From the NCBI GenBank assembly GCA_965116075.1, contig OZ220467.1, forward strand, positions 1,857,067 to 1,921,066: DNA of 64,000 nt. Reading direction: 5' to 3'. Under the pieces are notes generated by a model. The model saw only the letters and a program-made list of their open reading frames with translations, was not told the DNA's origin and made no database searches. Positions 1-64,000 of this stretch are shown one piece after another; position 1 is the first letter of the stretch, and every line of letters begins with the position of its first letter. This stretch comes from Thermodesulfobacteriota bacterium. Lineage in GTDB: Bacteria; Desulfobacterota_D; UBA1144; Nemesobacterales; Nemesobacteraceae. A program made the position numbers and the translations under genes.

Positions 1-2
1 CG

Positions 3-281
3 ATGGTGTCGAAAACAGAGAATGGGATTTTACTGAGACTAAACGATAAGACAGAAGAAAAACTTGATTTTTCAACTCTCCACATAGCGAATGAGAATAT
101 TCCTTACGCAAATGTGAAAAACGGGAAATTCACAGCGCGGCTACTTCGCTCAGCCTACTACGAGCTTATGAAATACGCGGGGGTAAATAAAAAGGGAGTT
201 TATTTTGAGGTTAGAGGGGAAAAACACTACATAGAAATTTCTGAGGGAATAGACAGATTTAAAGACGACGTAGAACCATAA
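3..281 (+). CDS. hypothetical small protein (92 aa)
   Basis: ORF only; no recognisable motif. Confidence 0.25.
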   Translation: MVSKTENGILLRLNDKTEEKLDFSTLHIANENIPYANVKNGKFTARLLRSAYYELMKYAGVNKKGVYFEVRGEKHYIEISEGIDRFKDDVEP

Positions 282-534
282 CCAACAACTAAAAAGGGTT
301 ATTCCAGAAAGTCATCACTAGTTTTTTGCTAACTACGTTACGCAAAGTTAGTTGAACCTGCTTTTTCTCTTCTCATACAGATTCTCCTTAAATCTTATAA
401 AGACTCGTGATCAATACCGTGATCACTAGAGATATTCTATATGTTCTCAATAATATAGAAACAGCATCTGCTTTCTCTGATCTGAGAAGTATAGACATTA
501 CCGTAAGAGCACTTTGAGATTTTGAAAAAAAAAC

Positions 535-1734
535 CTACGCAGAAACTTCAGAGTCAAGACAAAAAGCGCCAGTCACCCTCGCTATAAGCTCATCGGTAAA
601 TATTTTCCCCTTATTTGTAACTCTAATATAACCTCCTTTGGTGAGAATAAACCCATCTGACTCAAGATAACCTAAAACGTTTCGGTCGAGTTGACAGCCA
701 AAACGTTTAACTACTTCGCATAGGTCTAGTCCACGAAAAAGACGAAGCCCCATCAAAAGCATGTCTTCTAGAGATTCTTGACGGGAAAGATCCCTAGAAA
801 GTGAGACGGCACTACCTCTGTTTTCTATGTATTTCATATAAAGTTCTGGATTTTTTGTGTTTGACCACCTTCTACCCCACTGCGCAAGTCCTCGCATATG
901 AGAGTGTGCTCCAGCGCCTATGCCAAGATAATCATGACAGTTCCAGTAAATCAAATTGTGTCTGCACTCATAACCGGGTAGCGCGAAATTTGATATTTCA
1001 TAATTTAAGTAGTTCGCTCGTTCAAGGATATTCCGCGCGGTTTTCATGTACTCTGCAAGAACCGAATCATCAGGAAGTCGAAGTTTCCCCATACGGTAAA
1101 GCGTGGCAAATTCAGTGCCAGGCTCAATTGTAAGACAGTAAGCTGATATATGAGTTGGAGAAAAACCAAGCGCTACGCGCAGGTCGTTCTCAAGTTCCTG
1201 TGGGGTCTCTCCTAGACTCCCGTATATAAGGTCAAGATTGAAGTTAGAAAATCCCGCATCGCACACATCAGAGATCGCACGCATGCAGTCATCTGGAGAG
1301 GCGAACCTTCGGTAAAAATCAAGCTTTCTTTCAGAAAAAGACTGTATGCCGACGCTTATCCTATTAACCCCCGCTACAGCAAATTCACGCAGACGGCTAA
1401 CATCCACAGTCCTAGGGTTTACCTCAAGCGTAACTTCGGCTGTGGGTAAAACAGAAGCCAACGATCCAAGAAATTCCATAACAGAATCTATGGATCGGGG
1501 ATCAAAAAGCGACGGAGTTCCTCCACCGAAAAACACAGTGCTTATCTCTTTTCCCTCAAGCACCTCGCTCCAACTCTCAATTTCTTTGAGCAAGGCATCT
1601 ATGTAGCGCTGTTCTGGAAAATTGCCATCGGTTCCATAAGAGTTAAAATCACAATAAGGACACTTGGTAAGACAGTATGGTATGTGGACATAAATACCAA
1701 GAGGCGGGTAGTTTTTATATGCGTTCCGATTCAT
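535..1734 (-). CDS. hemW: radical SAM family heme chaperone HemW / oxygen-independent coproporphyrinogen III oxidase-like
   Basis: CLTKCPYC radical-SAM cysteine triad near the N-terminus, FGGGTPS motif, 399 aa (HemW size rather than HemN). Confidence 0.8.
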   Translation of the reverse strand: MNRNAYKNYPPLGIYVHIPYCLTKCPYCDFNSYGTDGNFPEQRYIDALLKEIESWSEVLEGKEISTVFFGGGTPSLFDPRSIDSVMEFLGSLASVLPTAEVTLEVNPRTVDVSRLREFAVAGVNRISVGIQSFSERKLDFYRRFASPDDCMRAISDVCDAGFSNFNLDLIYGSLGETPQELENDLRVALGFSPTHISAYCLTIEPGTEFATLYRMGKLRLPDDSVLAEYMKTARNILERANYLNYEISNFALPGYECRHNLIYWNCHDYLGIGAGAHSHMRGLAQWGRRWSNTKNPELYMKYIENRGSAVSLSRDLSRQESLEDMLLMGLRLFRGLDLCEVVKRFGCQLDRNVLGYLESDGFILTKGGYIRVTNKGKIFTDELIARVTGAFCLDSEVSA

Positions 1735-1768
1735 TCCAATCCAAAAGACAGACAGTGGTCGTTAAGTA

Positions 1769-2995
1769 ATGAGTATACCGAGAAAACTTCTCTTTTTTAC
1801 GGTTGCGTTTCTACTTCCGGTCCAAGTTTTACGAGCGCAACAGACGGTCGACATTGAGCAGGCGGTGCAGGCGGCGCTTCGCAACAACCCTAGTTTGCGG
1901 ATGTCTCGTCTTGATGTTGATATATCGAAATCAATACTCAGAGAGACAAAAGCGCCTCTTTACCCTCAAGTGCGGGGAAAGATGGTGGTACCATTTGTGG
2001 GAAGAGAATCTGGATTCTACGTTGATCAGATGATATGGGATTTCGGAAGAACCAGATCCAACGTAAAGTCACAGGAACATTACCTCAAGTCCTCTGAACA
2101 CTCGCTTGAAGGAGCAAAAAGACTACTCGAAAGAGATGTACGTATAGCATATTATCAAGCGCTTTCAGAAGAAAATCGGCTTGTAGAAGCACGAACTCAA
2201 GTAAAGCGAAAAAAATGGATTCTTGAAAAAACACAAGAACTTTTCTCTGCAGGAAGCCGATCTCCATCTCAACTTAGTCAGGCGAGAATTGATCTGCAGA
2301 ACGCAAAACTTGAACTTGCTTCAAGAGAAAACTCATACCAACTCACCACGCTCAACCTACGCAATCTGATGAATGATCCCAATCTCAGACAGTTCAAGTT
2401 GTCAGAACAACTTGATTATGAAAAACTTATAGAAACACGAGAAAATCTTATAAGTTCCGCCCTTGTGGAAAACACTGATATAAAAAGTTTAGTCGCGAAT
2501 CAGGCAGGAATAAAAGCCGAGATTTCGGGAAGTAAAAGAGAGTTTTTTCCATCCGTATTCGGTAGAGCCGCATACAGATTTGAAGGTGAAGGGGCGGAAA
2601 CACCCGCGTTTATAGCAGGCGTGGGAGTGAAAATTCCCATTTTTGAAGGATTTTCACGACCTGCGAGAATAAACCGAGCTAAAGCCGACCTCGAAAAAAA
2701 CAAAGCCCAGATAGAATTGTTCAAAAACAAGATAACTTTTGAGGTAGAACGGCTCTATCTTCATCTCAAACACATTGAGAAAAAAACCGATATATTCGCA
2801 GAATCAAAATCAGTGTCACAAAGCAACCTGAGCATCGCTCAACAAAGGTACGATGCAAAAACCATTTCCCAAATAGATCTAGCTCAAGCGCAGGCCCTTT
2901 ACGAAAAGTCAGTCGCAGACTACAAAAACTCCATATATGATTATAAAATAGCAAAGTTGAAGTTGCTTTTTCTCTGCAACATGAATACGCCATGA
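1769..2995 (+). CDS. TolC-family outer membrane efflux protein
   Basis: Signal peptide. Two-repeat coiled-coil-rich architecture (LRNNPSL..., repeated Q/E/L-rich segments), ~408 aa. First gene of the efflux set. Confidence 0.75.
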   Translation: MSIPRKLLFFTVAFLLPVQVLRAQQTVDIEQAVQAALRNNPSLRMSRLDVDISKSILRETKAPLYPQVRGKMVVPFVGRESGFYVDQMIWDFGRTRSNVKSQEHYLKSSEHSLEGAKRLLERDVRIAYYQALSEENRLVEARTQVKRKKWILEKTQELFSAGSRSPSQLSQARIDLQNAKLELASRENSYQLTTLNLRNLMNDPNLRQFKLSEQLDYEKLIETRENLISSALVENTDIKSLVANQAGIKAEISGSKREFFPSVFGRAAYRFEGEGAETPAFIAGVGVKIPIFEGFSRPARINRAKADLEKNKAQIELFKNKITFEVERLYLHLKHIEKKTDIFAESKSVSQSNLSIAQQRYDAKTISQIDLAQAQALYEKSVADYKNSIYDYKIAKLKLLFLCNMNTP

Positions 2996-4140
2996 TAAAA
3001 AGACCCATTCCAAAAAAAGTTTTCTACGTTGCCACCGTAGTAGTTGTGGTAGCGCTTGTTGTCCTGCTTAACGGACGAGAAGACCAAACTATAAGTTATG
3101 TGACAGAAAATATAGAAAGAGGTGATATAACTTCTGTTGTAAGAGCTTCGGGGACACTCAACCCCACAAAAGAAGCGAAGATATACCCAAGTACAGTTGG
3201 AACAGTAATAGAGATTAAAGCAGAAGCTGATTCTGTGGTAAAAAAGGGACAGGTTCTCGCCGTACTTTCAGAAGCTGAAGAACTTTCGGCAAACCTCGCA
3301 CATTTCCAAGAAATGCTTGAAAAAGCTGAGACAGATTTTGATATCTCAAACGCATCGTACGAGGCAAATAAAAAACTTTTCAAGAAAGGGCTTATTTCTC
3401 ATGAAGAACTAAGTGAATCTTTTTCTCATCTGAATCTCACTTCAGCAGTGCTTGAAAAGGCCCGAGCCGAGGTAGTAGCCGCTCAGAAAGAACTTTCCGC
3501 AACGAAAATCGTATCTATACTCGACGGAGTGGTACTTGAAAAGAACATCATAGCGGGAGAAAGGATAACTCCCAGTAGTACGGTTCCTCTCTACACACTT
3601 GCTGAAAACCCCACAACGCTCCATCTTGTCTCAAATGTAAGCGAATCTGATATAGGGAAAATAAAAAAAGATAAGCAGGCGATTTTTAGCGTCGACGCGT
3701 TCACTGAGGAAGAGTTCGCCGCGCGCGTGGTACAGATATCGAATTCTCCTAATATAAGAAACGACGTCGTAACCTATGACGTAATCTGTCTTGTGAAAAA
3801 TCCAGAACTCAAGTTAAAACTGGGCATGACCGCGGAGGTCAAAATCGTTATCTCTGAAAAGAAAGACGTCCTACGAATACCCACTGCCGCTTTACGGTTC
3901 ATGCCTCCCAAAGGCGCAATTTCACAGGACGCGCAACAGAACTCGGACAAAAACGTGTGGGTTCTGCACAATGAGAAACTCATCCCTATTAGGGTAGAGA
4001 CAGGTGTAAGCGATGATTTCCATACGGAAGTTATAGGTGGTGAACTTTCCGAGGGAGCCGCAGTGGTGGTTGAATATAAATCATCTAACTCTGACAGGAG
4101 CGAACCGGGATTTGCTCTCCCTCAGCCGAAAAGATTCTGA
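2992..4140 (+). CDS. efflux transporter periplasmic adaptor subunit (HlyD/MacA family membrane fusion protein)
   Basis: N-terminal TM anchor and coiled-coil hairpin; overlaps the upstream OMP stop and the downstream ABC start (translational coupling). Confidence 0.75.
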   Translation: MIKRPIPKKVFYVATVVVVVALVVLLNGREDQTISYVTENIERGDITSVVRASGTLNPTKEAKIYPSTVGTVIEIKAEADSVVKKGQVLAVLSEAEELSANLAHFQEMLEKAETDFDISNASYEANKKLFKKGLISHEELSESFSHLNLTSAVLEKARAEVVAAQKELSATKIVSILDGVVLEKNIIAGERITPSSTVPLYTLAENPTTLHLVSNVSESDIGKIKKDKQAIFSVDAFTEEEFAARVVQISNSPNIRNDVVTYDVICLVKNPELKLKLGMTAEVKIVISEKKDVLRIPTAALRFMPPKGAISQDAQQNSDKNVWVLHNEKLIPIRVETGVSDDFHTEVIGGELSEGAAVVVEYKSSNSDRSEPGFALPQPKRF

Positions 4141-4862
4141 TGAGTTCTGTGGTAATAAATCTCCGCGGAATCAGAAAAACCTACTCAAATGGGAAGGTAG
4201 ATGTTGAAGCGCTTCGCGGCATAAATCTTGAGGTCCGAAAGGGAGAGTTTGTGGCGGTAATGGGGTCTTCAGGTTCGGGTAAAAGTACGCTTATGAACAT
4301 CTTGGGATGTCTTGACGTACAGAGCCAAGGAACATATCTACTTGATGGAATTGACGTAAATAGCCTCAAAAGCGACCAAAAGGCAGAGATAAGAAGCGCA
4401 AAGATAGGGTTTGTGTTTCAGAGTTTTAACCTGCTTGCGAGAACAACGGCGATTGAAAACGTAGAACTTCCGCTTGTATACTGCGGAATCAAGGCTCGAA
4501 AGAGAAGAGAACTGGCTTTAAGTGCGCTTACACTGGTGGGGCTTGACGATAGAATTGACCATATGCCAAGCCAACTCTCAGGAGGGCAACAACAAAGAGT
4601 AGCAATAGCAAGATCTGTCGTGAATGACCCGACAATAATACTCGCAGATGAGCCGACGGGTAATCTTGATACAGCAACTAGTTACGAGATAATGAAGATA
4701 TTTACGGATCTAAATGATCAGGGAAAAACTATTATCATGATAACCCACGAAGACGATATCGCCTCCCGCTCAAAAAGAGTAATAAAGATAAAAGATGGGC
4801 AAATTTCCGAGGACAAAGAAAATCAGCGAACAAAAACAGATGGACTTAGTTCTACTCAATAA
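4140..4862 (+). CDS. ABC transporter ATP-binding protein (MacB/LolD-type ATPase, no fused permease)
   Basis: Walker [10 protein letters not shown], signature [14 protein letters not shown], Walker [13 protein letters not shown]. 240 aa, ATPase domain only. Confidence 0.85.
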
Positions 4863-5099
4863 ATGCAAAAAAACTGTCCTACAGACCAGATGTCAGCGGC
4901 ATTTTAACTGTGCGGTTTTTAGGTCTTGAGGAAAGATGAAGGAATTTGTATTTCTCGCAAATCGCGAAGTGATTTTTTTGGTTTCATTGGAAATAAGTTG
5001 TCTATAAAACACTGACAGAAAGTAACACTGTGCCAACCTAAGTGGTGCCCGTAGTGGGAGCGCGCGTGTTTGATTGACCTGTTTTTCATGGTAATTTGA

Positions 5100-7831
<2,732 letters not shown>

Positions 7832-7835
7832 GATT

Positions 7836-8462
7836 ATGGAGAAACTTAAAAAAATATCAGGGAAGGTAGCGCCGCTTGACAGAATGAATGTTGATACAGA
7901 TCAAATAATTCCTAAACAATTTCTAAAACGCGTAGAGAGAACTGGGTTTGGAGAATTTTTATTTTTTGACTGGAGATACAACGACAACGGGACTCCCAAC
8001 GAGGAATTTGTCCTCAACATACCAAGATATAAGGGCGCGACTATTTTGCTCACTAGGGAAAATTTTGGAAGCGGAAGTTCAAGAGAACATGCCCCATGGG
8101 CCATAAGGGAGGCCGGATTCCGGGTAATTCTCGCTCCTTCATTTGCCGATATTTTCTACAACAACTGTTTTAAAAACTCTATACTCCCTGTGGTTCTTCC
8201 AGCAGAGGAAATTGATAATTTGTTTTATCTGACAGAAAAAACAGAAGGCTACAGTTTGGAAGTTGATCTGATTTTAAAATCTATAAAAGGAGAAGGAATA
8301 GACCTTAGCTTTGATATAGACGACTTCAAAAGAAAAGTACTTCTAGAGGGGCTTGACGATATATCGCAGACCTTCGAACTTGAAAAAAGTATAGAAAACT
8401 ACGAAAAACTTTTTGAAGACGAGAGAAGTTGGATTCTACCACATAACCAAAAAAGCGCCTGA
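7836..8462 (+). CDS. leuD: 3-isopropylmalate dehydratase small subunit
   Basis: VDTDQIIPKQFLK and NFGSGSSREHAPWA motifs typical of LeuD; directly follows leuC. Confidence 0.9.
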   Translation: MEKLKKISGKVAPLDRMNVDTDQIIPKQFLKRVERTGFGEFLFFDWRYNDNGTPNEEFVLNIPRYKGATILLTRENFGSGSSREHAPWAIREAGFRVILAPSFADIFYNNCFKNSILPVVLPAEEIDNLFYLTEKTEGYSLEVDLILKSIKGEGIDLSFDIDDFKRKVLLEGLDDISQTFELEKSIENYEKLFEDERSWILPHNQKSA

Positions 8463-8473
8463 GTTTTCACTTT

Positions 8474-8680
8474 TTACCTTCCCCCTGAAAAAAATCGGAC
8501 CACCAGCGTGATTACGATGCTTATAATCAGACATGTTGCGAGGGGAAAGTAAAAACTCCAGTTCTCTCTCTTTACCGACACGTCCCCAGGAAGTTTTCCA
8601 AGGTAAGGAATAGCTACTCCGAGAAATATCAGCACTACCCCAGAGATGACAAGAATTCTTGTTACTTCTCCCCATTTCAT
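8474..8680 (-). CDS. DUF2905-family small membrane protein (68 aa; internal Met start of the longer ORF)
   Basis: MKWGEVTRILVISGVVLIFLGVAIPYLGKLPGDVSVKRENWSFYFPLATCLIISIVITLVVRFF matches the DUF2905 pattern (two TM helices plus GKLPGD). Confidence 0.55.
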   Translation of the reverse strand: MKWGEVTRILVISGVVLIFLGVAIPYLGKLPGDVSVKRENWSFYFPLATCLIISIVITLVVRFFSGGR

Positions 8681-8755
8681 AGGACAAAGAATAACCGCAA
8701 AGAAGTAGCGTATAAATCCTAAGCATCCAAAAGAAGCTACATCTCTTGAAAATGA

Positions 8756-9055
8756 GTGGAAAGTGCTGACTTCTACCAACTCAATTCGCACCGTTGGAAC
8801 AATTTTAACCCTGTAGCTCTCTACTCGGAAACAATTGACGATATTCAAACGCTTTTCGTTCTTGATGCGTATCACTCGGAAGTCTTTACTTACGACCTGA
8901 CTACTGACGACCGTGCTGGCGGTAGCTTCAGAATAGACAGTGTGGAAACAAGCGGGCATCAACGCTTTAGCGGTGTTACCTTAACCGCCGATGAAGACTA
9001 CTTCTATGTTTCTCATATCCAAAAAACGAGGCATTTGCGCTGTAGCGATTCTTGA
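8756..9055 (+). CDS. hypothetical ORF ending exactly at the MITE terminal repeat (possibly a truncated remnant)
   Basis: ORF only; its stop lies inside the MITE left TIR. Confidence 0.2.
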   Translation: MESADFYQLNSHRWNNFNPVALYSETIDDIQTLFVLDAYHSEVFTYDLTTDDRAGGSFRIDSVETSGHQRFSGVTLTADEDYFYVSHIQKTRHLRCSDS

Positions 9056-9501
9056 TGCAGGTTTCCTTTGATGATTGTGGAACCACTATGGGTTTATTTC
9101 TTTTGTAGATGGTGAATTTGTTATTAACTTGAGGTATTTACACTACAACGATTTTTGGGGCTATTTCCTTGAGGATGACCAGAAACAACATTAACTTGCT
9201 CTTATAGCAGAGGAGAAGATTCTGCTAGCAAATTATAATTTCAACCTATGAAGATACCTTTACAGTGACATTAAAAAATAAATAATATCATCAGGTTATT
9301 TGTTTTTTGGAGAATTTTTACAGAGGTTATATCAACCGATTTTAGTGTGGGGTGAAATTTCTGGGTTTTGGCTTACATTAGCCGATTTTAGGGCTTTTTG
9401 GGGGCTTTTTGCGGGGATTTCTGGGGTGAAAAGTTTTTTACCCCCCCCCCCCTCTAAAAATCCTTGATATGCATACATTTTTTGAACAGCGCAAATGCCT
9501 C
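9028..9501. mobile_element. MITE-like non-autonomous element (~474 bp) carrying both TIRs of the IS at 46583-48567
   Basis: Left end GAGGCATTTGCGCTGT (9028-9043); right end ACAGCGCAAATGCCTC (9486-9501), a perfect 16-bp inverted repeat. Interior 9300-9480 matches the IS right-end sequence (gtgaaattt..ggcttacattagccgattttaggg). Confidence 0.6.
9441..9452. repeat. homopolymeric C12 tract inside the MITE right-end module
   Basis: Twelve consecutive C. The master IS copy has only CCCC plus an interruption at the equivalent position (48508). Confidence 0.9.
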
Positions 9502-10220
9502 TTAACTGGTATGAAGAAAGGGGGAAAAGGCGGTGGTTTTACGGTGCCACCGCCCCAACTTACTAGGAAGAACGATTTATGAAATTAGCAATGATTAGTG
9601 ATGCGCTTTATAGTAGCCGAATAGGCGAGTATATCAAAAACGGAAACAATTTTATTTAATATCAATGCCACGCCTGCCCGTGTAGTTATCCCAAGCGTGT
9701 TCTACTATCTCATCTCGTTTCTTTGCGTAAGTGTCAGCAATATCCAACCAAAGCGCCAGCCCAGAATCGGGATCCTCATCAAATAGATAATTCTCAAGTT
9801 TTAGTTTGTCGGCTTCTTCTGGAGATACCACCTCAGCTAGCTATCAACCCGGGTATCTCACCAATAACAGTTGAGTTGGACAGTATTTTGTGATATAGTT
9901 TAGTTATCACAATGGCTTAAATAGCCTTATAACCCAAAAAGGAGAAATAATCCCGCCAGATACAAGTTAACTTCTCCTCGGATTTATTTCTTCATGTTCT
10001 AAAAAGCATGTATGTTGGTAACTTGCGGCAACAAATCATCTTCACGCACAGCGTGTTCACCTTGATACAAAACTTCACCAACCAAATCCTACAGGGGCTT
10101 TACTCCTGAACACCTAGTAAGCAGATAACTACAACATATGGAATTTAAGCAAACCACGGAAACAAAAAGGTGTTATAATAAGATTATCAGGGGTTTAAAA
10201 ACACAAGAGAAAGAGAGAAA

Positions 10221-11630
10221 ATGAAAGGAATCAGCCTAACGCAGATACTTGATCCGACACCTAGTCAGAAATTCATATTGACTCAACATCTCAAACTTTT
10301 TCTGAATCTGGTGCAGATGACCACAGTTGAACTCAGGGAATATATAGAAGAACAACTCATAGAGAACCCAGCACTTGAAGAAGATTTAGCATCTGAATCA
10401 GTTAACGAAGAAGATATCATAGAGCAGCTTCTCGCAAACTTACCCGATAATGGACGGCATGATTATCTGAATTCAGAAGAATTCACCAACGCAGCCTTAT
10501 ACGATGAACCTACATGGGAAGAGAAAGTCGGCCAAAGAAACTCTCTTTTTGAATACTTACACTGGCAACTTTCGATGACGGATATGAGTAATCAAGAAAA
10601 GGAAATAGCCTCGCTTATTATCGGAAACACAAACGAAGACGGCTATCTTGAAACCGAGTTTGAGGAAATAGTGGAAATGCTCTCTCCAAAACGGAATGAA
10701 TCTGTTCAAAAGGTAGCTGAGATAGCAAAAAGAATAAGAACTACTTTTGATCCTGTGGGAGTCTGCTCTAGAACGCTTTCTGAGTGTCTCTGCACTCAGG
10801 CTCTTGATCTCGGCTATGAAAGAAAAAGTCCATTTGTGCAGATACTTAAAAATCATATTGATGATTTGGGTCGAAAAGACTATGCAAAGATATGCAAAGA
10901 ATGCGGTATTGACGCAGAGCAAATGACTGAAATTGAAGCCATGGTGACTTCTCTTGAACCCATGCCGGGACGACCATTTTTCACCGAAGCCATGACGCAA
11001 ACCATAGTTCCCGATTTTTACGTGTACAAGGTTGGAGACCAATTCCAAACGCAGTCAAACAGGAGTTTTCCAAAACTTAGGGTGAGTTCCTACTGCAGAA
11101 AATTTTTCAAAGACCGAGCAAACCTAAACAAAGAAACTACAAATTATCTGCGGGAAAAGATTGAGGCGGCGCAGAGAATCATCCAGTGCATTGAGGAAAG
11201 AGAGGAGACTGTACATAAGGTAATTGAAAAAATCGTGGACGAGCAGACGGAATTTTTTAACCATGGAAGTGCCTACATAAACCCTCTGAGGCTCAAGGAT
11301 GTGGCGGACGCATTAGGAATACACGAATCCACCGTAAGCCGTATAACTAGTAGAAAATATATACAGTGCCCTCAAGGGGTGATAGAACTCAAAAAGCTTT
11401 TTTCAAGATCAGTACGCTCTTCCAACGGTAAAAAGTTCTCTCTTGAAAGGGTAAAATTAATGATCAAGGAAATAGTTAACGAGGAACCGAAGCACTGTAC
11501 TTTTTCCGATGAAGACATATCCAAAATACTTCTAATGAAAAATGTGAAAGTCGCGAGAAGAACAGTGGCCAAATATAGAAAACAACTTGGAATACCTAGT
11601 TCATCAAAAAGACTCTCAAAGGAGGTTTAA
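10221..11630 (+). CDS. rpoN: RNA polymerase sigma-54 factor
   Basis: Gln/Leu-rich region I and C-terminal RpoN box ARRTVAKYR; 469 aa. Confidence 0.9.
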   Translation: MKGISLTQILDPTPSQKFILTQHLKLFLNLVQMTTVELREYIEEQLIENPALEEDLASESVNEEDIIEQLLANLPDNGRHDYLNSEEFTNAALYDEPTWEEKVGQRNSLFEYLHWQLSMTDMSNQEKEIASLIIGNTNEDGYLETEFEEIVEMLSPKRNESVQKVAEIAKRIRTTFDPVGVCSRTLSECLCTQALDLGYERKSPFVQILKNHIDDLGRKDYAKICKECGIDAEQMTEIEAMVTSLEPMPGRPFFTEAMTQTIVPDFYVYKVGDQFQTQSNRSFPKLRVSSYCRKFFKDRANLNKETTNYLREKIEAAQRIIQCIEEREETVHKVIEKIVDEQTEFFNHGSAYINPLRLKDVADALGIHESTVSRITSRKYIQCPQGVIELKKLFSRSVRSSNGKKFSLERVKLMIKEIVNEEPKHCTFSDEDISKILLMKNVKVARRTVAKYRKQLGIPSSSKRLSKEV

Positions 11631-11633
11631 CCC

Positions 11634-12176
11634 ATGAAGACTAATATTATCATCAAAAATATTTCTGACAGAAAAAAACGAGAGCATCTAAGGCGCTATA
11701 CGATGAAAAAAATTCATAAGATCCAAAGGTACATAGATCCTGAAAGAAACCCTTCGGAAGCGAAAATAATTCTTGCGGCAGAGAAACTTAGAAAAACCGC
11801 AGAGATAGCCGTCAACTCAGGACCACTCAAAGCGGTGGCATCTGTGGAAACCGATGAGATGCATTCAGCCATAGACAAACTTTTTGACACTATCGTAAAA
11901 CAGTTAAGAAGAAGAACAGACAAGCAGATATCTCTTCGAAGAAGAAGCCTAGTAAAAACTCCTTCTGCTACACATTCAGAAAGGAAAAGAAGAGGAAACA
12001 GCCTGACAATTGACCATGAGTTTCTCAATACAAAGCCTATGAGCGTGGCTGAGGCGTTATTACAGCTTGACACATCGGAGCAGGACTTTGTTGCTTTTAG
12101 AAATAGCGAAACACTTGAGATGAACGTGGTCTACAAAAAGGCTGACTCGAAAAAAGCAGGATTAGTGACTCCCTAA
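11634..12176 (+). CDS. hpf: ribosome hibernation promoting factor, long form
   Basis: Immediately downstream of rpoN; C-terminal domain KPMSVAEALLQLDTSEQDFVAFRNSETLEMNVVYKK is typical of long HPF. Confidence 0.8.
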   Translation: MKTNIIIKNISDRKKREHLRRYTMKKIHKIQRYIDPERNPSEAKIILAAEKLRKTAEIAVNSGPLKAVASVETDEMHSAIDKLFDTIVKQLRRRTDKQISLRRRSLVKTPSATHSERKRRGNSLTIDHEFLNTKPMSVAEALLQLDTSEQDFVAFRNSETLEMNVVYKKADSKKAGLVTP

Positions 12177-12350
12177 AGAAGAAAAAAGCTTGCAAAGCGC
12201 ATAGGGAAAGTTTGATGTCTCTTGTCTTGCCTATATGACAAGATGACCATATGAACTGCGGGAACTGAACGAAACATTGCGCAAATCAAACGCAGTTGAC
12301 TCAGGAGGAAGGGGCATACAAACATCAGGAAGACATCTGAGATTTACAAC

Positions 12351-13298
12351 TTGCTCTTTGGAAAAAAGATGAAGAAGTTCAAAACCAGTTTTTCCCTTAC
12401 AGTTGGAGATTTTTACGAAAAATTTGGAGAGAAGTTATTGCTTCAACCCTTAGTTGGAAAAAAGGGATTCAAGAAACAAATAATTTCTCCTAGTGTAAAA
12501 AAACCGGGACTGAGGATAATAGAGAAGAAAATAAAACTTGAAAGTGGAAACATCCAAGTACTAGGAAGAACCGAGACATCCTACATAAAAAGATTCGCTC
12601 TGCAAAAGCAAAAGGAAATAATAGTAAGTCTTTTATCAAATGACATTCCATGTTTCATACTCTCCAAGGGACTCTGTCCAGAGAAATCTTTTGTCAAATA
12701 TTTTGAGAGAGACCAAGTACCACTTTTCGTAACATCCCTGAGTACTGGAAAACTGATAACAACTCTCAACGAGGTGCTTGCAGAAGAATTCGCGGTTCAG
12801 ATAACTGTTCATGGAGTGCTTCTTGACATACACCACATAGGAGTTTTAGTCCTGGGGAAAAGTGGGATTGGAAAAAGTGAGTGTGCAATTGACCTTGTAA
12901 TCCAAGGCTCAAAACTTATCGCAGATGATGTAGTAGAAATAAGGAAAATTGGCTCGCGAAAACTTTTGGGATCTGGCCCGGAAAGCATAAGATATCTTGT
13001 GGAGGTAAGGGGAATAGGAATAGTGAACATAAAGGATCTTTTTGGGACCACCTGCGTTATGGAGAAGCGAGAGATTGATATGGTAATTGAACTTGATCAT
13101 TGGGACCCTAAAAAAGAATATGAGCGTTTGGGGATTAATACAAAGACATATTCGATACTAGACGTAGACCTCCCATACACCGTACTCCCTGTAAGTCCAG
13201 GGAGAAACATGGCATCGGTAATAGATGTTGCAGTGCGGAACCAGATACTGAAAGAAAGCGGCAAAACTGCTGACGTCCCAATGGGACCACAGTCATGA
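12351..13298 (+). CDS. hprK: HPr kinase/phosphorylase
   Basis: P-loop GKSGIGKSE and VHGVLLDIHHIGVLVLG motif; 315 aa. Confidence 0.85.
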   Translation: MLFGKKMKKFKTSFSLTVGDFYEKFGEKLLLQPLVGKKGFKKQIISPSVKKPGLRIIEKKIKLESGNIQVLGRTETSYIKRFALQKQKEIIVSLLSNDIPCFILSKGLCPEKSFVKYFERDQVPLFVTSLSTGKLITTLNEVLAEEFAVQITVHGVLLDIHHIGVLVLGKSGIGKSECAIDLVIQGSKLIADDVVEIRKIGSRKLLGSGPESIRYLVEVRGIGIVNIKDLFGTTCVMEKREIDMVIELDHWDPKKEYERLGINTKTYSILDVDLPYTVLPVSPGRNMASVIDVAVRNQILKESGKTADVPMGPQS

Positions 13299-14155
13299 CA
13301 GAGCGCGTGATAATATTAAGTGGACTATCAGGTTCAGGGAAAAGTACCGCAACAAAAGCACTTGAAGATTTGGGGTTTTTCTGTGTTGACAATCTCCCCA
13401 AAGAACTATTTTTCTCTTTTTTCGATCTCTGTAATAAATCCCTTGAACACATAAAAAAGGTTGTCGCGGTAATTGACATACGTACACCCCAGCGTGAACT
13501 GCTTTATGATTTTGAAAAGTTTTTGGAAAGAACAAAAAAATCAACGCAGAAAGTTGAACTAGTGTTTCTTGAGTGCTCAGATGACGTCATTATAAAAAGA
13601 TACAAAGAAACTAGGAGAATACACCCTCTTAGCGAAGCAAAACTATTTCCCGATGGAATATCTGAGGAAAGACAAATTCTTGAAGGTGTACGTGAACTTT
13701 CTGACTATCATATAGACACATCATCTTTGAGCGTCCATGACCTCAGGTTAGCGATGAAAGCAATCGTAGGTTCACCCATAACTCAGAGACCGATTCTCAC
13801 TCTTTTATCTTTTGGATACAGACATGGAATTCCCCAAGACGCAGACCTAGTTTTTGATGTACGTTTTTTGAAAAACCCTCATTTCGTAGAATCTCTGAGA
13901 GATCTTGACGGTACTTGCAGTGAAGTTTCGGATTTTGTGATGTCAGATGAAGATTCAGAAAAATTTCTTGAGAAATTGTGTGATTTCCTTGCTTTTCTAA
14001 TACCAAAATACCAAAAAGAAGGGAAATCATACCTCACCCTAGCATTTGGATGCACAGGTGGTAGACACCGTTCGACGGCGATAGCAGAGACTCTTGGTAA
14101 CCGTCTTTCCCAGTACTGTGCGGTTATTAGACACCGGGATATAAATAAGCTATAA
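13295..14155 (+). CDS. rapZ: RNase adapter protein RapZ (YvcJ/YhbJ P-loop NTPase)
   Basis: N-terminal ILSGLSGSGKSTA Walker A and C-terminal AFGCTGGRHRS motif; 286 aa. Confidence 0.85.
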   Translation: MTERVIILSGLSGSGKSTATKALEDLGFFCVDNLPKELFFSFFDLCNKSLEHIKKVVAVIDIRTPQRELLYDFEKFLERTKKSTQKVELVFLECSDDVIIKRYKETRRIHPLSEAKLFPDGISEERQILEGVRELSDYHIDTSSLSVHDLRLAMKAIVGSPITQRPILTLLSFGYRHGIPQDADLVFDVRFLKNPHFVESLRDLDGTCSEVSDFVMSDEDSEKFLEKLCDFLAFLIPKYQKEGKSYLTLAFGCTGGRHRSTAIAETLGNRLSQYCAVIRHRDINKL

Positions 14156-14162
14156 ACATAGC

Positions 14163-14573
14163 ATGTTCTCAATAGTAGTGGTCACTCACGGACAACTTGC
14201 CAGCGAACTTATTTCCTCTGTGAAATTCATTCTGCCGGAAAAACCTAGGGTGAAGATGACAGCAGTTTCTATAGACGGTTCAAAAGACTGCAAAAATTTT
14301 GAGAAAATTGTACAAGAGGCCATTGATTCAGTTTCAGAAGGCGATGGTGTTCTACTTATAACAGACATGTTTGGAGGAACCCCTTCAAACATAAGTTTAA
14401 TGTTCCTTGAATCTGGAAAGACAGAGGTTGTTTCTGGAGTGAATCTCCCCATGCTTTTAAAATTGGGGACACTTGCCGAGAAAACCTCTCTTCAAGAAGC
14501 AGTTGCCGTTGCAGCAAAAGCAGGAAAAGAGAACATAATCGTAGCAAGTGAACTTCTCGGAAAAAACAGTTAG
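14163..14573 (+). CDS. PTS EIIA component, mannose/fructose family
   Basis: VVVTHGQLA N-terminus with active-site His; ~136 aa EIIA-Man fold signature. Confidence 0.75.
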   Translation: MFSIVVVTHGQLASELISSVKFILPEKPRVKMTAVSIDGSKDCKNFEKIVQEAIDSVSEGDGVLLITDMFGGTPSNISLMFLESGKTEVVSGVNLPMLLKLGTLAEKTSLQEAVAVAAKAGKENIIVASELLGKNS

Positions 14574-14599
14574 TTTATTAATTTACAGAGGTTAATGAA

Positions 14600-14923
14600 A
14601 TGGATGTAAACACTCTTGACGCAGTAATTGATATGTATACCAATCACCTTCTCAAAGGAGAACTTGAAGGGTTTAGCATTGAAATAGACCCTCAAGTAAA
14701 GGACGAACTCGCCGCAATAGCTCTTTACCTTGATTCAAAAACCGTAAGGGCATCGGGGGAAATTGAAGAATTTTATGAAGGATATAAAAGAGCGGCTTTT
14801 GACGTACTTTCATTTATGGGAATTGAATTTTTTGAAGACAGAGAAAACAAGTCAATTAAGATAACGAAGTCTAAATACGATTCTAATCTCCAAGAAGAAC
14901 TCAAAAAAAGCATCTGGGGGTAA
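14600..14923 (+). CDS. hypothetical protein (107 aa) at the position usually held by HPr/NPr
   Basis: ORF with reasonable spacing; lacks the HPr His-15 GxHARPA signature. Confidence 0.4.
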   Translation: MDVNTLDAVIDMYTNHLLKGELEGFSIEIDPQVKDELAAIALYLDSKTVRASGEIEEFYEGYKRAAFDVLSFMGIEFFEDRENKSIKITKSKYDSNLQEELKKSIWG

Positions 14924-14953
14924 TTATACCTCATGTAGATTGTTACCCCGATC

Positions 14954-15760
14954 ATGAATTTCCGCAATTTATTTGATTGCTTCGTCTTTGATATGGACGG
15001 GGTTCTTTATAGCGGACAAACTCCAATTGCAAATTCTCCGCAAGTTCTCAAAGTTTTGAGACAAATCGGGAAAACTATCTGTTTTTTCACTAACAATCCC
15101 TCGCTTTCGCCTCTAGACTATACAAAAAAACTTAAAAAATTGAATATTGAATCTAGTACGCAGGAGTTTATCACCTCACCGATGGCCACTGTTTCTCTTG
15201 TAAAAGAAAAAATGTCCTCAAAGAAATGGAAAACCGTTTTTGTGGCGGGAAGTGATTATCTCAAAGAAGAGATGAGAAAAACTAAACTGTGCGAACTTGA
15301 GGGGAAATCCGCATATGAAACTGACCTAGTGGTACTGGGAAGTCATCCTAGGTTTTCCTTTGAAGAAATAAGAACCGCATCCATAGCAGTTGGAAACGGG
15401 GCCTATTTTGTTGGTACAAACTCCGACCTTTTCTATCCCTGCGAGCATGGACGCGCTCCCGCCACAGGCTCTTTGCTGGCGGCCGTAGAAGCTGCGTCTG
15501 GTAAAAAGGCTATTACTGCGGGTAAACCGAAAAAATATATGTTTGATCTGATTGGAAAAAGATGGAAGGGACCCAAAAAAAAAGTTCTTGTGATTGGAGA
15601 CAGTTTTGCAACCGATATAACCGGAGCGAAAAAAGCAGGTTATTCGACGGCGCTAGTTCTAACTGGAGTCACAAGGGAGAAAGACCTTAGAAACGCAGTT
15701 GCTCCACCGGATTATGTGTTGAAAAACATATCTTTTCTTTTTGAGTCCATGGACCAGTAA
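14954..15760 (+). CDS. HAD superfamily hydrolase, subfamily IIA (NagD-like)
   Basis: FVFDMDGVLY motif I and C-terminal GDSFATDI motif. Confidence 0.8.
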   Translation: MNFRNLFDCFVFDMDGVLYSGQTPIANSPQVLKVLRQIGKTICFFTNNPSLSPLDYTKKLKKLNIESSTQEFITSPMATVSLVKEKMSSKKWKTVFVAGSDYLKEEMRKTKLCELEGKSAYETDLVVLGSHPRFSFEEIRTASIAVGNGAYFVGTNSDLFYPCEHGRAPATGSLLAAVEAASGKKAITAGKPKKYMFDLIGKRWKGPKKKVLVIGDSFATDITGAKKAGYSTALVLTGVTREKDLRNAVAPPDYVLKNISFLFESMDQ

Positions 15761-15795
15761 CCCTCTTGCCTATCCTTAATTTAGACTAAACAAAT

Positions 15796-16062
15796 TTGGT
15801 GTTGACTTTTAGCAACCGAGGGGTAATGTTTCACCAGAAATTTTTCCCGCCGGAGGGGTACATGCTCAAATTGTCTAAAGAAGATGAAACTTGGAATTAC
15901 CCGCTCAATATATCCGACCTGTTTGAAGAACTTAGAGAGAACGGAGATCTTGATGATGAGTTTGAGGACGAGTTCGACGAATTTTTCGATGAAGTAAACT
16001 ACCTTTATTATGATGAAGATTCGGAAGATGCCGCCGAGAGGGAAAACAGAATTCTCCACTGA
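15796..16062 (+). CDS. hypothetical highly acidic small protein
   Basis: ORF only; DDEFEDEFDEFFDE acidic run. Confidence 0.3.
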   Translation: MVLTFSNRGVMFHQKFFPPEGYMLKLSKEDETWNYPLNISDLFEELRENGDLDDEFEDEFDEFFDEVNYLYYDEDSEDAAERENRILH

Positions 16063-16156
16063 CTTACTAAAAGACAAAAGCAAAGATCACAGTCTTGGAC
16101 TTTGTCGCAACCAAGATTGCAAAGCCCAAGACTGAATCAGTTACAAACTACATCTG

Positions 16157-18583
16157 TCAGAAATATACCCGGGTTATCATACCAAATGTTCGGGGTTGTC
16201 CCACTCGGTAGGCGAGCCTAGCTCTTCCCCCACGTTCACGGTCAAACGATAACTCAACTTCTTCGTCAGTAATATTGTTCACGTAAAGAGTTATTTCCGC
16301 GTTATTGTAAACAAGACCGGTGCTTACATTGAACAGATTGTAAGAATCAAGCTCTAAATCAAGATTGGTAACCTCATTACCTGTCATACCACCATATCCT
16401 TTAAATCCATGGGTGAAAGACCCTGATCCATCCACTTGGTCACCCGACTGAGTAAACTGGCTTCCCACATACTGCCAAGAAGCAGACAGATAACTCTGAG
16501 TAGCCCTGAAAAAGCCGGGAAAAGAATAAGTTGCCGCAGAAGATATCTGCCATTCTGGAACCGAAGGTATGCGGTTACCCTTATCAATCCCAGCAACAGG
16601 CTCTCCCGAAGTCGTTTTGACTGTGGAATCGAACTCTGCAGAGACATAACTTCCGGCAAACGAAAGTAGCAGAGAACTAGAAGGGCGGGCGGAAAGCTCA
16701 ACTTCTGTTCCAACCGTATGAGCTTCAGGTACGCTGATCGTTACGCGCGAAGAACATTGCCCAGCATCCACATTAACTCCAAGGTTGCTTATATCAGTGT
16801 AGAAAACAGAGGCGTTGAGTGAAACCAAGTCAAACGATGATTTAAAACCGGCTTCATAGTTCCAAAGGGTCTCATCCTTAAAATTCTGATACCCGCTGTA
16901 AGTATCGTAACTATCTCCACACAGATCCTTATTAAGTGGATCGTTCACACCTCCTAGACGAAAGCCTCTTGATGCCTGCGCATTTAAACTAACTTGGTCG
17001 GTAAGATCATAACTTACGATAAATCTGGGAGAAAATCCGTCGGAGTCTTGAGAGACTTCCTGGTTTTGAGCAGCCGAGTTTGAGAAGAAACCCCCTGATT
17101 TGAATGTTTTGTCCTCATCCCACGTGTACCATCGTAGCCCCGCAGTTAGATCCAGACGTTCGAACAACTCATAAGACGCTTCACCAAACAGAGCAAATTG
17201 CTGAAGATCATAAGTCAGGTCGGATATATATGGAGAATTACGGTCTGGAAATCCATTGCTCGCACCTTCTGTAGTTCCCGCTCCAACATTAGTTTCAACG
17301 TAAGCATCGTATCCAGGGGTAGGAAGTCTCTGAGAGTAATCACGCTCTGAACTCGAATAGAATAAACCAGCAAGCCAGCGAAATGGAGCATCCGAATCAT
17401 CTGAATGGATACGAAGTTCATGAGTCCACTGTTCAAGGTCGGTGGTATCACGCAGATTTGACGGAATCATAGTCGCTTCAGTAGGAAATCCAAGATCCAC
17501 AGTCACGCTTGCTGTAAGAGCACTAGTGTCACGACTAACAAGAACGTCACGATCTATGTAGGCGACCGCGTAAGTCACGTCAAAAAGACCATCAAGGCTC
17601 CAGTTCATGACGGTATCAAGCAAAAGGGTCTCGTCCTCAAAACCTTCATCAAGTCTCAGAAACTGCTCATTCTTACCGAGCTGAATTGCTGGACGCGTCG
17701 TCGTATACGGATTGGCAAAAAGATTGAAAACTTCTTTTCTGTTAAAACCACCAAGATCAATTTTCTGGAAAACTACGCGCGGGGTGATAGACAGATTTTC
17801 GATTGGTTGCCAAAGTAAAGAAAAACGACCACCAATGCGGTCGCCATCATTTACATTTTCCTTTTTCTTGCCGCCTTCCATTAAGGCATCAATAAATCCA
17901 GAATATTTAGTTCCATATGTAACTAGACGAGCGGCAACCGTGTCACCAAAAGGAACATTCACAGCAGTCTTCACGTGTCCTCCCAAAGAGCCACCCTCAA
18001 CAATGTTGAAATCAACTTCGGCCTTCGACTCATTTATTCCTAGAGCCGGCTGATGGGTGATATAACGAACTGTACCTCCTATTGAACCGGAACCGAACAG
18101 CGTACCCTGCGGACCTCTTAGGGTTTCAACTCGGCTGATGTCGAATAGATCAATATCAGGAGTAAATAGCGATAGGGAGATTGGTGTTTCGTCAAGATAA
18201 ATTCCCACTTGTTCCTTAATGCCTGGCTGGTCGCGCACTATCTGTCCAGAGGACACGCCTCGAATGGTCACAACGCTTTGACCTGGACCCAGATTCTGTA
18301 CAGAAAGTCCAGCTACATTGCGGGAAAACTCTTCGAAATCAGAAATGTTAAGACGATTTATGTCTTCCTCCGACTTGACATCAAGAGAAAAAGGTACATC
18401 CTTCGCCAAACGAACGCGCTTGGTGGCAGTTACAAGCATTTCCTGTAACGTATAAGACTCATATTTAGGTAAATCGGAAGGGTCAGTATTTTGTTGCGCC
18501 AGAGCATTCTTTGAAGATACTGAAACAATTAAAGCAAAGAACATTAGAAACGCAAAACTTCTATAACCTATTTGCCCCATCAT
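16157..18583 (-). CDS. TonB-dependent outer membrane receptor
   Basis: Signal peptide, plug-domain motifs, 808 aa, C-terminal aromatic residue (...RVYF). Confidence 0.85.
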   Translation of the reverse strand: MMGQIGYRSFAFLMFFALIVSVSSKNALAQQNTDPSDLPKYESYTLQEMLVTATKRVRLAKDVPFSLDVKSEEDINRLNISDFEEFSRNVAGLSVQNLGPGQSVVTIRGVSSGQIVRDQPGIKEQVGIYLDETPISLSLFTPDIDLFDISRVETLRGPQGTLFGSGSIGGTVRYITHQPALGINESKAEVDFNIVEGGSLGGHVKTAVNVPFGDTVAARLVTYGTKYSGFIDALMEGGKKKENVNDGDRIGGRFSLLWQPIENLSITPRVVFQKIDLGGFNRKEVFNLFANPYTTTRPAIQLGKNEQFLRLDEGFEDETLLLDTVMNWSLDGLFDVTYAVAYIDRDVLVSRDTSALTASVTVDLGFPTEATMIPSNLRDTTDLEQWTHELRIHSDDSDAPFRWLAGLFYSSSERDYSQRLPTPGYDAYVETNVGAGTTEGASNGFPDRNSPYISDLTYDLQQFALFGEASYELFERLDLTAGLRWYTWDEDKTFKSGGFFSNSAAQNQEVSQDSDGFSPRFIVSYDLTDQVSLNAQASRGFRLGGVNDPLNKDLCGDSYDTYSGYQNFKDETLWNYEAGFKSSFDLVSLNASVFYTDISNLGVNVDAGQCSSRVTISVPEAHTVGTEVELSARPSSSLLLSFAGSYVSAEFDSTVKTTSGEPVAGIDKGNRIPSVPEWQISSAATYSFPGFFRATQSYLSASWQYVGSQFTQSGDQVDGSGSFTHGFKGYGGMTGNEVTNLDLELDSYNLFNVSTGLVYNNAEITLYVNNITDEEVELSFDRERGGRARLAYRVGQPRTFGMITRVYF

Positions 18584-18968
18584 TTTAAGTCCTCCTTTAT
18601 CTTAAATCTTCTGCTGTGCAATATATCTATTACTGCTCAAACAGTTTCTACTTGAACCTAGTATCACCCCTAGTTCAGTCAACAAAATAGCCATTTTATT
18701 TAATCATATTTTCTCTTATACCGCAATTGAACTTGAAGAAAATACATACTTATCCACCCAAAACTTGTTTTTCGTAGAACTGATTCCTTGGTTTTCTATA
18801 TACATTTCCCCGTACCAAAGACAGTGTCAGTTTTTCTTGAATAGACAGTATGTCTGTCGAAAGATTTTGCCCGATATCCTAATATGGAACATCTTTGATC
18901 TGTATGTAATATTTTGAAAGCGTAGGTTGTTCGTTCTCTGTTAGTTGTTCGGAGGAATTCAAAGAAGT

Positions 18969-19053
18969 GCCCAGGGCCGGACTCGAACCGGCACGGGAAA
19001 AACTCCCGAGGGATTTTAAGTCCCTTGCGTCTACCAATTCCGCCACCCGGGCA
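18969..19053 (-). tRNA. tRNA-Leu (anticodon TAA), long variable arm, CCA not encoded
   Basis: Reverse complement gcccgggtggcggaattggtagacgc..ggacttaaaatccc..ggttcgagtccggccctgggca folds as a class II tRNA with anticodon loop cuUAAaa. Confidence 0.8.
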
Positions 19054-19077
19054 TCAGTCTTAACGCCAACCAAAATA

Positions 19078-19152
19078 TGGAGGCGGCGCCCGGATTCGAA
19101 CCGGGGTATAACGGTTTTGCAGACCGTCGCCTTACCTCTTGGCTACGCCGCC
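19078..19152 (-). tRNA. tRNA-Cys (anticodon GCA), CCA encoded
   Basis: Reverse complement ggcggcgtagccaagaggtaaggc..ctGCAaaacc..ggttcgaatccgggcgccgcctcca; 75 nt. Confidence 0.85.
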
Positions 19153-19294
19153 TAGAGTTGTAATAAAAAGATAGAGTGTACCAGAAAATTTTTTTTTGTG
19201 AACTTCTGGATAAAAACGAGTGCCGAATAATACAGATAATTTGACCAGAGATATTTAGCGGCAGTGACCGTGAATGGATTATTGCGTCCAAAGG

Positions 19295-19461
19295 CTGATA
19301 ATTGTGCGGAAATCAGCAGCGAATTGCGAAAATCAAGAAATCTGACCATCAGATTACTTAAACACCAATCAGCCCGAACTGAAACAGTGGTGAACATGTG
19401 TTTATAGGTCCTCATTACGTTAAAGCCGCTCCCCAAAAAACCCTACAGCGCAAATGCTTCC
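19295..19461. repeat. solo left-end (LE-A) copy of the IS at 46583, reverse orientation
   Basis: Reverse complement aligns along its length with 46583-46760 and 43054-43217, including the TIR (ACAGCGCAAATGC at 19445-19457). Confidence 0.6.
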
Positions 19462-19475
19462 TTTGTCGCTAGTCC

Positions 19476-19506
19476 TTGACTTATGTGAGGGGGGGGGGGG
19501 TAAAGT
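19476..19506 (+). promoter_or_regulatory. putative sigma-70 promoter with a G12 tract in the spacer: TTGACT, then 7 nt plus G12, then TAAAGT
   Basis: -35-like TTGACT at 19476-19481, -10-like TAAAGT at 19501-19506, 19-bp spacer containing the homopolymer. Roughly 95 nt upstream of the lipoprotein start codon. Confidence 0.45.
19489..19500. repeat. homopolymeric G12 tract
   Basis: Twelve consecutive G. Confidence 0.9.
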
Positions 19507-19601
19507 TAAAAGGCTAACTTAAGAATGAGGGTTTTATAACAAGGTTTTGCCAGATAAATATCCACTTTATAAATGGAACAACTTATAAGGGAGGTTTTAT
19601 T

Positions 19602-20759
19602 ATGAAGTTACGTAATTTATTAGTGATGTTGTTTCTGCTCACTGGAGCAGTTTTCTTTGTAGCTTGCGAGGGAAAAGACGGGAAAGACGGAGCGAGAGGG
19701 CCAGCAGGGCCAGCAGGTGAAAAGGGGGATAAGGGTGACAAAGGTGACAAAGGCGACCCCGGGCCAGCAGGCGCGGATGGCAGAGACCTAAACCCCACCG
19801 GTGATACTAGGTGTGATGTTAGTAATGGTATAGATGCCCCCACAGCAGTGCGAGAGATCGCAGGGACTATGGATGATGATGTTATTTGCGGAAATGATGG
19901 CGATAACGAAATAAGAGCGGGAGGGGGAGATGATACGGTTTACGGTGGAGATGGCAATGACAAGTTGTTAGGTGGAGATGGAGACGATACGCTTTATGGT
20001 GAAGATGGAAATGATCATTTTTTCTTTATAAATGAAGCCGGTGTTAATAAATTTGTTGGGGGTGCTGGTAAAGACCTAGTCTATTTTGCTCGTAATGTTG
20101 TAAACACAGGAACGTCTTCTGCAGGCATTTATAACAACCCTTCCGGTTCCCTAACTTCCAAAGATATAACCTTTGATCTCTCTTCTGGGAGTTGGGATGG
20201 GACTTCTATTGACACTGGATCATTCACTTTTGAAGGTATTGAGGATGTTATTAGCGGTGATGGTGACGACACTATTACCGGAAATGACGAATCTAACTAT
20301 CTCTATACATGGGATGGTGATGACACTATAAACGGCGGAGCTGGCAACGATTTGATTAATGGTGTGGGTGGTGACGATACGATAGACGGTGGTGCCGGCG
20401 ATGATATTTTAGTCGCATGGGATAATGGCAATGATACTCTTACTGGAGGCGCAGGCGCAGATATTTTTTATGCTCGATATGCGTCATCCCCTGACCTTGT
20501 AGTTATTAAGGATTTTGATACGGCAAACGACAAACTCTATTTCAGAAGTTTTCCAGCAGTATCAGGGAATAATAGAACCGTAACCGCCTCGGGAGGTAAG
20601 ATTTTGGTTGGAGGGAATGAATATTTTGAAATACATGATGCGAACGGTTCACCAGACAGCACAAAAGCAACAAATATTGCAGGCGACTCAACAAGATATC
20701 GGTTTGTAGCACATGAATTTTCAGGGGAAACAAGATTCTACACATTTACAGACGACTAA
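19602..20759 (+). CDS. lipoprotein with collagen-like GXY triple-helix repeats and RTX (hemolysin-type) calcium-binding repeats
   Basis: Signal peptide with lipobox-like FVAC; about 12 GXY triplets (GKDGKDGARGPAGPAGEKGDKGDKGDKGDPGPAGADG); repeated GGxGxD nonapeptides (GGDGNDKLLGGDGDDTLYGEDGND...). Confidence 0.75.
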   Translation: MKLRNLLVMLFLLTGAVFFVACEGKDGKDGARGPAGPAGEKGDKGDKGDKGDPGPAGADGRDLNPTGDTRCDVSNGIDAPTAVREIAGTMDDDVICGNDGDNEIRAGGGDDTVYGGDGNDKLLGGDGDDTLYGEDGNDHFFFINEAGVNKFVGGAGKDLVYFARNVVNTGTSSAGIYNNPSGSLTSKDITFDLSSGSWDGTSIDTGSFTFEGIEDVISGDGDDTITGNDESNYLYTWDGDDTINGGAGNDLINGVGGDDTIDGGAGDDILVAWDNGNDTLTGGAGADIFYARYASSPDLVVIKDFDTANDKLYFRSFPAVSGNNRTVTASGGKILVGGNEYFEIHDANGSPDSTKATNIAGDSTRYRFVAHEFSGETRFYTFTDD

Positions 20760-20786
20760 AGAAAACAGATTTATAGCAACTCTCGG

Positions 20787-20820
20787 CCCTGCAGGTTATC
20801 CCCCTGCGGGGCTTTTTTTT
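20787..20820 (+). terminator. rho-independent terminator
   Basis: ccctgcagg ttatccc cctgcgggg stem-loop followed by a T8 run. Confidence 0.6.
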
Positions 20821-20857
20821 GATATACTGGCAATAACAATTCCAAGGAGGAAATACT

Positions 20858-21013
20858 ATGAGCCTAGCTGACAGACTTCAACAGTTAATAAAATCGCATG
20901 AGAGCAGGACAAGGGATTATGAGGGAAGAATTGAGAAAATGGAAAAGGATATAAGCAAGAATAGGTCTGGCATTGATGAATATCACTCATTCATTGAACG
21001 AGAGAAAGAGTAA
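20858..21013 (+). CDS. small ORF (51 aa) with strong RBS, predicted coiled-coil
   Basis: AAGGAGG seven nt upstream of the ATG; sequence MSLADRLQQLIKSHESRTRDYEGRIEKMEKDISKNRSGIDEYHSFIEREKE. Confidence 0.35.
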   Translation: MSLADRLQQLIKSHESRTRDYEGRIEKMEKDISKNRSGIDEYHSFIEREKE

Positions 21014-21152
21014 ATAAGCGTGATTAAGGAATTCCTATCGTTTGGCCCTGACTATTTGGAGACCCTTGCCTGTATTGTACATGGTGGATAAATCCACAAC
21101 TAAAAAACTTCCATTCCCAAAAAAAAACCGCCCAACAGACTACTCTTTTTAG

Positions 21153-21168
21153 ACAGCACAAATGCCTC
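21153..21168. repeat. solo degenerate copy of the IS terminal repeat (ACAGCACAAATGCCTC)
   Basis: 15 of 16 positions match the TIR. Confidence 0.4.
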
Positions 21169-21219
21169 AGAATCTGTTTCAATTGCGAAAAAACAGTACA
21201 TTAGTTCATCCGGAAATTG

Positions 21220-22020
21220 CTACTTTGCGGGAAAATCAATTTCAATGTTTTTCAATGTAGTCACCTTTCCCGAGAGAAAAACCCTGTCTCCGACCAGCCT
21301 TGTGTGAACAAGTCCTCCTCTACAGGATGCCTGATACCCTATAAGATCTGTTCTTCCAAGCATCTGGCTCCAGAACGGGCAAAGACAGCAATGGGCAGAG
21401 CCTGTGACTGGGTCCTCATCTATTCCCACGTTCGGAGCGAAAAACCGCGATACGAAATCATATTTTTTGGAAAAAGTAGAGCTTGTTATCACAAGTCCTC
21501 TACTTTTAAGATTCTTAATACGAGAAAAATTCGGCGTAGCATTTCTTATGATCTCTTCACTTTGATAAAGCGCAAGATAGTCAAAACGGTTTTTCCCCAC
21601 GTAAAGAGGAGTGGCAGGAATAGCAGTGAGCAGATCATCTGGGACATCCGTCTGCTGAGGTGCTTCTGAGGGAAAATCCATCTCTACAAGCCTGTTTTTC
21701 TTTATGGCGGAAATAGTTCCGCTTCTTGTGGAAAACACTGCGGGCTGAGACCCAGAAATTATATTGAGTTCAAATAGAATGTGAGCACTTGCAAGAGTGG
21801 CATGTCCGCACAGATCAACCTCTGTTTGCGGAGTAAACCACCTGAGACCAAAAACATCACCATCTTGAAGAATAAAAGCGGTCTCTGAAAGATTTATTCG
21901 AGTAGCTAAAGATTGCTTATCCCGGTCAGCTATTTTTTCTTTCAGAATACATACGGCAGCCGGGTTCCCAGAATTAGGTCCGTCGGTAAACGCGCAAACG
22001 ACATAAAATTTTATTAGCAC
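21220..22020 (-). CDS. PhzF-family isomerase (phenazine biosynthesis-like protein)
   Basis: N-terminal FTDGPNSGNPAAV motif typical of PhzF/YddE; 266 aa. Confidence 0.8.
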   Translation of the reverse strand: MLIKFYVVCAFTDGPNSGNPAAVCILKEKIADRDKQSLATRINLSETAFILQDGDVFGLRWFTPQTEVDLCGHATLASAHILFELNIISGSQPAVFSTRSGTISAIKKNRLVEMDFPSEAPQQTDVPDDLLTAIPATPLYVGKNRFDYLALYQSEEIIRNATPNFSRIKNLKSRGLVITSSTFSKKYDFVSRFFAPNVGIDEDPVTGSAHCCLCPFWSQMLGRTDLIGYQASCRGGLVHTRLVGDRVFLSGKVTTLKNIEIDFPAK

Positions 22021-22039
22021 AAAACCTCATCCCTCAAGA

Positions 22040-23362
22040 CTAACAATTTGACATAACGCCCATATTCGGCCCGCTATATTTTAGCCTATCCACAGCTTGC
22101 TTTATTCCAAAGAGAGTTAGAGGAAACATAGCGTCTTTGTAAAAATCCTTGAGAATCCCTATGCTTTCGACCCATTTCCACTCATCCTCCGGCACTGGGT
22201 TCAACCACACTGTAAAAGGATACTTTGACTTCACTCTCTCAAGCCACCGCAGTCCTGGCTCGTCATTGTTATGCTCAACGCTTCCGTTTGGATAAACAAG
22301 TTCCCATGGAGACATTGAAGCATCGCCAACTATTATACATCTGTAATCACTGTTGTACTTGTTAAGTACAGAAAACGTGGGGACCTGCTCCTGCCAGCGT
22401 CTTTTATTATCCCTCCATACTTTTTCATATATGCAGTTATGAAAGTAGTAGAATTCAAGATGTTTGAACTCATGCCTTGCGGCGGAAAAAAGTCTTGAGC
22501 AAAGTTCAACGTGGTCGTCCATTGAACCTCCAATGTCAAAAAACATAAGCACCTTGACATTATTTTTCCTTTTTGGGACAAACTCAAGATCCAAAAACCC
22601 AGCATTTTTGGAAGTTTTTTCAACCGTCTTGTCAACATCAAGTTCTTCGTCCACTCCCTCACGGGTAAGAACCCTGAGTCTCTTAAGCGCCATCTTCATG
22701 TTTCTCACATTAAGTTCTACGGAATCGTCAAGATCTCGAAACTCTCTTCTGTCCCAAACCTTTACTGCACGACGATGACGGCTTCTGTCCTGTCCAATGC
22801 GAATACCCGCGTGATTGTATCCGTACGCTCCATAAGGAGATGTGCCGCCAGTGCCAACCCATCTGTCTCCCCCCTGATGGCGTTTTTTCTGTTTTTCAAG
22901 AATCTCTCTAAACCTTTTCATAAGTTCCTCAATCCCTCCTGCGCGCCGGATTATCTCCCGATCTTGTTCTGAAAGAGAGTTTTCAAAACTTCTACGCAAC
23001 CACTCAAGCGGAATATCTTTGAACTCTTCTGGGTCAGAACGTTCTATTCCCCTGAAATAGGAAGCAAAAAGCCTGTCAAATCGGTCAAGATTCCGTTCGT
23101 CTTTTACCATGACACAACGGCACAGGTAATAAAAATCGGTCGTATCACAGTTTATCACGCCCTGGTCAAGAGCTTGAAGAAGCACAAGGTATTCCTTGAT
23201 GGTGACGGGGAATCCGTCGTTTTTCAATAGAAGGAAAAAATCAAGAAACACAATTTTTGTCCTCTCAGTTTCTGAGCCTTCTTCCAAGCGCCTGTAGCAT
23301 CTCGTAATCCACTTCGTTTTTGACAAGCGCTCCTGAGTACGGAGGAAGAACACCTTGTTCAA
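22040..23362 (-). CDS. VWA-domain protein (CoxE/NorD-like partner of the MoxR ATPase); true start probably GTG near 23243
   Basis: The annotated ATG ORF overlaps the upstream gene by 98 nt. The CoxE-like N-terminus (FLDFF...) begins at an in-frame GTG just after the upstream stop. Confidence 0.7.
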   Translation of the reverse strand: MNKVFFLRTQERLSKTKWITRCYRRLEEGSETERTKIVFLDFFLLLKNDGFPVTIKEYLVLLQALDQGVINCDTTDFYYLCRCVMVKDERNLDRFDRLFASYFRGIERSDPEEFKDIPLEWLRRSFENSLSEQDREIIRRAGGIEELMKRFREILEKQKKRHQGGDRWVGTGGTSPYGAYGYNHAGIRIGQDRSRHRRAVKVWDRREFRDLDDSVELNVRNMKMALKRLRVLTREGVDEELDVDKTVEKTSKNAGFLDLEFVPKRKNNVKVLMFFDIGGSMDDHVELCSRLFSAARHEFKHLEFYYFHNCIYEKVWRDNKRRWQEQVPTFSVLNKYNSDYRCIIVGDASMSPWELVYPNGSVEHNNDEPGLRWLERVKSKYPFTVWLNPVPEDEWKWVESIGILKDFYKDAMFPLTLFGIKQAVDRLKYSGPNMGVMSNC

Positions 23363-24104
23363 TGTCTGTATGCGAAAGGACTTTTGTGGCTACGCGATCA
23401 GATGCAAGAAGTTTTATCCAGTCTATGAGTTCACTTGTAGATGGTTTTTTCTTGAGTCCTTCAACTTCTCTTATCGAATAAAAAAGACCAAGGGCTTGAT
23501 CCATAAGCTTATGCTCAAGGTCTGGATAATGTACCTTTACTATCTCTTGAAGCGTAGCACGGTCAGGAAAAGCTATGTAGTGAAAAAAACATCTTCTGAG
23601 AAATGCGTCGGGTAATTCCTTTTCATTATTTGAAGTGATTATCACTATTGGCCTTTTCAAAGCTTTGATGGTTTTTGCAAGCTCATAGCAGTAAAACTCC
23701 ATACTGTCGAGTTCAAGTAGAAGATCGTTAGGAAACTCTATGTCGGCTTTGTCTATCTCATCAATCAGAAGAACTACTTGCCTAGAACTTTCAAACGCCT
23801 CCCAGAGTTTTCCTTTCTTTATGTAATTTGAGAGATCGGTAATTCTTTCATTTCCGAGCTGAGAATCGCGTAGTCTAGCAACCGCATCGTATTCATAAAG
23901 ACCTTGTTGAGCGGTCGTGGTGGATTTTATGTGCCAAGTTATAAGGTTTTTCTCAAGAGCCTTTGCCACTTCAAAGGCAAGCATAGTCTTTCCAGTTCCA
24001 GGTTCTCCTTTTATAAGAAGAGGCCTCTCAAGGGCCACCGAAGCATTAACTGCAACGGTAAGGTCCCTTGTAGCTATATAATCGTGAGTACCTTCAAATT
24101 TCAT
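23265..24104 (-). CDS. MoxR-family AAA+ ATPase
   Basis: Walker A GEPGTGKT, Walker B LLIDEIDKA; 279 aa AAA_5-type. Confidence 0.8.
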   Translation of the reverse strand: MKFEGTHDYIATRDLTVAVNASVALERPLLIKGEPGTGKTMLAFEVAKALEKNLITWHIKSTTTAQQGLYEYDAVARLRDSQLGNERITDLSNYIKKGKLWEAFESSRQVVLLIDEIDKADIEFPNDLLLELDSMEFYCYELAKTIKALKRPIVIITSNNEKELPDAFLRRCFFHYIAFPDRATLQEIVKVHYPDLEHKLMDQALGLFYSIREVEGLKKKPSTSELIDWIKLLASDRVATKVLSHTDIEQGVLPPYSGALVKNEVDYEMLQALGRRLRN

Positions 24105-24146
24105 TTCCGTTTTTTTCCTGCTGATAGAGAAAAATAGCCATCACAG

Positions 24147-25016
24147 TTATCTGTTAAACACTATGGTTCTGTTCTTGTAAATAAGAATCTCCCGATTTAT
24201 ATGGGACCATAAGGCATTTGAGAGAACTAACTTCTCAAGGTCTTTCCCCTTTCTCACCAGGTCGTCTACCGAATCGTTGTAGTTTACCCGTATTACGTCC
24301 TGTTCTATTATAGGTCCGCAGTCTAATTCCTCGGTTACGTAATGGCAAGTCGCCCCGACAATTTTGACTCCTCTTTTGTAGGCATTGTGATAGGGTCGCG
24401 CTCCTGGAAAAGCGGGAAGGAAAGAATGGTGAATATTGATTATTCTGTTTTCATAGTGTGAGACAAAGTTTCCACTAAGTATTTGCATATACCTAGCAAG
24501 GACTATGAAGTCCACTTTATAATCCGCTAGGAGTTCAAGTTGCCTAGCTTCTACTTCCTCTTTGTTGTTCTCTACATCGCTAAACACTCTGAAGTCCATA
24601 TCGTACCGCTCAGCAATCGGCTTTAAGTCTGGGTGGTTACTTACAACAACAGGAACTTCCACATTCCATTCTTTAACTCTTAACCGGTATATGATGTCGG
24701 ATAGGCAATGGGGAAGTTTTGAGACGAAAACCGCCATACGCAACAGTTTCCCAGTAAAGAATATATCAAACTTCATGTTGAACTTTGAAGCCACTTCCTC
24801 TTGAAAAAGCTTAGAAGTTTGCTCTTTAGAAATGGAAAAATCTTCCATTCCCCACTTTACTCGGATAAAGGTGACCATGTCATCTATGTCTACGCAGTGT
24901 TCTATCTCATGTATGTTGCCACCATGCTTGAATATAAAGTCGGTTATTGTTCGAACAAGACCAGGACGGTCAGAAGAGTATGAAAGTAGTATTGCTTCTT
25001 CGGATTTCTCTGACAT
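24147..25016 (-). CDS. purU: formyltetrahydrofolate deformylase
   Basis: N-terminal ACT domain plus formyltransferase core (HHSFLPAFPGARPY). Confidence 0.85.
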   Translation of the reverse strand: MSEKSEEAILLSYSSDRPGLVRTITDFIFKHGGNIHEIEHCVDIDDMVTFIRVKWGMEDFSISKEQTSKLFQEEVASKFNMKFDIFFTGKLLRMAVFVSKLPHCLSDIIYRLRVKEWNVEVPVVVSNHPDLKPIAERYDMDFRVFSDVENNKEEVEARQLELLADYKVDFIVLARYMQILSGNFVSHYENRIINIHHSFLPAFPGARPYHNAYKRGVKIVGATCHYVTEELDCGPIIEQDVIRVNYNDSVDDLVRKGKDLEKLVLSNALWSHINREILIYKNRTIVFNR

Positions 25017-25360
25017 AATTCAGAACCAATGTTAATTGTAGTAACAGGTAAATCAGCGACTCTTTTGCGCTCAATTCAGTGTTTTTGGCATACAAGTCGC
25101 TTACATAAGATTGTTTGTCCGCCTCATTTACTACCATGAGACAACAAATCCCTTTCCCCCTCCGTTAATTATGACATAAACAAGATAATTTCCAATCCCT
25201 CTGCCACATAAAACTATTTTTCTCAAATCTTTTCATCAGATGTCTGAACTTTCCCGAAAATCTAAAAATCTGACAATGTCCATGATCCTTGAACCTCTCA
25301 GAATTTCTTAAGGGCGCATCGCGTAGTCTATTTAAGCGGATCAAGTAGCGCCGCTACGAC

Positions 25361-25849
25361 CTACGACCAAGGCTCCTTATAATAGTAGGTGAAGTTAGCG
25401 ACCCTAGGTCTCTCTGTCCATCCTTTCTTGCTGTAAAACCCTCGCCTATAAGAAGATTTGTCCTTGCCGTTGGTCACCATAAGACGATAGGCATCTCTTC
25501 TCTCTCCTTCGGCTACAACTGCGTCAATCAGTTTTCCTCCGGCGCCAAGACCACTTGCCGCAGGACTTACAAAAAGGTCGGAAATATAACCCTCATAACT
25601 ACCGAGCATCACAAACGGGACCCAGTGAACATTGACAAAGCCAACGACAGTGCCTGTAGAATCACATGCTACGTAGATTGTGTGGCCTTCGGAATCCTCA
25701 CAGGCATGGGAAATCAGATCATAGATAGGAGAAGACACCTCCTCCAGAGCAAGGGAATTCCTCCTTTCAGACCAGCCTATCTCCCTAAGTATAAGCGCCA
25801 TGTCTTGAGCATCGCTCGGCTTTGCTTTTCTTATGCTAATATCTTGCAT
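25361..25849 (-). CDS. GNAT-family N-acetyltransferase (internal Met start MQDISIRKAKPSD)
   Basis: The longer ORF overlaps the upstream gene; the GNAT-like core (acetyl-CoA loop region ASGLGAGGKL) starts at the internal Met. Confidence 0.55.
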   Translation of the reverse strand: MQDISIRKAKPSDAQDMALILREIGWSERRNSLALEEVSSPIYDLISHACEDSEGHTIYVACDSTGTVVGFVNVHWVPFVMLGSYEGYISDLFVSPAASGLGAGGKLIDAVVAEGERRDAYRLMVTNGKDKSSYRRGFYSKKGWTERPRVANFTYYYKEPWS

Positions 25850-25853
25850 TGAT

Positions 25854-26672
25854 TTAATTTTGTTTCTTTCCGCATAGGATTTTAACCATTTTCTCAAGGC
25901 TTTTGAGCACTCCAGAACTCGTAAGAACAGAGGGAAGTTCCTTATCAATTTCTGAGCAAGTCCGTTCAATATCCTTCACAACTCCATATCGAAGAGCTTT
26001 TTTTGAAAAAGCATAACCCGGGAGAAGATGCGGACTGTACTGTCCAGCAAAATCCACGCAGTAGGGAATAAGTTTTTCGGCCTCGCATATTTCGTTAAAA
26101 AAGCCGATTTCCTTGGCCGCGGAAGGCTCATAAAGATGCCCTGTCATCAATACGTGCCGAGTCGTCTTCTCTCCAAGCGCGTAAAGAATTATGCGCCCTA
26201 CTACAGCAGGAAGAGGAAATCCTATTGTGATCTCGTTAAGACCAAATCTTGCGCCAGAATCCACGCATATCCTATAATCACAACATAAAGCGATTATAAG
26301 ACCACCTGCGATCGCGTGTCCGTTGACTGCAGCCACAACCGGCCTCTCATAAGTGAAGATCCTCATAAGTGAGGAGATGAACTGCTTGTACCACTGCCTT
26401 ATCCTATCTTGGTCAACCGTCTTAAAAAGAGAAAAATGGCGTTTGATGTCAAGACCGGCAGAAAAAACCCTCTCTGAAGACGCAAGCACCACGGGACTTT
26501 CTGGATAGTCCTTTTCAATCACAAGGAAAGTATCTTGAAGATCGTTGAAAAACTCCTCATTCATCAGATTCATTGGGTTTGAGTTCATATAGACAACCAC
26601 AACTCCTCCCGTTTCCTCAATTTTCCAACTCAAGGCGTTTTCCCTCTTTTCTCCGATATATGACGTCCCCAC
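25854..26672 (-). CDS. enoyl-CoA hydratase/isomerase (crotonase) family protein
   Basis: FSAGLDIK oxyanion-hole motif; 272 aa. Confidence 0.75.
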
Positions 26673-28336
26673 GAATCCCTCAGAGTGGCAGTTCTATTAA
26701 AAACAGGAGTATTTGGCGAGGAATCGTGGGAATCAAGCATAAAATATCCCCTTCTCTCAAACTGGTAGTTAGCGTGATCCTCGCAATTCCCAAGAGAAGG
26801 TTCAGCCATACAGCCTTCTATTATATGCAGGGAATCGGGATTCAAAAATTCTGTGAAATCCTTTTGCTTGTCAGCCATCGGATTCTCAACTGTGAAAAGC
26901 CTGTCGTAAAGTCTTACAGTTATATTCACAGCAGTCTTTGCACAGACCCAGTGTATCGTACCCTTGATCTTTTCTCCGTCAGGAGTTGCGCCTCCTTTTG
27001 TCCCCGGGTCGTATTCGCAGTGAACTTCGGTTATCTGGCCAGTATCCGCGTCACGACAAAACCCCACGCATTTTACAATATACGCGTAGCGAAGCCGGAC
27101 TTTGCGTCCAGGGGTTAATCTGTGGAATTTTTTCGGAGGATGCTCCATAAAATCATCTCTTTCCACAAAAAGTTCTCTAGAAAACGGAACTTTCCTTGTC
27201 CCCATGGAGTCATCCTCGGGATTGTTAACGGCATCTAATTCCTCAGTTTCAGATTCTGGATAATTTACTATTACAAGCTTTAAAGGATCAAGTACCGCCA
27301 TACGCCTCTTGGCTTTTCTGTTAAGGTCATCCCGTACGCTGTACTCAAGAAGGCCCATATCTATACGGCTTTCTTGTTTAGTAACGCCTATTTTTTTACA
27401 GAAAATTTTTATTGACTCAGGCGTGTAGCCACGCCTGCGCAGACCAGAAATCGTCGGCATTCTAGGGTCATCCCATCCACTTACGAATCCTTCAGACACA
27501 AGTCTTGCGAGATTTCTTTTACTCAAAACGGCGTAACTAAGGTTGAGCTTCGCAAATTCTATCTGACGCGAGTGGAATATGCCTAGTTGAGTTATAAACC
27601 AGTCATAAAGGGGACGGTGATCCTCAAATTCAAGAGTGCATATTGAGTGAGTAACTCCTTCTATTGAGTCGCTCTGCCCATGCGCCCAGTCGTAAGTCGG
27701 GTAAATTGACCATGAATTTCCGGTACGCGGATGAGGAGTTTTCATTATCCTATACATGACAGGGTCGCGCATGTTGATATTGCCCGCAGCCATGTTTATT
27801 TTTGCCCGTACCACGAACTGTCCCTCGTCAAATTCTCCATTTCTCATCGCGGAAAAAAACTTGAGGTTTTCCTCAACTGATCTTTCCCTTGAAGGACTCT
27901 CTTTACCGGGTTCTGAAAGAGTGCCTCTATAGAGCCTTACTTGCTCTGCGTTAAGATCATCAACATAGGCCTTTCCCCCTTCCATAAGGCGTATTGCGTA
28001 TTCATAGAGTTGCTCAAAGTAATCAGAGGCATAGTAGATCCCGTCCCACTCATACCCAAGCCATCTCACATCCTCTTTAATGGATTCTGCGTACTCCTCG
28101 TCCTCTCTAGATGGATTAGTATCATCAAAGCGCAGATTGCATTTTCCGCCGAATTCCCGCGCGATTTCAAAATTAAGGCATATGGATTTGGCATGACCTA
28201 TGTGGAGATAGCCGTTGGGCTCTGGAGGGAACCGCGTCACAACCATTTTGGCACCAGAATCAAGGTCGCTCTTTATCTTCGCTCTGATAAAGTCTTCTGA
28301 CTCAATACGCCTGTCATCATCGCCGGATAATTTCAT
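26630..28336 (-). CDS. glnS: glutaminyl-tRNA synthetase
   Basis: [26 protein letters not shown] (HIGH motif region) followed by [10 protein letters not shown]; 568 aa. Confidence 0.9.
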
Positions 28337-28405
28337 GGTTTTATATCAGAACTTCTTGTACTGGCGATAGCGTCAAAAAATTCCAAGGTACAACAAAACT
28401 GCGAA

Positions 28406-28960
28406 CTACTTCCATTTAATGTTGCATCCAATGCTTGGAATCTGGTCTTTGGGAACTTCCCTATCGGCCAAAATAGCGTCAAGAGCTACGCGCAAGTCCT
28501 TTCCAGTAACTGGTTTTCCATTTCCAGGCCTTGAGTCATCAAACTGCCCTCTATAAACGCATCTCAGATCACGGTTGTACACAAAAAAATCAGGTGTACA
28601 CGCCGCATCATAAGCTTTTGCAACCTCTTGAGTTTCATCAAAGAGATAGGGAAATGAATACTCTAGTTGTTCAGCGACCTGTTTCATTTTTTCAGGAGAA
28701 TCGTCTGGATAGTTTTCAACATCATTTGAGTTTATCGCCACAAACGAAACCCCCTTCGGAATATAGTCATTTGCTATACTTACTAGACCTTGCTGAAGAT
28801 GCTTTACGTATGGACAGTGGTTGCATATGAACATAAACACTGTAGCCACATCCGACTTGGTAGCGGCAAGAGTGACCTGATTTCCGCTTATCACGTCGGG
28901 TAGACGGAAATCTGGAGCCTCACTCCCAAGTGGAATCATCGTTGACGGAGTTTTTACCAT
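28406..28960 (-). CDS. thioredoxin-fold thiol-disulfide oxidoreductase family protein
   Basis: CNHC redox motif (FMFICNHCPYV). Confidence 0.7.
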   Translation of the reverse strand: MVKTPSTMIPLGSEAPDFRLPDVISGNQVTLAATKSDVATVFMFICNHCPYVKHLQQGLVSIANDYIPKGVSFVAINSNDVENYPDDSPEKMKQVAEQLEYSFPYLFDETQEVAKAYDAACTPDFFVYNRDLRCVYRGQFDDSRPGNGKPVTGKDLRVALDAILADREVPKDQIPSIGCNIKWK

Positions 28961-29322
28961 TTTTTATTCCTCTCTATTTCTAAACTTTTATGTCAATTTG
29001 GTCCGGTTTTGGCAGTCTCGACAATCTTGATTTCTGCTTTTTCTGTCTAGTCGGCAACTCATTACAGAATGTTTTTCACTATGCAGAAAAGGAATTAAGT
29101 CCGCAAATTAAACCCGTGTTATTCTTTGGGGCTTGATGAAAATCCCGTGGTTTTCTGCAAGCAGATATGATTCCAGTCTTGCGCAATTGTAGTTTTCCTT
29201 TTGCAGTCTTTGTTCTATAAAGCATTAATAATGGAATAAGTAATTGATTGTTATATCCGAATCCATTGCAGTCTATAATTGAGAAATCTAAGTTATGAGT
29301 TTAATGGGCAGTGAGACATTTG

Positions 29323-29425
29323 CACCGTAACGATTTTTGATGTTGGTTGCCTCTGATGATGGTGGAACCGTCACGGGTTTATTTCTCCGTAGATGATAAA
29401 TTTATCATTAATTTAGGCAACCTAT
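29323..29425. repeat. degenerate left-end (LE-B variant) fragment of the IS/MITE family
   Basis: gagacatttgcaccgtaacgatttttgatg...gatggtggaaccgtcacgggtttatttc aligns with 9028-9110 and with the reverse complement of 31400-31466. Confidence 0.4.
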
Positions 29426-29570
29426 AACACTACTTTAATTGGGGGCCAAATAATCAAAAATTTGTGCTATCATCCACTAAAATAAAATCTATCCTGCGAC
29501 TCAGCGAAATATTCAGACTACCTCCAAATGCGGTGGTGAAATTCTCAGTGCTCCTAACTGTGGAAAAAAG

Positions 29571-29602
29571 AGGACAACCTTAGGCTAGGCTGTCCTCTTT
29601 TT
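29571..29602. terminator. bidirectional rho-independent terminator
   Basis: gaggacaacc / ggctgtcctc stem with A-run upstream and T-run downstream; 30 bp past the stop of the minus-strand gene 29636-31099. Confidence 0.55.
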
Positions 29603-29635
29603 CTCGATAAATAATCCAAATCCGTCATAGGTTAA

Positions 29636-31099
29636 TCAAACGCGTCTTTTCAGAAAAACAACCGAGAATAGAACAGACACCATAAACAACAGATTAACCA
29701 ATGCACTTTGAGGCGAATGACCTGTACCAGCAATCGCGCATCCGTCATCGTCATCTTTAGCCGATTGAGTCACAGGTGGTGGATAAATACCAGAACCAAA
29801 AATGTGGCGTAGATTTAATGTGGGTATCGCCTTGAGAGATGGGTTCTCTTTAACAGCTTCGGATAGTATATTCACAACTTCAATATAACTTACTTTAAGC
29901 GAAGTACCGGGGACAATCTTCTCTTCAAGGTAGTTCTCATTTTCATCATCTTGAACTTCAGGGTTATCCCAGCGATAGGTAACCCCGTTAGCAGAGTATC
30001 CAGCTTGAGGTTCCTCGTTGTCTTCTCCTTCTACCAACTTCTTTCGAAACAGAGTCACTATCTTTTTGTCTTCGCCTTCTAGTTCTTTATCTTCTAACTC
30101 CAACGTGAGACCATTCAAATTGGGATCGTTTGCGTTAATAAACACAGTACCTTCTGAAGTTGCTGTCATGACGAAAAGATATATGTTTTTATGCTTGAAA
30201 ACTTCAGAGGTACTCAGACAAGCAAATGAACTACTTATCTCCGCAAAACTATCACTAGTGAATTTTGCTATACCCTGCGGAGTAGACAAGTCTAAAGTAC
30301 CAGCACCCTTCTGATCATTGATCAACTTGGAAATTCTAGCGCGCAGAGCTTGTTGATACGATCCAATGGAACTTTTTACATAACCTTTAAGCAGTTCTTC
30401 TGTTGGGTTCTTATATACATCCTCAGCGGTAACTGGTAGAGCTGGAAAAACAGAGCAGTCAGGTTTAGAAAAAGGGTTGTTTTCATGTAATTTTCCATCA
30501 TCTTTCCTATTCTCATGATCAAGACCTACTATGATCTTCATAGCGTCCCTAGCTGGTCCGAAAGTTATGCTAATTCCACAAGTTTGTCTCGTTTTACCAT
30601 CATATTTGTAATCTTCGCACTCAGTAGTATTACCTCCGGCTGACTCATTAATTAAAATTTGCAAAGCCTCTGCAGGAGTGTCCTTCACCTTCGTAGAATC
30701 TAACTTGTACCCAAACAGTTCAGGATATTTCGAGTGACTTAATACGGTTCCACCAGCATCCACTACAATCACATACATTTCATCGGTTTTATAAACTTCT
30801 TGTGTTCTGAAATCTCTTGCAATAACTGAAAGCACTTGATTTGCACTTCTGCCAGTCGATTTTATAAGGGAATCATAATGCTCCTTTACATGTGAAAGAA
30901 ATTCCTGAACATCACTTTCAACAGTAGGATCTACATCTTTAGCCCCTTCATCATCCATATCTCCAACATCCTTACCCCCAACATTGACAACATGAGCGGA
31001 TACTTCAGTGGAAATGAACAAGAAAACCACCCCCAACAGAAAAACCAGACTTAGAACTCCCGTGGGGCAAATATTCCTTACAGAACTATCACTTTTCAT
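29636..31099 (-). CDS. secreted/surface protein with two tandem Cache-like (sCache_2-type) domains and a C-terminal GCAIAG/TM helix/KRR sorting-signal-like tail
   Basis: N-terminal signal/anchor. Cache-like segments YVIVVDAGGTVLSHSKYPELFGYKLD and NIYLFVMTATSEGTVFINANDPNLNGL...VTYRWDNP. C-terminal ...KDDDDGCAIAGTGHSPQSALVNLLFMVSVLFSVVFLKRRV. Confidence 0.65.
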   Translation of the reverse strand: MKSDSSVRNICPTGVLSLVFLLGVVFLFISTEVSAHVVNVGGKDVGDMDDEGAKDVDPTVESDVQEFLSHVKEHYDSLIKSTGRSANQVLSVIARDFRTQEVYKTDEMYVIVVDAGGTVLSHSKYPELFGYKLDSTKVKDTPAEALQILINESAGGNTTECEDYKYDGKTRQTCGISITFGPARDAMKIIVGLDHENRKDDGKLHENNPFSKPDCSVFPALPVTAEDVYKNPTEELLKGYVKSSIGSYQQALRARISKLINDQKGAGTLDLSTPQGIAKFTSDSFAEISSSFACLSTSEVFKHKNIYLFVMTATSEGTVFINANDPNLNGLTLELEDKELEGEDKKIVTLFRKKLVEGEDNEEPQAGYSANGVTYRWDNPEVQDDENENYLEEKIVPGTSLKVSYIEVVNILSEAVKENPSLKAIPTLNLRHIFGSGIYPPPVTQSAKDDDDGCAIAGTGHSPQSALVNLLFMVSVLFSVVFLKRRV

Positions 31100-31254
31100 A
31101 TCAATCCTCCTTACACAACGTTTATAAGAACCGTTAACTCACGACACTTGACAGAATAGCCTCACCCCCTACCTAAGTCAAGATTGAGATCTTTATTCTT
31201 CAAGACATTTTTAGGGGTAAGGTTCAGTGGAGACAAATTCTCAATCGCTCAACC

Positions 31255-31466
31255 CCTCTATAAACACCCCTTGAACGCTTACAAACTTTTTAGCCCCAAA
31301 AGACCTAAAATCGACTAATGTAAGCCAAAAACCACAAATTTCACTCCACACTAAAATCGGTTGATATAACCTCTGTAAAAATTCCCCAGCCCAAAAATAC
31401 AAACAACAACCATCAAAAGAAATCAGCATCAAACATCACTACAGCGCAAACGCCTCGGCAATCTAT
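31255..31466. repeat. IS right-end body plus LE-B terminal repeat fragment, reverse orientation; right TIR absent
   Basis: Reverse complement matches 9028-9060 (TIR region, with one A>G change) and 9300-9400 (ttttacagaggttatatcaaccgattttagtgtgg.gtgaaattt..ggcttacattag). TIR variant ACAGCGCAAACGCCTC at 31451-31466. Confidence 0.55.
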
Positions 31467-31671
31467 TATTGTTGATAAAACCGACTTTTTCGTGTGAACT
31501 ATCGTAAAAAGACTTATTCTACAAGGTGACGCGATGGCCAGATGCCATTTTTTCCATAGCATCATCAACACTCCACGACCTTTGACAAAAAGATAGGGTG
31601 ATTATGTTTAGAAAAATTCCTCCATGGTTTTTGTTCTTCCACTCATAAAAACACCATCCTTGGGAGGAAGT

Positions 31672-32862
31672 CTACATCTTTTCGACAATCATTGCTATCC
31701 CCATGCCACCCCCCATGCATAGAGACACCATTCCATATCTTCCGTAAGAAATGTTTTCAAACTCATGAAGTAACTTTACAAGTAATATGGCTCCTGTAGC
31801 CCCGACTGGATGCCCAAGCGCTATGGCTCCACCATTTACATTCAACTTTTCCTCTGGAATTGGAAAATCGCTCAGCACGGCAAGTGATTGCGCGGCAAAT
31901 GCTTCGTTGAGTTCCACAAGATCAATATCATCTATGCTAAGTTCCGCCTGTAAAAGAGCCGTTCGCATGGCGTATACAGGCCCTATTCCCATTATTGCAG
32001 GGTCTACTCCACATATCGCGTAGGACTTGATTAACGCTACGGGCAAAAGACCTAACTCTTCGGCCCTACTTTGCGATGACACTATAACCGCAGCAGCTCC
32101 ATCATTTATTCCCGAGGAATTTGCCGCAGTGACGGTTCCATCCTTTTTAAAAACTGGTTTAAGTTGCGATATACGCTCAAACGTTGAATCGGGTCTCGGG
32201 TGTTCATCTGTATTAAATTCCGCGAATTTCCCCTTACCCAGAGGAACTTTCAAAGAAACTATCTGAGAGTCGAACTTCCCCGTTTCGGTAGCCGCATAAG
32301 TTTTTTCTTGGCTCCGGCAAGCAAATCTGTCTTGGCTTTCTCTCGATATTTTGTATTTCTCAGCTAGGTTTTCCGCCGTCACGCCCATGTGATAGTCATT
32401 AAACGCATCCCATAGACCATCCGCCATCATTGAATCTACAAGTTCTCCTGAAGGCGATGCCATCTTGTACCCCCATCTGGCCTTTCTGAGATAAAAAGGA
32501 GAAGCGCTCATATTCTCCATTCCCCCAGCTACTACACATTGGCAGTCGCCAGCTTTTATCGCTTGGGCTGCGCTTACCACTGACTGCAAACCCGAACCGC
32601 ACACTCTGTTGATTGTGATCGCAGGCGTTACGAATCCGAGCCCAGCATTAACTGAAACCTGCCTTGAGGGGTTTTGTCCCAATCCCGCAGAGAGTATGTT
32701 ACCCATTATGCAGTCGTCTACGCGTCCCGGAGGGATCTCCGCTCTCTTGAGTACCTCTTTCACCACAGCGACGCCAAGATCAACCGCCGAGATATCCTTT
32801 AACGTTCCCCCAAAAGAACCTATAGCAGTTCTCAGAGGATGTGAAAGCACTACTTTTTCCAC
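31672..32862 (-). CDS. acetyl-CoA C-acetyltransferase (thiolase)
   Basis: Thiolase N-terminus RTAIGSFGG, active-site Cys region VNRVCGSGL, C-terminal GGGMG. Confidence 0.9.
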   Translation of the reverse strand: MEKVVLSHPLRTAIGSFGGTLKDISAVDLGVAVVKEVLKRAEIPPGRVDDCIMGNILSAGLGQNPSRQVSVNAGLGFVTPAITINRVCGSGLQSVVSAAQAIKAGDCQCVVAGGMENMSASPFYLRKARWGYKMASPSGELVDSMMADGLWDAFNDYHMGVTAENLAEKYKISRESQDRFACRSQEKTYAATETGKFDSQIVSLKVPLGKGKFAEFNTDEHPRPDSTFERISQLKPVFKKDGTVTAANSSGINDGAAAVIVSSQSRAEELGLLPVALIKSYAICGVDPAIMGIGPVYAMRTALLQAELSIDDIDLVELNEAFAAQSLAVLSDFPIPEEKLNVNGGAIALGHPVGATGAILLVKLLHEFENISYGRYGMVSLCMGGGMGIAMIVEKM

Positions 32863-32869
32863 GATTTAT

Positions 32870-33655
32870 CTATTCTCCTCGGAACTCTGCGGGTCTTTTT
32901 TCTGTAAAAGCGCTCATTCCCTCCGCTCTGTCGTAGGAATCAAAGCACTCAACCCCTTTTTCAAATTCGTAATCAAGACCGGCTGAAAGTTCCATATCCA
33001 ATCCCACGTTTATTACATCCTTCGCGTAACTAACCGCAAGCGGACTATTTGCCGCTATTTGGGATGCGACCATAGTAACCTCGTCCATAAGTTTATCCTG
33101 ATTATCTACCACCTGATCTACAAGCCCAATGGAAAAAGCTTCTGTAGCGGTAATCATCTCTCCGGTAAAAATAAGTTTTTTGATCCTTCCAGGCCCAATA
33201 AGTCTTGCGCCTCGCTGCGTTCCTCCCCAGCAAGGATAGAGTCCGAGTTTGGTTTCAGGAAATCCCATTCGAGCTTCCGACGCCACTATTCTAATGTCAC
33301 ACGCAAGCGCGAGTTCAAGCCCTCCCCCAAGCGCATATCCATTTACGGCAGCGATAACAGCAAAAGGCGCCTGTTGCAGATAATCAAAAATCTTGCGACC
33401 TGCAATGGTGTATTGCCTAAATTTTTCTCTATCCATTTTGCGCATCTCCCGTATATCCGCTCCCGCGACAAAAGCCTTTTTTCCTGCTCCAGTAATAATC
33501 AACGCTCTGATGTTCTCGCTAGGAATGTGTTTGGTCATAATTTCCACAAATTCAAGCAACGTATCGCTACTGAGAATATTCATTGATCGAGACTTATTTA
33601 TCGTAAGGATACCAACCCTATTATCAGTTTTTTCAAACAGAAAATCATCGTACAT
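32870..33655 (-). CDS. enoyl-CoA hydratase (crotonase)
   Basis: AFVAGADI oxyanion-hole motif; 261 aa; lies within the thiolase/hbd/acd operon. Confidence 0.8.
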   Translation of the reverse strand: MYDDFLFEKTDNRVGILTINKSRSMNILSSDTLLEFVEIMTKHIPSENIRALIITGAGKKAFVAGADIREMRKMDREKFRQYTIAGRKIFDYLQQAPFAVIAAVNGYALGGGLELALACDIRIVASEARMGFPETKLGLYPCWGGTQRGARLIGPGRIKKLIFTGEMITATEAFSIGLVDQVVDNQDKLMDEVTMVASQIAANSPLAVSYAKDVINVGLDMELSAGLDYEFEKGVECFDSYDRAEGMSAFTEKRPAEFRGE

Positions 33656-33667
33656 AAAACACCTCCG

Positions 33668-34534
33668 CTACCTTTTAAGGTACTCAAAAAAACCATTGCC
33701 AGTTTTGCGACCGAGATGCCCAGCTCTAACCGTTTCCCTGAGAAGCGGGGCGGGCCTGTATTTTGGATCTCCCAACTCCTCGTAAAGCGCCTCAATTACA
33801 TTTAAAGTCACGTCAAGTCCGATAAGGTCCGCAAGCGCAAGTGGCCCCATAGGGTGGTTGGCTCCGAGTTTCATCGCACTGTCAATCTCAGCGGCAGACG
33901 CGACTCCTTCATCTAGAACATAAATCGCCTCATTTATCATTGGAAGTAAAATCCTGTTCACTATAAAACCCGCTCTATCCTTTACCACTACGGGCTGTTT
34001 ACCTAGACTGCTAGCAAACTCTTTAGCCACAGCAATAACCTCAGGCGAAACAGTCGGGGTTTTTATTATTTCAACCAGTTTCATTACCTGGGCTGGGTTA
34101 AAAAAATGTATCCCTAGAACTTTCTGCGGTCTCTGGGTGCTCATGGCAATTTCAGTAACAGAAAGAGTAGAGGTGTTAGTGGCTATAATCACATTTTTTT
34201 CGGTGCTCCGCTCAATTCTTGAAAAAACATCTTTTTTCAGATCCATATTCTCATTTGTAGCCTCAATAACTAAATCCACCTGTCCAAAATCCTCATAGTC
34301 CTCGGTAGGAATTATTCTATTGGTCACGGCAACCGCAGATTCTTCGCTAATTTCCCCCTTGCGTACAAGCCTCGCAACGTTTTTCCCCGCCTTATCCACT
34401 GCCGACTGAGCAATTTCTTTGCTGATATCCAAGACAAAAACTTTTTTCCCGAAGGAAGCAAGAAGTTGCGCTATACCAGCGCCCATAGTACCCGCACCTA
34501 CGACACCCACGGTTGTTATAGTTGATTCGGACAT
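33668..34534 (-). CDS. 3-hydroxybutyryl-CoA / 3-hydroxyacyl-CoA dehydrogenase
   Basis: VGVVGAGTMGAGIAQ Rossmann motif; 288 aa. Confidence 0.85.
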   Translation of the reverse strand: MSESTITTVGVVGAGTMGAGIAQLLASFGKKVFVLDISKEIAQSAVDKAGKNVARLVRKGEISEESAVAVTNRIIPTEDYEDFGQVDLVIEATNENMDLKKDVFSRIERSTEKNVIIATNTSTLSVTEIAMSTQRPQKVLGIHFFNPAQVMKLVEIIKTPTVSPEVIAVAKEFASSLGKQPVVVKDRAGFIVNRILLPMINEAIYVLDEGVASAAEIDSAMKLGANHPMGPLALADLIGLDVTLNVIEALYEELGDPKYRPAPLLRETVRAGHLGRKTGNGFFEYLKR

Positions 34535-34577
34535 CTATATTTTTCTCGAATGGTAAAAATTTTCTGTTTTCAAAACA

Positions 34578-35771
34578 CTACTCAATTTCTGAAAGAATTT
34601 GCCTTGCTATAATAATTCTCTGTATTTCAGAAGTGCCTTCATATATCTCTGTTATTTTTGCATCTCTAAAATGTCGCTCTACCGGGTAGTCGGTCGTGTA
34701 GCCGTTTCCTCCGTGCAACTGAATCCCTTTGGTGGCTACCCACATTGCGGTCTCAGAGGCGTGAAGTTTCGCCATGGCGGAGTACTTCGTGTATTTCTCA
34801 CCCCGCTGTTTCATCAAAGCAGCTTTGTAGGTAAGAAGTCTTGATGTCTCAATTCTAGTTGCCATATCGGCAAGCATGAACTGTATAGCTTGGAAATTGG
34901 ATATTTTTTGGCCGAAGGACTCTCTCTGCAGTGAATACCGCAATGATGCGTCAAGAACCGCTTGCGCTATGCCCAAAGCTTGCGCCGCGATTCCTATCCT
35001 ACCCCCATCAAGAGTTCTCATAGCTATACCAAACCCTTCTCCCTCGCTACCTAAAACACAGTCCTGTGGAACCTCACAGTTTTCAAAGATGATCTGAGTG
35101 GTGCTACTTCCCTTTATTCCCAGTTTATTTTCCAGTTTTCCAACTGAAATCCTCGCAGAGTCAAGATCAACTATAAAAGCCGTTATTCCACGACTTCCCG
35201 CAACACTGTCCGTTTTTGCGAAAACCACAGCGAACTTCGCCTCACTTCCATTTGTAACCCAACTTTTTACTCCATTGAGAACATAGAAACTGTCTTTCTT
35301 TACCGCGCTTGTCCTTATGCTCGCAGCATCTGACCCTGATTCCGGTTCACTCAGGGAAAAGCAACCTAGGGAATCAGTACACAAGAGAGCAAGATACTTT
35401 TGCTTCTGTTTTTCTGTGCCAAAATCAAGTATGGAGCCGCAGGCAAGAGAATTATGAGTCGTCATTATGGTTCCCGTAGAGGCGCAAGCTTTTGATATCT
35501 CTTCAACCGCTATTGCGTATGAAAGGTAATCAACGCCGCTTCCACCGTAACGCTCATCGACGAAATGCCCCATAAAACCTAGACTGAAAAGACTTTCTAC
35601 GATTTCTTTTGGAAACGTAGAGTTTTTGTCCGTGTATGTAGCCTGTGGTTTTATCTGTTCTTGGGCAAACTGCGAAACAGTCTCCCTCATCAAACGCTGT
35701 TCTTGGCTAAGGTTTGAGTCTAGCATTGGTGGCTCTATTAGAAATTTAATGCAACTAAAACCAAAAGGCAA
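34578..35771 (-). CDS. acyl-CoA dehydrogenase (butyryl-CoA dehydrogenase-like); start probably the internal Met [10 protein letters not shown]
   Basis: ACAD family motifs; C-terminal YEGTSEIQR. Confidence 0.85.
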
Positions 35772-35819
35772 AAGCCATTGCCTAGCCAGCGTCTTTGCGG
35801 TTTTACTGTCAGAAGAGTT

Positions 35820-36479
35820 CTAGGGAAGTAGTTTTGAGATTCTTTTTATTTTTTCCTGCTCCGTCTCCTCTTCCCTTTTGTTCTTGGGGACAGCGTTTCC
35901 TCTTATCACAGCAGGCCTTTTCCCCACGGTCGTTTGCCATCTCTTGAGATTTGGAAAATCACTAATATCTATCCCTGACCACTTGTAGGAGTCTATCCAA
36001 GGCCATGTTGATATATCGGCAATAGAGTAATCTCCCGCTAAGTATTCAACTTTTGAGAGTCTCTTATCAAGTACCGAATAGATTCTCTTTGTCTCCTCAG
36101 TGTACCTCCTTATCGCATAAGGAATCTTTTCTGGAGCGTACTTTAAAAAGACATTTAATTGTCCTTGCATGGGGCCCACCGCAGACACCTGAAATATAAG
36201 CCACTGAAAGCATAAGGTTCTAAGTTTGGGTTCTGAGGGAAGGAATTTCCCTGATTTCTCGGCTAAATATATGAGTATCGCTCCTGATTCAAAAACGGTA
36301 ATTTCATTGTCAGTTATGGCAGGAATTTTCCCGTTAGGGTTTATCTCTAAAAACCAAGGCTTTTTATGTTCCCGCGCAGAAAGATCAACATCAAAAACCT
36401 TGTAGGAAATGCCAATCTCCTCAAGCATTATGGAAATTTTCTTTCCATTCGGCGTATCCGCAGTGTAGAGGTCAATCAT
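35820..36479 (-). CDS. glutathione S-transferase family protein
   Basis: Thioredoxin-like N-domain (IDLYTADTPNGKKISIMLEE) plus GST C-domain. Confidence 0.8.
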   Translation of the reverse strand: MIDLYTADTPNGKKISIMLEEIGISYKVFDVDLSAREHKKPWFLEINPNGKIPAITDNEITVFESGAILIYLAEKSGKFLPSEPKLRTLCFQWLIFQVSAVGPMQGQLNVFLKYAPEKIPYAIRRYTEETKRIYSVLDKRLSKVEYLAGDYSIADISTWPWIDSYKWSGIDISDFPNLKRWQTTVGKRPAVIRGNAVPKNKREEETEQEKIKRISKLLP

Positions 36480-36508
36480 TGTAAGGGTTGCTCCACAAAG
36501 TTTTGCAT

Positions 36509-37108
36509 CTACTCATATCCTCCGAGAAGCGAGACTCTGAGGCTATCCGCGTACGCAATCGCCTCAGGAAAAAACAAGTTGAAGTTCTCATTCATTTGAT
36601 CATAACAGTTCGCAAGCTCTTTTTCCGCTCCCGCAAGCGTATTCTCTCTTCCTACCCTCACCGATAACGCATTAAAAGCCTCTTCAAGGCCCGAAATGCT
36701 TCTGTATTTTTCTATCCAACCATCTTCAATTATTCTGCGCGCCATTTTTGGCACGTGTTCAGAAAAAGACTCTAAAGCAGGAAGAATAATACTGTTCATT
36801 CTCTCAAGGAACTGATCTAGACTTTCTTGGGAGTACCTGTTCCAGTTCACGGTGAGTAGATAATCATAGAGAATATCAACTATGACCATACTCCAGCGTT
36901 TGCGCGCGGGGCTTATAAGTCTTGCACAATTCCTTACCTTCTGGTGAGAATCAGTCCATGCGTCAATCTTGCGGTGCATCTCTATTCCACATCTTATTCT
37001 GAGTGGATATCTGTCGTCAATTCTGCCCTTTACAAAGTCCCCTAAGAAGTTTCCTACGACACATTGAGGATCATCTCCCGCAAGGCGCAGGTGGGCAAGA
37101 AAATTCAT
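36509..37108 (-). CDS. acpH: acyl carrier protein phosphodiesterase AcpH-like
   Basis: MNFLAHLRLA N-terminus matches the AcpH (DUF479) signature. Confidence 0.75.
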   Translation of the reverse strand: MNFLAHLRLAGDDPQCVVGNFLGDFVKGRIDDRYPLRIRCGIEMHRKIDAWTDSHQKVRNCARLISPARKRWSMVIVDILYDYLLTVNWNRYSQESLDQFLERMNSIILPALESFSEHVPKMARRIIEDGWIEKYRSISGLEEAFNALSVRVGRENTLAGAEKELANCYDQMNENFNLFFPEAIAYADSLRVSLLGGYE

Positions 37109-38958
37109 TGTCTAGGATTAATCGAACTGAGTTTTTCTAACAGGATGTTTATCCTCCCAACCATCGTTTCTGGGTTGTCCATGTATCCCGCCGCAAGAAG
37201 AGCATTATCAAAAAGCTGTTCAGTTATTGTCTTCGCAAGGTCTTCGTCTTCTTTCCAAAGAGTCATCAGATTTTTTACAAGCGCATGTTCACAATTTATC
37301 TCAAGACGCACTTTATAAGGAGTATCCGACTCGGGGTTTAGGTTTTTCATTATCCTTTTCATCCCCTGGGTCATTGACGAATCAGAGTTAAACGCTGCAA
37401 CAGGACTCTCCACAAGCCTTTTACCAATGCGAACATCCCCGACTTTTTCACCCAGTATCTGCTTTACCCAACCGCAAAGCGATTTCTCGTCTTCAGAAGA
37501 ACTTGAGGAGTCTTCAGAAGCAATTGCGATATCCACACTATCGGCAGAAACTATTTTCTTTCCCTCATACTCTCCGAGAGTCGACATCACAAACTCATCA
37601 ATCGGCTCATAAATAAAAAGCACTTCCACATTTTCTGTTCGGAAAAACTCCATATGAGGTCCTTTTTCAAGCGCCCCTCTAGAGTGCCCGAACAGATAAT
37701 ATATTTCTTCCTGTTCCTCACGCATTCGTGAAACATAATCGGATAAAGAAACAAGTTCTTGATTCTCCTCTGTAGAGGATTCAAAACGTAGAAGCGCTCT
37801 AAGTTGTTCCTTGTGTTCAAGATCAGAAGCCGCACCCTCTTTTATGAAGAACCCAAATCTTTTGTAAAATTCTGAATAGTTTTTTGGATCATCTTTTGCG
37901 TTCTGCTCAAGAAACCTGACAAACCTTGAGGCAATAGAAGAATTAAGTTTTTTTACAAGAGCGCTATCCTGCATAGTCTCTCTTGAAATATTGAGAGGAA
38001 TATCGGCACTGTCTACAACTCCTTTAAGAAACCTTGCCCAATCGGGAAGAAGTTTTTGGGGGGATGAGTCAACAAGAACCCTTCTTGAGTAAAGACTCAC
38101 ACTAGGCTCCATTCTTCCAAAACCCAGACGCTCTGTGTTGTCCTCAGGTACAAACATAAGAACATTCATATCCACAGGAGCCTCTGAAGAAAAATGAAGC
38201 CTGTATCTGGGTTCGTCAAAAGAGTTGGTATGGAATCTGTAGAACTCGCCATATTCTTGATCCGTGATTTCGTTTTTGTTTCTAAGCCACACCGCTTCTG
38301 TAGTGTTTATTTGTTCACCATTTAATCTAAGAGGAAAGGGAACAAAGGCTGAATATTTTTTCAAGACATCCTTTATAGTGTCTTGATCTGAATACTCTTT
38401 TGCGTCTTCTTTAAGCGAAACAATCACCTTAGTACCTCTTCTGTGACCTGAGCCTGTAGATATTTCAAACTCCCCACTTCCGCTACTGCGCCAGACAAGA
38501 TGTTCTGAATTTTCCTCGTATGAGCGCGTTATAACCTCAACCGAATCAGCTACCATAAAACAACTGTAAAATCCAACGCCAAACTGGCCGATCAATCCTT
38601 TGTCTTTCGCATCACTTTTGTCAAAAGCTTTAAGAAATTCCTTGGAACCGGAACGAGCTATAGTTCCCAAGTTTTCTACCAATTCCTCTCTGCTCATTCC
38701 GATTCCGTAATCTGTAAAAGTAACAGTGTTCTCTTCGCTTGATGTCGTTATCTCTATTTCAAGCGGTAGATCGGGGTCGCTTACTTCTTTTTCGGTAAGT
38801 TGTAGGTATCTGAGTTTTTCAAGCGCGTCTGAGGCGTTCGAAACAAGCTCTCTTACAAACACCTCCCTATCCGTGTAAAGGGAGTTGACCACAATATCCA
38901 TCAGCCTGCGCACTTCGGCTTGGAATTCGTGTCTTTGTGTTTTCTGCTTAGCCATCAT
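37105..38958 (-). CDS. htpG: molecular chaperone HtpG (Hsp90)
   Basis: HEFQAEVRRLMDIVVNSLYTDREVFVRELVSNASDALEKLRY N-terminal ATPase signature; 617 aa. Confidence 0.95.
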   Translation of the reverse strand: MMAKQKTQRHEFQAEVRRLMDIVVNSLYTDREVFVRELVSNASDALEKLRYLQLTEKEVSDPDLPLEIEITTSSEENTVTFTDYGIGMSREELVENLGTIARSGSKEFLKAFDKSDAKDKGLIGQFGVGFYSCFMVADSVEVITRSYEENSEHLVWRSSGSGEFEISTGSGHRRGTKVIVSLKEDAKEYSDQDTIKDVLKKYSAFVPFPLRLNGEQINTTEAVWLRNKNEITDQEYGEFYRFHTNSFDEPRYRLHFSSEAPVDMNVLMFVPEDNTERLGFGRMEPSVSLYSRRVLVDSSPQKLLPDWARFLKGVVDSADIPLNISRETMQDSALVKKLNSSIASRFVRFLEQNAKDDPKNYSEFYKRFGFFIKEGAASDLEHKEQLRALLRFESSTEENQELVSLSDYVSRMREEQEEIYYLFGHSRGALEKGPHMEFFRTENVEVLFIYEPIDEFVMSTLGEYEGKKIVSADSVDIAIASEDSSSSSEDEKSLCGWVKQILGEKVGDVRIGKRLVESPVAAFNSDSSMTQGMKRIMKNLNPESDTPYKVRLEINCEHALVKNLMTLWKEDEDLAKTITEQLFDNALLAAGYMDNPETMVGRINILLEKLSSINPRQ

Positions 38959-39097
38959 GAGTCTCCTTAATTTCTATCGGTATTTCTAGGCGGGAAGAAA
39001 TATGTCCACACGCATTGGTAAAAATAAGATTTTTTTTCGTGTTGACAAGTATACCTAGGAAAACATTAAGCTATGGGGCAACTAGTGGTAAATAACG

Positions 39098-39160
39098 CCT
39101 AGCGATTCTTGATTTTGGATTTCTTTAATGATGGTGGATTCTCCACGGGTTTACATCCCA
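39098..39160. repeat. short LE-B fragment of the IS/MITE repeat family
   Basis: gcctagcgattcttgat...gatggtggattctccacgggtttacatc aligns with 9040-9110. Confidence 0.35.
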
Positions 39161-39244
39161 ATATTTTGTCCTCTCCCAAACCCCCTTGTTTATATACACG
39201 ATATTGAATCTTACATACCTCTGTATATTTATTTTTGCTAGTGT

Positions 39245-39300
39245 TCCACACAAAAAAGCCCCACGATGACAAGCGTCACCGCAGGGCTTGAAATTGGTAT
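39245..39300 (-). terminator. probable rho-independent terminator for the minus-strand lipoprotein gene
   Basis: GC-rich imperfect hairpin (gccctgcggtgacgcttgtcatcgtggggc) followed by a T6 run on the minus strand. Confidence 0.4.
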
Positions 39301-39313
39301 AAATCTATTTTCT

Positions 39314-40474
39314 TTAGTTGTCTGTAAAAATGTAGGTTCTTGACGTTGCTGAGAAAGAAGCAGTAACAAACTTATATTTTGTTGGGTCGTTTGCAATACT
39401 AGTTGCTTTTGTGCTGTCTGGAGCACCATTAGCGTCGTGAAGCAGAAATGAATGGGTGTAAACACTAGGATCCCTCGCTACTATAATCTTGCCATTTTCA
39501 GCCCTTACTTCTCTCTCTCCACCGCCTTCTGTTGCTACGGGATAACCTATGGAATAGAGTTTGTCTTCTGTAAGGTTAAAGTCCTTGATAACATCCACCC
39601 CAGCATGGTAATGACGAGCAGTAAAGATGTCGGCACCTACTCTACCACGAAGAATATCATCTCCATCTCCACCGTTTATAATGTCAACACCATTACCGCC
39701 GACAAGGTGATCATCGCCAGCTTCGCCGTTTATAGTGTTACCACCATTTCCACCCCAAATATAGTTATCCCCGTTTGTTCCGGTCAGCATGTCATCGCCA
39801 TTACCACTATAAAAATCTTCAATATCTTCAAATATAACCTTGCCTAATTTCTCAAGAGGTTCAGAACCACCTTCAAAACTTCCAGAAGAAAGATCAAAAG
39901 TTATATTATTGTTGACTACGGAACCAGAATAAAAACCCGAAGAGGAGGCACGAGCCCCCTCTGCGGGTGCTTGCCTGAAATAAATTATGTCTTTATCCTC
40001 CCCACCGAACCACTTGTTCTCCCCTGACGCAGATAGAAGATAGAAATGATCTTGTCCATCTTCGCCGTAAAGCGTATCGTTATCATCTCCACCCATCAGC
40101 CTATCATTTCCCTTACCTGCATAAACAACATCATCACCAGCAAGCGTTCTTATATCATTGTCGCTATCATTTGCGCAGACGATATCGGCATCCTGTGTTC
40201 CTTCAATGCTTCTCATGCCAGGGAGTACATTTATCCCGTTACTCTTATCGCATCTCGGGTCGTTTTCAACGCCGTCGCCTTTGTCACCTTTATCGCCTTT
40301 CGCTCCGTCCTTTCCTGGATCACCTTTGTCCCCCTTTGGTCCCGCCGGTCCGCGTTCGCCTTGAGGCCCTTGCACTCCGTCTTTCCTCGCTGGCCCTCTC
40401 TCTCCCTCACAAGCTACAAAAAAAACTGCTCCAGTAAGCAGCAACAACATCACTAATAAACTACGTAACTTCAT
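39314..40474 (-). CDS. paralogous lipoprotein with collagen-like GXY repeats and RTX calcium-binding repeats
   Basis: N-terminus MKLRSLLVMLLLLTGAVFFVACEG, near-identical to the 19602 gene. GXY run (GERGPARKDGVQGPQGERGPAGPKGDKGDPGKDGAKGDKGDKGDG); GGxGxD repeats; shared C-terminal ...FTDN. Confidence 0.75.
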   Translation of the reverse strand: MKLRSLLVMLLLLTGAVFFVACEGERGPARKDGVQGPQGERGPAGPKGDKGDPGKDGAKGDKGDKGDGVENDPRCDKSNGINVLPGMRSIEGTQDADIVCANDSDNDIRTLAGDDVVYAGKGNDRLMGGDDNDTLYGEDGQDHFYLLSASGENKWFGGEDKDIIYFRQAPAEGARASSSGFYSGSVVNNNITFDLSSGSFEGGSEPLEKLGKVIFEDIEDFYSGNGDDMLTGTNGDNYIWGGNGGNTINGEAGDDHLVGGNGVDIINGGDGDDILRGRVGADIFTARHYHAGVDVIKDFNLTEDKLYSIGYPVATEGGGEREVRAENGKIIVARDPSVYTHSFLLHDANGAPDSTKATSIANDPTKYKFVTASFSATSRTYIFTDN

Positions 40475-40555
40475 ATTACAACCTCCCTTATAAGTTGTTC
40501 CATTTATCTGGCAAAACCTTGTTATAGAACCCTCATTCTTACAATTAGTCTTTTG

Positions 40556-40600
40556 ATTTTACCCCCCCCCCCAGGGCTTTCTAATTTTTTAGAGGCGTAA
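40556..40600 (-). promoter_or_regulatory. putative promoter with a G11 tract (minus strand: TTAGAA, then 6 nt plus G11, then TAAAAT)
   Basis: The minus-strand sequence downstream of the G tract is ~85% identical to the 19501-19601 5'UTR of the paralogous gene. Confidence 0.4.
40562..40572. repeat. homopolymeric C11 tract (G11 on the gene strand)
   Basis: Eleven consecutive C. Confidence 0.9.
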
Positions 40601-40899
40601 GTCGTTGATATTACCGAGTATATCCTTTCAAAGAGAGTTTTGCATCTTAGAGGTTGCCACTACGTCATGGAGAGAAATTAGAGACTCATTTGTCTTCCCT
40701 TTCTAGCTGACATGTAGAAGAATTAGGCTCGGTTTCAGTCCTTCGTAAGTTTTTTCTTATAACAAACACTTCTGAATTATAATCTGCGGAGTTGGATATG
40801 TAGGGAGAATATATCCAAGGTAGTACATTGTCATTTGGGGATTTGAGAAAACAGTGAAGTAATATTAGTACGTTATAATCCGGATATTCCAACAGAGAT

Positions 40900-43014
40900 A
40901 TTAAGTCACAATTCGGTTTCTTCGTTGTTAGATTTCGATCTGGACGTTACAAATTTAGTTCTGGCTATTTAATGTTTGTTATGGTATGGTGTAGATCATG
41001 AGTAGACAGATGTCTCAGGATAATAAGATTGATCTGCGCGCGATCACAGTACGTCCTACCTATGGGGAACAGGAGCGTCGTCACTGGGACCACTTAGTCA
41101 GACTACATCACTATCTTCCATTCCATCGCGTGTTCGGCAAGGGATTGCGTCATGTAGCGGAAGTTGGGTCGCGTTGGGTGGCGCTTATTGGTTGGCAGGC
41201 AGGCGCATTCAAGTTAGCGGCCCGAGACCGCTGGATTGGCTGGAGCGCCGAGCAGCAGTTTGGACGCTTGCATCTGATTGCCAACAATGTGCGGTTTGTC
41301 ATTCTGACACGGCAGCGGGTGGCGAACTTGGCATCCCGAGTGCTGGGTCTGAGTCTGAGGCGGCTGTCTTCGGACATGCAGACAGCGCACGGTTATCCAG
41401 TGTTTCTGGCTGAGACGTTCGTAGATATTTCACGTTTTAATGGTACTTGCTACCGGGCGGCCAACTGGCAGTCTTTCGGGCTAACGCGCGGGTTTGCCCG
41501 TGAGTCTGGAGGGTCTGCGCGGTGGCGCTATCATGGTCAACCCAAGGAGGTCTTCATGTTTAATCTCGTTGATAATGCTAAAGAAGTATTAAGTCAAGAA
41601 GAGTTACCACCAGAATGGACCGGTGGGGTTCGTAAGGAGCCTATGACGGCGCCACAGTTACGCAGTCTCAAAGATGTTCTAGGTAAGGTGCCTGAGTTCC
41701 GAAAGTCTCAAGGTAGACGCTATCCTCTTGTCACCGTGTTGGTTCTCGCTGTCGCCGCCCGTTTGGCTGGATACCGCGGGGTGTCCGCCATAGCGCAGTT
41801 CGCCCGACTACTTAGTCAGGAACAGCTTAAGGCCGTTGGAGCGTTCTACAGTCCCAGTAAGAAATGCTACACTGCGCCGGTAATTGCCACCTTCCATAAC
41901 ATCTTCGCAAAACTGCCACCCGACACGCTTGATAAAGCGCTGAACCTGTGGGAAGCCCGCAAGACCTCGCCCGCAGCGCCGGTGGCGATGGACAGCAAGA
42001 TGATTCGTGGCGCAGCCAAGCAGACTGAGGGTGGAATTAGAATGATGGTAGCTGCCCTCGAACATAACACCGGCGTGGTTCTCGGTCAACTAGCAATCAA
42101 AGAAAAGAGCAGTGAGATGCTAGTGGTACGCGACCTAGCCAATAAACTCGACATTGCTGATCGTACTGTCACTCTAGATGCGCTGCATGCCCAGCAGGAT
42201 ACGGCGCGCTGTCTGCTGGAAAATGGAGCCGACTATGTGATGACCGCCATCAAGAACAATCAAAGAAGGATCAGCAAGGAAATAAAGGGATTGGACTTTG
42301 ATGCTGTGCCAGGATGGACAACCGAAGATTATAAACATGGGAGGATTGAAGAACGGACCTGTTGGGTAGTAGACCTATCCGGTTCTGAGTGGGATGGACA
42401 TGTAGGCATGCACGGACGGCGTCAAGCCATACGCATAGTCCGCAAGCGCACTGAGAAGAAGACAGGTAAAACCAGTTGCGAGACTGTCTATGCTCTGACC
42501 TCACTTGGCCCAGAGCAGGCTGGAGCCAAGGAGTTACTTGCTCTGGTTCGCAACCACTGGCACATTGAGAACCGTCTGCATTATGTGCGTGACTTCACCT
42601 ACGATGAAGACCGTTGTCGGGTATCAAAAGGGTACTTACCGGAAAATCTTTCCTGTCTGAGCAACGTTGTCATCGCCATAGTGCGTTGTGAAGGTAGATT
42701 CAACTATCTGCCTGAAGCTAACCGACACTATGCCGCCCGGCCTCAGGAAGCTATTGAACTTATAATGAAGCCGTTGAACTGAACGGTCGCACTTTACTCA
42801 CAACCCCGCCGGATAGCCTGTGCACTGCTCAGGTCTGATACCCTACGCCTACTGGACGGACAAAGGCTGCGTACACTGTAAGATGAAGCCGAATGTACCC
42901 TTGTTTCTTGCTAAAACTCTCCATCTGAAGTCCAAATCACAATCCAAACACTCCAAAACATCTATCTACCCAACCCTATACAAAGTCCCCGCTACGAAAA
43001 CTGAATGGTCCTGA
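40900..43014 (+). mobile_element. ISAs1-family insertion sequence (approximate boundaries)
   Basis: Contains the ISAs1-type transposase ORF; its right boundary is placed where the conserved lipoprotein-promoter remnant (G10 at 43015) begins. Confidence 0.5.
40998..42782 (+). CDS. ISAs1-family transposase with an N-terminal Arg-rich extension (594 aa)
   Basis: C-terminal NHWHIENRLHYVRDFTYDEDRCRV signature of ISAs1 (H-repeat-associated) transposases; DDE core upstream. Confidence 0.8.
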   Translation: MSRQMSQDNKIDLRAITVRPTYGEQERRHWDHLVRLHHYLPFHRVFGKGLRHVAEVGSRWVALIGWQAGAFKLAARDRWIGWSAEQQFGRLHLIANNVRFVILTRQRVANLASRVLGLSLRRLSSDMQTAHGYPVFLAETFVDISRFNGTCYRAANWQSFGLTRGFARESGGSARWRYHGQPKEVFMFNLVDNAKEVLSQEELPPEWTGGVRKEPMTAPQLRSLKDVLGKVPEFRKSQGRRYPLVTVLVLAVAARLAGYRGVSAIAQFARLLSQEQLKAVGAFYSPSKKCYTAPVIATFHNIFAKLPPDTLDKALNLWEARKTSPAAPVAMDSKMIRGAAKQTEGGIRMMVAALEHNTGVVLGQLAIKEKSSEMLVVRDLANKLDIADRTVTLDALHAQQDTARCLLENGADYVMTAIKNNQRRISKEIKGLDFDAVPGWTTEDYKHGRIEERTCWVVDLSGSEWDGHVGMHGRRQAIRIVRKRTEKKTGKTSCETVYALTSLGPEQAGAKELLALVRNHWHIENRLHYVRDFTYDEDRCRVSKGYLPENLSCLSNVVIAIVRCEGRFNYLPEANRHYAARPQEAIELIMKPLN

Positions 43015-43024
43015 CCCCCCCCCC
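43015..43024. repeat. homopolymeric C10 tract in an orphan copy of the lipoprotein promoter module
   Basis: Reverse complement ...ctttctcgctagttcttgactttgtgag-G10 matches 19461-19500 (ctttgtcgctagtccttgacttatgtgag-G12). Confidence 0.9.
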
Positions 43025-43053
43025 TCACAAAGTCAAGAACTAGCGAGAAAGAA

Positions 43054-43217
43054 GGCATTTGCGCTGTAGGGTTTTTGGGAGTGGTTTTAGACGAATGAGG
43101 ACGTATGAACGCATGTTCAACACTGTTTCAGTTCGTACTGATTCGTATTTGAGCAATCTGATGGGCAGATTTCTTGATTTTCCCGCAATTTCCTGCTGAT
43201 TTCCGCACAATTATCAG
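43054..43217. repeat. solo left-end (LE-A) copy of the IS at 46583, forward orientation
   Basis: GGCATTTGCGCTGTAGGGTTTTTGGGAGTGGTTTTAGACG...CAATTATCAG aligns throughout with 46585-46749. Confidence 0.55.
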
Positions 43218-43256
43218 ATATATTTTCTGCGTGGTAAAATCAATACATTCCGTTCC

Positions 43257-44297
43257 ATGAAAAAAACAAATCCTCGGAAGATAAATATTCCTGAGAAAGA
43301 TATTTCATCCCTTGATCTGCCCTCTAGACCCAGAAGAAATCGCAAGTCGACTTCTGTGAGAAACCTAACTAGAGAAACCCTGTTGGCGGTGGGTGACCTC
43401 GTATATCCGCTTTTTATCCATACCAAAAACACAGACGATGAAATAGAATCAATGCCGGGATGCAAGAGATGGAGTATTGATGGACTTGTAAAGGAAGCGA
43501 AGGAGGCATTTAGTGTCGGTATTGGAGCAGTGATGCTATTTCCCGTAATTGAGAATTCCTACAAATCCCCCCTAGCCGAAGAGTGTTATAATCCGAGCGG
43601 GCTTGTCCCAAAAGCGGTTTGCGCGTTGAAAAAAGAGGTTCCTAAAATAACGGTAATAACGGATGTCGCTCTTGACCCTTATTCAAGCGAAGGTCACGAT
43701 GGAGTGGTGTCTCTTCGCGGAGAGATACTCAATGACGTCACAGTGGAGGTGCTCTGCAAGCAGGCTCTGTGCCATGCGACGGCCGGAGCAGATATCGTAG
43801 CTCCGAGCGATATGATGGATGGTCGTGTTGGCGCTCTAAGAGAAGTTCTTGACGAAAATAACTACACAAACGTTTCGATTATGTCTTATACGGCCAAGTA
43901 CGCATCCGCTTTTTACGGACCTTTCCGCGGGGCGCTTGACTCCGAGCCCAAAGGTGGGGACAAGATGACGTACCAAATGCACCCTGCAAACTCCAGAGAA
44001 TCTATCCGAGAATTACTAGCAGATGAGCAAGAGGGCGCAGACGTGGTTATGGTAAAGCCTGCAGGATATTATCTGGATCTAGTTTATATGTTTCGTGAAA
44101 ACAGTGATCTTCCTGTAGCAGCGTATCAGGTAAGCGGAGAGTATCTTATGATAAAGGCTGCGGCAGAATCAGGATGGCTTGATGAGGAAAAAGTGATTAT
44201 TGAGAGTCTTTTGGGAATAAAAAGAGCAGGGGCTGACATAATAATCACCTATTTTGCTAAAAAAGCGGCCAATCTTTTGGCAAGACCAAATGGTTAG
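43257..44297 (+). CDS. hemB: porphobilinogen synthase (delta-aminolevulinic acid dehydratase)
   Basis: RPRRNRKSTSVRNLTRETLLAVGDLVYPLFI N-terminus and active-site region (VKPAG, YQVSGEY). Confidence 0.9.
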   Translation: MKKTNPRKINIPEKDISSLDLPSRPRRNRKSTSVRNLTRETLLAVGDLVYPLFIHTKNTDDEIESMPGCKRWSIDGLVKEAKEAFSVGIGAVMLFPVIENSYKSPLAEECYNPSGLVPKAVCALKKEVPKITVITDVALDPYSSEGHDGVVSLRGEILNDVTVEVLCKQALCHATAGADIVAPSDMMDGRVGALREVLDENNYTNVSIMSYTAKYASAFYGPFRGALDSEPKGGDKMTYQMHPANSRESIRELLADEQEGADVVMVKPAGYYLDLVYMFRENSDLPVAAYQVSGEYLMIKAAAESGWLDEEKVIIESLLGIKRAGADIIITYFAKKAANLLARPNG

Positions 44298-44430
44298 AGA
44301 AATGACCACTTCTCTTTCACCTAACTAAATTAATAGCAGGAAGGAAAAACAGATCACGCTTTACAAAATCCTCAGACAGTATAGAGTTTTTGTTTATTTA
44401 AAAGGGAAAAACACTCGGTGAATAGATAAA

Positions 44431-44697
44431 ATGAAAAAAGGCATTCATCCTAATTACGGCTATGTAGTTTTTAAAGATTCTTTTACAGGGCACATGTTCC
44501 TTACACGGTCCACGAAAACCTCCGAAGAAACAGTTGCTTGGGAAGATGAAAACGAATATCCATTGATAACTGTTGAAATATCAAGTGACTCTCATCCTTT
44601 TTTCACTGGAAAGGAAAAACATTACAAAAAAGAAGGAAGAGTTGAAAAATTCCGCCGCAAGTACCAAAAAAACTCCTCTCAATCTACAGAGCAGTAA
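44431..44697 (+). CDS. rpmE2: 50S ribosomal protein L31, type B (no zinc-binding Cys pairs)
   Basis: [16 protein letters not shown]...HPFFTGK L31 signature without CxxC motifs. Confidence 0.8.
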
Positions 44698-45049
44698 TCA
44701 TTCTGATCTGACGTCAGATGACGGCTAGGCAGAAAACGATAACCGTTTTTAGACCATAGCAATTATAAACAACTGAGGAAGTGGGTAGACCGTAGGTCAT
44801 CCGTGCGTTCCGGATAGACTTGCCCAAATTTTTTGTAAAGCTTTACAAACCTTCTGCGATCATGTCCGCTCGAATTTGATAGAACACGGCGAAGACCTGT
44901 ACCTTTTACCAACTCAAAACCGGGTCATCTCCTTCCAAACATTTGGATATAACGGATCTCCCATATATCAACACTTCAAGCACGCGTAGAAAGAAGATCA
45001 AAATAGTATTCTGAGTCCTCAAGTCTTTCTTTGTATAACTCCCAAGTTT

Positions 45050-45336
45050 ATCCTGTCACCCATTAAAAACTTCTCCAATTGTCTATAGAGCACATAGCCA
45101 CAAGAACCAGCCTCGTAGCAGAACAATAGCACTTGGCCAGCAAATCGTTGTTCTAACCGAGAGACAAGCTTCTTTATCTCCTGTGGACGATTAGGCTATC
45201 TCTCCAAGGAATTCAGGGTCTTCACGTCCTTCGCAAGCCACAGATACTGCAATAGTCTCCTTATGTACGTCTAAGCCTATGTACGCAGGATAGTTGTGAT
45301 TGCTACAACCAGTCTCCGACTTCGTGTTGAACTTCA
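45050..45336 (-). pseudogene. IS110-family transposase N-terminal fragment (truncated, with in-frame stop)
   Basis: Minus-strand translation MKFNTKSETGCSNHNYPAYIGLDVHKETIAVSVA..., then after a stop ...KLVSRLEQRFAGQVLLFCYEAGSCGYVLYRQLEKF. This is the IS110 DEDD N-domain signature (IGxDVHK, YEAGxxGY). RBS ggagg upstream. Confidence 0.5.
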
Positions 45337-45343
45337 TGATAAT

Positions 45344-46500
45344 TTAACCTCCTAGTGTTCCGTCAAGCAATGATTTTGGGTAGAGAGACTTAAGTCTGCA
45401 ACGGGCATCGGCAACCGACATACGCCAGTTCACACCACGCTGGCTTGCGTTGACGCGTTGCGACCACGCCGTTACTTCTGCCCGCAACTCGTCTAAGTCC
45501 CCGATCCGTAGACCCTTCAGACACTGCCGCGTCAGACAACTCAACTCGCACTCCGCCACGTTCAGCCAACTCGCGTGCTTTGGGGTGTACTGGAACTTGA
45601 TGCGCTGTCTCAACCGCCGTGCCCGCTCCGGCTCAAAAGCCTCGTATAACGCTCCCAGCGTGTGCGTGTTGAGGTTGTCCAGCACCAGCGTGATCATCTC
45701 GCAGTTTGCATAGCGATTCTCCAGCAGAGCCGCCACCTCCTCCGCCCAGTCCAATTTAGTGCGCCGCTCTCGCACCGTCACCGTGCGCCAACCTGCCAGC
45801 GGTTCACAGAACAGGAACACCAAGGCCATGCCGGCCCGTTGATACTTATAGTCCACACGGTGCGGATGCTCCGTGGTTGCAGGCAATGGCTGGCGGGTTT
45901 CCCCCACCATCTGTAGTCCATGCAAAACACTGGCCGCCGCTCATCGTAAGGCTCCTCGTAGGTCGACAGAACATCTTCCATGGCCGCCACATACTCCCCG
46001 TCCGCCTTCGGCGGAATCACCCAGTACTGCAGGTAGCGTCCCGCTATACCGTTTTTTTTAATGTCTTGTTGACGGTTTCGTGGCTGATCAATTCACAGAT
46101 GCCGGTCTCAACCGCCTCGCTTGCCAGCAGACGTAGCGACCATTGACCGCAACCGGCCGGTGGCGACCCCAGCCGTAGTGCGATCAGCGCGGCTTCCTGC
46201 CGCCCGTCCAAAAGCTTCGGTGGTCAGGTGGACGGGTTCTGTTGCCGCCCGTTGAGGGCCAACTCAAAACCTTCCAGCACACAACATTTACGCACGTTCG
46301 CGACGGTGCGCTCCTGACAACCGTAGGCCTCCGCGACCTGGTGGTCGCACCAGTTCGGCCCGTCCGCATCAACTTGTAGCAGAATACGCGCCCTGCACGC
46401 TTTCTGACTGCTACCCTTGAGTTTCTTGATGACCTCCCGACATGTCTTGCGTTCGGCCTCTGACAGGCGCACAATGTACTTCTTCATGGTTACTTCTCCT
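45344..46500 (-). pseudogene. IS630-family (Tc1/mariner-like) transposase split across three frames
   Basis: HTH N-terminal part 46224-46500 (...IVRLSEAERKTCREVIKK...). DDE part at 45344-45925 (VLDNLNTHT...YTPKHASWLNVAECE). Intervening piece 45778-46020 in a third frame. Confidence 0.65.
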
Positions 46501-46582
46501 TTGTTATAGAAAGATGGCTTGGGACACAGATCCCTCGCCTTAAAACACATTATACACAAAATGTTGATCTTGACGCAACACT

Positions 46583-48567
46583 GAGGCATTTGCGCTGTAA
46601 GGTTTTTGAGAGTGATTTTAGACGTAATGAGGTCATATGAACACATGTTCAGAACCGTTTCAGTTTGTACTGATTCGTATTTGAACAATCTGACGGTCAG
46701 ATTCCTTGATTTTCGCAGGATATGATGCTGATTTTCGCCCAATTATCAGCCTTTAGACGCAACTATACATTCACGGCCACTACCGCTAAATTCCTCTGGT
46801 CAAATTATCTGTAGTATTCGGAGAAAAACCCTATCCAGCCCGAGGAGCACACCCAGAAACAAGGGACCTCATCTTATCAGCCCTTCCAGCCTTTATGTGT
46901 CCAATGGCTAACGCCATCATCACACTCAACGCTAAGCCTGTACGAGCAGTCATTTTTGCCTTGCCTCTGATAAAATGCCTCTCTAACTTAAAACTATTGT
47001 CAACCCTTGAGTTTATACGTTCTATAGAATTCCTAAGCTTATACTCCCGCTCCCAAGTTACTGAACCATACGGAGTCGGGGTAAAAATACGAGGGTCCTT
47101 GTCCAAAGGAACTCGTATGGATAAGCCATATTCACTGTTCTTACGACCCGCATTTTTGTGACACTTCTCCCTGCCTACGCAATTCAGGTTATGCGCTGCC
47201 GCAGGACAACGAAACTTCAAAGTACCTCGCTCCTCTTCATATCCCCAACCCACCAACTTACTTTCTACCTTGGTTATAGGACAACGACACCAAACCTCGC
47301 CCTTCTCTGTGTAGAATATGTTGTTAATATCTTCTCTCAAAGGCCGCATAATCTTTTGCCCAGCAATATAGTTCTGATTCTCCAACTCCACCCTCCACAT
47401 CTCTCGGATACCAATTATAGGGTCAGTTCCATATTCGTTCCAAAACTTCTTCTTCAATGACTCACTGTCAAGACCCTTGTCTGCGCTGAAATATTCGCAT
47501 CGCTCCACCAACTCAGGGTTCTGCGCAAACAACTTGTCTATCATCCGATTCAACTCCTTATATTCTGATACAGATGCCTTTGTAAGACTCATCGCAACCG
47601 GTATCTCATACTTGGTATCGGCAATTACATGCAACTTGTAACCAAACCATCTCTTTACGCTTTTCCATGCCTTGCCTGTAGCAGAGTTAAACCCAGACGT
47701 AGTATGTACTCCCCAGTCCGCATCAGGATCGGATGTCTCTCCTGTCTTATTGCTCTTTCTCCCTGTGGAATTACTCTCTATAGACTTACCGTCATATCCT
47801 AGATGCTTCCCAAAATCCGGAAGCGATTCTCTCAACTCTCCTCCCATTCTATCCATCATTTTCGAAATCAGACCGTCGCGTTGCTCCAACTTCGCTACGT
47901 TTGATAGAAACCGAGAGAAATTGTGACTGCTAGGCGCCGTACTGTAGATAGGAAATTGTTTAACCACAACTTTAGGTCTCCCGCCGTTTTCATCCTGCTC
48001 AAGACTGTACTTGTCAATATGTTGTATGGGAATGGGACAGAATCCACATCTATTAAGTAGTTCAGAATTACGGTTCAGTTCCCGTATCAGTGATTCTATG
48101 GATTCGTGCTGAAACACTACGCCAGCAATCGTCGCCCTCCACATTGGTTCTACCGGATACTCATTACGCCCGTTCTTGCGCATAGCTTTCAAAGCCCTAA
48201 TGATATCTTCATCAGGCAAAGCATCCAAAACCAACTCAAGACGGTTGAGGTCTGAAATCTCATCAATTTGTTCCCAAGAGAATGGTAAATACTTTTTTTG
48301 TAGCAACTGTTTGCTCCTTATAGAGAGAATGTGTGAATGTTAGGAAGAATAATAACTGATATAGAATGTAAAGCAAGTAATATCAGCAAGTTATTTATCT
48401 CTTTCCCAAGTTTTTCAGGGAGAAATCGGCAACTGGTTTATGTGGGGTGAAATTTGTGGTTTTTGGCTTACATTAGCCGATTTTAGGGCTTTTTTGGGGT
48501 AAAAAGTTTTTTACCCCTTCTAAAAACCCTTGATATACATACATCTTTTGGACAGCGCAAATGCCTC
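46583..48567 (-). mobile_element. intact insertion sequence (~1985 bp) with perfect 16-bp TIRs and one DDE transposase ORF; master copy of the dispersed LE/RE repeats
   Basis: GAGGCATTTGCGCTGT at 46583-46598 and ACAGCGCAAATGCCTC at 48552-48567. LE interior matches the 43054 and 19295 copies; RE interior matches 9300-9501 and 31255-31400. Confidence 0.7.
46831..48306 (-). CDS. DDE transposase, IS4/IS5 superfamily (family unassigned)
   Basis: 491 aa. DDE region (GYKLHVIADTKYEIPVAM...) and C-terminal E(x6)R/K signature (SIERINSRVDNSFKLER) typical of the IS4/IS5 superfamily. Confidence 0.8.
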   Translation of the reverse strand: MLQKKYLPFSWEQIDEISDLNRLELVLDALPDEDIIRALKAMRKNGRNEYPVEPMWRATIAGVVFQHESIESLIRELNRNSELLNRCGFCPIPIQHIDKYSLEQDENGGRPKVVVKQFPIYSTAPSSHNFSRFLSNVAKLEQRDGLISKMMDRMGGELRESLPDFGKHLGYDGKSIESNSTGRKSNKTGETSDPDADWGVHTTSGFNSATGKAWKSVKRWFGYKLHVIADTKYEIPVAMSLTKASVSEYKELNRMIDKLFAQNPELVERCEYFSADKGLDSESLKKKFWNEYGTDPIIGIREMWRVELENQNYIAGQKIMRPLREDINNIFYTEKGEVWCRCPITKVESKLVGWGYEEERGTLKFRCPAAAHNLNCVGREKCHKNAGRKNSEYGLSIRVPLDKDPRIFTPTPYGSVTWEREYKLRNSIERINSRVDNSFKLERHFIRGKAKMTARTGLALSVMMALAIGHIKAGRADKMRSLVSGCAPRAG

Positions 48568-48742
48568 AACACTAGTTGAAATCTTTTTCCTTCCTTACTT
48601 TCAGCATACCCACCCTTTGAGGACGGGAAGGTCAAATCATCATGACTAAGTATATAACCCCTCACATCATTTGAGTTGTTGAATATAAGATCAAAAACAT
48701 GGTATAGTCAGTTTATAATATTTTATTTCTAGGAGGTGTAAT

Positions 48743-50236
48743 ATGAAGTTTGTTGGATGCTTTCAAAGGGCTCATTCTATAAGAATCCTGACTCTATTTT
48801 TCGTAGGTGTCATGTTATTATTTACATTCGCTCATACTACTAAAGTATTAGCTCATGATCCTAGCGATGCCGATGATAAGAAAGCTTCAGACGTAGATGT
48901 TACAAGTAAGGCAGATGTTGAGGGATTTCTCTCACATGTAGTGGAACATTATAATTCTCTATCGGAATCGTCGTTAAAGGAAAGAAGTGAAGACTCATCA
49001 ACATCGCGACAGTTTGCACCTGCCGCCAGAGAGTTAAGGACCAATCCGGTCTACAAAGACCTTGACAGGGGAATGTATGTAATTTTAATAAACTCTGGTG
49101 GAACTGTATTAAATCACTCGGCATATCCCGAACTTTTTGGGTACAAGTTTGATATGACTTCTATTGAAGGGGATGACAATGAAGGAGAGGACACGACTCC
49201 TGCTGAAGCTTTACAAGTTTTAATTACGGAGTCAACTGGAGGTAATACTAAGTGCAAAGATTATAAATATGGTGATAAAACGAGATGGGCCTGCGGAACC
49301 CGTGTAAATTACGGACGTTTCGAGGATGTTATAACGGCCGTAGTAGGTCTTCATCATGAGAATAAGAAAGATGATGGGAAGTTACATGAAAACAACCCTT
49401 TTTCTGAACCTGACTGCCCTGGTTTTCTAGAGTTAAAAACCACTGCTAAGAAGGTACATATGGATCCGACGGAGGCCAACCTTAAAGCTTTTGTAAGAGA
49501 ATCTATTGAATCGCTTAACCACGCTGTAGCTAAAGGTATGTCCGATCTAGTAGGTAAGCAGACCTCAGACTTCTTGTCTACTGAGCAGAAACGATTGGAT
49601 TTTGCTGAGAAAATCGCTGTTAAGTTAACTAGTTTAGCTGGTTGTGCTAATGTTGAAGAATTCAAGCATGAAAACATATATCTTTTCGCTATGACGGCAA
49701 CTCCAGAAGGTACTGTGTTTGTTAACGGAAACAATGCCGATTTGAATGGTCTTACACTAGAGTTAGAAGATGGAGAGTTAGACGGTGATGACAAAAAAAT
49801 AGTGACCCTGTTTCGAAATGCGTTGATACCTCAAAATAGAAAGGAAAAGAAACCCAAAGTTGGAGATTCCGCTATAGTCGAATACCGATGGAGCGACCCT
49901 GCTAAAAACGGTACTGATCTGATTAAGAACTGGCTTGAAAATAACAGTGTTCCCGGCACTACGCCTAAGAAAAGTTATATTCAAGTGACGGATATAACAT
50001 CTGGAATTGACGAAAAGATTCGGAAGATTCCAGGACTTGGTCAGTTACTGGACGGCATAACTCTCAAGATCGTTGGTTCTGGGATTTATCCAACCCCAAC
50101 AACTCCAGCGACTAAAGATGACGATGACGGATGCGCGATTGCTGGAACAGACCATTCATCTCAAAACGCTTTGGTTAATCTATTGTTGATAACATCTGTT
50201 CTGTTCTCAATTGTTTTTTTGAGAAGACGCGCTTAA
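48743..50236 (+). CDS. paralogous secreted/surface protein with tandem Cache-like domains and C-terminal GCAIAG/TM helix/RRR tail
   Basis: Shares blocks with 29636-31099 (GGNT.C.DYKY, HENxKDDGKLHENNPFS.PDC, ENIYLF.MTAT.EGTVF, LNGLTLELED.EL.G.DKKIVTLFR) and the C-terminal KDDDDGCAIAGTDHSSQNALVNLLLITSVLFSIVFLRRRA. Confidence 0.65.
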   Translation: MKFVGCFQRAHSIRILTLFFVGVMLLFTFAHTTKVLAHDPSDADDKKASDVDVTSKADVEGFLSHVVEHYNSLSESSLKERSEDSSTSRQFAPAARELRTNPVYKDLDRGMYVILINSGGTVLNHSAYPELFGYKFDMTSIEGDDNEGEDTTPAEALQVLITESTGGNTKCKDYKYGDKTRWACGTRVNYGRFEDVITAVVGLHHENKKDDGKLHENNPFSEPDCPGFLELKTTAKKVHMDPTEANLKAFVRESIESLNHAVAKGMSDLVGKQTSDFLSTEQKRLDFAEKIAVKLTSLAGCANVEEFKHENIYLFAMTATPEGTVFVNGNNADLNGLTLELEDGELDGDDKKIVTLFRNALIPQNRKEKKPKVGDSAIVEYRWSDPAKNGTDLIKNWLENNSVPGTTPKKSYIQVTDITSGIDEKIRKIPGLGQLLDGITLKIVGSGIYPTPTTPATKDDDDGCAIAGTDHSSQNALVNLLLITSVLFSIVFLRRRA

Positions 50237-50264
50237 TTTATACGACTTTTAAGATTTGTTTATT

Positions 50265-50300
50265 GAACAAGGGCGGTTTAAAAACCGTCCTTGTTCTTTT
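50265..50300 (+). terminator. rho-independent terminator
   Basis: gaacaagggcggttt / aaaccgtccttgttc stem (one mismatch) followed by TTTTCTT. Confidence 0.55.
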
Positions 50301-50488
50301 CTTCCAGAGTTCAGAATTGATTTACCGCAATTAGCAACGTTTCTGTTTGCAAATACGCTACTACGGAAATAGACTCATAAGTTGGTGTGTACACAGCGCT
50401 GATATATTTCTTCTAATCAAGTGTTGTCCACATTATTCACCGTAGAAACAGCATAAATAAGGAGATTGAAGAACTCCGCCTTGGCTTT

Positions 50489-51146
50489 TTGCCCTCTGTG
50501 AAGGAGGCTTTCCATATTCAGAGAAATCTTTCACAGATGGTGGTTCAGATCCCGAGTTCTGCAGATATAAGCACTGTAGCTGGAGTGGATATAGTCGTCT
50601 GCGCAAAGGAGAACAAACTTATCTGTGGAATCATTCTTTTTTCCTACCCAGAGATAAAAGAGGTTGAGAGAGTCTGGACCGTTTCGGATGAAGTCTTTCC
50701 TTATGTTCCGGGGCTTTAGGGAAGTTCCGTCTGTAATGAAAACGTTTAAAAAACTCAAGAACCGTTGTGACATGCTTATGATAGACGAACACGGGATTGC
50801 TCATCCGAGAAGATTTGGGCTCGCATGTCATGTCGGCGTGTTGCTAGATGTCCCAGCAATCGGGGTTGCGAAGAAAAGCCTTTACGGAACCTTTGAGAAT
50901 CTTGGTCTCGCAAGAGGTGAGAGAACGTTTATAAAAGGAGAAGACAACTCTGACGTAATAGGGGTGGTTTTGAGAACAAGGGATGGAGTAAAGCCCGTAT
51001 TTATATCAGTTGGTCACAGAACCGATATTGATACGGCAGTTGCTATTGTACTTAAGTGCTTAAGCGGGTTAAGAATTCCAGAACCTACAAGGCTTGCGGA
51101 TAAATACGTTGCTTCGCTTAAGAAGGAAGCATGCCTTTTTTATTAG
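50489..51146 (+). pseudogene. nfi: endonuclease V (nfi) interrupted by a +1 frameshift in a GGGG run near 50710
   Basis: N-terminal part ends ...YVPGL*; the other frame continues FREVPSVM...DEHGIAHPRRFGLACHVGVLLDVPAIGVAKK (EndoV signature). One extra G in ccgggg explains the shift. Confidence 0.7.
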
Positions 51147-51393
51147 TACAAGAACTCGTTCAGAGGTACATACAGTTACTTGGTTCATTGTCCTTAAATA
51201 TCTTCGCAGACACCCTTCTTTCTCCACTGCACTCGGTATGGTTATGCCCACTACATACAGCGAAACTCTCTTAGCCCAAGTTTACCCAAAACCTACTAAA
51301 AATTGGCTATTTTCGGCCTTTTTTTCTCTTTTTTCCTACGGGTGAGCTTCGTATGTTAGTGATATGCCGTTATTTATAATTTTGAAAAGGCAA

Positions 51394-53336
51394 ATGTAGT
51401 GCCATACTACGCTTTTTACCCCTTGACATACATCTTACAATGTAATAATATCTCTATATATGTTCATTCGTCGCACTAAAACCAGAAAGGACTATGATTT
51501 CTTCACCTTCCGCCTCGTACGCTCCGAGCGTATAGGTAAAAAGGTGAAGCAACGTACTTTGCTCAACCTAGGAAGTAATTTTAATGTTGATCCCAAACAC
51601 TGGTCCCTGCTTTGCTATCGAATCAAGCAAATTCTCTCTGGTCAGTCTTCCCTATTAGATTATGAGATACCTTCTGAGTTGGAATCTCATGCCCAACAGA
51701 TTACTGCGCAATTGTTGGCCAAACGACGCGTTGGCTTCACAACCGAACTGGGATCTAGTAAGAACTCAAAGCCCGACTATCAGTGCGTTGACGTTAACTC
51801 TACGAAGACGATTCGGCCCCGTTCGGTAGGAGTAGAAAACGTAGCTCTGTGGGCGATGGACCAACTTGGTTTGCGTCAGTTACTTAATGAATTGGAATTA
51901 ACTCCGTCGTTGCGCGATGCCGCCATAGGTTCTATAGTAGCGCGTATGGCCGAGCCGGGTTCTGAGCAAGCCACTAGGCGTTGGTTAGCCAAAAGTAGCG
52001 CGCTTGGTGAGTTGATAGGAGTTGAGTTTGAGAAGATGGGAGCAATGCAGTTATATCGCGCTTCTGATGCGTTAATGGCGCACCGTGAAACCCTGGAACG
52101 TCATTTGTTCGAACGAGCGATGGAGTTATTTGATCTGAGTCCCACGATCACGCTCTACGACCTGACCAATACTTATTTTGAGGGAGGTGTAGACGGTATT
52201 GCAGAGGCAAAACGCGGGCACTCTAAGGAGAAACGTTCTGACTGTCCGTTACTCACTTTGGGGATGGTGGTTGACGCTAGCGGGTTTACTCGGCGCTTCA
52301 AAGTCTTTGCAGGTAATGTACGAGAGCATCAAACATTATCTGAGATGCTGAAACAACTTGACGCTCCCGCAAATGCCCTTGTGGTGATGGACCGAGGGAT
52401 TGCCACCGAAGACGGAGTACAGTGGCTACAAGAACAAGGCTATAAGTATGTTGTCGTCAGCAGAGAACGTAATCGTCAGTTTGACCCTGAGGGAGCTATA
52501 CGTCTTGAGACCGCATCAAATCATGGAGTCATTCTAAAAAAAGTGCTTTCAAAGGACGGCAAAGAGGTGAGACTGTACTGTTTCTCTGAATCCAGAGCGG
52601 CGAAGGAAGAATCCATCAGCAAGCGGTTCACCGAGAAGTTTGAAGAAGGACTGACTGCTCTATCGGAAAAGCTTACACGACCGCGCACAGTAAAACGGAT
52701 TGATAAGATATGGCAGAGTATAGGTCGTCTGCAAGGAGAAAGTCAAGGAATATCTCAACACTATAAGGTGGAAGTTGATACTGACGACAGTGGTAAATAC
52801 GCTACTGCAGTACGCTTTACTCGCAAGCCGGTGAGCGGCACGATGCTCACTGATCCTGGAGTGTACTGTCTGCGAAGCAACGAAACTGATTGGGACGAAG
52901 CCAAACTGTGGCGAACTTACTTCACTCTCACTGATATAGAAGCGGTATTCCGTTCTCTGAAGTCAGAACTTGGGTTACGCCCGATTTTCCACTGGAAATC
53001 GGTTAGAGCCGAAGGGCATCTGTTCATTACAGTGATAGCATATCAGTTGGTACAGGTTATCCGTACTAAGTTACGTCTGGCTGGTAAGCAAGCTAGTTGG
53101 AACACGCTACGCAATATTCTTGAGGACCAACGACGTACCACTTCGACCCTTCGTCGCCGTGATGGTAAAACGCTACATGTGCGCACGACTAGTCAACCGG
53201 AGTCAGAGCAACAGGAAATTTTAGGTGCATTGGGGGCTGACTTCACGGCGGGAGGAATGCAAAAGACGGTAGTATAATGTGCGCTTATTTTTGCAGAAAA
53301 TAGTTCCCGTAACAAAATGTAGTGCCACACCAATTT
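51394..53336 (+). mobile_element. IS1634-family insertion sequence (approximate boundaries)
   Basis: Transposase ORF flanked by the 13-bp direct repeat AAATGTAGTGCCA at 51394 and 53316. The IS1634 family is known for long and variable target duplications. Confidence 0.45.
51460..53277 (+). CDS. IS1634-family transposase
   Basis: N-terminus MFIRRTKTRKDYDFFTFRLVRSERIGKKVKQRTLLNLG is the typical IS1634 start; 605 aa. Confidence 0.8.
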   Translation: MFIRRTKTRKDYDFFTFRLVRSERIGKKVKQRTLLNLGSNFNVDPKHWSLLCYRIKQILSGQSSLLDYEIPSELESHAQQITAQLLAKRRVGFTTELGSSKNSKPDYQCVDVNSTKTIRPRSVGVENVALWAMDQLGLRQLLNELELTPSLRDAAIGSIVARMAEPGSEQATRRWLAKSSALGELIGVEFEKMGAMQLYRASDALMAHRETLERHLFERAMELFDLSPTITLYDLTNTYFEGGVDGIAEAKRGHSKEKRSDCPLLTLGMVVDASGFTRRFKVFAGNVREHQTLSEMLKQLDAPANALVVMDRGIATEDGVQWLQEQGYKYVVVSRERNRQFDPEGAIRLETASNHGVILKKVLSKDGKEVRLYCFSESRAAKEESISKRFTEKFEEGLTALSEKLTRPRTVKRIDKIWQSIGRLQGESQGISQHYKVEVDTDDSGKYATAVRFTRKPVSGTMLTDPGVYCLRSNETDWDEAKLWRTYFTLTDIEAVFRSLKSELGLRPIFHWKSVRAEGHLFITVIAYQLVQVIRTKLRLAGKQASWNTLRNILEDQRRTTSTLRRRDGKTLHVRTTSQPESEQQEILGALGADFTAGGMQKTVV

Positions 53337-53416
53337 TTTATGACATCTAACCAGCTGATATCTAACATTTATTTTTTGGACATGTTAAACTTGGGTTAGA
53401 TTTCGGTTAACCACTT

Positions 53417-53872
53417 TTAGTTACTTAAATAGGTTATAACATCCTCCTGAATGGACTGGTCAACAAGTTCTCTCCATTCATCATTTCCTTCCACTATTGA
53501 TTCACGGATCTTCGTTGCGGATATAAAACCTATGTTATCAGGGGGGAAAAATTCATTCATTTCATATCCCACTCCCCTTCCCCAGTTTACCGACTCAATA
53601 TCTGGAATCGCTATCACAACAACATCATCACCTTTACTTTCATGATATTTTTTTATCATGCCAACCGTCTGCTCAGTGGTGAAAGGGTTTTTGGGGTCTG
53701 GCGGAATATCTCTCACCATTATCAGGCAAGGTACTCCTTTGTCCAGTTTCTGCCTAACAAGACTTATATGTCCTGCATGGTAAGGCTGATATCTACCTAT
53801 AAAAACAGCTCTTTTTGAAGCAGAAGGTTTTATATCAGGATGACCGTGATTCTTACATTGCCACTCGCTCAT
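53417..53872 (-). CDS. cytidylyltransferase-fold nucleotidyltransferase, NadM-like (NMN adenylyltransferase-like)
   Basis: FIGRYQPYHAGH motif (the (H/T)xGH nucleotidyltransferase signature as in archaeal-type NMNAT); 151 aa. Confidence 0.55.
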   Translation of the reverse strand: MSEWQCKNHGHPDIKPSASKRAVFIGRYQPYHAGHISLVRQKLDKGVPCLIMVRDIPPDPKNPFTTEQTVGMIKKYHESKGDDVVVIAIPDIESVNWGRGVGYEMNEFFPPDNIGFISATKIRESIVEGNDEWRELVDQSIQEDVITYLSN

Positions 53873-53986
53873 TATTCACCTCGTTGTATGGATTGTAAAA
53901 GAGTTTGGGATAATCAATAAAACATATGAATTATACCCACATCGCGTTTTTTTTTCAACAATGTAATAAGGTCCGCAAAGCAAACC

Positions 53987-54763
53987 TTAGATTGAAGGCA
54001 TGTGCGTCTTTTTTTCCGAATATCCATTAAAAAGAGAGATAAAGCCTCCAAAAGCCTGTTTGCTTAGTTTTGAAAGTTCATCTATATGCAGTGGGGTTTG
54101 CGATCTTATTTCATCAGGACTTATCTCGCCTCCCAAATCCTCAATTTCCTGCCTATTCACGGGAGTTAAAAGCCAGCGCTCTATCATTGATCTGTCCACC
54201 TCAAGATGGAATTGAAAACCATATACTTTGTCTCCGTATCGAAACGCTTGGTTTATACACAAGGGAGAGGTGGCTAGTCGAACTGCACCCTGTGGAATCT
54301 CAAAAGTGTCACCATGCCACTGAAACACTTTCTCAGTGTCATTAAACGTGCAAAGAAGCAGGTCATTCTTTCCTTCTTCGGTGACATGGACATCATACCA
54401 GCCAATTTCCTTTTTGGGATTTTTGTAAACAGATGCTCCAAGAGCCTTAGCGATTAACTGTGAACCGAGACATATTCCCAGTACCGGAGTGTCCATCTCA
54501 ATAAACTCTCTTATGGATTCCACTTCTGGCACTAAATATGCATGTTCGTCTATCTGGTCTACATTCATCGGACCACCGAGAATGACGAGGCCATCATAAT
54601 TACTGAGTTTTGGTATGGAGTAATTGGAACGGCTGAAATTGACGTAACGTATCCGGAAACCAGCATTTTTCAGCATTGGATGAAACGTTCCAAGAATTTC
54701 GTGAGGGACATGCTGAAACACAAGAAGCCTTGGCATAATGTAAGATTTTAACCATTTAGGCAA
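53987..54763 (-). CDS. class I glutamine amidotransferase-like protein
   Basis: GICLGSQL nucleophile-elbow Cys and His/Glu downstream; 258 aa. Confidence 0.7.
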   Translation of the reverse strand: MPKWLKSYIMPRLLVFQHVPHEILGTFHPMLKNAGFRIRYVNFSRSNYSIPKLSNYDGLVILGGPMNVDQIDEHAYLVPEVESIREFIEMDTPVLGICLGSQLIAKALGASVYKNPKKEIGWYDVHVTEEGKNDLLLCTFNDTEKVFQWHGDTFEIPQGAVRLATSPLCINQAFRYGDKVYGFQFHLEVDRSMIERWLLTPVNRQEIEDLGGEISPDEIRSQTPLHIDELSKLSKQAFGGFISLFNGYSEKKTHMPSI

Positions 54764-54872
54764 CTACTGTCATGAAAAATACCTCTTCAGAGGTTAAAGA
54801 ATTTTTTCACCATTCCGCAAAAAAATTATAGAACAATGGCGCAACAAAAGAATTTCTGTACAGCGACGTGTA

Positions 54873-55553
54873 TTATATTTGCCATCTACCCCGAAGCGTT
54901 TCCTTATTGAGAGAAACCTCTAGCATAGATAGAAAATCTTTCCTACTTATTTCCTTTCCTCCGAGATTTTTCATATGTTCTGTAGGGACTTGACAATCTA
55001 TGAAATCAAAACCAATTTCTGCACACCTGATAACAAGATGAAAGAAAGCTACCTTGGATGCGTCAGTCTCTTTATGGAACATTGATTCCCCAAAAAATGC
55101 GCGACCAAGCGATACGCCGTAAAGACCACCGACAAGATTTTCATCTAAATAAGTCTCAAAAGAGTGAGCGTAACCCAAATCATGGAGTCTGCAGTATGCA
55201 GTTTTCATATCCTCTGTTATCCAAGTCTCGACCTGCCCTTTTCTTGGAACTTGAGCGCAATTTTCGATAACAGAAGGAAAATCCGTATCCACACTTACGG
55301 AGAACCTCCCTGAAGACACCGTTTTTCTCAGGGTTTTTGAGAATCTAAAATCTTTAGGAAGAAAAATCATTCTCGGGTCAGGAGAAAACCACAGAATTGG
55401 ATCTCCTTCGCAATACCAAGGAAAAACGCCTGACGCATAAGCGCAGAGAAGCCGTTGCACAGACAAATCTCCTCCAACTGCGAGTAACCCTTCCGCATCC
55501 GCTTGGCAGGGATCAGGAAAAACCGGTTCAGAACCCAGAAGGTAAACGGCCAT
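54873..55553 (-). CDS. aat: leucyl/phenylalanyl-tRNA--protein transferase
   Basis: LLCAYASGVFPWY and SLGRAFFGESMF motifs; 226 aa. Confidence 0.85.
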   Translation of the reverse strand: MAVYLLGSEPVFPDPCQADAEGLLAVGGDLSVQRLLCAYASGVFPWYCEGDPILWFSPDPRMIFLPKDFRFSKTLRKTVSSGRFSVSVDTDFPSVIENCAQVPRKGQVETWITEDMKTAYCRLHDLGYAHSFETYLDENLVGGLYGVSLGRAFFGESMFHKETDASKVAFFHLVIRCAEIGFDFIDCQVPTEHMKNLGGKEISRKDFLSMLEVSLNKETLRGRWQI

Positions 55554-55571
55554 TGCTCTGGTGGTAAAATT

Positions 55572-56234
55572 TTATTTCTTCCAAGTTTTTCTTATGAAAT
55601 CCTCTCTTCCTGATCCTTTTTTGTAATTGTAATAATGAATAGGGTTCTTTTCGTAATATTTCTGATGGTACTCTTCGGCCATATAAAAGGATTTGAATTG
55701 TTCTACCGATGTAACTATGGGTTTTTTAAATTTTCTGGATTCTCCAAGTTTTTTCCTTGAGAGAATGGCTTTTTGTTTCTGCGAATCGCTATGATAGAAG
55801 ATAGCGGTCCTATAATGTCTTCCCTTGTCTGCAAATTGCCCATCTTTTTGGGTAGGGTCAATATTTATCCAGAAAGTTTCAAGAAGAGTTTCATAACTTA
55901 TCTGTTTGGGATCAAAAACTACTCTTATTGCCTCTGCATGTCCTGTTTTTCCCTGCCATACTTGTTCGTATGTTGGGTTTTTCTCAGCACCTCCAGAATA
56001 GCCAACAATCGTATCTACGACTCCAGAAAGACTATCAAAAGGAGGTTGCATGCACCAAAAACACCCACCTGCAAAAGTCGCTTCCTCATAACCACTACTT
56101 TTCTCACTTTTCATGTCTGTCGTCCCCTTAGCATCTGTCGTAATGTATTCAGAAAAAACCGCGCCTACAGCCGCAATAAGAACTGCCACGGCAAAACCCA
56201 CTATACGAGAACCAAACAACATCTCATTGTCCAA
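55572..56234 (-). CDS. msrA: peptide methionine sulfoxide reductase MsrA (with N-terminal TM/signal)
   Basis: GGCFWC active site and GYSGG motif. Confidence 0.85.
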   Translation of the reverse strand: MDNEMLFGSRIVGFAVAVLIAAVGAVFSEYITTDAKGTTDMKSEKSSGYEEATFAGGCFWCMQPPFDSLSGVVDTIVGYSGGAEKNPTYEQVWQGKTGHAEAIRVVFDPKQISYETLLETFWINIDPTQKDGQFADKGRHYRTAIFYHSDSQKQKAILSRKKLGESRKFKKPIVTSVEQFKSFYMAEEYHQKYYEKNPIHYYNYKKGSGREDFIRKTWKK

Positions 56235-56246
56235 GCAGACCGTAAA

Positions 56247-57353
56247 TCAATCATACACTCGTATTTCATTGTAAAGAGCATCCCTTTCAACTGGGATATA
56301 TCCCGAGTCACGGATCATTTTTATCATGAAATCTCTACTATGTCCCACTTCTGAAGGAGCGCCAGCGTCATGGATTATCTTCTCCCTCATTATAGTTCCA
56401 TCCGCATCGCTCGCTCCGTAACGCAAGGCCACTTGAGCAACTTTCTCACCGAGAGTTATCCAGTAGGATTTTATGTGGGGAAAATTGTCCAGATATAGTC
56501 TTGCAAGCGCATGAATCTTCATGTCGTATGAAGCAGGAAAAGGCTTTACTTCTTTAAGTCCTGTGTTTTCCGGCTGGAAAAGCACAGGGATAAACGCGAA
56601 AAACCCTGGGGATTCATCTTCAATTCTTCTGAGCCTCTCTAGGTGGTCAACCACATGATAGGGTTTTTCTAAGTGTCCATACAGAATGGTTGCATTTGTG
56701 GGAATATCAAGGCTATGGGCAAGACGGTGGATTTCCTCCCATCTGGTAGCGACTGTCTTAGGCGCGCAGATTTTCTTTCTCACTTCTTCATGAAGTATCT
56801 CCGCGCCACCTCCCGTAAGAGCATCCACTCCCGCATCTTTAAGCGTAAGTAGCACGTCTTCTAGTGAAAGGTCACTTATTTCCGAGAACCAGTCAATCTC
56901 AACCGCCGTAAACGCCTTTACATGAATTTCCGTGAACCGATCCTTTATCATCCTAACAATGTCCAGATAACGATCAAACCCCCAGTCAGGGTGAAGTCCA
57001 CCCACTATATGAACTTCTCTCATTTCATCACTTAGCATGGAAAGCATCTGCTTGTCTGATAACTCATAGGCGTTCGCTGATTTCTTAGTCGTTCCAAACG
57101 CGCAGAACCTACATGATATAGCGCAGATGTTTGAAGGGTTTACGTGGCGATTTACCACAAAATATACTTTCTCTCCCGATTTCTTTCTCTTCACATAGTC
57201 CGCCATAGCACCCACGGTGTTTACATCATAGGTACGCAGTATGGCAAGCCCATCATCAAAAGAAATTCTCTTACCCTCAGCAACTTTCTCTATTAGTGGA
57301 AACAACTCCGGGTCAGTGCAGAAGGTTTCGGTCAGTTCTAGTAATCGTTCCAT
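56247..57353 (-). CDS. MqnC/MqnE-family radical SAM enzyme of the futalosine menaquinone pathway
   Basis: CAISCRFC CxxxCxxC motif after VNRHVNPSN; 368 aa; adjacent to the UbiD/UbiX/UbiA-like genes. Confidence 0.75.
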   Translation of the reverse strand: MERLLELTETFCTDPELFPLIEKVAEGKRISFDDGLAILRTYDVNTVGAMADYVKRKKSGEKVYFVVNRHVNPSNICAISCRFCAFGTTKKSANAYELSDKQMLSMLSDEMREVHIVGGLHPDWGFDRYLDIVRMIKDRFTEIHVKAFTAVEIDWFSEISDLSLEDVLLTLKDAGVDALTGGGAEILHEEVRKKICAPKTVATRWEEIHRLAHSLDIPTNATILYGHLEKPYHVVDHLERLRRIEDESPGFFAFIPVLFQPENTGLKEVKPFPASYDMKIHALARLYLDNFPHIKSYWITLGEKVAQVALRYGASDADGTIMREKIIHDAGAPSEVGHSRDFMIKMIRDSGYIPVERDALYNEIRVYD

Positions 57354-59107
57354 TTCGCATTTACCCTGTCTTTAATTTCTTTAGACATTTCTATAACCGG
57401 AGGATACCACTGCTTGACCGTAGCATCTATTCCCATTTTACCGTCATATACAACCGCGCTACCCTGAAGTTCGGTGTGTTCAAAAATAATATCAAGATAC
57501 GGATCAAATCTTGTAAAAATACCCCATATTACCTCCGTATCGTCCTCAAGGTCTATGTCAAGGCTCACAAGCGCTATTATCCGTACATCCTCAAGACCCG
57601 GAGTCTCAAACAACTTGCGTATCATGCGCTTAGGGTCAGTAACTGATTCATCTATGCGAATAACGCAAAAACCTCCCTCAAGAAGTCTAAATCCTGATAT
57701 TTCTGGATGTTTTTCTCTAGGGTCTGTAATCTCTTTTGCATAGTTTTTTCTATGCGCTGTGTTTTTCCTTATGGCATTTATTCCCATCTTGCTTCCCACG
57801 TTGAACTTTTTGCTGGTGAAATCAAGAGTATCAAGCGGCGCCCATTGTATCATGAGAAAATCCTCTTTAGGATCAAAATTCTCCCCTATTTCTCTGAGCA
57901 CCGCAGAGAAATCCCTAGGATTGACCTCTTCTGAAACACATATCATGCATTTGGTGAGGAGAAGTTGACCCGTGCCCCAGAGCGCAAGCATCGCCTTTAT
58001 GCCGCCCTTGGGATACCTCTGATCAACGGCAACCGCAAGCAAGTTATGAAATCCCGCTTCGTGGTACGCCCACATATCCTTTATTTCCGGTTGTATTATT
58101 CTTATAAGAGGCGAGAACATCTCGCCCGCTGCGATTCCGAGGGGAATATCTTCCTTAGGAGGCTTACCAACCACAATAGCCGGGTAAACTGGATTCTGTC
58201 TGTGGGTTATCTCACTGATATTGAAAACTGGAAAATCAGCCTCCATTGAATAGTGACCGAAGTGGTCTCCAAATGGCCCTTCACGCCTCAGCACATCTCT
58301 CGGAACAGACCCTTCAAGTACAAATTCTGCATCTGCCGGAACGTAAAGAGAAATACTTTTACCTTTAACCATCGGGATTGGGCTTCCACGTAGATAACTT
58401 GCAAACGCAAGTTCATCCATACCGTCTGGAAGCGGCGCGACCGCAGAGAATATCATGCGTGGATCCCCACCCAGAATTACCGCAGCCTCTAGGTCCCTTC
58501 CCAAATTCTTTGCCTCATGATAATGGGCAGCTCCTCCTTTGTGCGCATGCCAGTGCATTCCCGTGGTGCTATTGTCATATACCTGAAGTCTGTATATCCC
58601 TAGATTTCTTCCTCCCGTTTCGGGACTAGATGTAAGCACAAGACCGAAAGTGATGAACTTCCCCCCGTCCTTTGGCCAGCACTTTATCACAGGCAATCTT
58701 GAGAGATTGGGCTCTGTCTCAACTTGCTGAACGTCACCTTTTCGGGTTTTTTTAGTTCTCATTGAAAGAAGTCCGACGGCTTTTGGAAGTACTGACACTA
58801 TCCCATTTATTGTAGGAGGAGTTACTTTGTGGAATATCTCAACAAGTTCCTGTCCTACTTCAATAGGCTTTCTACCAAGAGCAAGCTCAACCCTTCGCTC
58901 CGTGCCGAACAGGTTTATTACCAGAGGGAAATTCGACCCTATCACATTCTCAAACAGTAAGGCAGGACCTTCTTCCTTGATCGTACGGGAAGCTATCTCC
59001 GTTATCTCAAGTTCTGGGTCAACCTCAGATTTTATCCTCTTGAGGTCCCCTTCATTTTGAAGGTGATTTATAAAACTTGTGAGATTTGGAAAACCTTTTG
59101 GTGGCAT
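57338..59107 (-). CDS. UbiD-family decarboxylase (menaquinone/ubiquinone biosynthesis decarboxylase-like)
   Basis: 589 aa UbiD-family protein (GGD..R and HEAG-like regions), operonic with ubiX. Confidence 0.8.
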   Translation of the reverse strand: MPPKGFPNLTSFINHLQNEGDLKRIKSEVDPELEITEIASRTIKEEGPALLFENVIGSNFPLVINLFGTERRVELALGRKPIEVGQELVEIFHKVTPPTINGIVSVLPKAVGLLSMRTKKTRKGDVQQVETEPNLSRLPVIKCWPKDGGKFITFGLVLTSSPETGGRNLGIYRLQVYDNSTTGMHWHAHKGGAAHYHEAKNLGRDLEAAVILGGDPRMIFSAVAPLPDGMDELAFASYLRGSPIPMVKGKSISLYVPADAEFVLEGSVPRDVLRREGPFGDHFGHYSMEADFPVFNISEITHRQNPVYPAIVVGKPPKEDIPLGIAAGEMFSPLIRIIQPEIKDMWAYHEAGFHNLLAVAVDQRYPKGGIKAMLALWGTGQLLLTKCMICVSEEVNPRDFSAVLREIGENFDPKEDFLMIQWAPLDTLDFTSKKFNVGSKMGINAIRKNTAHRKNYAKEITDPREKHPEISGFRLLEGGFCVIRIDESVTDPKRMIRKLFETPGLEDVRIIALVSLDIDLEDDTEVIWGIFTRFDPYLDIIFEHTELQGSAVVYDGKMGIDATVKQWYPPVIEMSKEIKDRVNAKWNDY

Positions 59108-59116
59108 GGGAAAACG

Positions 59117-59668
59117 CTACTCCAGTTCTTCTCTCTTCCATCCCCTGCCCGTATCAACTCCAACAAGACTGAGAAGCTTGTCTACGTAGCCGCTTACTAC
59201 ATCGGAGACCGAATCTGAGCCAAGATAGTCAGTGGGGGAAACAGGCGCTATAATGACACCTTCACGGGATAACTTAAGAGCGTTTTCAAGGGTGATAGTG
59301 CTCTGGGGGGTTTCTCTGAGTCCTATTATGAGCTTTCTTTTTTCCTTCAAAGCCACCGCGGCTATCCTAGTTATCAGGGTGTCTGCTATTCCGTTTGCAA
59401 TTTTAGCAAGAGTGGAGACCGAACACGGAACTATCACCATTGAATCAAAATGGTTGCTTCCCGAGGAAAAAGGCGCCGCCATATCAGAGTCACTATAAAT
59501 ATCAGTTACCCAAGGCCGCATTTCTTCAACCTTGAGACCAAGTTCCTCGTGCAGAACTCTCCTACCCCACTTGCTCGCTACTAGAAATTTCTCTTCAGGA
59601 CATCGTCTTACGAAATCAACCCCATAGGCAACTCCTGAGGCTCCGGTAATTCCGACTATGGTTCGCAT
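59117..59668 (-). CDS. ubiX: flavin prenyltransferase UbiX
   Basis: N-terminus MRTIVGITGASG and PCS..TLA motif; 183 aa. Confidence 0.85.
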   Translation of the reverse strand: MRTIVGITGASGVAYGVDFVRRCPEEKFLVASKWGRRVLHEELGLKVEEMRPWVTDIYSDSDMAAPFSSGSNHFDSMVIVPCSVSTLAKIANGIADTLITRIAAVALKEKRKLIIGLRETPQSTITLENALKLSREGVIIAPVSPTDYLGSDSVSDVVSGYVDKLLSLVGVDTGRGWKREELE

Positions 59669-59671
59669 GGC

Positions 59672-60514
59672 TTAGGGTAAATATATACCTGTGAGGATGA
59701 AAAAGAAAACCATAAAACCCACCAAAGTATTGGTTCTGAAAAAAGCGGGACCTATATCACCGAAGTTTCTATGCTCAAGGTAGAGAAGATATCCGCAAAC
59801 CACTAGAAAAATAAGCGCGTAAGTTGTACGAAATGACAAAAAGTAAAGGAAAACAAGGGATGCAAATGCAAGCAAATGACAGATACGAGATACATCAATC
59901 GCCTTTTTTCTTCCGTAACTAGAGACTAGTGAAAAGAGTCCATACCTACGATCAAATTCCTCATCTGCTGTTGCATAGATTATATCAAACCCTGAAATCC
60001 AGAAAAAAGTGAAAACTCCGACCAAAAGCGCAGGCGTCATTGATGAAAACGAGCACGTGATTGCAAGCCATCCAGCAACAGGGGCAAGTGCCAGCGCAAA
60101 TCCAACTCCGAAATGGCAGAGACTTGTAAACCTCTTCATCAGAGGATATCCGACAAAGGCCACAAGCGGAAATGGAGATAGATAAAAAACAAATGGACAT
60201 ATAAGCCAAGCACACAGAAGATACGCAAGCAATCCCAAAATAGCGACAGCAACAGCCGAGGCAAGGGTCATCTTACCCGAGGGAAGAGATCTATTCGCAG
60301 TTCTAGGGTTATGGCTGTCTATCTTTCGGTCAAAAAGTCTATTTGTCGCAAGAGCAAAGGTTCGCGCTCCAGTACTCGCAAACACTATAAGCAGAAAAAT
60401 ACGCAGGCTAAACAGTCCTCCAGCCGCTAGAAACGCTCCAGAAAACACAATAGGAAGAGAAAAAAGAGCGTGATCTATTTTTAAAAATTCTGAAAGATTC
60501 CTAAGAAACATCAT
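59672..60514 (-). CDS. UbiA-family polyprenyltransferase (MqnP-like)
   Basis: Multi-TM protein with NRLFDRKIDSHNPRT Asp-rich motif; 280 aa. Confidence 0.75.
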   Translation of the reverse strand: MMFLRNLSEFLKIDHALFSLPIVFSGAFLAAGGLFSLRIFLLIVFASTGARTFALATNRLFDRKIDSHNPRTANRSLPSGKMTLASAVAVAILGLLAYLLCAWLICPFVFYLSPFPLVAFVGYPLMKRFTSLCHFGVGFALALAPVAGWLAITCSFSSMTPALLVGVFTFFWISGFDIIYATADEEFDRRYGLFSLVSSYGRKKAIDVSRICHLLAFASLVFLYFLSFRTTYALIFLVVCGYLLYLEHRNFGDIGPAFFRTNTLVGFMVFFFILTGIYLP

Positions 60515-60854
60515 AATGAAGATGAGATTTTACCGGATACCTATAACAAACAAATGCTATACAAAGGGAAATGACTCTTTATGGGCACGCGCATTAACTC
60601 AAGTTCGCCTAAGTTCCACGTTGCTACAATCAGTTCGATCACGAAAAAATGACGAGGAATCTAGATCCGGAGCTTTCTTTTGCGGTACCGTATTGATTTG
60701 CGAGAGCGAGGACTGTATGCGTACAAACTCGCATCAACTATCTGACAGGGTAAAATCACTCACGACTTAAATCTTTCTTATCAGGCACAACGACAACCAT
60801 ACCAATCATGTATATCTTTAACGGTACAACTACCTACAACATAAACGTTTCAAT

Positions 60855-61544
60855 TTGCTTCACTTTCAATTCAAGATAACAGAAACCTCAATGGAGACAT
60901 ATCAATCCTTTATTCTCAAAAAATCGGATTACGGAGAAGCAGACATCATTATAACGCTTTTTTCCAAGGAAGCAGGAAAGTTTCGCGCGCTTGCAAGAAA
61001 CGCGAAAAGAAGCCGCAAGCGTTTCGGAGGGCTCCTTGACTTCTTTAACCATCTTGCGGTTGATATAACGGAAAGAAGTGGAAGATTCAGTATTTCCAAT
61101 GTCACGCTGAAAAAAAGTTACAGAGAAGTATCTGAGTCTGTAGATCTTTTTTTCGCCGCGACTCGAGTTCTTGAGATGGTGGATTTTCTCACCCCGGAAA
61201 GAGAACCTGCTGGGGAACTTTTTGACCTCACCGCCGCAACACTAGGGCTTTTATCGAAAAAGGAAAAACCTCGACCGGTTTTTTTCTTTTTCATGCTACG
61301 CGCTCTTAAACTCTGTGGGTACGCGCCAGACCTCAGTTATAGTGGAACTGAGAATATAACGGGCTTTGACGTCGCAAGTGGTAAACTGTGCGATCAGAAA
61401 AAAAATACCGTCTACGATTTTTATACAGATGTAATTAAAAACTCTAAGGCTATGGAAACGTATCCAGACAAGGTAAAAAACAACATACAAGTGCTTATCA
61501 GATACGCAGAGTACCAAACGGGAAACCGGTTCAGAAAAAAATAA
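60855..61544 (+). CDS. recO: DNA repair protein RecO (start possibly at internal METYQSF)
   Basis: N-terminal OB-fold region ...FILKKSDYGEADIIITLFSKEAGKFRALARNA, typical of RecO. Confidence 0.75.
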   Translation: MLHFQFKITETSMETYQSFILKKSDYGEADIIITLFSKEAGKFRALARNAKRSRKRFGGLLDFFNHLAVDITERSGRFSISNVTLKKSYREVSESVDLFFAATRVLEMVDFLTPEREPAGELFDLTAATLGLLSKKEKPRPVFFFFMLRALKLCGYAPDLSYSGTENITGFDVASGKLCDQKKNTVYDFYTDVIKNSKAMETYPDKVKNNIQVLIRYAEYQTGNRFRKK

Positions 61545-61560
61545 TCCGAACAAATCTGTT

Positions 61561-62757
61561 CTATGTTCTGTAGTCGGAATTTATTGATACATATTCGTGA
61601 CTCAGATCACTTGTTAATACTGAATATTGCTCTTTTCCTTGTCCAAGACTCAATGTGACAGAAAAAGATGGTTTAGCGAACACATGATCAAATGTAGATT
61701 CAGGTTTTGACTTAACTCCATTGGAAAAAACTTCACAATCATCGAAATAAAGTTTTATTTTTTCCACGGAAACATCCACTCCCGCTCTTCCCGCAGCTGC
61801 GATTACCCTTCCCCAGTTTGCATCTTCTCCGTAAAAAGCGGTCTTGACAAGTTGTGAATTCGCTATGGTTTTTGCTATTTTACGCGCGTCTTCCGTAGTT
61901 GCGGCTTCTGTTATATTGATCCTTACAACCTTTGTCGCCCCTTCTCCATCACGCACTATCATCTCAGCGATTTCCTCGAATAAAGCGCAAAGCGTTTCTG
62001 TAAACCCAGGGTAATGCCGACTTTGCTCCGTGATTTCAGGGTTCCCAAGAACCCCGTTTGCAAGAACAAAGACAGAATCATTTGTGGAAGTATCGCCATC
62101 AACCGTTATTGAGTTAAAAGATATGTCTGCTGCATGACGAAGCGCTTTAGAGAGAGCTGAATTTTCAATGTTAACATCGGTAATCACAAAACATAGCATG
62201 GTGGCCATGTCAGGACATATCATTCCAGCTCCCTTGCCAATTGCCACCAAAGAAGCGGTTTTTTCACCAATATTCAACTTTTTCACCGCGTATTTAGGAA
62301 AAGCGTCTGTAGTCATAATCGCTTCTGCAACATCTGCGATATTGTCCTCTCCAAGACCATTTACGAGTCCGGCGATAGCTTTTTTAATTTTTTCCGTAGG
62401 TAATTTCTCTCCTATCACCCCAGTTGACGAAGGGATTACGAGAGACTGGTCTATGCCAAGTTCTTTTGCAACCTCACCAGCCACCACCACCGAGTCTTTA
62501 TAACCCTCACCGCCTGTACACGCATTCGCGTTGACACTATTTACAACTATCGCTTGACAGAAACCTCTGGCCGTTCGTTGTTGTCCTATAACCACAGGAG
62601 CAGCCTTTATAAAGTTTTTTGTAAATATGGCAGATACACGGGCAGGAACGGTTGAAAATATCAGAGCGAGATCCTTTTTCCCGTTTTCTCTGAGACCTGC
62701 GGATAAAGCGCTTAGAAGAAAACCTGATGGATTTTTCATGTTTCTAATTCCGTACAA
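61561..62757 (-). CDS. argJ: bifunctional glutamate N-acetyltransferase / amino-acid acetyltransferase ArgJ
   Basis: Self-cleavage site ATMLCFVITD; 398 aa. Confidence 0.9.
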   Translation of the reverse strand: MYGIRNMKNPSGFLLSALSAGLRENGKKDLALIFSTVPARVSAIFTKNFIKAAPVVIGQQRTARGFCQAIVVNSVNANACTGGEGYKDSVVVAGEVAKELGIDQSLVIPSSTGVIGEKLPTEKIKKAIAGLVNGLGEDNIADVAEAIMTTDAFPKYAVKKLNIGEKTASLVAIGKGAGMICPDMATMLCFVITDVNIENSALSKALRHAADISFNSITVDGDTSTNDSVFVLANGVLGNPEITEQSRHYPGFTETLCALFEEIAEMIVRDGEGATKVVRINITEAATTEDARKIAKTIANSQLVKTAFYGEDANWGRVIAAAGRAGVDVSVEKIKLYFDDCEVFSNGVKSKPESTFDHVFAKPSFSVTLSLGQGKEQYSVLTSDLSHEYVSINSDYRT

Positions 62758-63130
62758 TCCTGGTCAGTTGTAATTATTTCTAGAAGAATTTTTAGTGAGG
62801 GTGCTCCAGCGTATCAAACATGAGATGTTTTTTATACACAAGATTGAATATATTCAGAAAGCAGGGCATTTACGATGTCCAACATATAATAATGATTTGA
62901 TATGGGACAAAAATCTCTCACATCAAGATTCTAGTAGAAACTGGCTAATCCCCTAGAGAAATCAAAATCTTATCTCAAACACAAATTAGTTATGGGAATC
63001 AACTTAGCCGCAACTTAAATAAGTAGCAAACCAAAGGAGTCAAAACTGAGCCAAAAAATCGTTATAACGCAAATAACTTGTAAATACTTTAGTTCAGATT
63101 GTAAGAATTATTTATTTCTCAAAGCATCTC

Positions 63131-63994
63131 TTAAGATTTTTTACCGAGGTTAACCTTGGAAAGACTAACCCCTTTCGCCTTTTTCTCAGCCCAAGATAAA
63201 GCACCTTTCGTATTTGACCAGTTTTCCGCGTTATGGGAGGCATAAACAATAGCCTCTTCCGGTGAACTAGGTGTATATCGTGCGGGCAGATCCTCTGGCA
63301 ATTGTGTCAAAAACTTTGGGACAAAGGGGTTCTCTTCCAACGCCTTATTAATAGCCTTATTGGCACGTGAAGAAGCCCCCTCTTTTCTAAATAGTAAAAG
63401 AGCCATGTTCCAACACCATTCGCTACAATACGGTTCTTCGTGAAACTTTAACAGTTTTTCAGCTTCAGATAGATCATCAAGAGCAAACAATTTAGAGACT
63501 AGAAAGAAACGCATCCCTTGGTTATCGTTAGGGTTTAGTTCAAGCATATGTCTCACAAGGGCAAGTGACTTTTCTCTCTCCCCTGCCCGCCAGATGCATT
63601 GGGAAAGACCTTCAAGAGCCCTCATGTAGGGACGCGTCTCTAATATCCCCCAGAAAAATCCGGCATGCTCGGTAAAAGCGTCAGAACCCAAATCAAGTTC
63701 TATAGCGTTTTTCCCTGCTACCACTCCGTGTTTTAAAAAGTCTATTCTCTCAGCAAGATCACCGGATTCCTCAGCAAGAATCACCCAAGCGTCCGCGCAG
63801 AGGTCTGAAATATCAAGCGCTTTTTTTGCCAGAAAGATTCTCTCATACATGCACATGGCGTCCCATGCGTCGTAAACGATATTCTGCGCTTCTTTAAGTC
63901 GAGAAAGCCTGATAGCATCTGGCTCTATACAATCCTCATCATCGCCAGCAAGAAAAAATGAACTCTCCACTACCCAAGACAATAGGGATCTCAT
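63131..63994 (-). CDS. hypothetical helical-repeat protein (287 aa)
   Basis: ORF with consistent codon usage; no recognisable catalytic motif. Confidence 0.4.
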   Translation of the reverse strand: MRSLLSWVVESSFFLAGDDEDCIEPDAIRLSRLKEAQNIVYDAWDAMCMYERIFLAKKALDISDLCADAWVILAEESGDLAERIDFLKHGVVAGKNAIELDLGSDAFTEHAGFFWGILETRPYMRALEGLSQCIWRAGEREKSLALVRHMLELNPNDNQGMRFFLVSKLFALDDLSEAEKLLKFHEEPYCSEWCWNMALLLFRKEGASSRANKAINKALEENPFVPKFLTQLPEDLPARYTPSSPEEAIVYASHNAENWSNTKGALSWAEKKAKGVSLSKVNLGKKS

Positions 63995-64000
63995 AGAATC

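Follow-up and report, generated by a model that had tools for sequence, protein, structure and literature searches.

The window, the whole stretch of 64,000 nucleotides analysed here (contig OZ220467.1, Thermodesulfobacteriota bacterium), carries a complete insertion sequence (IS) of 1985 bp at 46583..48567 with its transposase on the minus strand. Both ends are formed by perfect 16-bp terminal inverted repeats (TIRs). The left TIR, GAGGCATTTGCGCTGT, marks the transposase-distal end (46583..46598, plus strand), where related IS copies have the same motif, and the right TIR at the transposase-proximal end (48552..48567, minus strand) is its inverted copy, matching at 16/16 positions. The element is flanked by a 6-bp target-site duplication (TSD), AACACT, on the left (46577..46582) and on the right (48568..48573). 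The transposase gene (46831..48306, minus strand) is uninterrupted and full-length. It encodes 491 amino acids, starts with TTG and is preceded by a Shine-Dalgarno sequence, AAGGAG, 7 nt upstream.

An imperfect subterminal palindrome (48487..48529, minus strand), predicted to form a hairpin and possibly functional, holds the motif TTTACCCC. This motif is read on the minus strand from 48503 to 48496, 65-72 nt inside the transposase-proximal end, and is invariant in the family. Among 20 ends from several phyla, T66 and C69-C72 were invariant and A68 was at least 90% conserved. The 278-nt 5' region with the predicted hairpin gave z = -3.3. A consensus scan of both IS ends found neither a promoter-like nor a terminator-like site.

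We compared the window with a sister strain (ENA ERZ24894574, contigs L080 and L082) that is 98-99.6% identical. Contig L082 is colinear with both IS flanks at 98.3-98.4% identity and lacks all 1985 bp. Its empty site reads AACAC once and then AGTTG, one T short of what would be expected from a clean 6-bp duplication. A copy of the IS, 95.6% identical, sits at another site in contig L080. Judged from these alignments, the IS at 46583-48567 is a recent insertion, and it is strain-specific because it is absent from so similar a sister strain. The preliminary description had called the element an intact IS, which agrees with its TIRs, its TSD, the site found empty in the sister strain, the near-identical genomic copies described below and a full-length DDE transposase gene that has a Shine-Dalgarno sequence and starts with TTG.

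Over the roughly 12 kb of the window covered by the sister contig, three blocks differ between the strains: this IS, a second IS of 2.1 kb and an RTX-gene block with an ISAs1-like element. Mobile elements are thus the main source of strain-level variation in the compared region, concentrated around secreted and surface-protein paralogs. Coverage by the sister contig stops within the thiolase gene, short of 31456, and cluster look-ups found no sister orthologues for most of the window neighbours.

Transposase and related elements

Pfam recognised a DDE_Tnp_1 domain in the transposase (PF01609; E 2e-12, 47.6 bits, cut-off 23) and an N-terminal DUF772 (PF05598; 26.2 bits, cut-off 23.1). The protein covers 100% of its 485-491-aa homologues and keeps 140/140 invariant columns. 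Among 19 homologues D172 and D276 do not vary, and conservation of E429 is at least 90%. A Cys-rich insertion is also conserved (C340, C342, C367, C376 and C382). The AlphaFold model has a mean pLDDT of 73; its best fold match in the PDB is the piggyBac transposase, with Mos1 also close. Searching PDB sequences with the family profile gave no match.

The best NCBIfam match was IS1182 (NF033551, E 6e-22), with 78.2 bits against a cut-off of 270 and only residues 186-460 aligned. The IS5 models NF033579/80/81 scored 27.8-35.6 bits, below their cut-offs of 110-140. By its combination of DUF772 and DDE_Tnp_1 the element is an IS5/IS1182-type DDE IS, apparently a new member of a type already known. 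A tblastn search of plasmids returned distant partial matches only, without IS-family names. The portions of the literature available on ISDol1 and on IS1182 features contained nothing usable, and ISDol1 appeared there only in passing mentions.

The transposase is identical to P0123 of the source chromosome (2.39 Mb, a contig of 2,386,527 bp), whose bearer is probably a Dadabacteria-like bacterium. This chromosome encodes at least three full-length variants that are at least 99.4% identical, namely the exact protein and two variants differing by 2-3 substitutions, together with three truncated copies. The strain polymorphism and these near-identical copies suggest recent transposition activity of the IS.

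Related IS with 51-66% amino acid identity were found at about 79 loci in three bacterial groups, with the same TIR. At most of the 79 loci it stands at both ends of copies of about 1.90-2.05 kb. With one rearranged metagenome-assembled genome (MAG) left out of the count, 39 of 47 related copies have a TSD of 4-8 bp, mostly 5-6 bp. The 16-mer is the IS terminus in genomes labelled Thermodesulfobacteriota/Dadabacteria, Gammaproteobacteria and Alphaproteobacteria. The preliminary description would have been contradicted by a 16-mer confined to the window, and the same TIR instead bounds related IS in many other genomes. Azotimanducaceae MAGs contain miniature elements (MITEs), 317-318 bp long, that derive from the local IS. 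Four loci (L010, L012, L013 and L016) have repeated flanks, all with GCGTGCTATTA on the left. The right-end 22-mer had a single metagenome match, which lies inside an 840-aa ORF without IS features and was treated as chance.

Members of the IS family often stand head-to-tail, as left end, 5-8-bp spacer and right end. Eight such junctions were counted among about 85 loci, at least seven of them in direct orientation, and none lies in the window. Examples are GACAA-MITE-GACAA-IS-GACAA in locus L044 and ACGAA-IS-TATTA-IS-ACGAA in locus L014.

Copies of the 16-mer in the window

Allowing up to three mismatches, GAGGCATTTGCGCTGT occurs nine times in the window, against 0.37 expected from shuffles; no shuffle reached nine. 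Exact copies lie at 9028 (plus strand), 9486-9501 (minus), 46583 (plus) and 48552-48567 (minus). Copies with one mismatch are found at 19445-19460 (minus), 21153-21168 (minus), 31441-31456 (minus) and 43052-43067 (plus), and one with three mismatches at 29313-29328 (plus). The positions listed in the preliminary description are real, with the exact starts at 31441 (given as 31451), 43052 (given as 43054) and 29313 (given as 29323). The degenerate copy that it placed at 39098 stands in part: at 39085 there is no recognisable 16-mer (7/16 bases), yet 39085-39158 shares 66% identity with nt 1-74 of the MITE at 9028-9501.

BLAST and nhmmer extended several copies into IS-internal sequence, and the intergenic repeats are, as had been proposed, homologous to the ends of this IS lineage. 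Nucleotides 4-239 of the IS left end correspond to 19223-19457 (83% identity), a longer match than the 19295-19461 first reported, and nucleotides 2-167 to 43053-43217 (85.5%). The reported right-end copies were also recovered. The right non-coding region 48368-48567 matches 9273-9501 at about 90% identity, and 48437-48509 matches 31283-31355 at 90.5%. Rfam found only two tRNAs in the window and no RNA family in the repeats.

The element at 9028..9501 (plus strand) is a complete non-autonomous MITE of 474 bp with perfect 16-bp TIRs and without an ORF of more than 55 aa. Its right 229 bp are about 90% identical to the transposase-proximal non-coding end of the IS. The left 133 bp represent a different end type, unrelated to the IS left end beyond about nt 27, and BLAST and nhmmer within the window found no match of this arm to the IS left end beyond the TIR. 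The TSD that the preliminary description suggested looking for at each copy is present at the IS (AACACT) but not at this MITE, whose flanks are AAAAAC and TTAACT. A sister-strain copy (L080, 360-814) is 87% identical and has a perfect 6-bp TSD, ATTTCT. Altogether, the window holds one complete and one decayed MITE, 21 kb of the sister strain hold one, and a mini version lies in L082.

The decayed short copy at 31207..31456 (minus strand) consists of MITE nt 1-50 and 279-434, its right TIR is unrecognisable, and it lies about 100 bp upstream of gene 29636..31099. Since 31228-31277 matches the ends of DruA-domain ORFs in L080, another element remnant interrupts this copy. Downstream of the same gene is a solo MITE-type left end (29313..29444, plus strand) whose TIR has three mismatches. 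The degenerate MITE-type left end at 39085..39158 (plus strand) is part of a mini-element of about 140 bp whose right TIR, ACATCGCAAATGTCCT, is still recognisable in the sister strain. A solo remnant of the transposase-proximal type (21115..21168, minus strand; one TIR mismatch) lies downstream of an RTX/collagen-like gene. The remnants at 21168 and 39085, each downstream of an RTX paralog, were considered as paralogous and rejected, as the homology stops about 90 bp past the stop codon.

Two dead fragments of the IS left end lie beside RTX/collagen-like genes. The one at 19223..19460 (minus strand) spans IS nt 239 to 1, is 83% identical to the IS and lies 141 bp upstream of the RTX/collagen-like gene 19602..20759. 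The other, at 43052..43217 (plus strand), spans IS nt 1-166, is 85.5% identical to the IS and is paralogous to 19295-19460. Including the flank, 43015-43217 and 19295-19498 are 87% identical, and the homology runs 37 bp beyond the TIR. It reaches the gene upstream region once an ISAs1-like insertion in the poly-G run is removed. The flank common to the fragments beside these genes is CTTTCTCGCTAG followed by the poly-G run. Sister contig L080 has a tandem RTX array in which the left-end fragment stands at the head of each unit. Contig L082 lacks the whole of block 39222-43217 between htpG and hemB, and the sister strain's hemB has no left-end fragment upstream. Because the two copies share flanking sequence and gene context, they are segmental duplicates: by this homology, 19223-19460 and 43052-43217 spread by segmental duplication of an RTX/collagen-gene unit and not by transposition.

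Origin of the repeats

The 491-aa transposase would recognise the 16-bp TIRs and insert the element with a 5-6-bp staggered target cut, as its family suggests. The other 16-mer-bearing sequences of the window would be products of older members of the same IS lineage, since they are only 83-93% identical to the recent IS copy. The 474-bp MITE at 9028-9501 is presumably mobilisable in trans by the transposase; 31207-31456 would be a decayed second MITE copy, and 29313, 39085 and 21168 solo ends. A 166-239-bp left-end fragment was probably fixed beside an RTX/collagen-like gene and then copied with it, giving 19223-19460 and 43052-43217. The repeats adjoin surface-protein paralogs, as the preliminary description had noticed, and this clustering probably reflects hitch-hiking in duplication units together with repeated insertion into a variable, insertion-tolerant region. 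Taken as a whole, the element at 46583-48567 is very probably live and one of several copies of a DDE-transposase IS, accompanied by a MITE, relics and hitch-hiking fragments of an older lineage, and not a single IS that seeded mobile repeats.

The preliminary description had taken this IS copy itself as the source, so that all other copies would be its transposition products and the MITE family would derive from its two ends. The 16-mer common to all copies, their homology to the ends of 46583-48567 and the one complete MITE, with a TSD at its sister-strain copy, fit this. However, the IS is recent and missing from the sister strain (98-99.6% identity), whereas the repeats share only 83-93% identity with it, and the MITE left arm does not come from its left end. 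A mobile repeat family is not seen either: most other copies are solo or decayed single ends, and the left-end pair, with its common flank and gene context, was duplicated segmentally. We regard this origin as very unlikely. The 16-mer family could conversely be a host REP-like intergenic repeat that was targeted or captured by the IS, and the several relatives in repeated flanks with GCGTGCTATTA (L010, L012, L013, L016) would suit it. This is extremely improbable, as window copies reach 50-240 bp into IS-internal sequence, the 16-mer terminates IS copies in genomes labelled Thermodesulfobacteriota/Dadabacteria, Gamma- and Alphaproteobacteria, and the copies hold no Rfam RNA family.

Two further readings give the repeats a role beside the genes. 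The end fragments could have been domesticated for gene regulation, as promoters, operators or terminators, and hence kept upstream of the RTX/collagen-like and Cache-like paralogs. They lie 40-180 bp upstream of four window genes, a left-end fragment is kept in every sister-strain RTX unit, and a left-end-like sequence of about 230 bp (L081, 3737-3942, in a 1.98-Mb relative) lies 59 bp upstream of a Cache-like paralog. But hitch-hiking explains the retention without any function, the scan saw no promoter-like site in either IS end, the sister strain's hemB lacks the fragment, and the orientation to the gene varies (at 19460 the TIR is the nearer end, at 43052 and in L081 the farther one); domestication is unlikely. 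We also weighed whether the TIR pair 29313 (plus)/31456 (minus) bounds a mobile insertion cassette of 2144 bp in which a 487-aa Cache-like secreted-protein gene replaces the transposase, which would explain the dispersal of the paralogs. The TIRs are correctly oriented with three and one mismatches, the size is near that of the IS, and the flanks GGCAGT/GGCAAT match at 5/6 positions (calculated chance for one pair about 0.5%). Different genomes carry paralogs in unrelated contexts, and no protein with at least 90% identity to the 487-aa product is on record for the sister strain. Against this, the proteins of the two window paralogs share only 50% identity, the right-hand part resembles an independent, decayed MITE that has a degenerate right end of its own, and no TIR lies downstream of the other paralog or around P0129 or P0130. 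Such a cassette seems rather unlikely. The idea that the IS right end was duplicated together with the Cache-like gene was rejected, as the insertion upstream of 48743 is strain-specific and the genes are only 50% identical.

The live IS with its older-lineage relics and hitch-hiking fragments would explain nearly all intergenic repeats in the window and keeps IS-end relics from being misannotated as regulatory RNAs or REP elements. Outside this explanation, recurrent end fragments just upstream of paralogous genes might mean a regulatory role. IS-end "copies" can multiply by hitch-hiking on gene duplication, which matters when transposition activity is inferred from repeat counts. General knowledge of how IS elements work is unchanged by these findings.

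Comparison with known systems

Like the IS1182 and IS5 families, the element encodes one DDE transposase, about 490 aa long, in which an N-terminal DUF772 is combined with a catalytic region of the DDE_Tnp_1/DDE_Tnp_1_6 type, and it has short TIRs starting with GAG and a short TSD. It differs in scores far below the curated cut-offs and in the conserved Cys-rich insertion. Its own TIR, GAGGCATTTGCGCTGT, and the invariant subterminal TTTACCCC also set it apart, though it may already bear an ISfinder name.

Tandem IS dimers and end-targeted insertion are known from IS30, IS21 and IS911. The related loci likewise show left end, spacer and right end in head-to-tail order, but the spacer mostly has the length of the TSD instead of 2-3 bp. 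Their sequences leave room for a tentative idea, that elements of this family insert preferentially head-to-tail beside a resident end, with a spacer usually of target-duplication length. If true, this would imply transposase-guided end-targeting or tandem-dimer intermediates, for which we know of no precedent in an IS5/IS1182-type element. Through such nesting and the TIR pair around the 487-aa gene, IS ends could then be active organisers of surface-protein arrays and not passive relics.

IS-derived MITEs are known in bacteria, for example Correia elements, RUP and Nezha. The 474-bp element is likewise short and non-coding, shares its TIRs with a resident IS, is homologous in one arm to the non-coding end of that IS, and has a TSD at its sister-strain copy. 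Unlike them, it has a single complete copy in 64 kb, a left arm that does not stem from the co-resident IS, and no TSD at the window copy. Finally, as in IS-flanked gene amplification, a repeated RTX/collagen-gene unit has the IS left-end fragment at its boundary; its copies stand in tandem in the sister strain, and those in the window are dispersed and inverted. Here, however, the boundary repeat is a dead fragment of 166-239 bp and not a whole IS, and no TIR defines the ends of the copy between htpG and hemB.

Insertion of the IS and its absence from the sister strain

The insertion sequence (IS) at window 46583-48567 is a real, well-bounded and recently active element. It is 1985 bp long, has perfect terminal inverted repeats (TIRs) and is flanked at both ends by AACACT. 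The comparison with the sister strain (ENA ERZ24894574) was decisive. Its contig L082 aligns colinearly to window 43217-46581 (98.3% identity) and 48567-51274 (98.4%), the two alignments overlap by 6 bp, and the 1985 bp of the IS are missing. The empty site (L082 3826-3831) reads GACGCAACAC-AGTTG, that is, AACAC and then AGTTG. It is one T short of a clean AACACT duplication, and the remaining bases within 40 bp are all identical. A second-site copy, 95.6% identical, is present in sister contig L080. Among the recorded transposase variants, P0123 is identical to the window protein, while P0001 and P0124 show 2-3 substitutions; three truncated versions all lie on the same 2,386,527-bp contig, where other window proteins also map.

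The IS therefore postdates the divergence of two strains that are 98-99.6% identical, and the relics in the window are only 83-93% identical to it, so we regard it as a current member of its lineage. The preliminary description had taken this copy as the source of the intergenic repeats. That role has to be given up, since the IS is young and strain-specific and the diverged relics were left by the lineage.

Two other mobile elements were seen nearby. A second IS (51275-53395, 2121 bp, TIR CCCAAGTTTA) has a 4-bp target-site duplication (TSD), TTAG, at 51271-51274 and 53396-53399 and encodes a 605-aa DDE_Tnp_1 transposase (51460..53277, plus strand). It is missing from the sister strain, where TTAG stands once. 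Directly left of the IS insertion site, both strains carry a frameshifted IS630-family remnant (45344 to about 46560) with a transposase C-terminus at 45344..45925 and an HTH near 46224-46480.

Repeats homologous to the IS ends

Exact copies of the terminal 16-mer GAGGCATTTGCGCTGT lie at 9028(+), 9486-9501(-), 46583(+) and 48552-48567(-); copies that differ at one base lie at 19445(-), 21153(-), 31441(-) and 43052(+), and one that differs at three bases lies at 29313(+). These nine matches compare with 0.37 expected from shuffles. The copies reported earlier were thus recovered, three of them at positions corrected by 2-10 nt. At 39098 the 16-mer is unrecognisable, but 39085-39158 shares 66% identity with the beginning of the 9028 element. 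BLAST and nhmmer also confirmed that sequences internal to the IS ends are repeated. Nucleotides 4-239 of the left end match 19223-19457 (83%), nucleotides 2-167 match 43053-43217 (85.5%), and the right non-coding region matches 9273-9501 and 31278-31363 (both about 90%). In the self-BLAST all non-genic repeats were either IS-derived or parts of the RTX duplication, in agreement with the view that nearly all intergenic repeats of the window come from one family.

The complete miniature non-autonomous element (MITE) at 9028-9501 is 474 bp long, with perfect TIRs and no ORF longer than 55 aa. Its right 229 bp correspond to the non-coding stretch that precedes the transposase gene in the IS. In window BLAST and nhmmer searches its left arm did not match the IS left end past the TIR; it matches the left end of the sister strain's IS over nt 2-27 only. 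In this arm the 16-mer is followed by AGCGAT, a pattern that many related IS copies show at their transposase-distal end. The window MITE has no TSD. The sister-strain copy (L080 360-814, 87% identical) is flanked on both sides by a perfect ATTTCT, so the MITE has moved. Azotimanducaceae MAGs carry MITEs of 317-318 bp to which the local IS contributed both ends. A decayed, shortened copy of the window MITE lies at 31207-31456, split by a 50-bp remnant of another element, and solo or degenerate ends are found at 29313-29444, 39085-39158 and 21115-21168. The 39085 end belongs to a mini-element of about 140 bp, whose right TIR persists in the sister strain.

The left-end copies at 19223-19460 and 43052-43217 could be taken for further insertions, and they are not independent ones. 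Their homology runs 37 bp past the TIR, up to a poly-G run, and with the ISAs1-like element in the poly-G taken out it reaches the upstream region and body of both RTX/collagen-like paralogs. The same 239-bp fragment starts every unit of a tandem RTX/collagen-like array of at least three genes in L080. In L082, the 4-kb block 39222-43217, which holds an RTX/collagen gene, the ISAs1-like element and the IS left-end fragment, is missing between htpG and hemB (about 415-466), with 51 unrelated bp instead; no TIR-defined ends were found for this block. The common flank, the position in the array and the absence of the block together show that the left-end copies spread by segmental duplication, hitch-hiking with the RTX/collagen-like unit.

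This array (L080 1-15900, ctg6213l) is interleaved with IS66-type, ISAs1-like and DruA-domain ORFs, and its genes have upstream poly-G tracts (G12-G14) which could be prone to slippage. The ISAs1-like element of the window (about 40573-43014) has ends beginning with CAGG and a 96% identical copy in L080. Its 594-aa protein has Pfam DruA (Druantia), DDE_Tnp_1_assoc and DDE_Tnp_1 domains. The element interrupts a poly-G run: G10/G11 stand on its two sides, and the paralogous site without an insertion, 19490-19501, has G12. The genes for tRNA-Leu(taa) and tRNA-Cys(gca) (18967-19152, minus strand) lie 70 bp from the fragment heading the RTX/collagen unit. Downstream of the RTX gene, 20866-21020 contains a small ORF of some 50 codons, preceded by a good Shine-Dalgarno sequence (MSLADRLQQLIKSHESRTRDYEGRIEKMEKDISKNRSGIDEYHSFIEREKE). 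The L080 array conserves this region, and 39-aa ORFs are called at the corresponding place there.

The repeats do adjoin surface-protein paralogs, as had been noticed. The secreted Cache-like pair, 29636..31099(-) and 48743..50236(+), shares 50% aa identity. Since the proteins are no closer than this and the IS insertion is strain-specific, their adjacency to IS ends arose independently. The 487-aa Cache-like gene of this pair, 29636..31099, is enclosed by the TIR pair 29313(+)/31456(-), whose flanks agree at 5/6 positions, and this TIR-bounded unit could be a mobile cassette. Both Cache-like paralogs end in DDDDGCAIAGT, a hydrophobic stretch and RR, a tail that, judged from sequence, resembles a sorting signal. 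Each genome has 3-4 paralogs, in differing contexts, and one of the 53 homologues found is annotated as Candidatus Dadabacteria. In L081, from a 1.98-Mb relative, an IS-left-end homologue of about 230 bp with a decayed TIR (3737-3942) precedes a Cache-like paralog by 59 bp.

Related elements and head-to-tail junctions

A profile scan with one genome per species gave 79 loci encoding transposase relatives (51-66% aa identity), in MAGs labelled Thermodesulfobacteriota/Candidatus Dadabacteria (about 2 Mb) and in Gamma- and Alphaproteobacteria. In most of them inverted GAGGCATTTGCGCTGT-like 16-mers bracket the gene, about 1.90-2.05 kb apart. With one rearranged MAG left out, direct repeats of 4-8 bp flank 39/47 copies: 24 have 5 bp, 11 have 6 bp, two have 4 bp, and there is a single case each of 7 and 8 bp. 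This makes the 16-mer an IS terminus shared across the family; the possibility that it is absent from IS ends elsewhere does not hold. MAG CBDAUE01 (L027-L043) has 16 near-identical IS copies, all without a TSD of their own, and 11 of the 16 left flanks pair over 5-7 bp with the right flank of another copy, including a closed five-copy cycle. This pattern reflects either rearrangement through the IS on a massive scale or misassembly caused by the repeats.

At loci L014, L040, L044, L049, L058, L067 and L080 we recurrently observed a left end, 5-8 bp and a right end arranged head-to-tail. The spacer usually equals the TSD of one partner: L044 reads GACAA/MITE/GACAA/IS/GACAA, and in L049, L058 and L067 the spacer is the TSD of the downstream element. 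In L080 a MITE has inserted 6-8 bp from the TIR of an RTX-unit fragment, and so has a full IS. L014 (ACGAA/IS/TATTA/IS/ACGAA) is a tandem IS dimer with its own TSD, ACGAA, outside. Eight junctions in about 85 loci is far above random expectation (by our own rough estimate, in the order of 1e-4 per insertion), and this excess suggests end-targeted insertion or tandem-dimer intermediates.

The transposase and its closest known systems

The sole long ORF of the IS (46831..48306, minus strand) encodes a 491-aa transposase with DDE_Tnp_1 and DUF772 Pfam domains; as read from the sequence, it starts with TTG, 7 nt after AAGGAG. It aligns over its entire length with homologues of 485-491 aa and keeps 140/140 invariant columns, D172 and D276 included. 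E429 is conserved in at least 90% of homologues, and a conserved cysteine cluster is also present. Such an enzyme would bind the 16-bp TIRs, cut the target with a 5-6-bp stagger and move the MITE in trans. An imperfect subterminal palindrome (48487-48529) holds TTTACCCC. In 20 ends taken from several phyla, the core of this motif is invariant at T66 and C69-C72 and conserved to at least 90% at A68. This is probably a second site for protein binding or for regulation.

The AlphaFold model (mean pLDDT 73) shows a core rich in strands and a beta-rich insertion. In the PDB fold comparison the piggyBac transposase was the best match and Mos1 the next; the match is weak (TM 0.35) and the predicted fold fits a DDE transposase. 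The best NCBIfam match, IS1182, reaches 78 bits where the cut-off is 270, and the IS5 models give at most 35 bits. These sub-threshold scores place the IS in the IS5/IS1182 superfamily, outside either curated family, as a member of a widespread and apparently unnamed IS5/IS1182-type clade.
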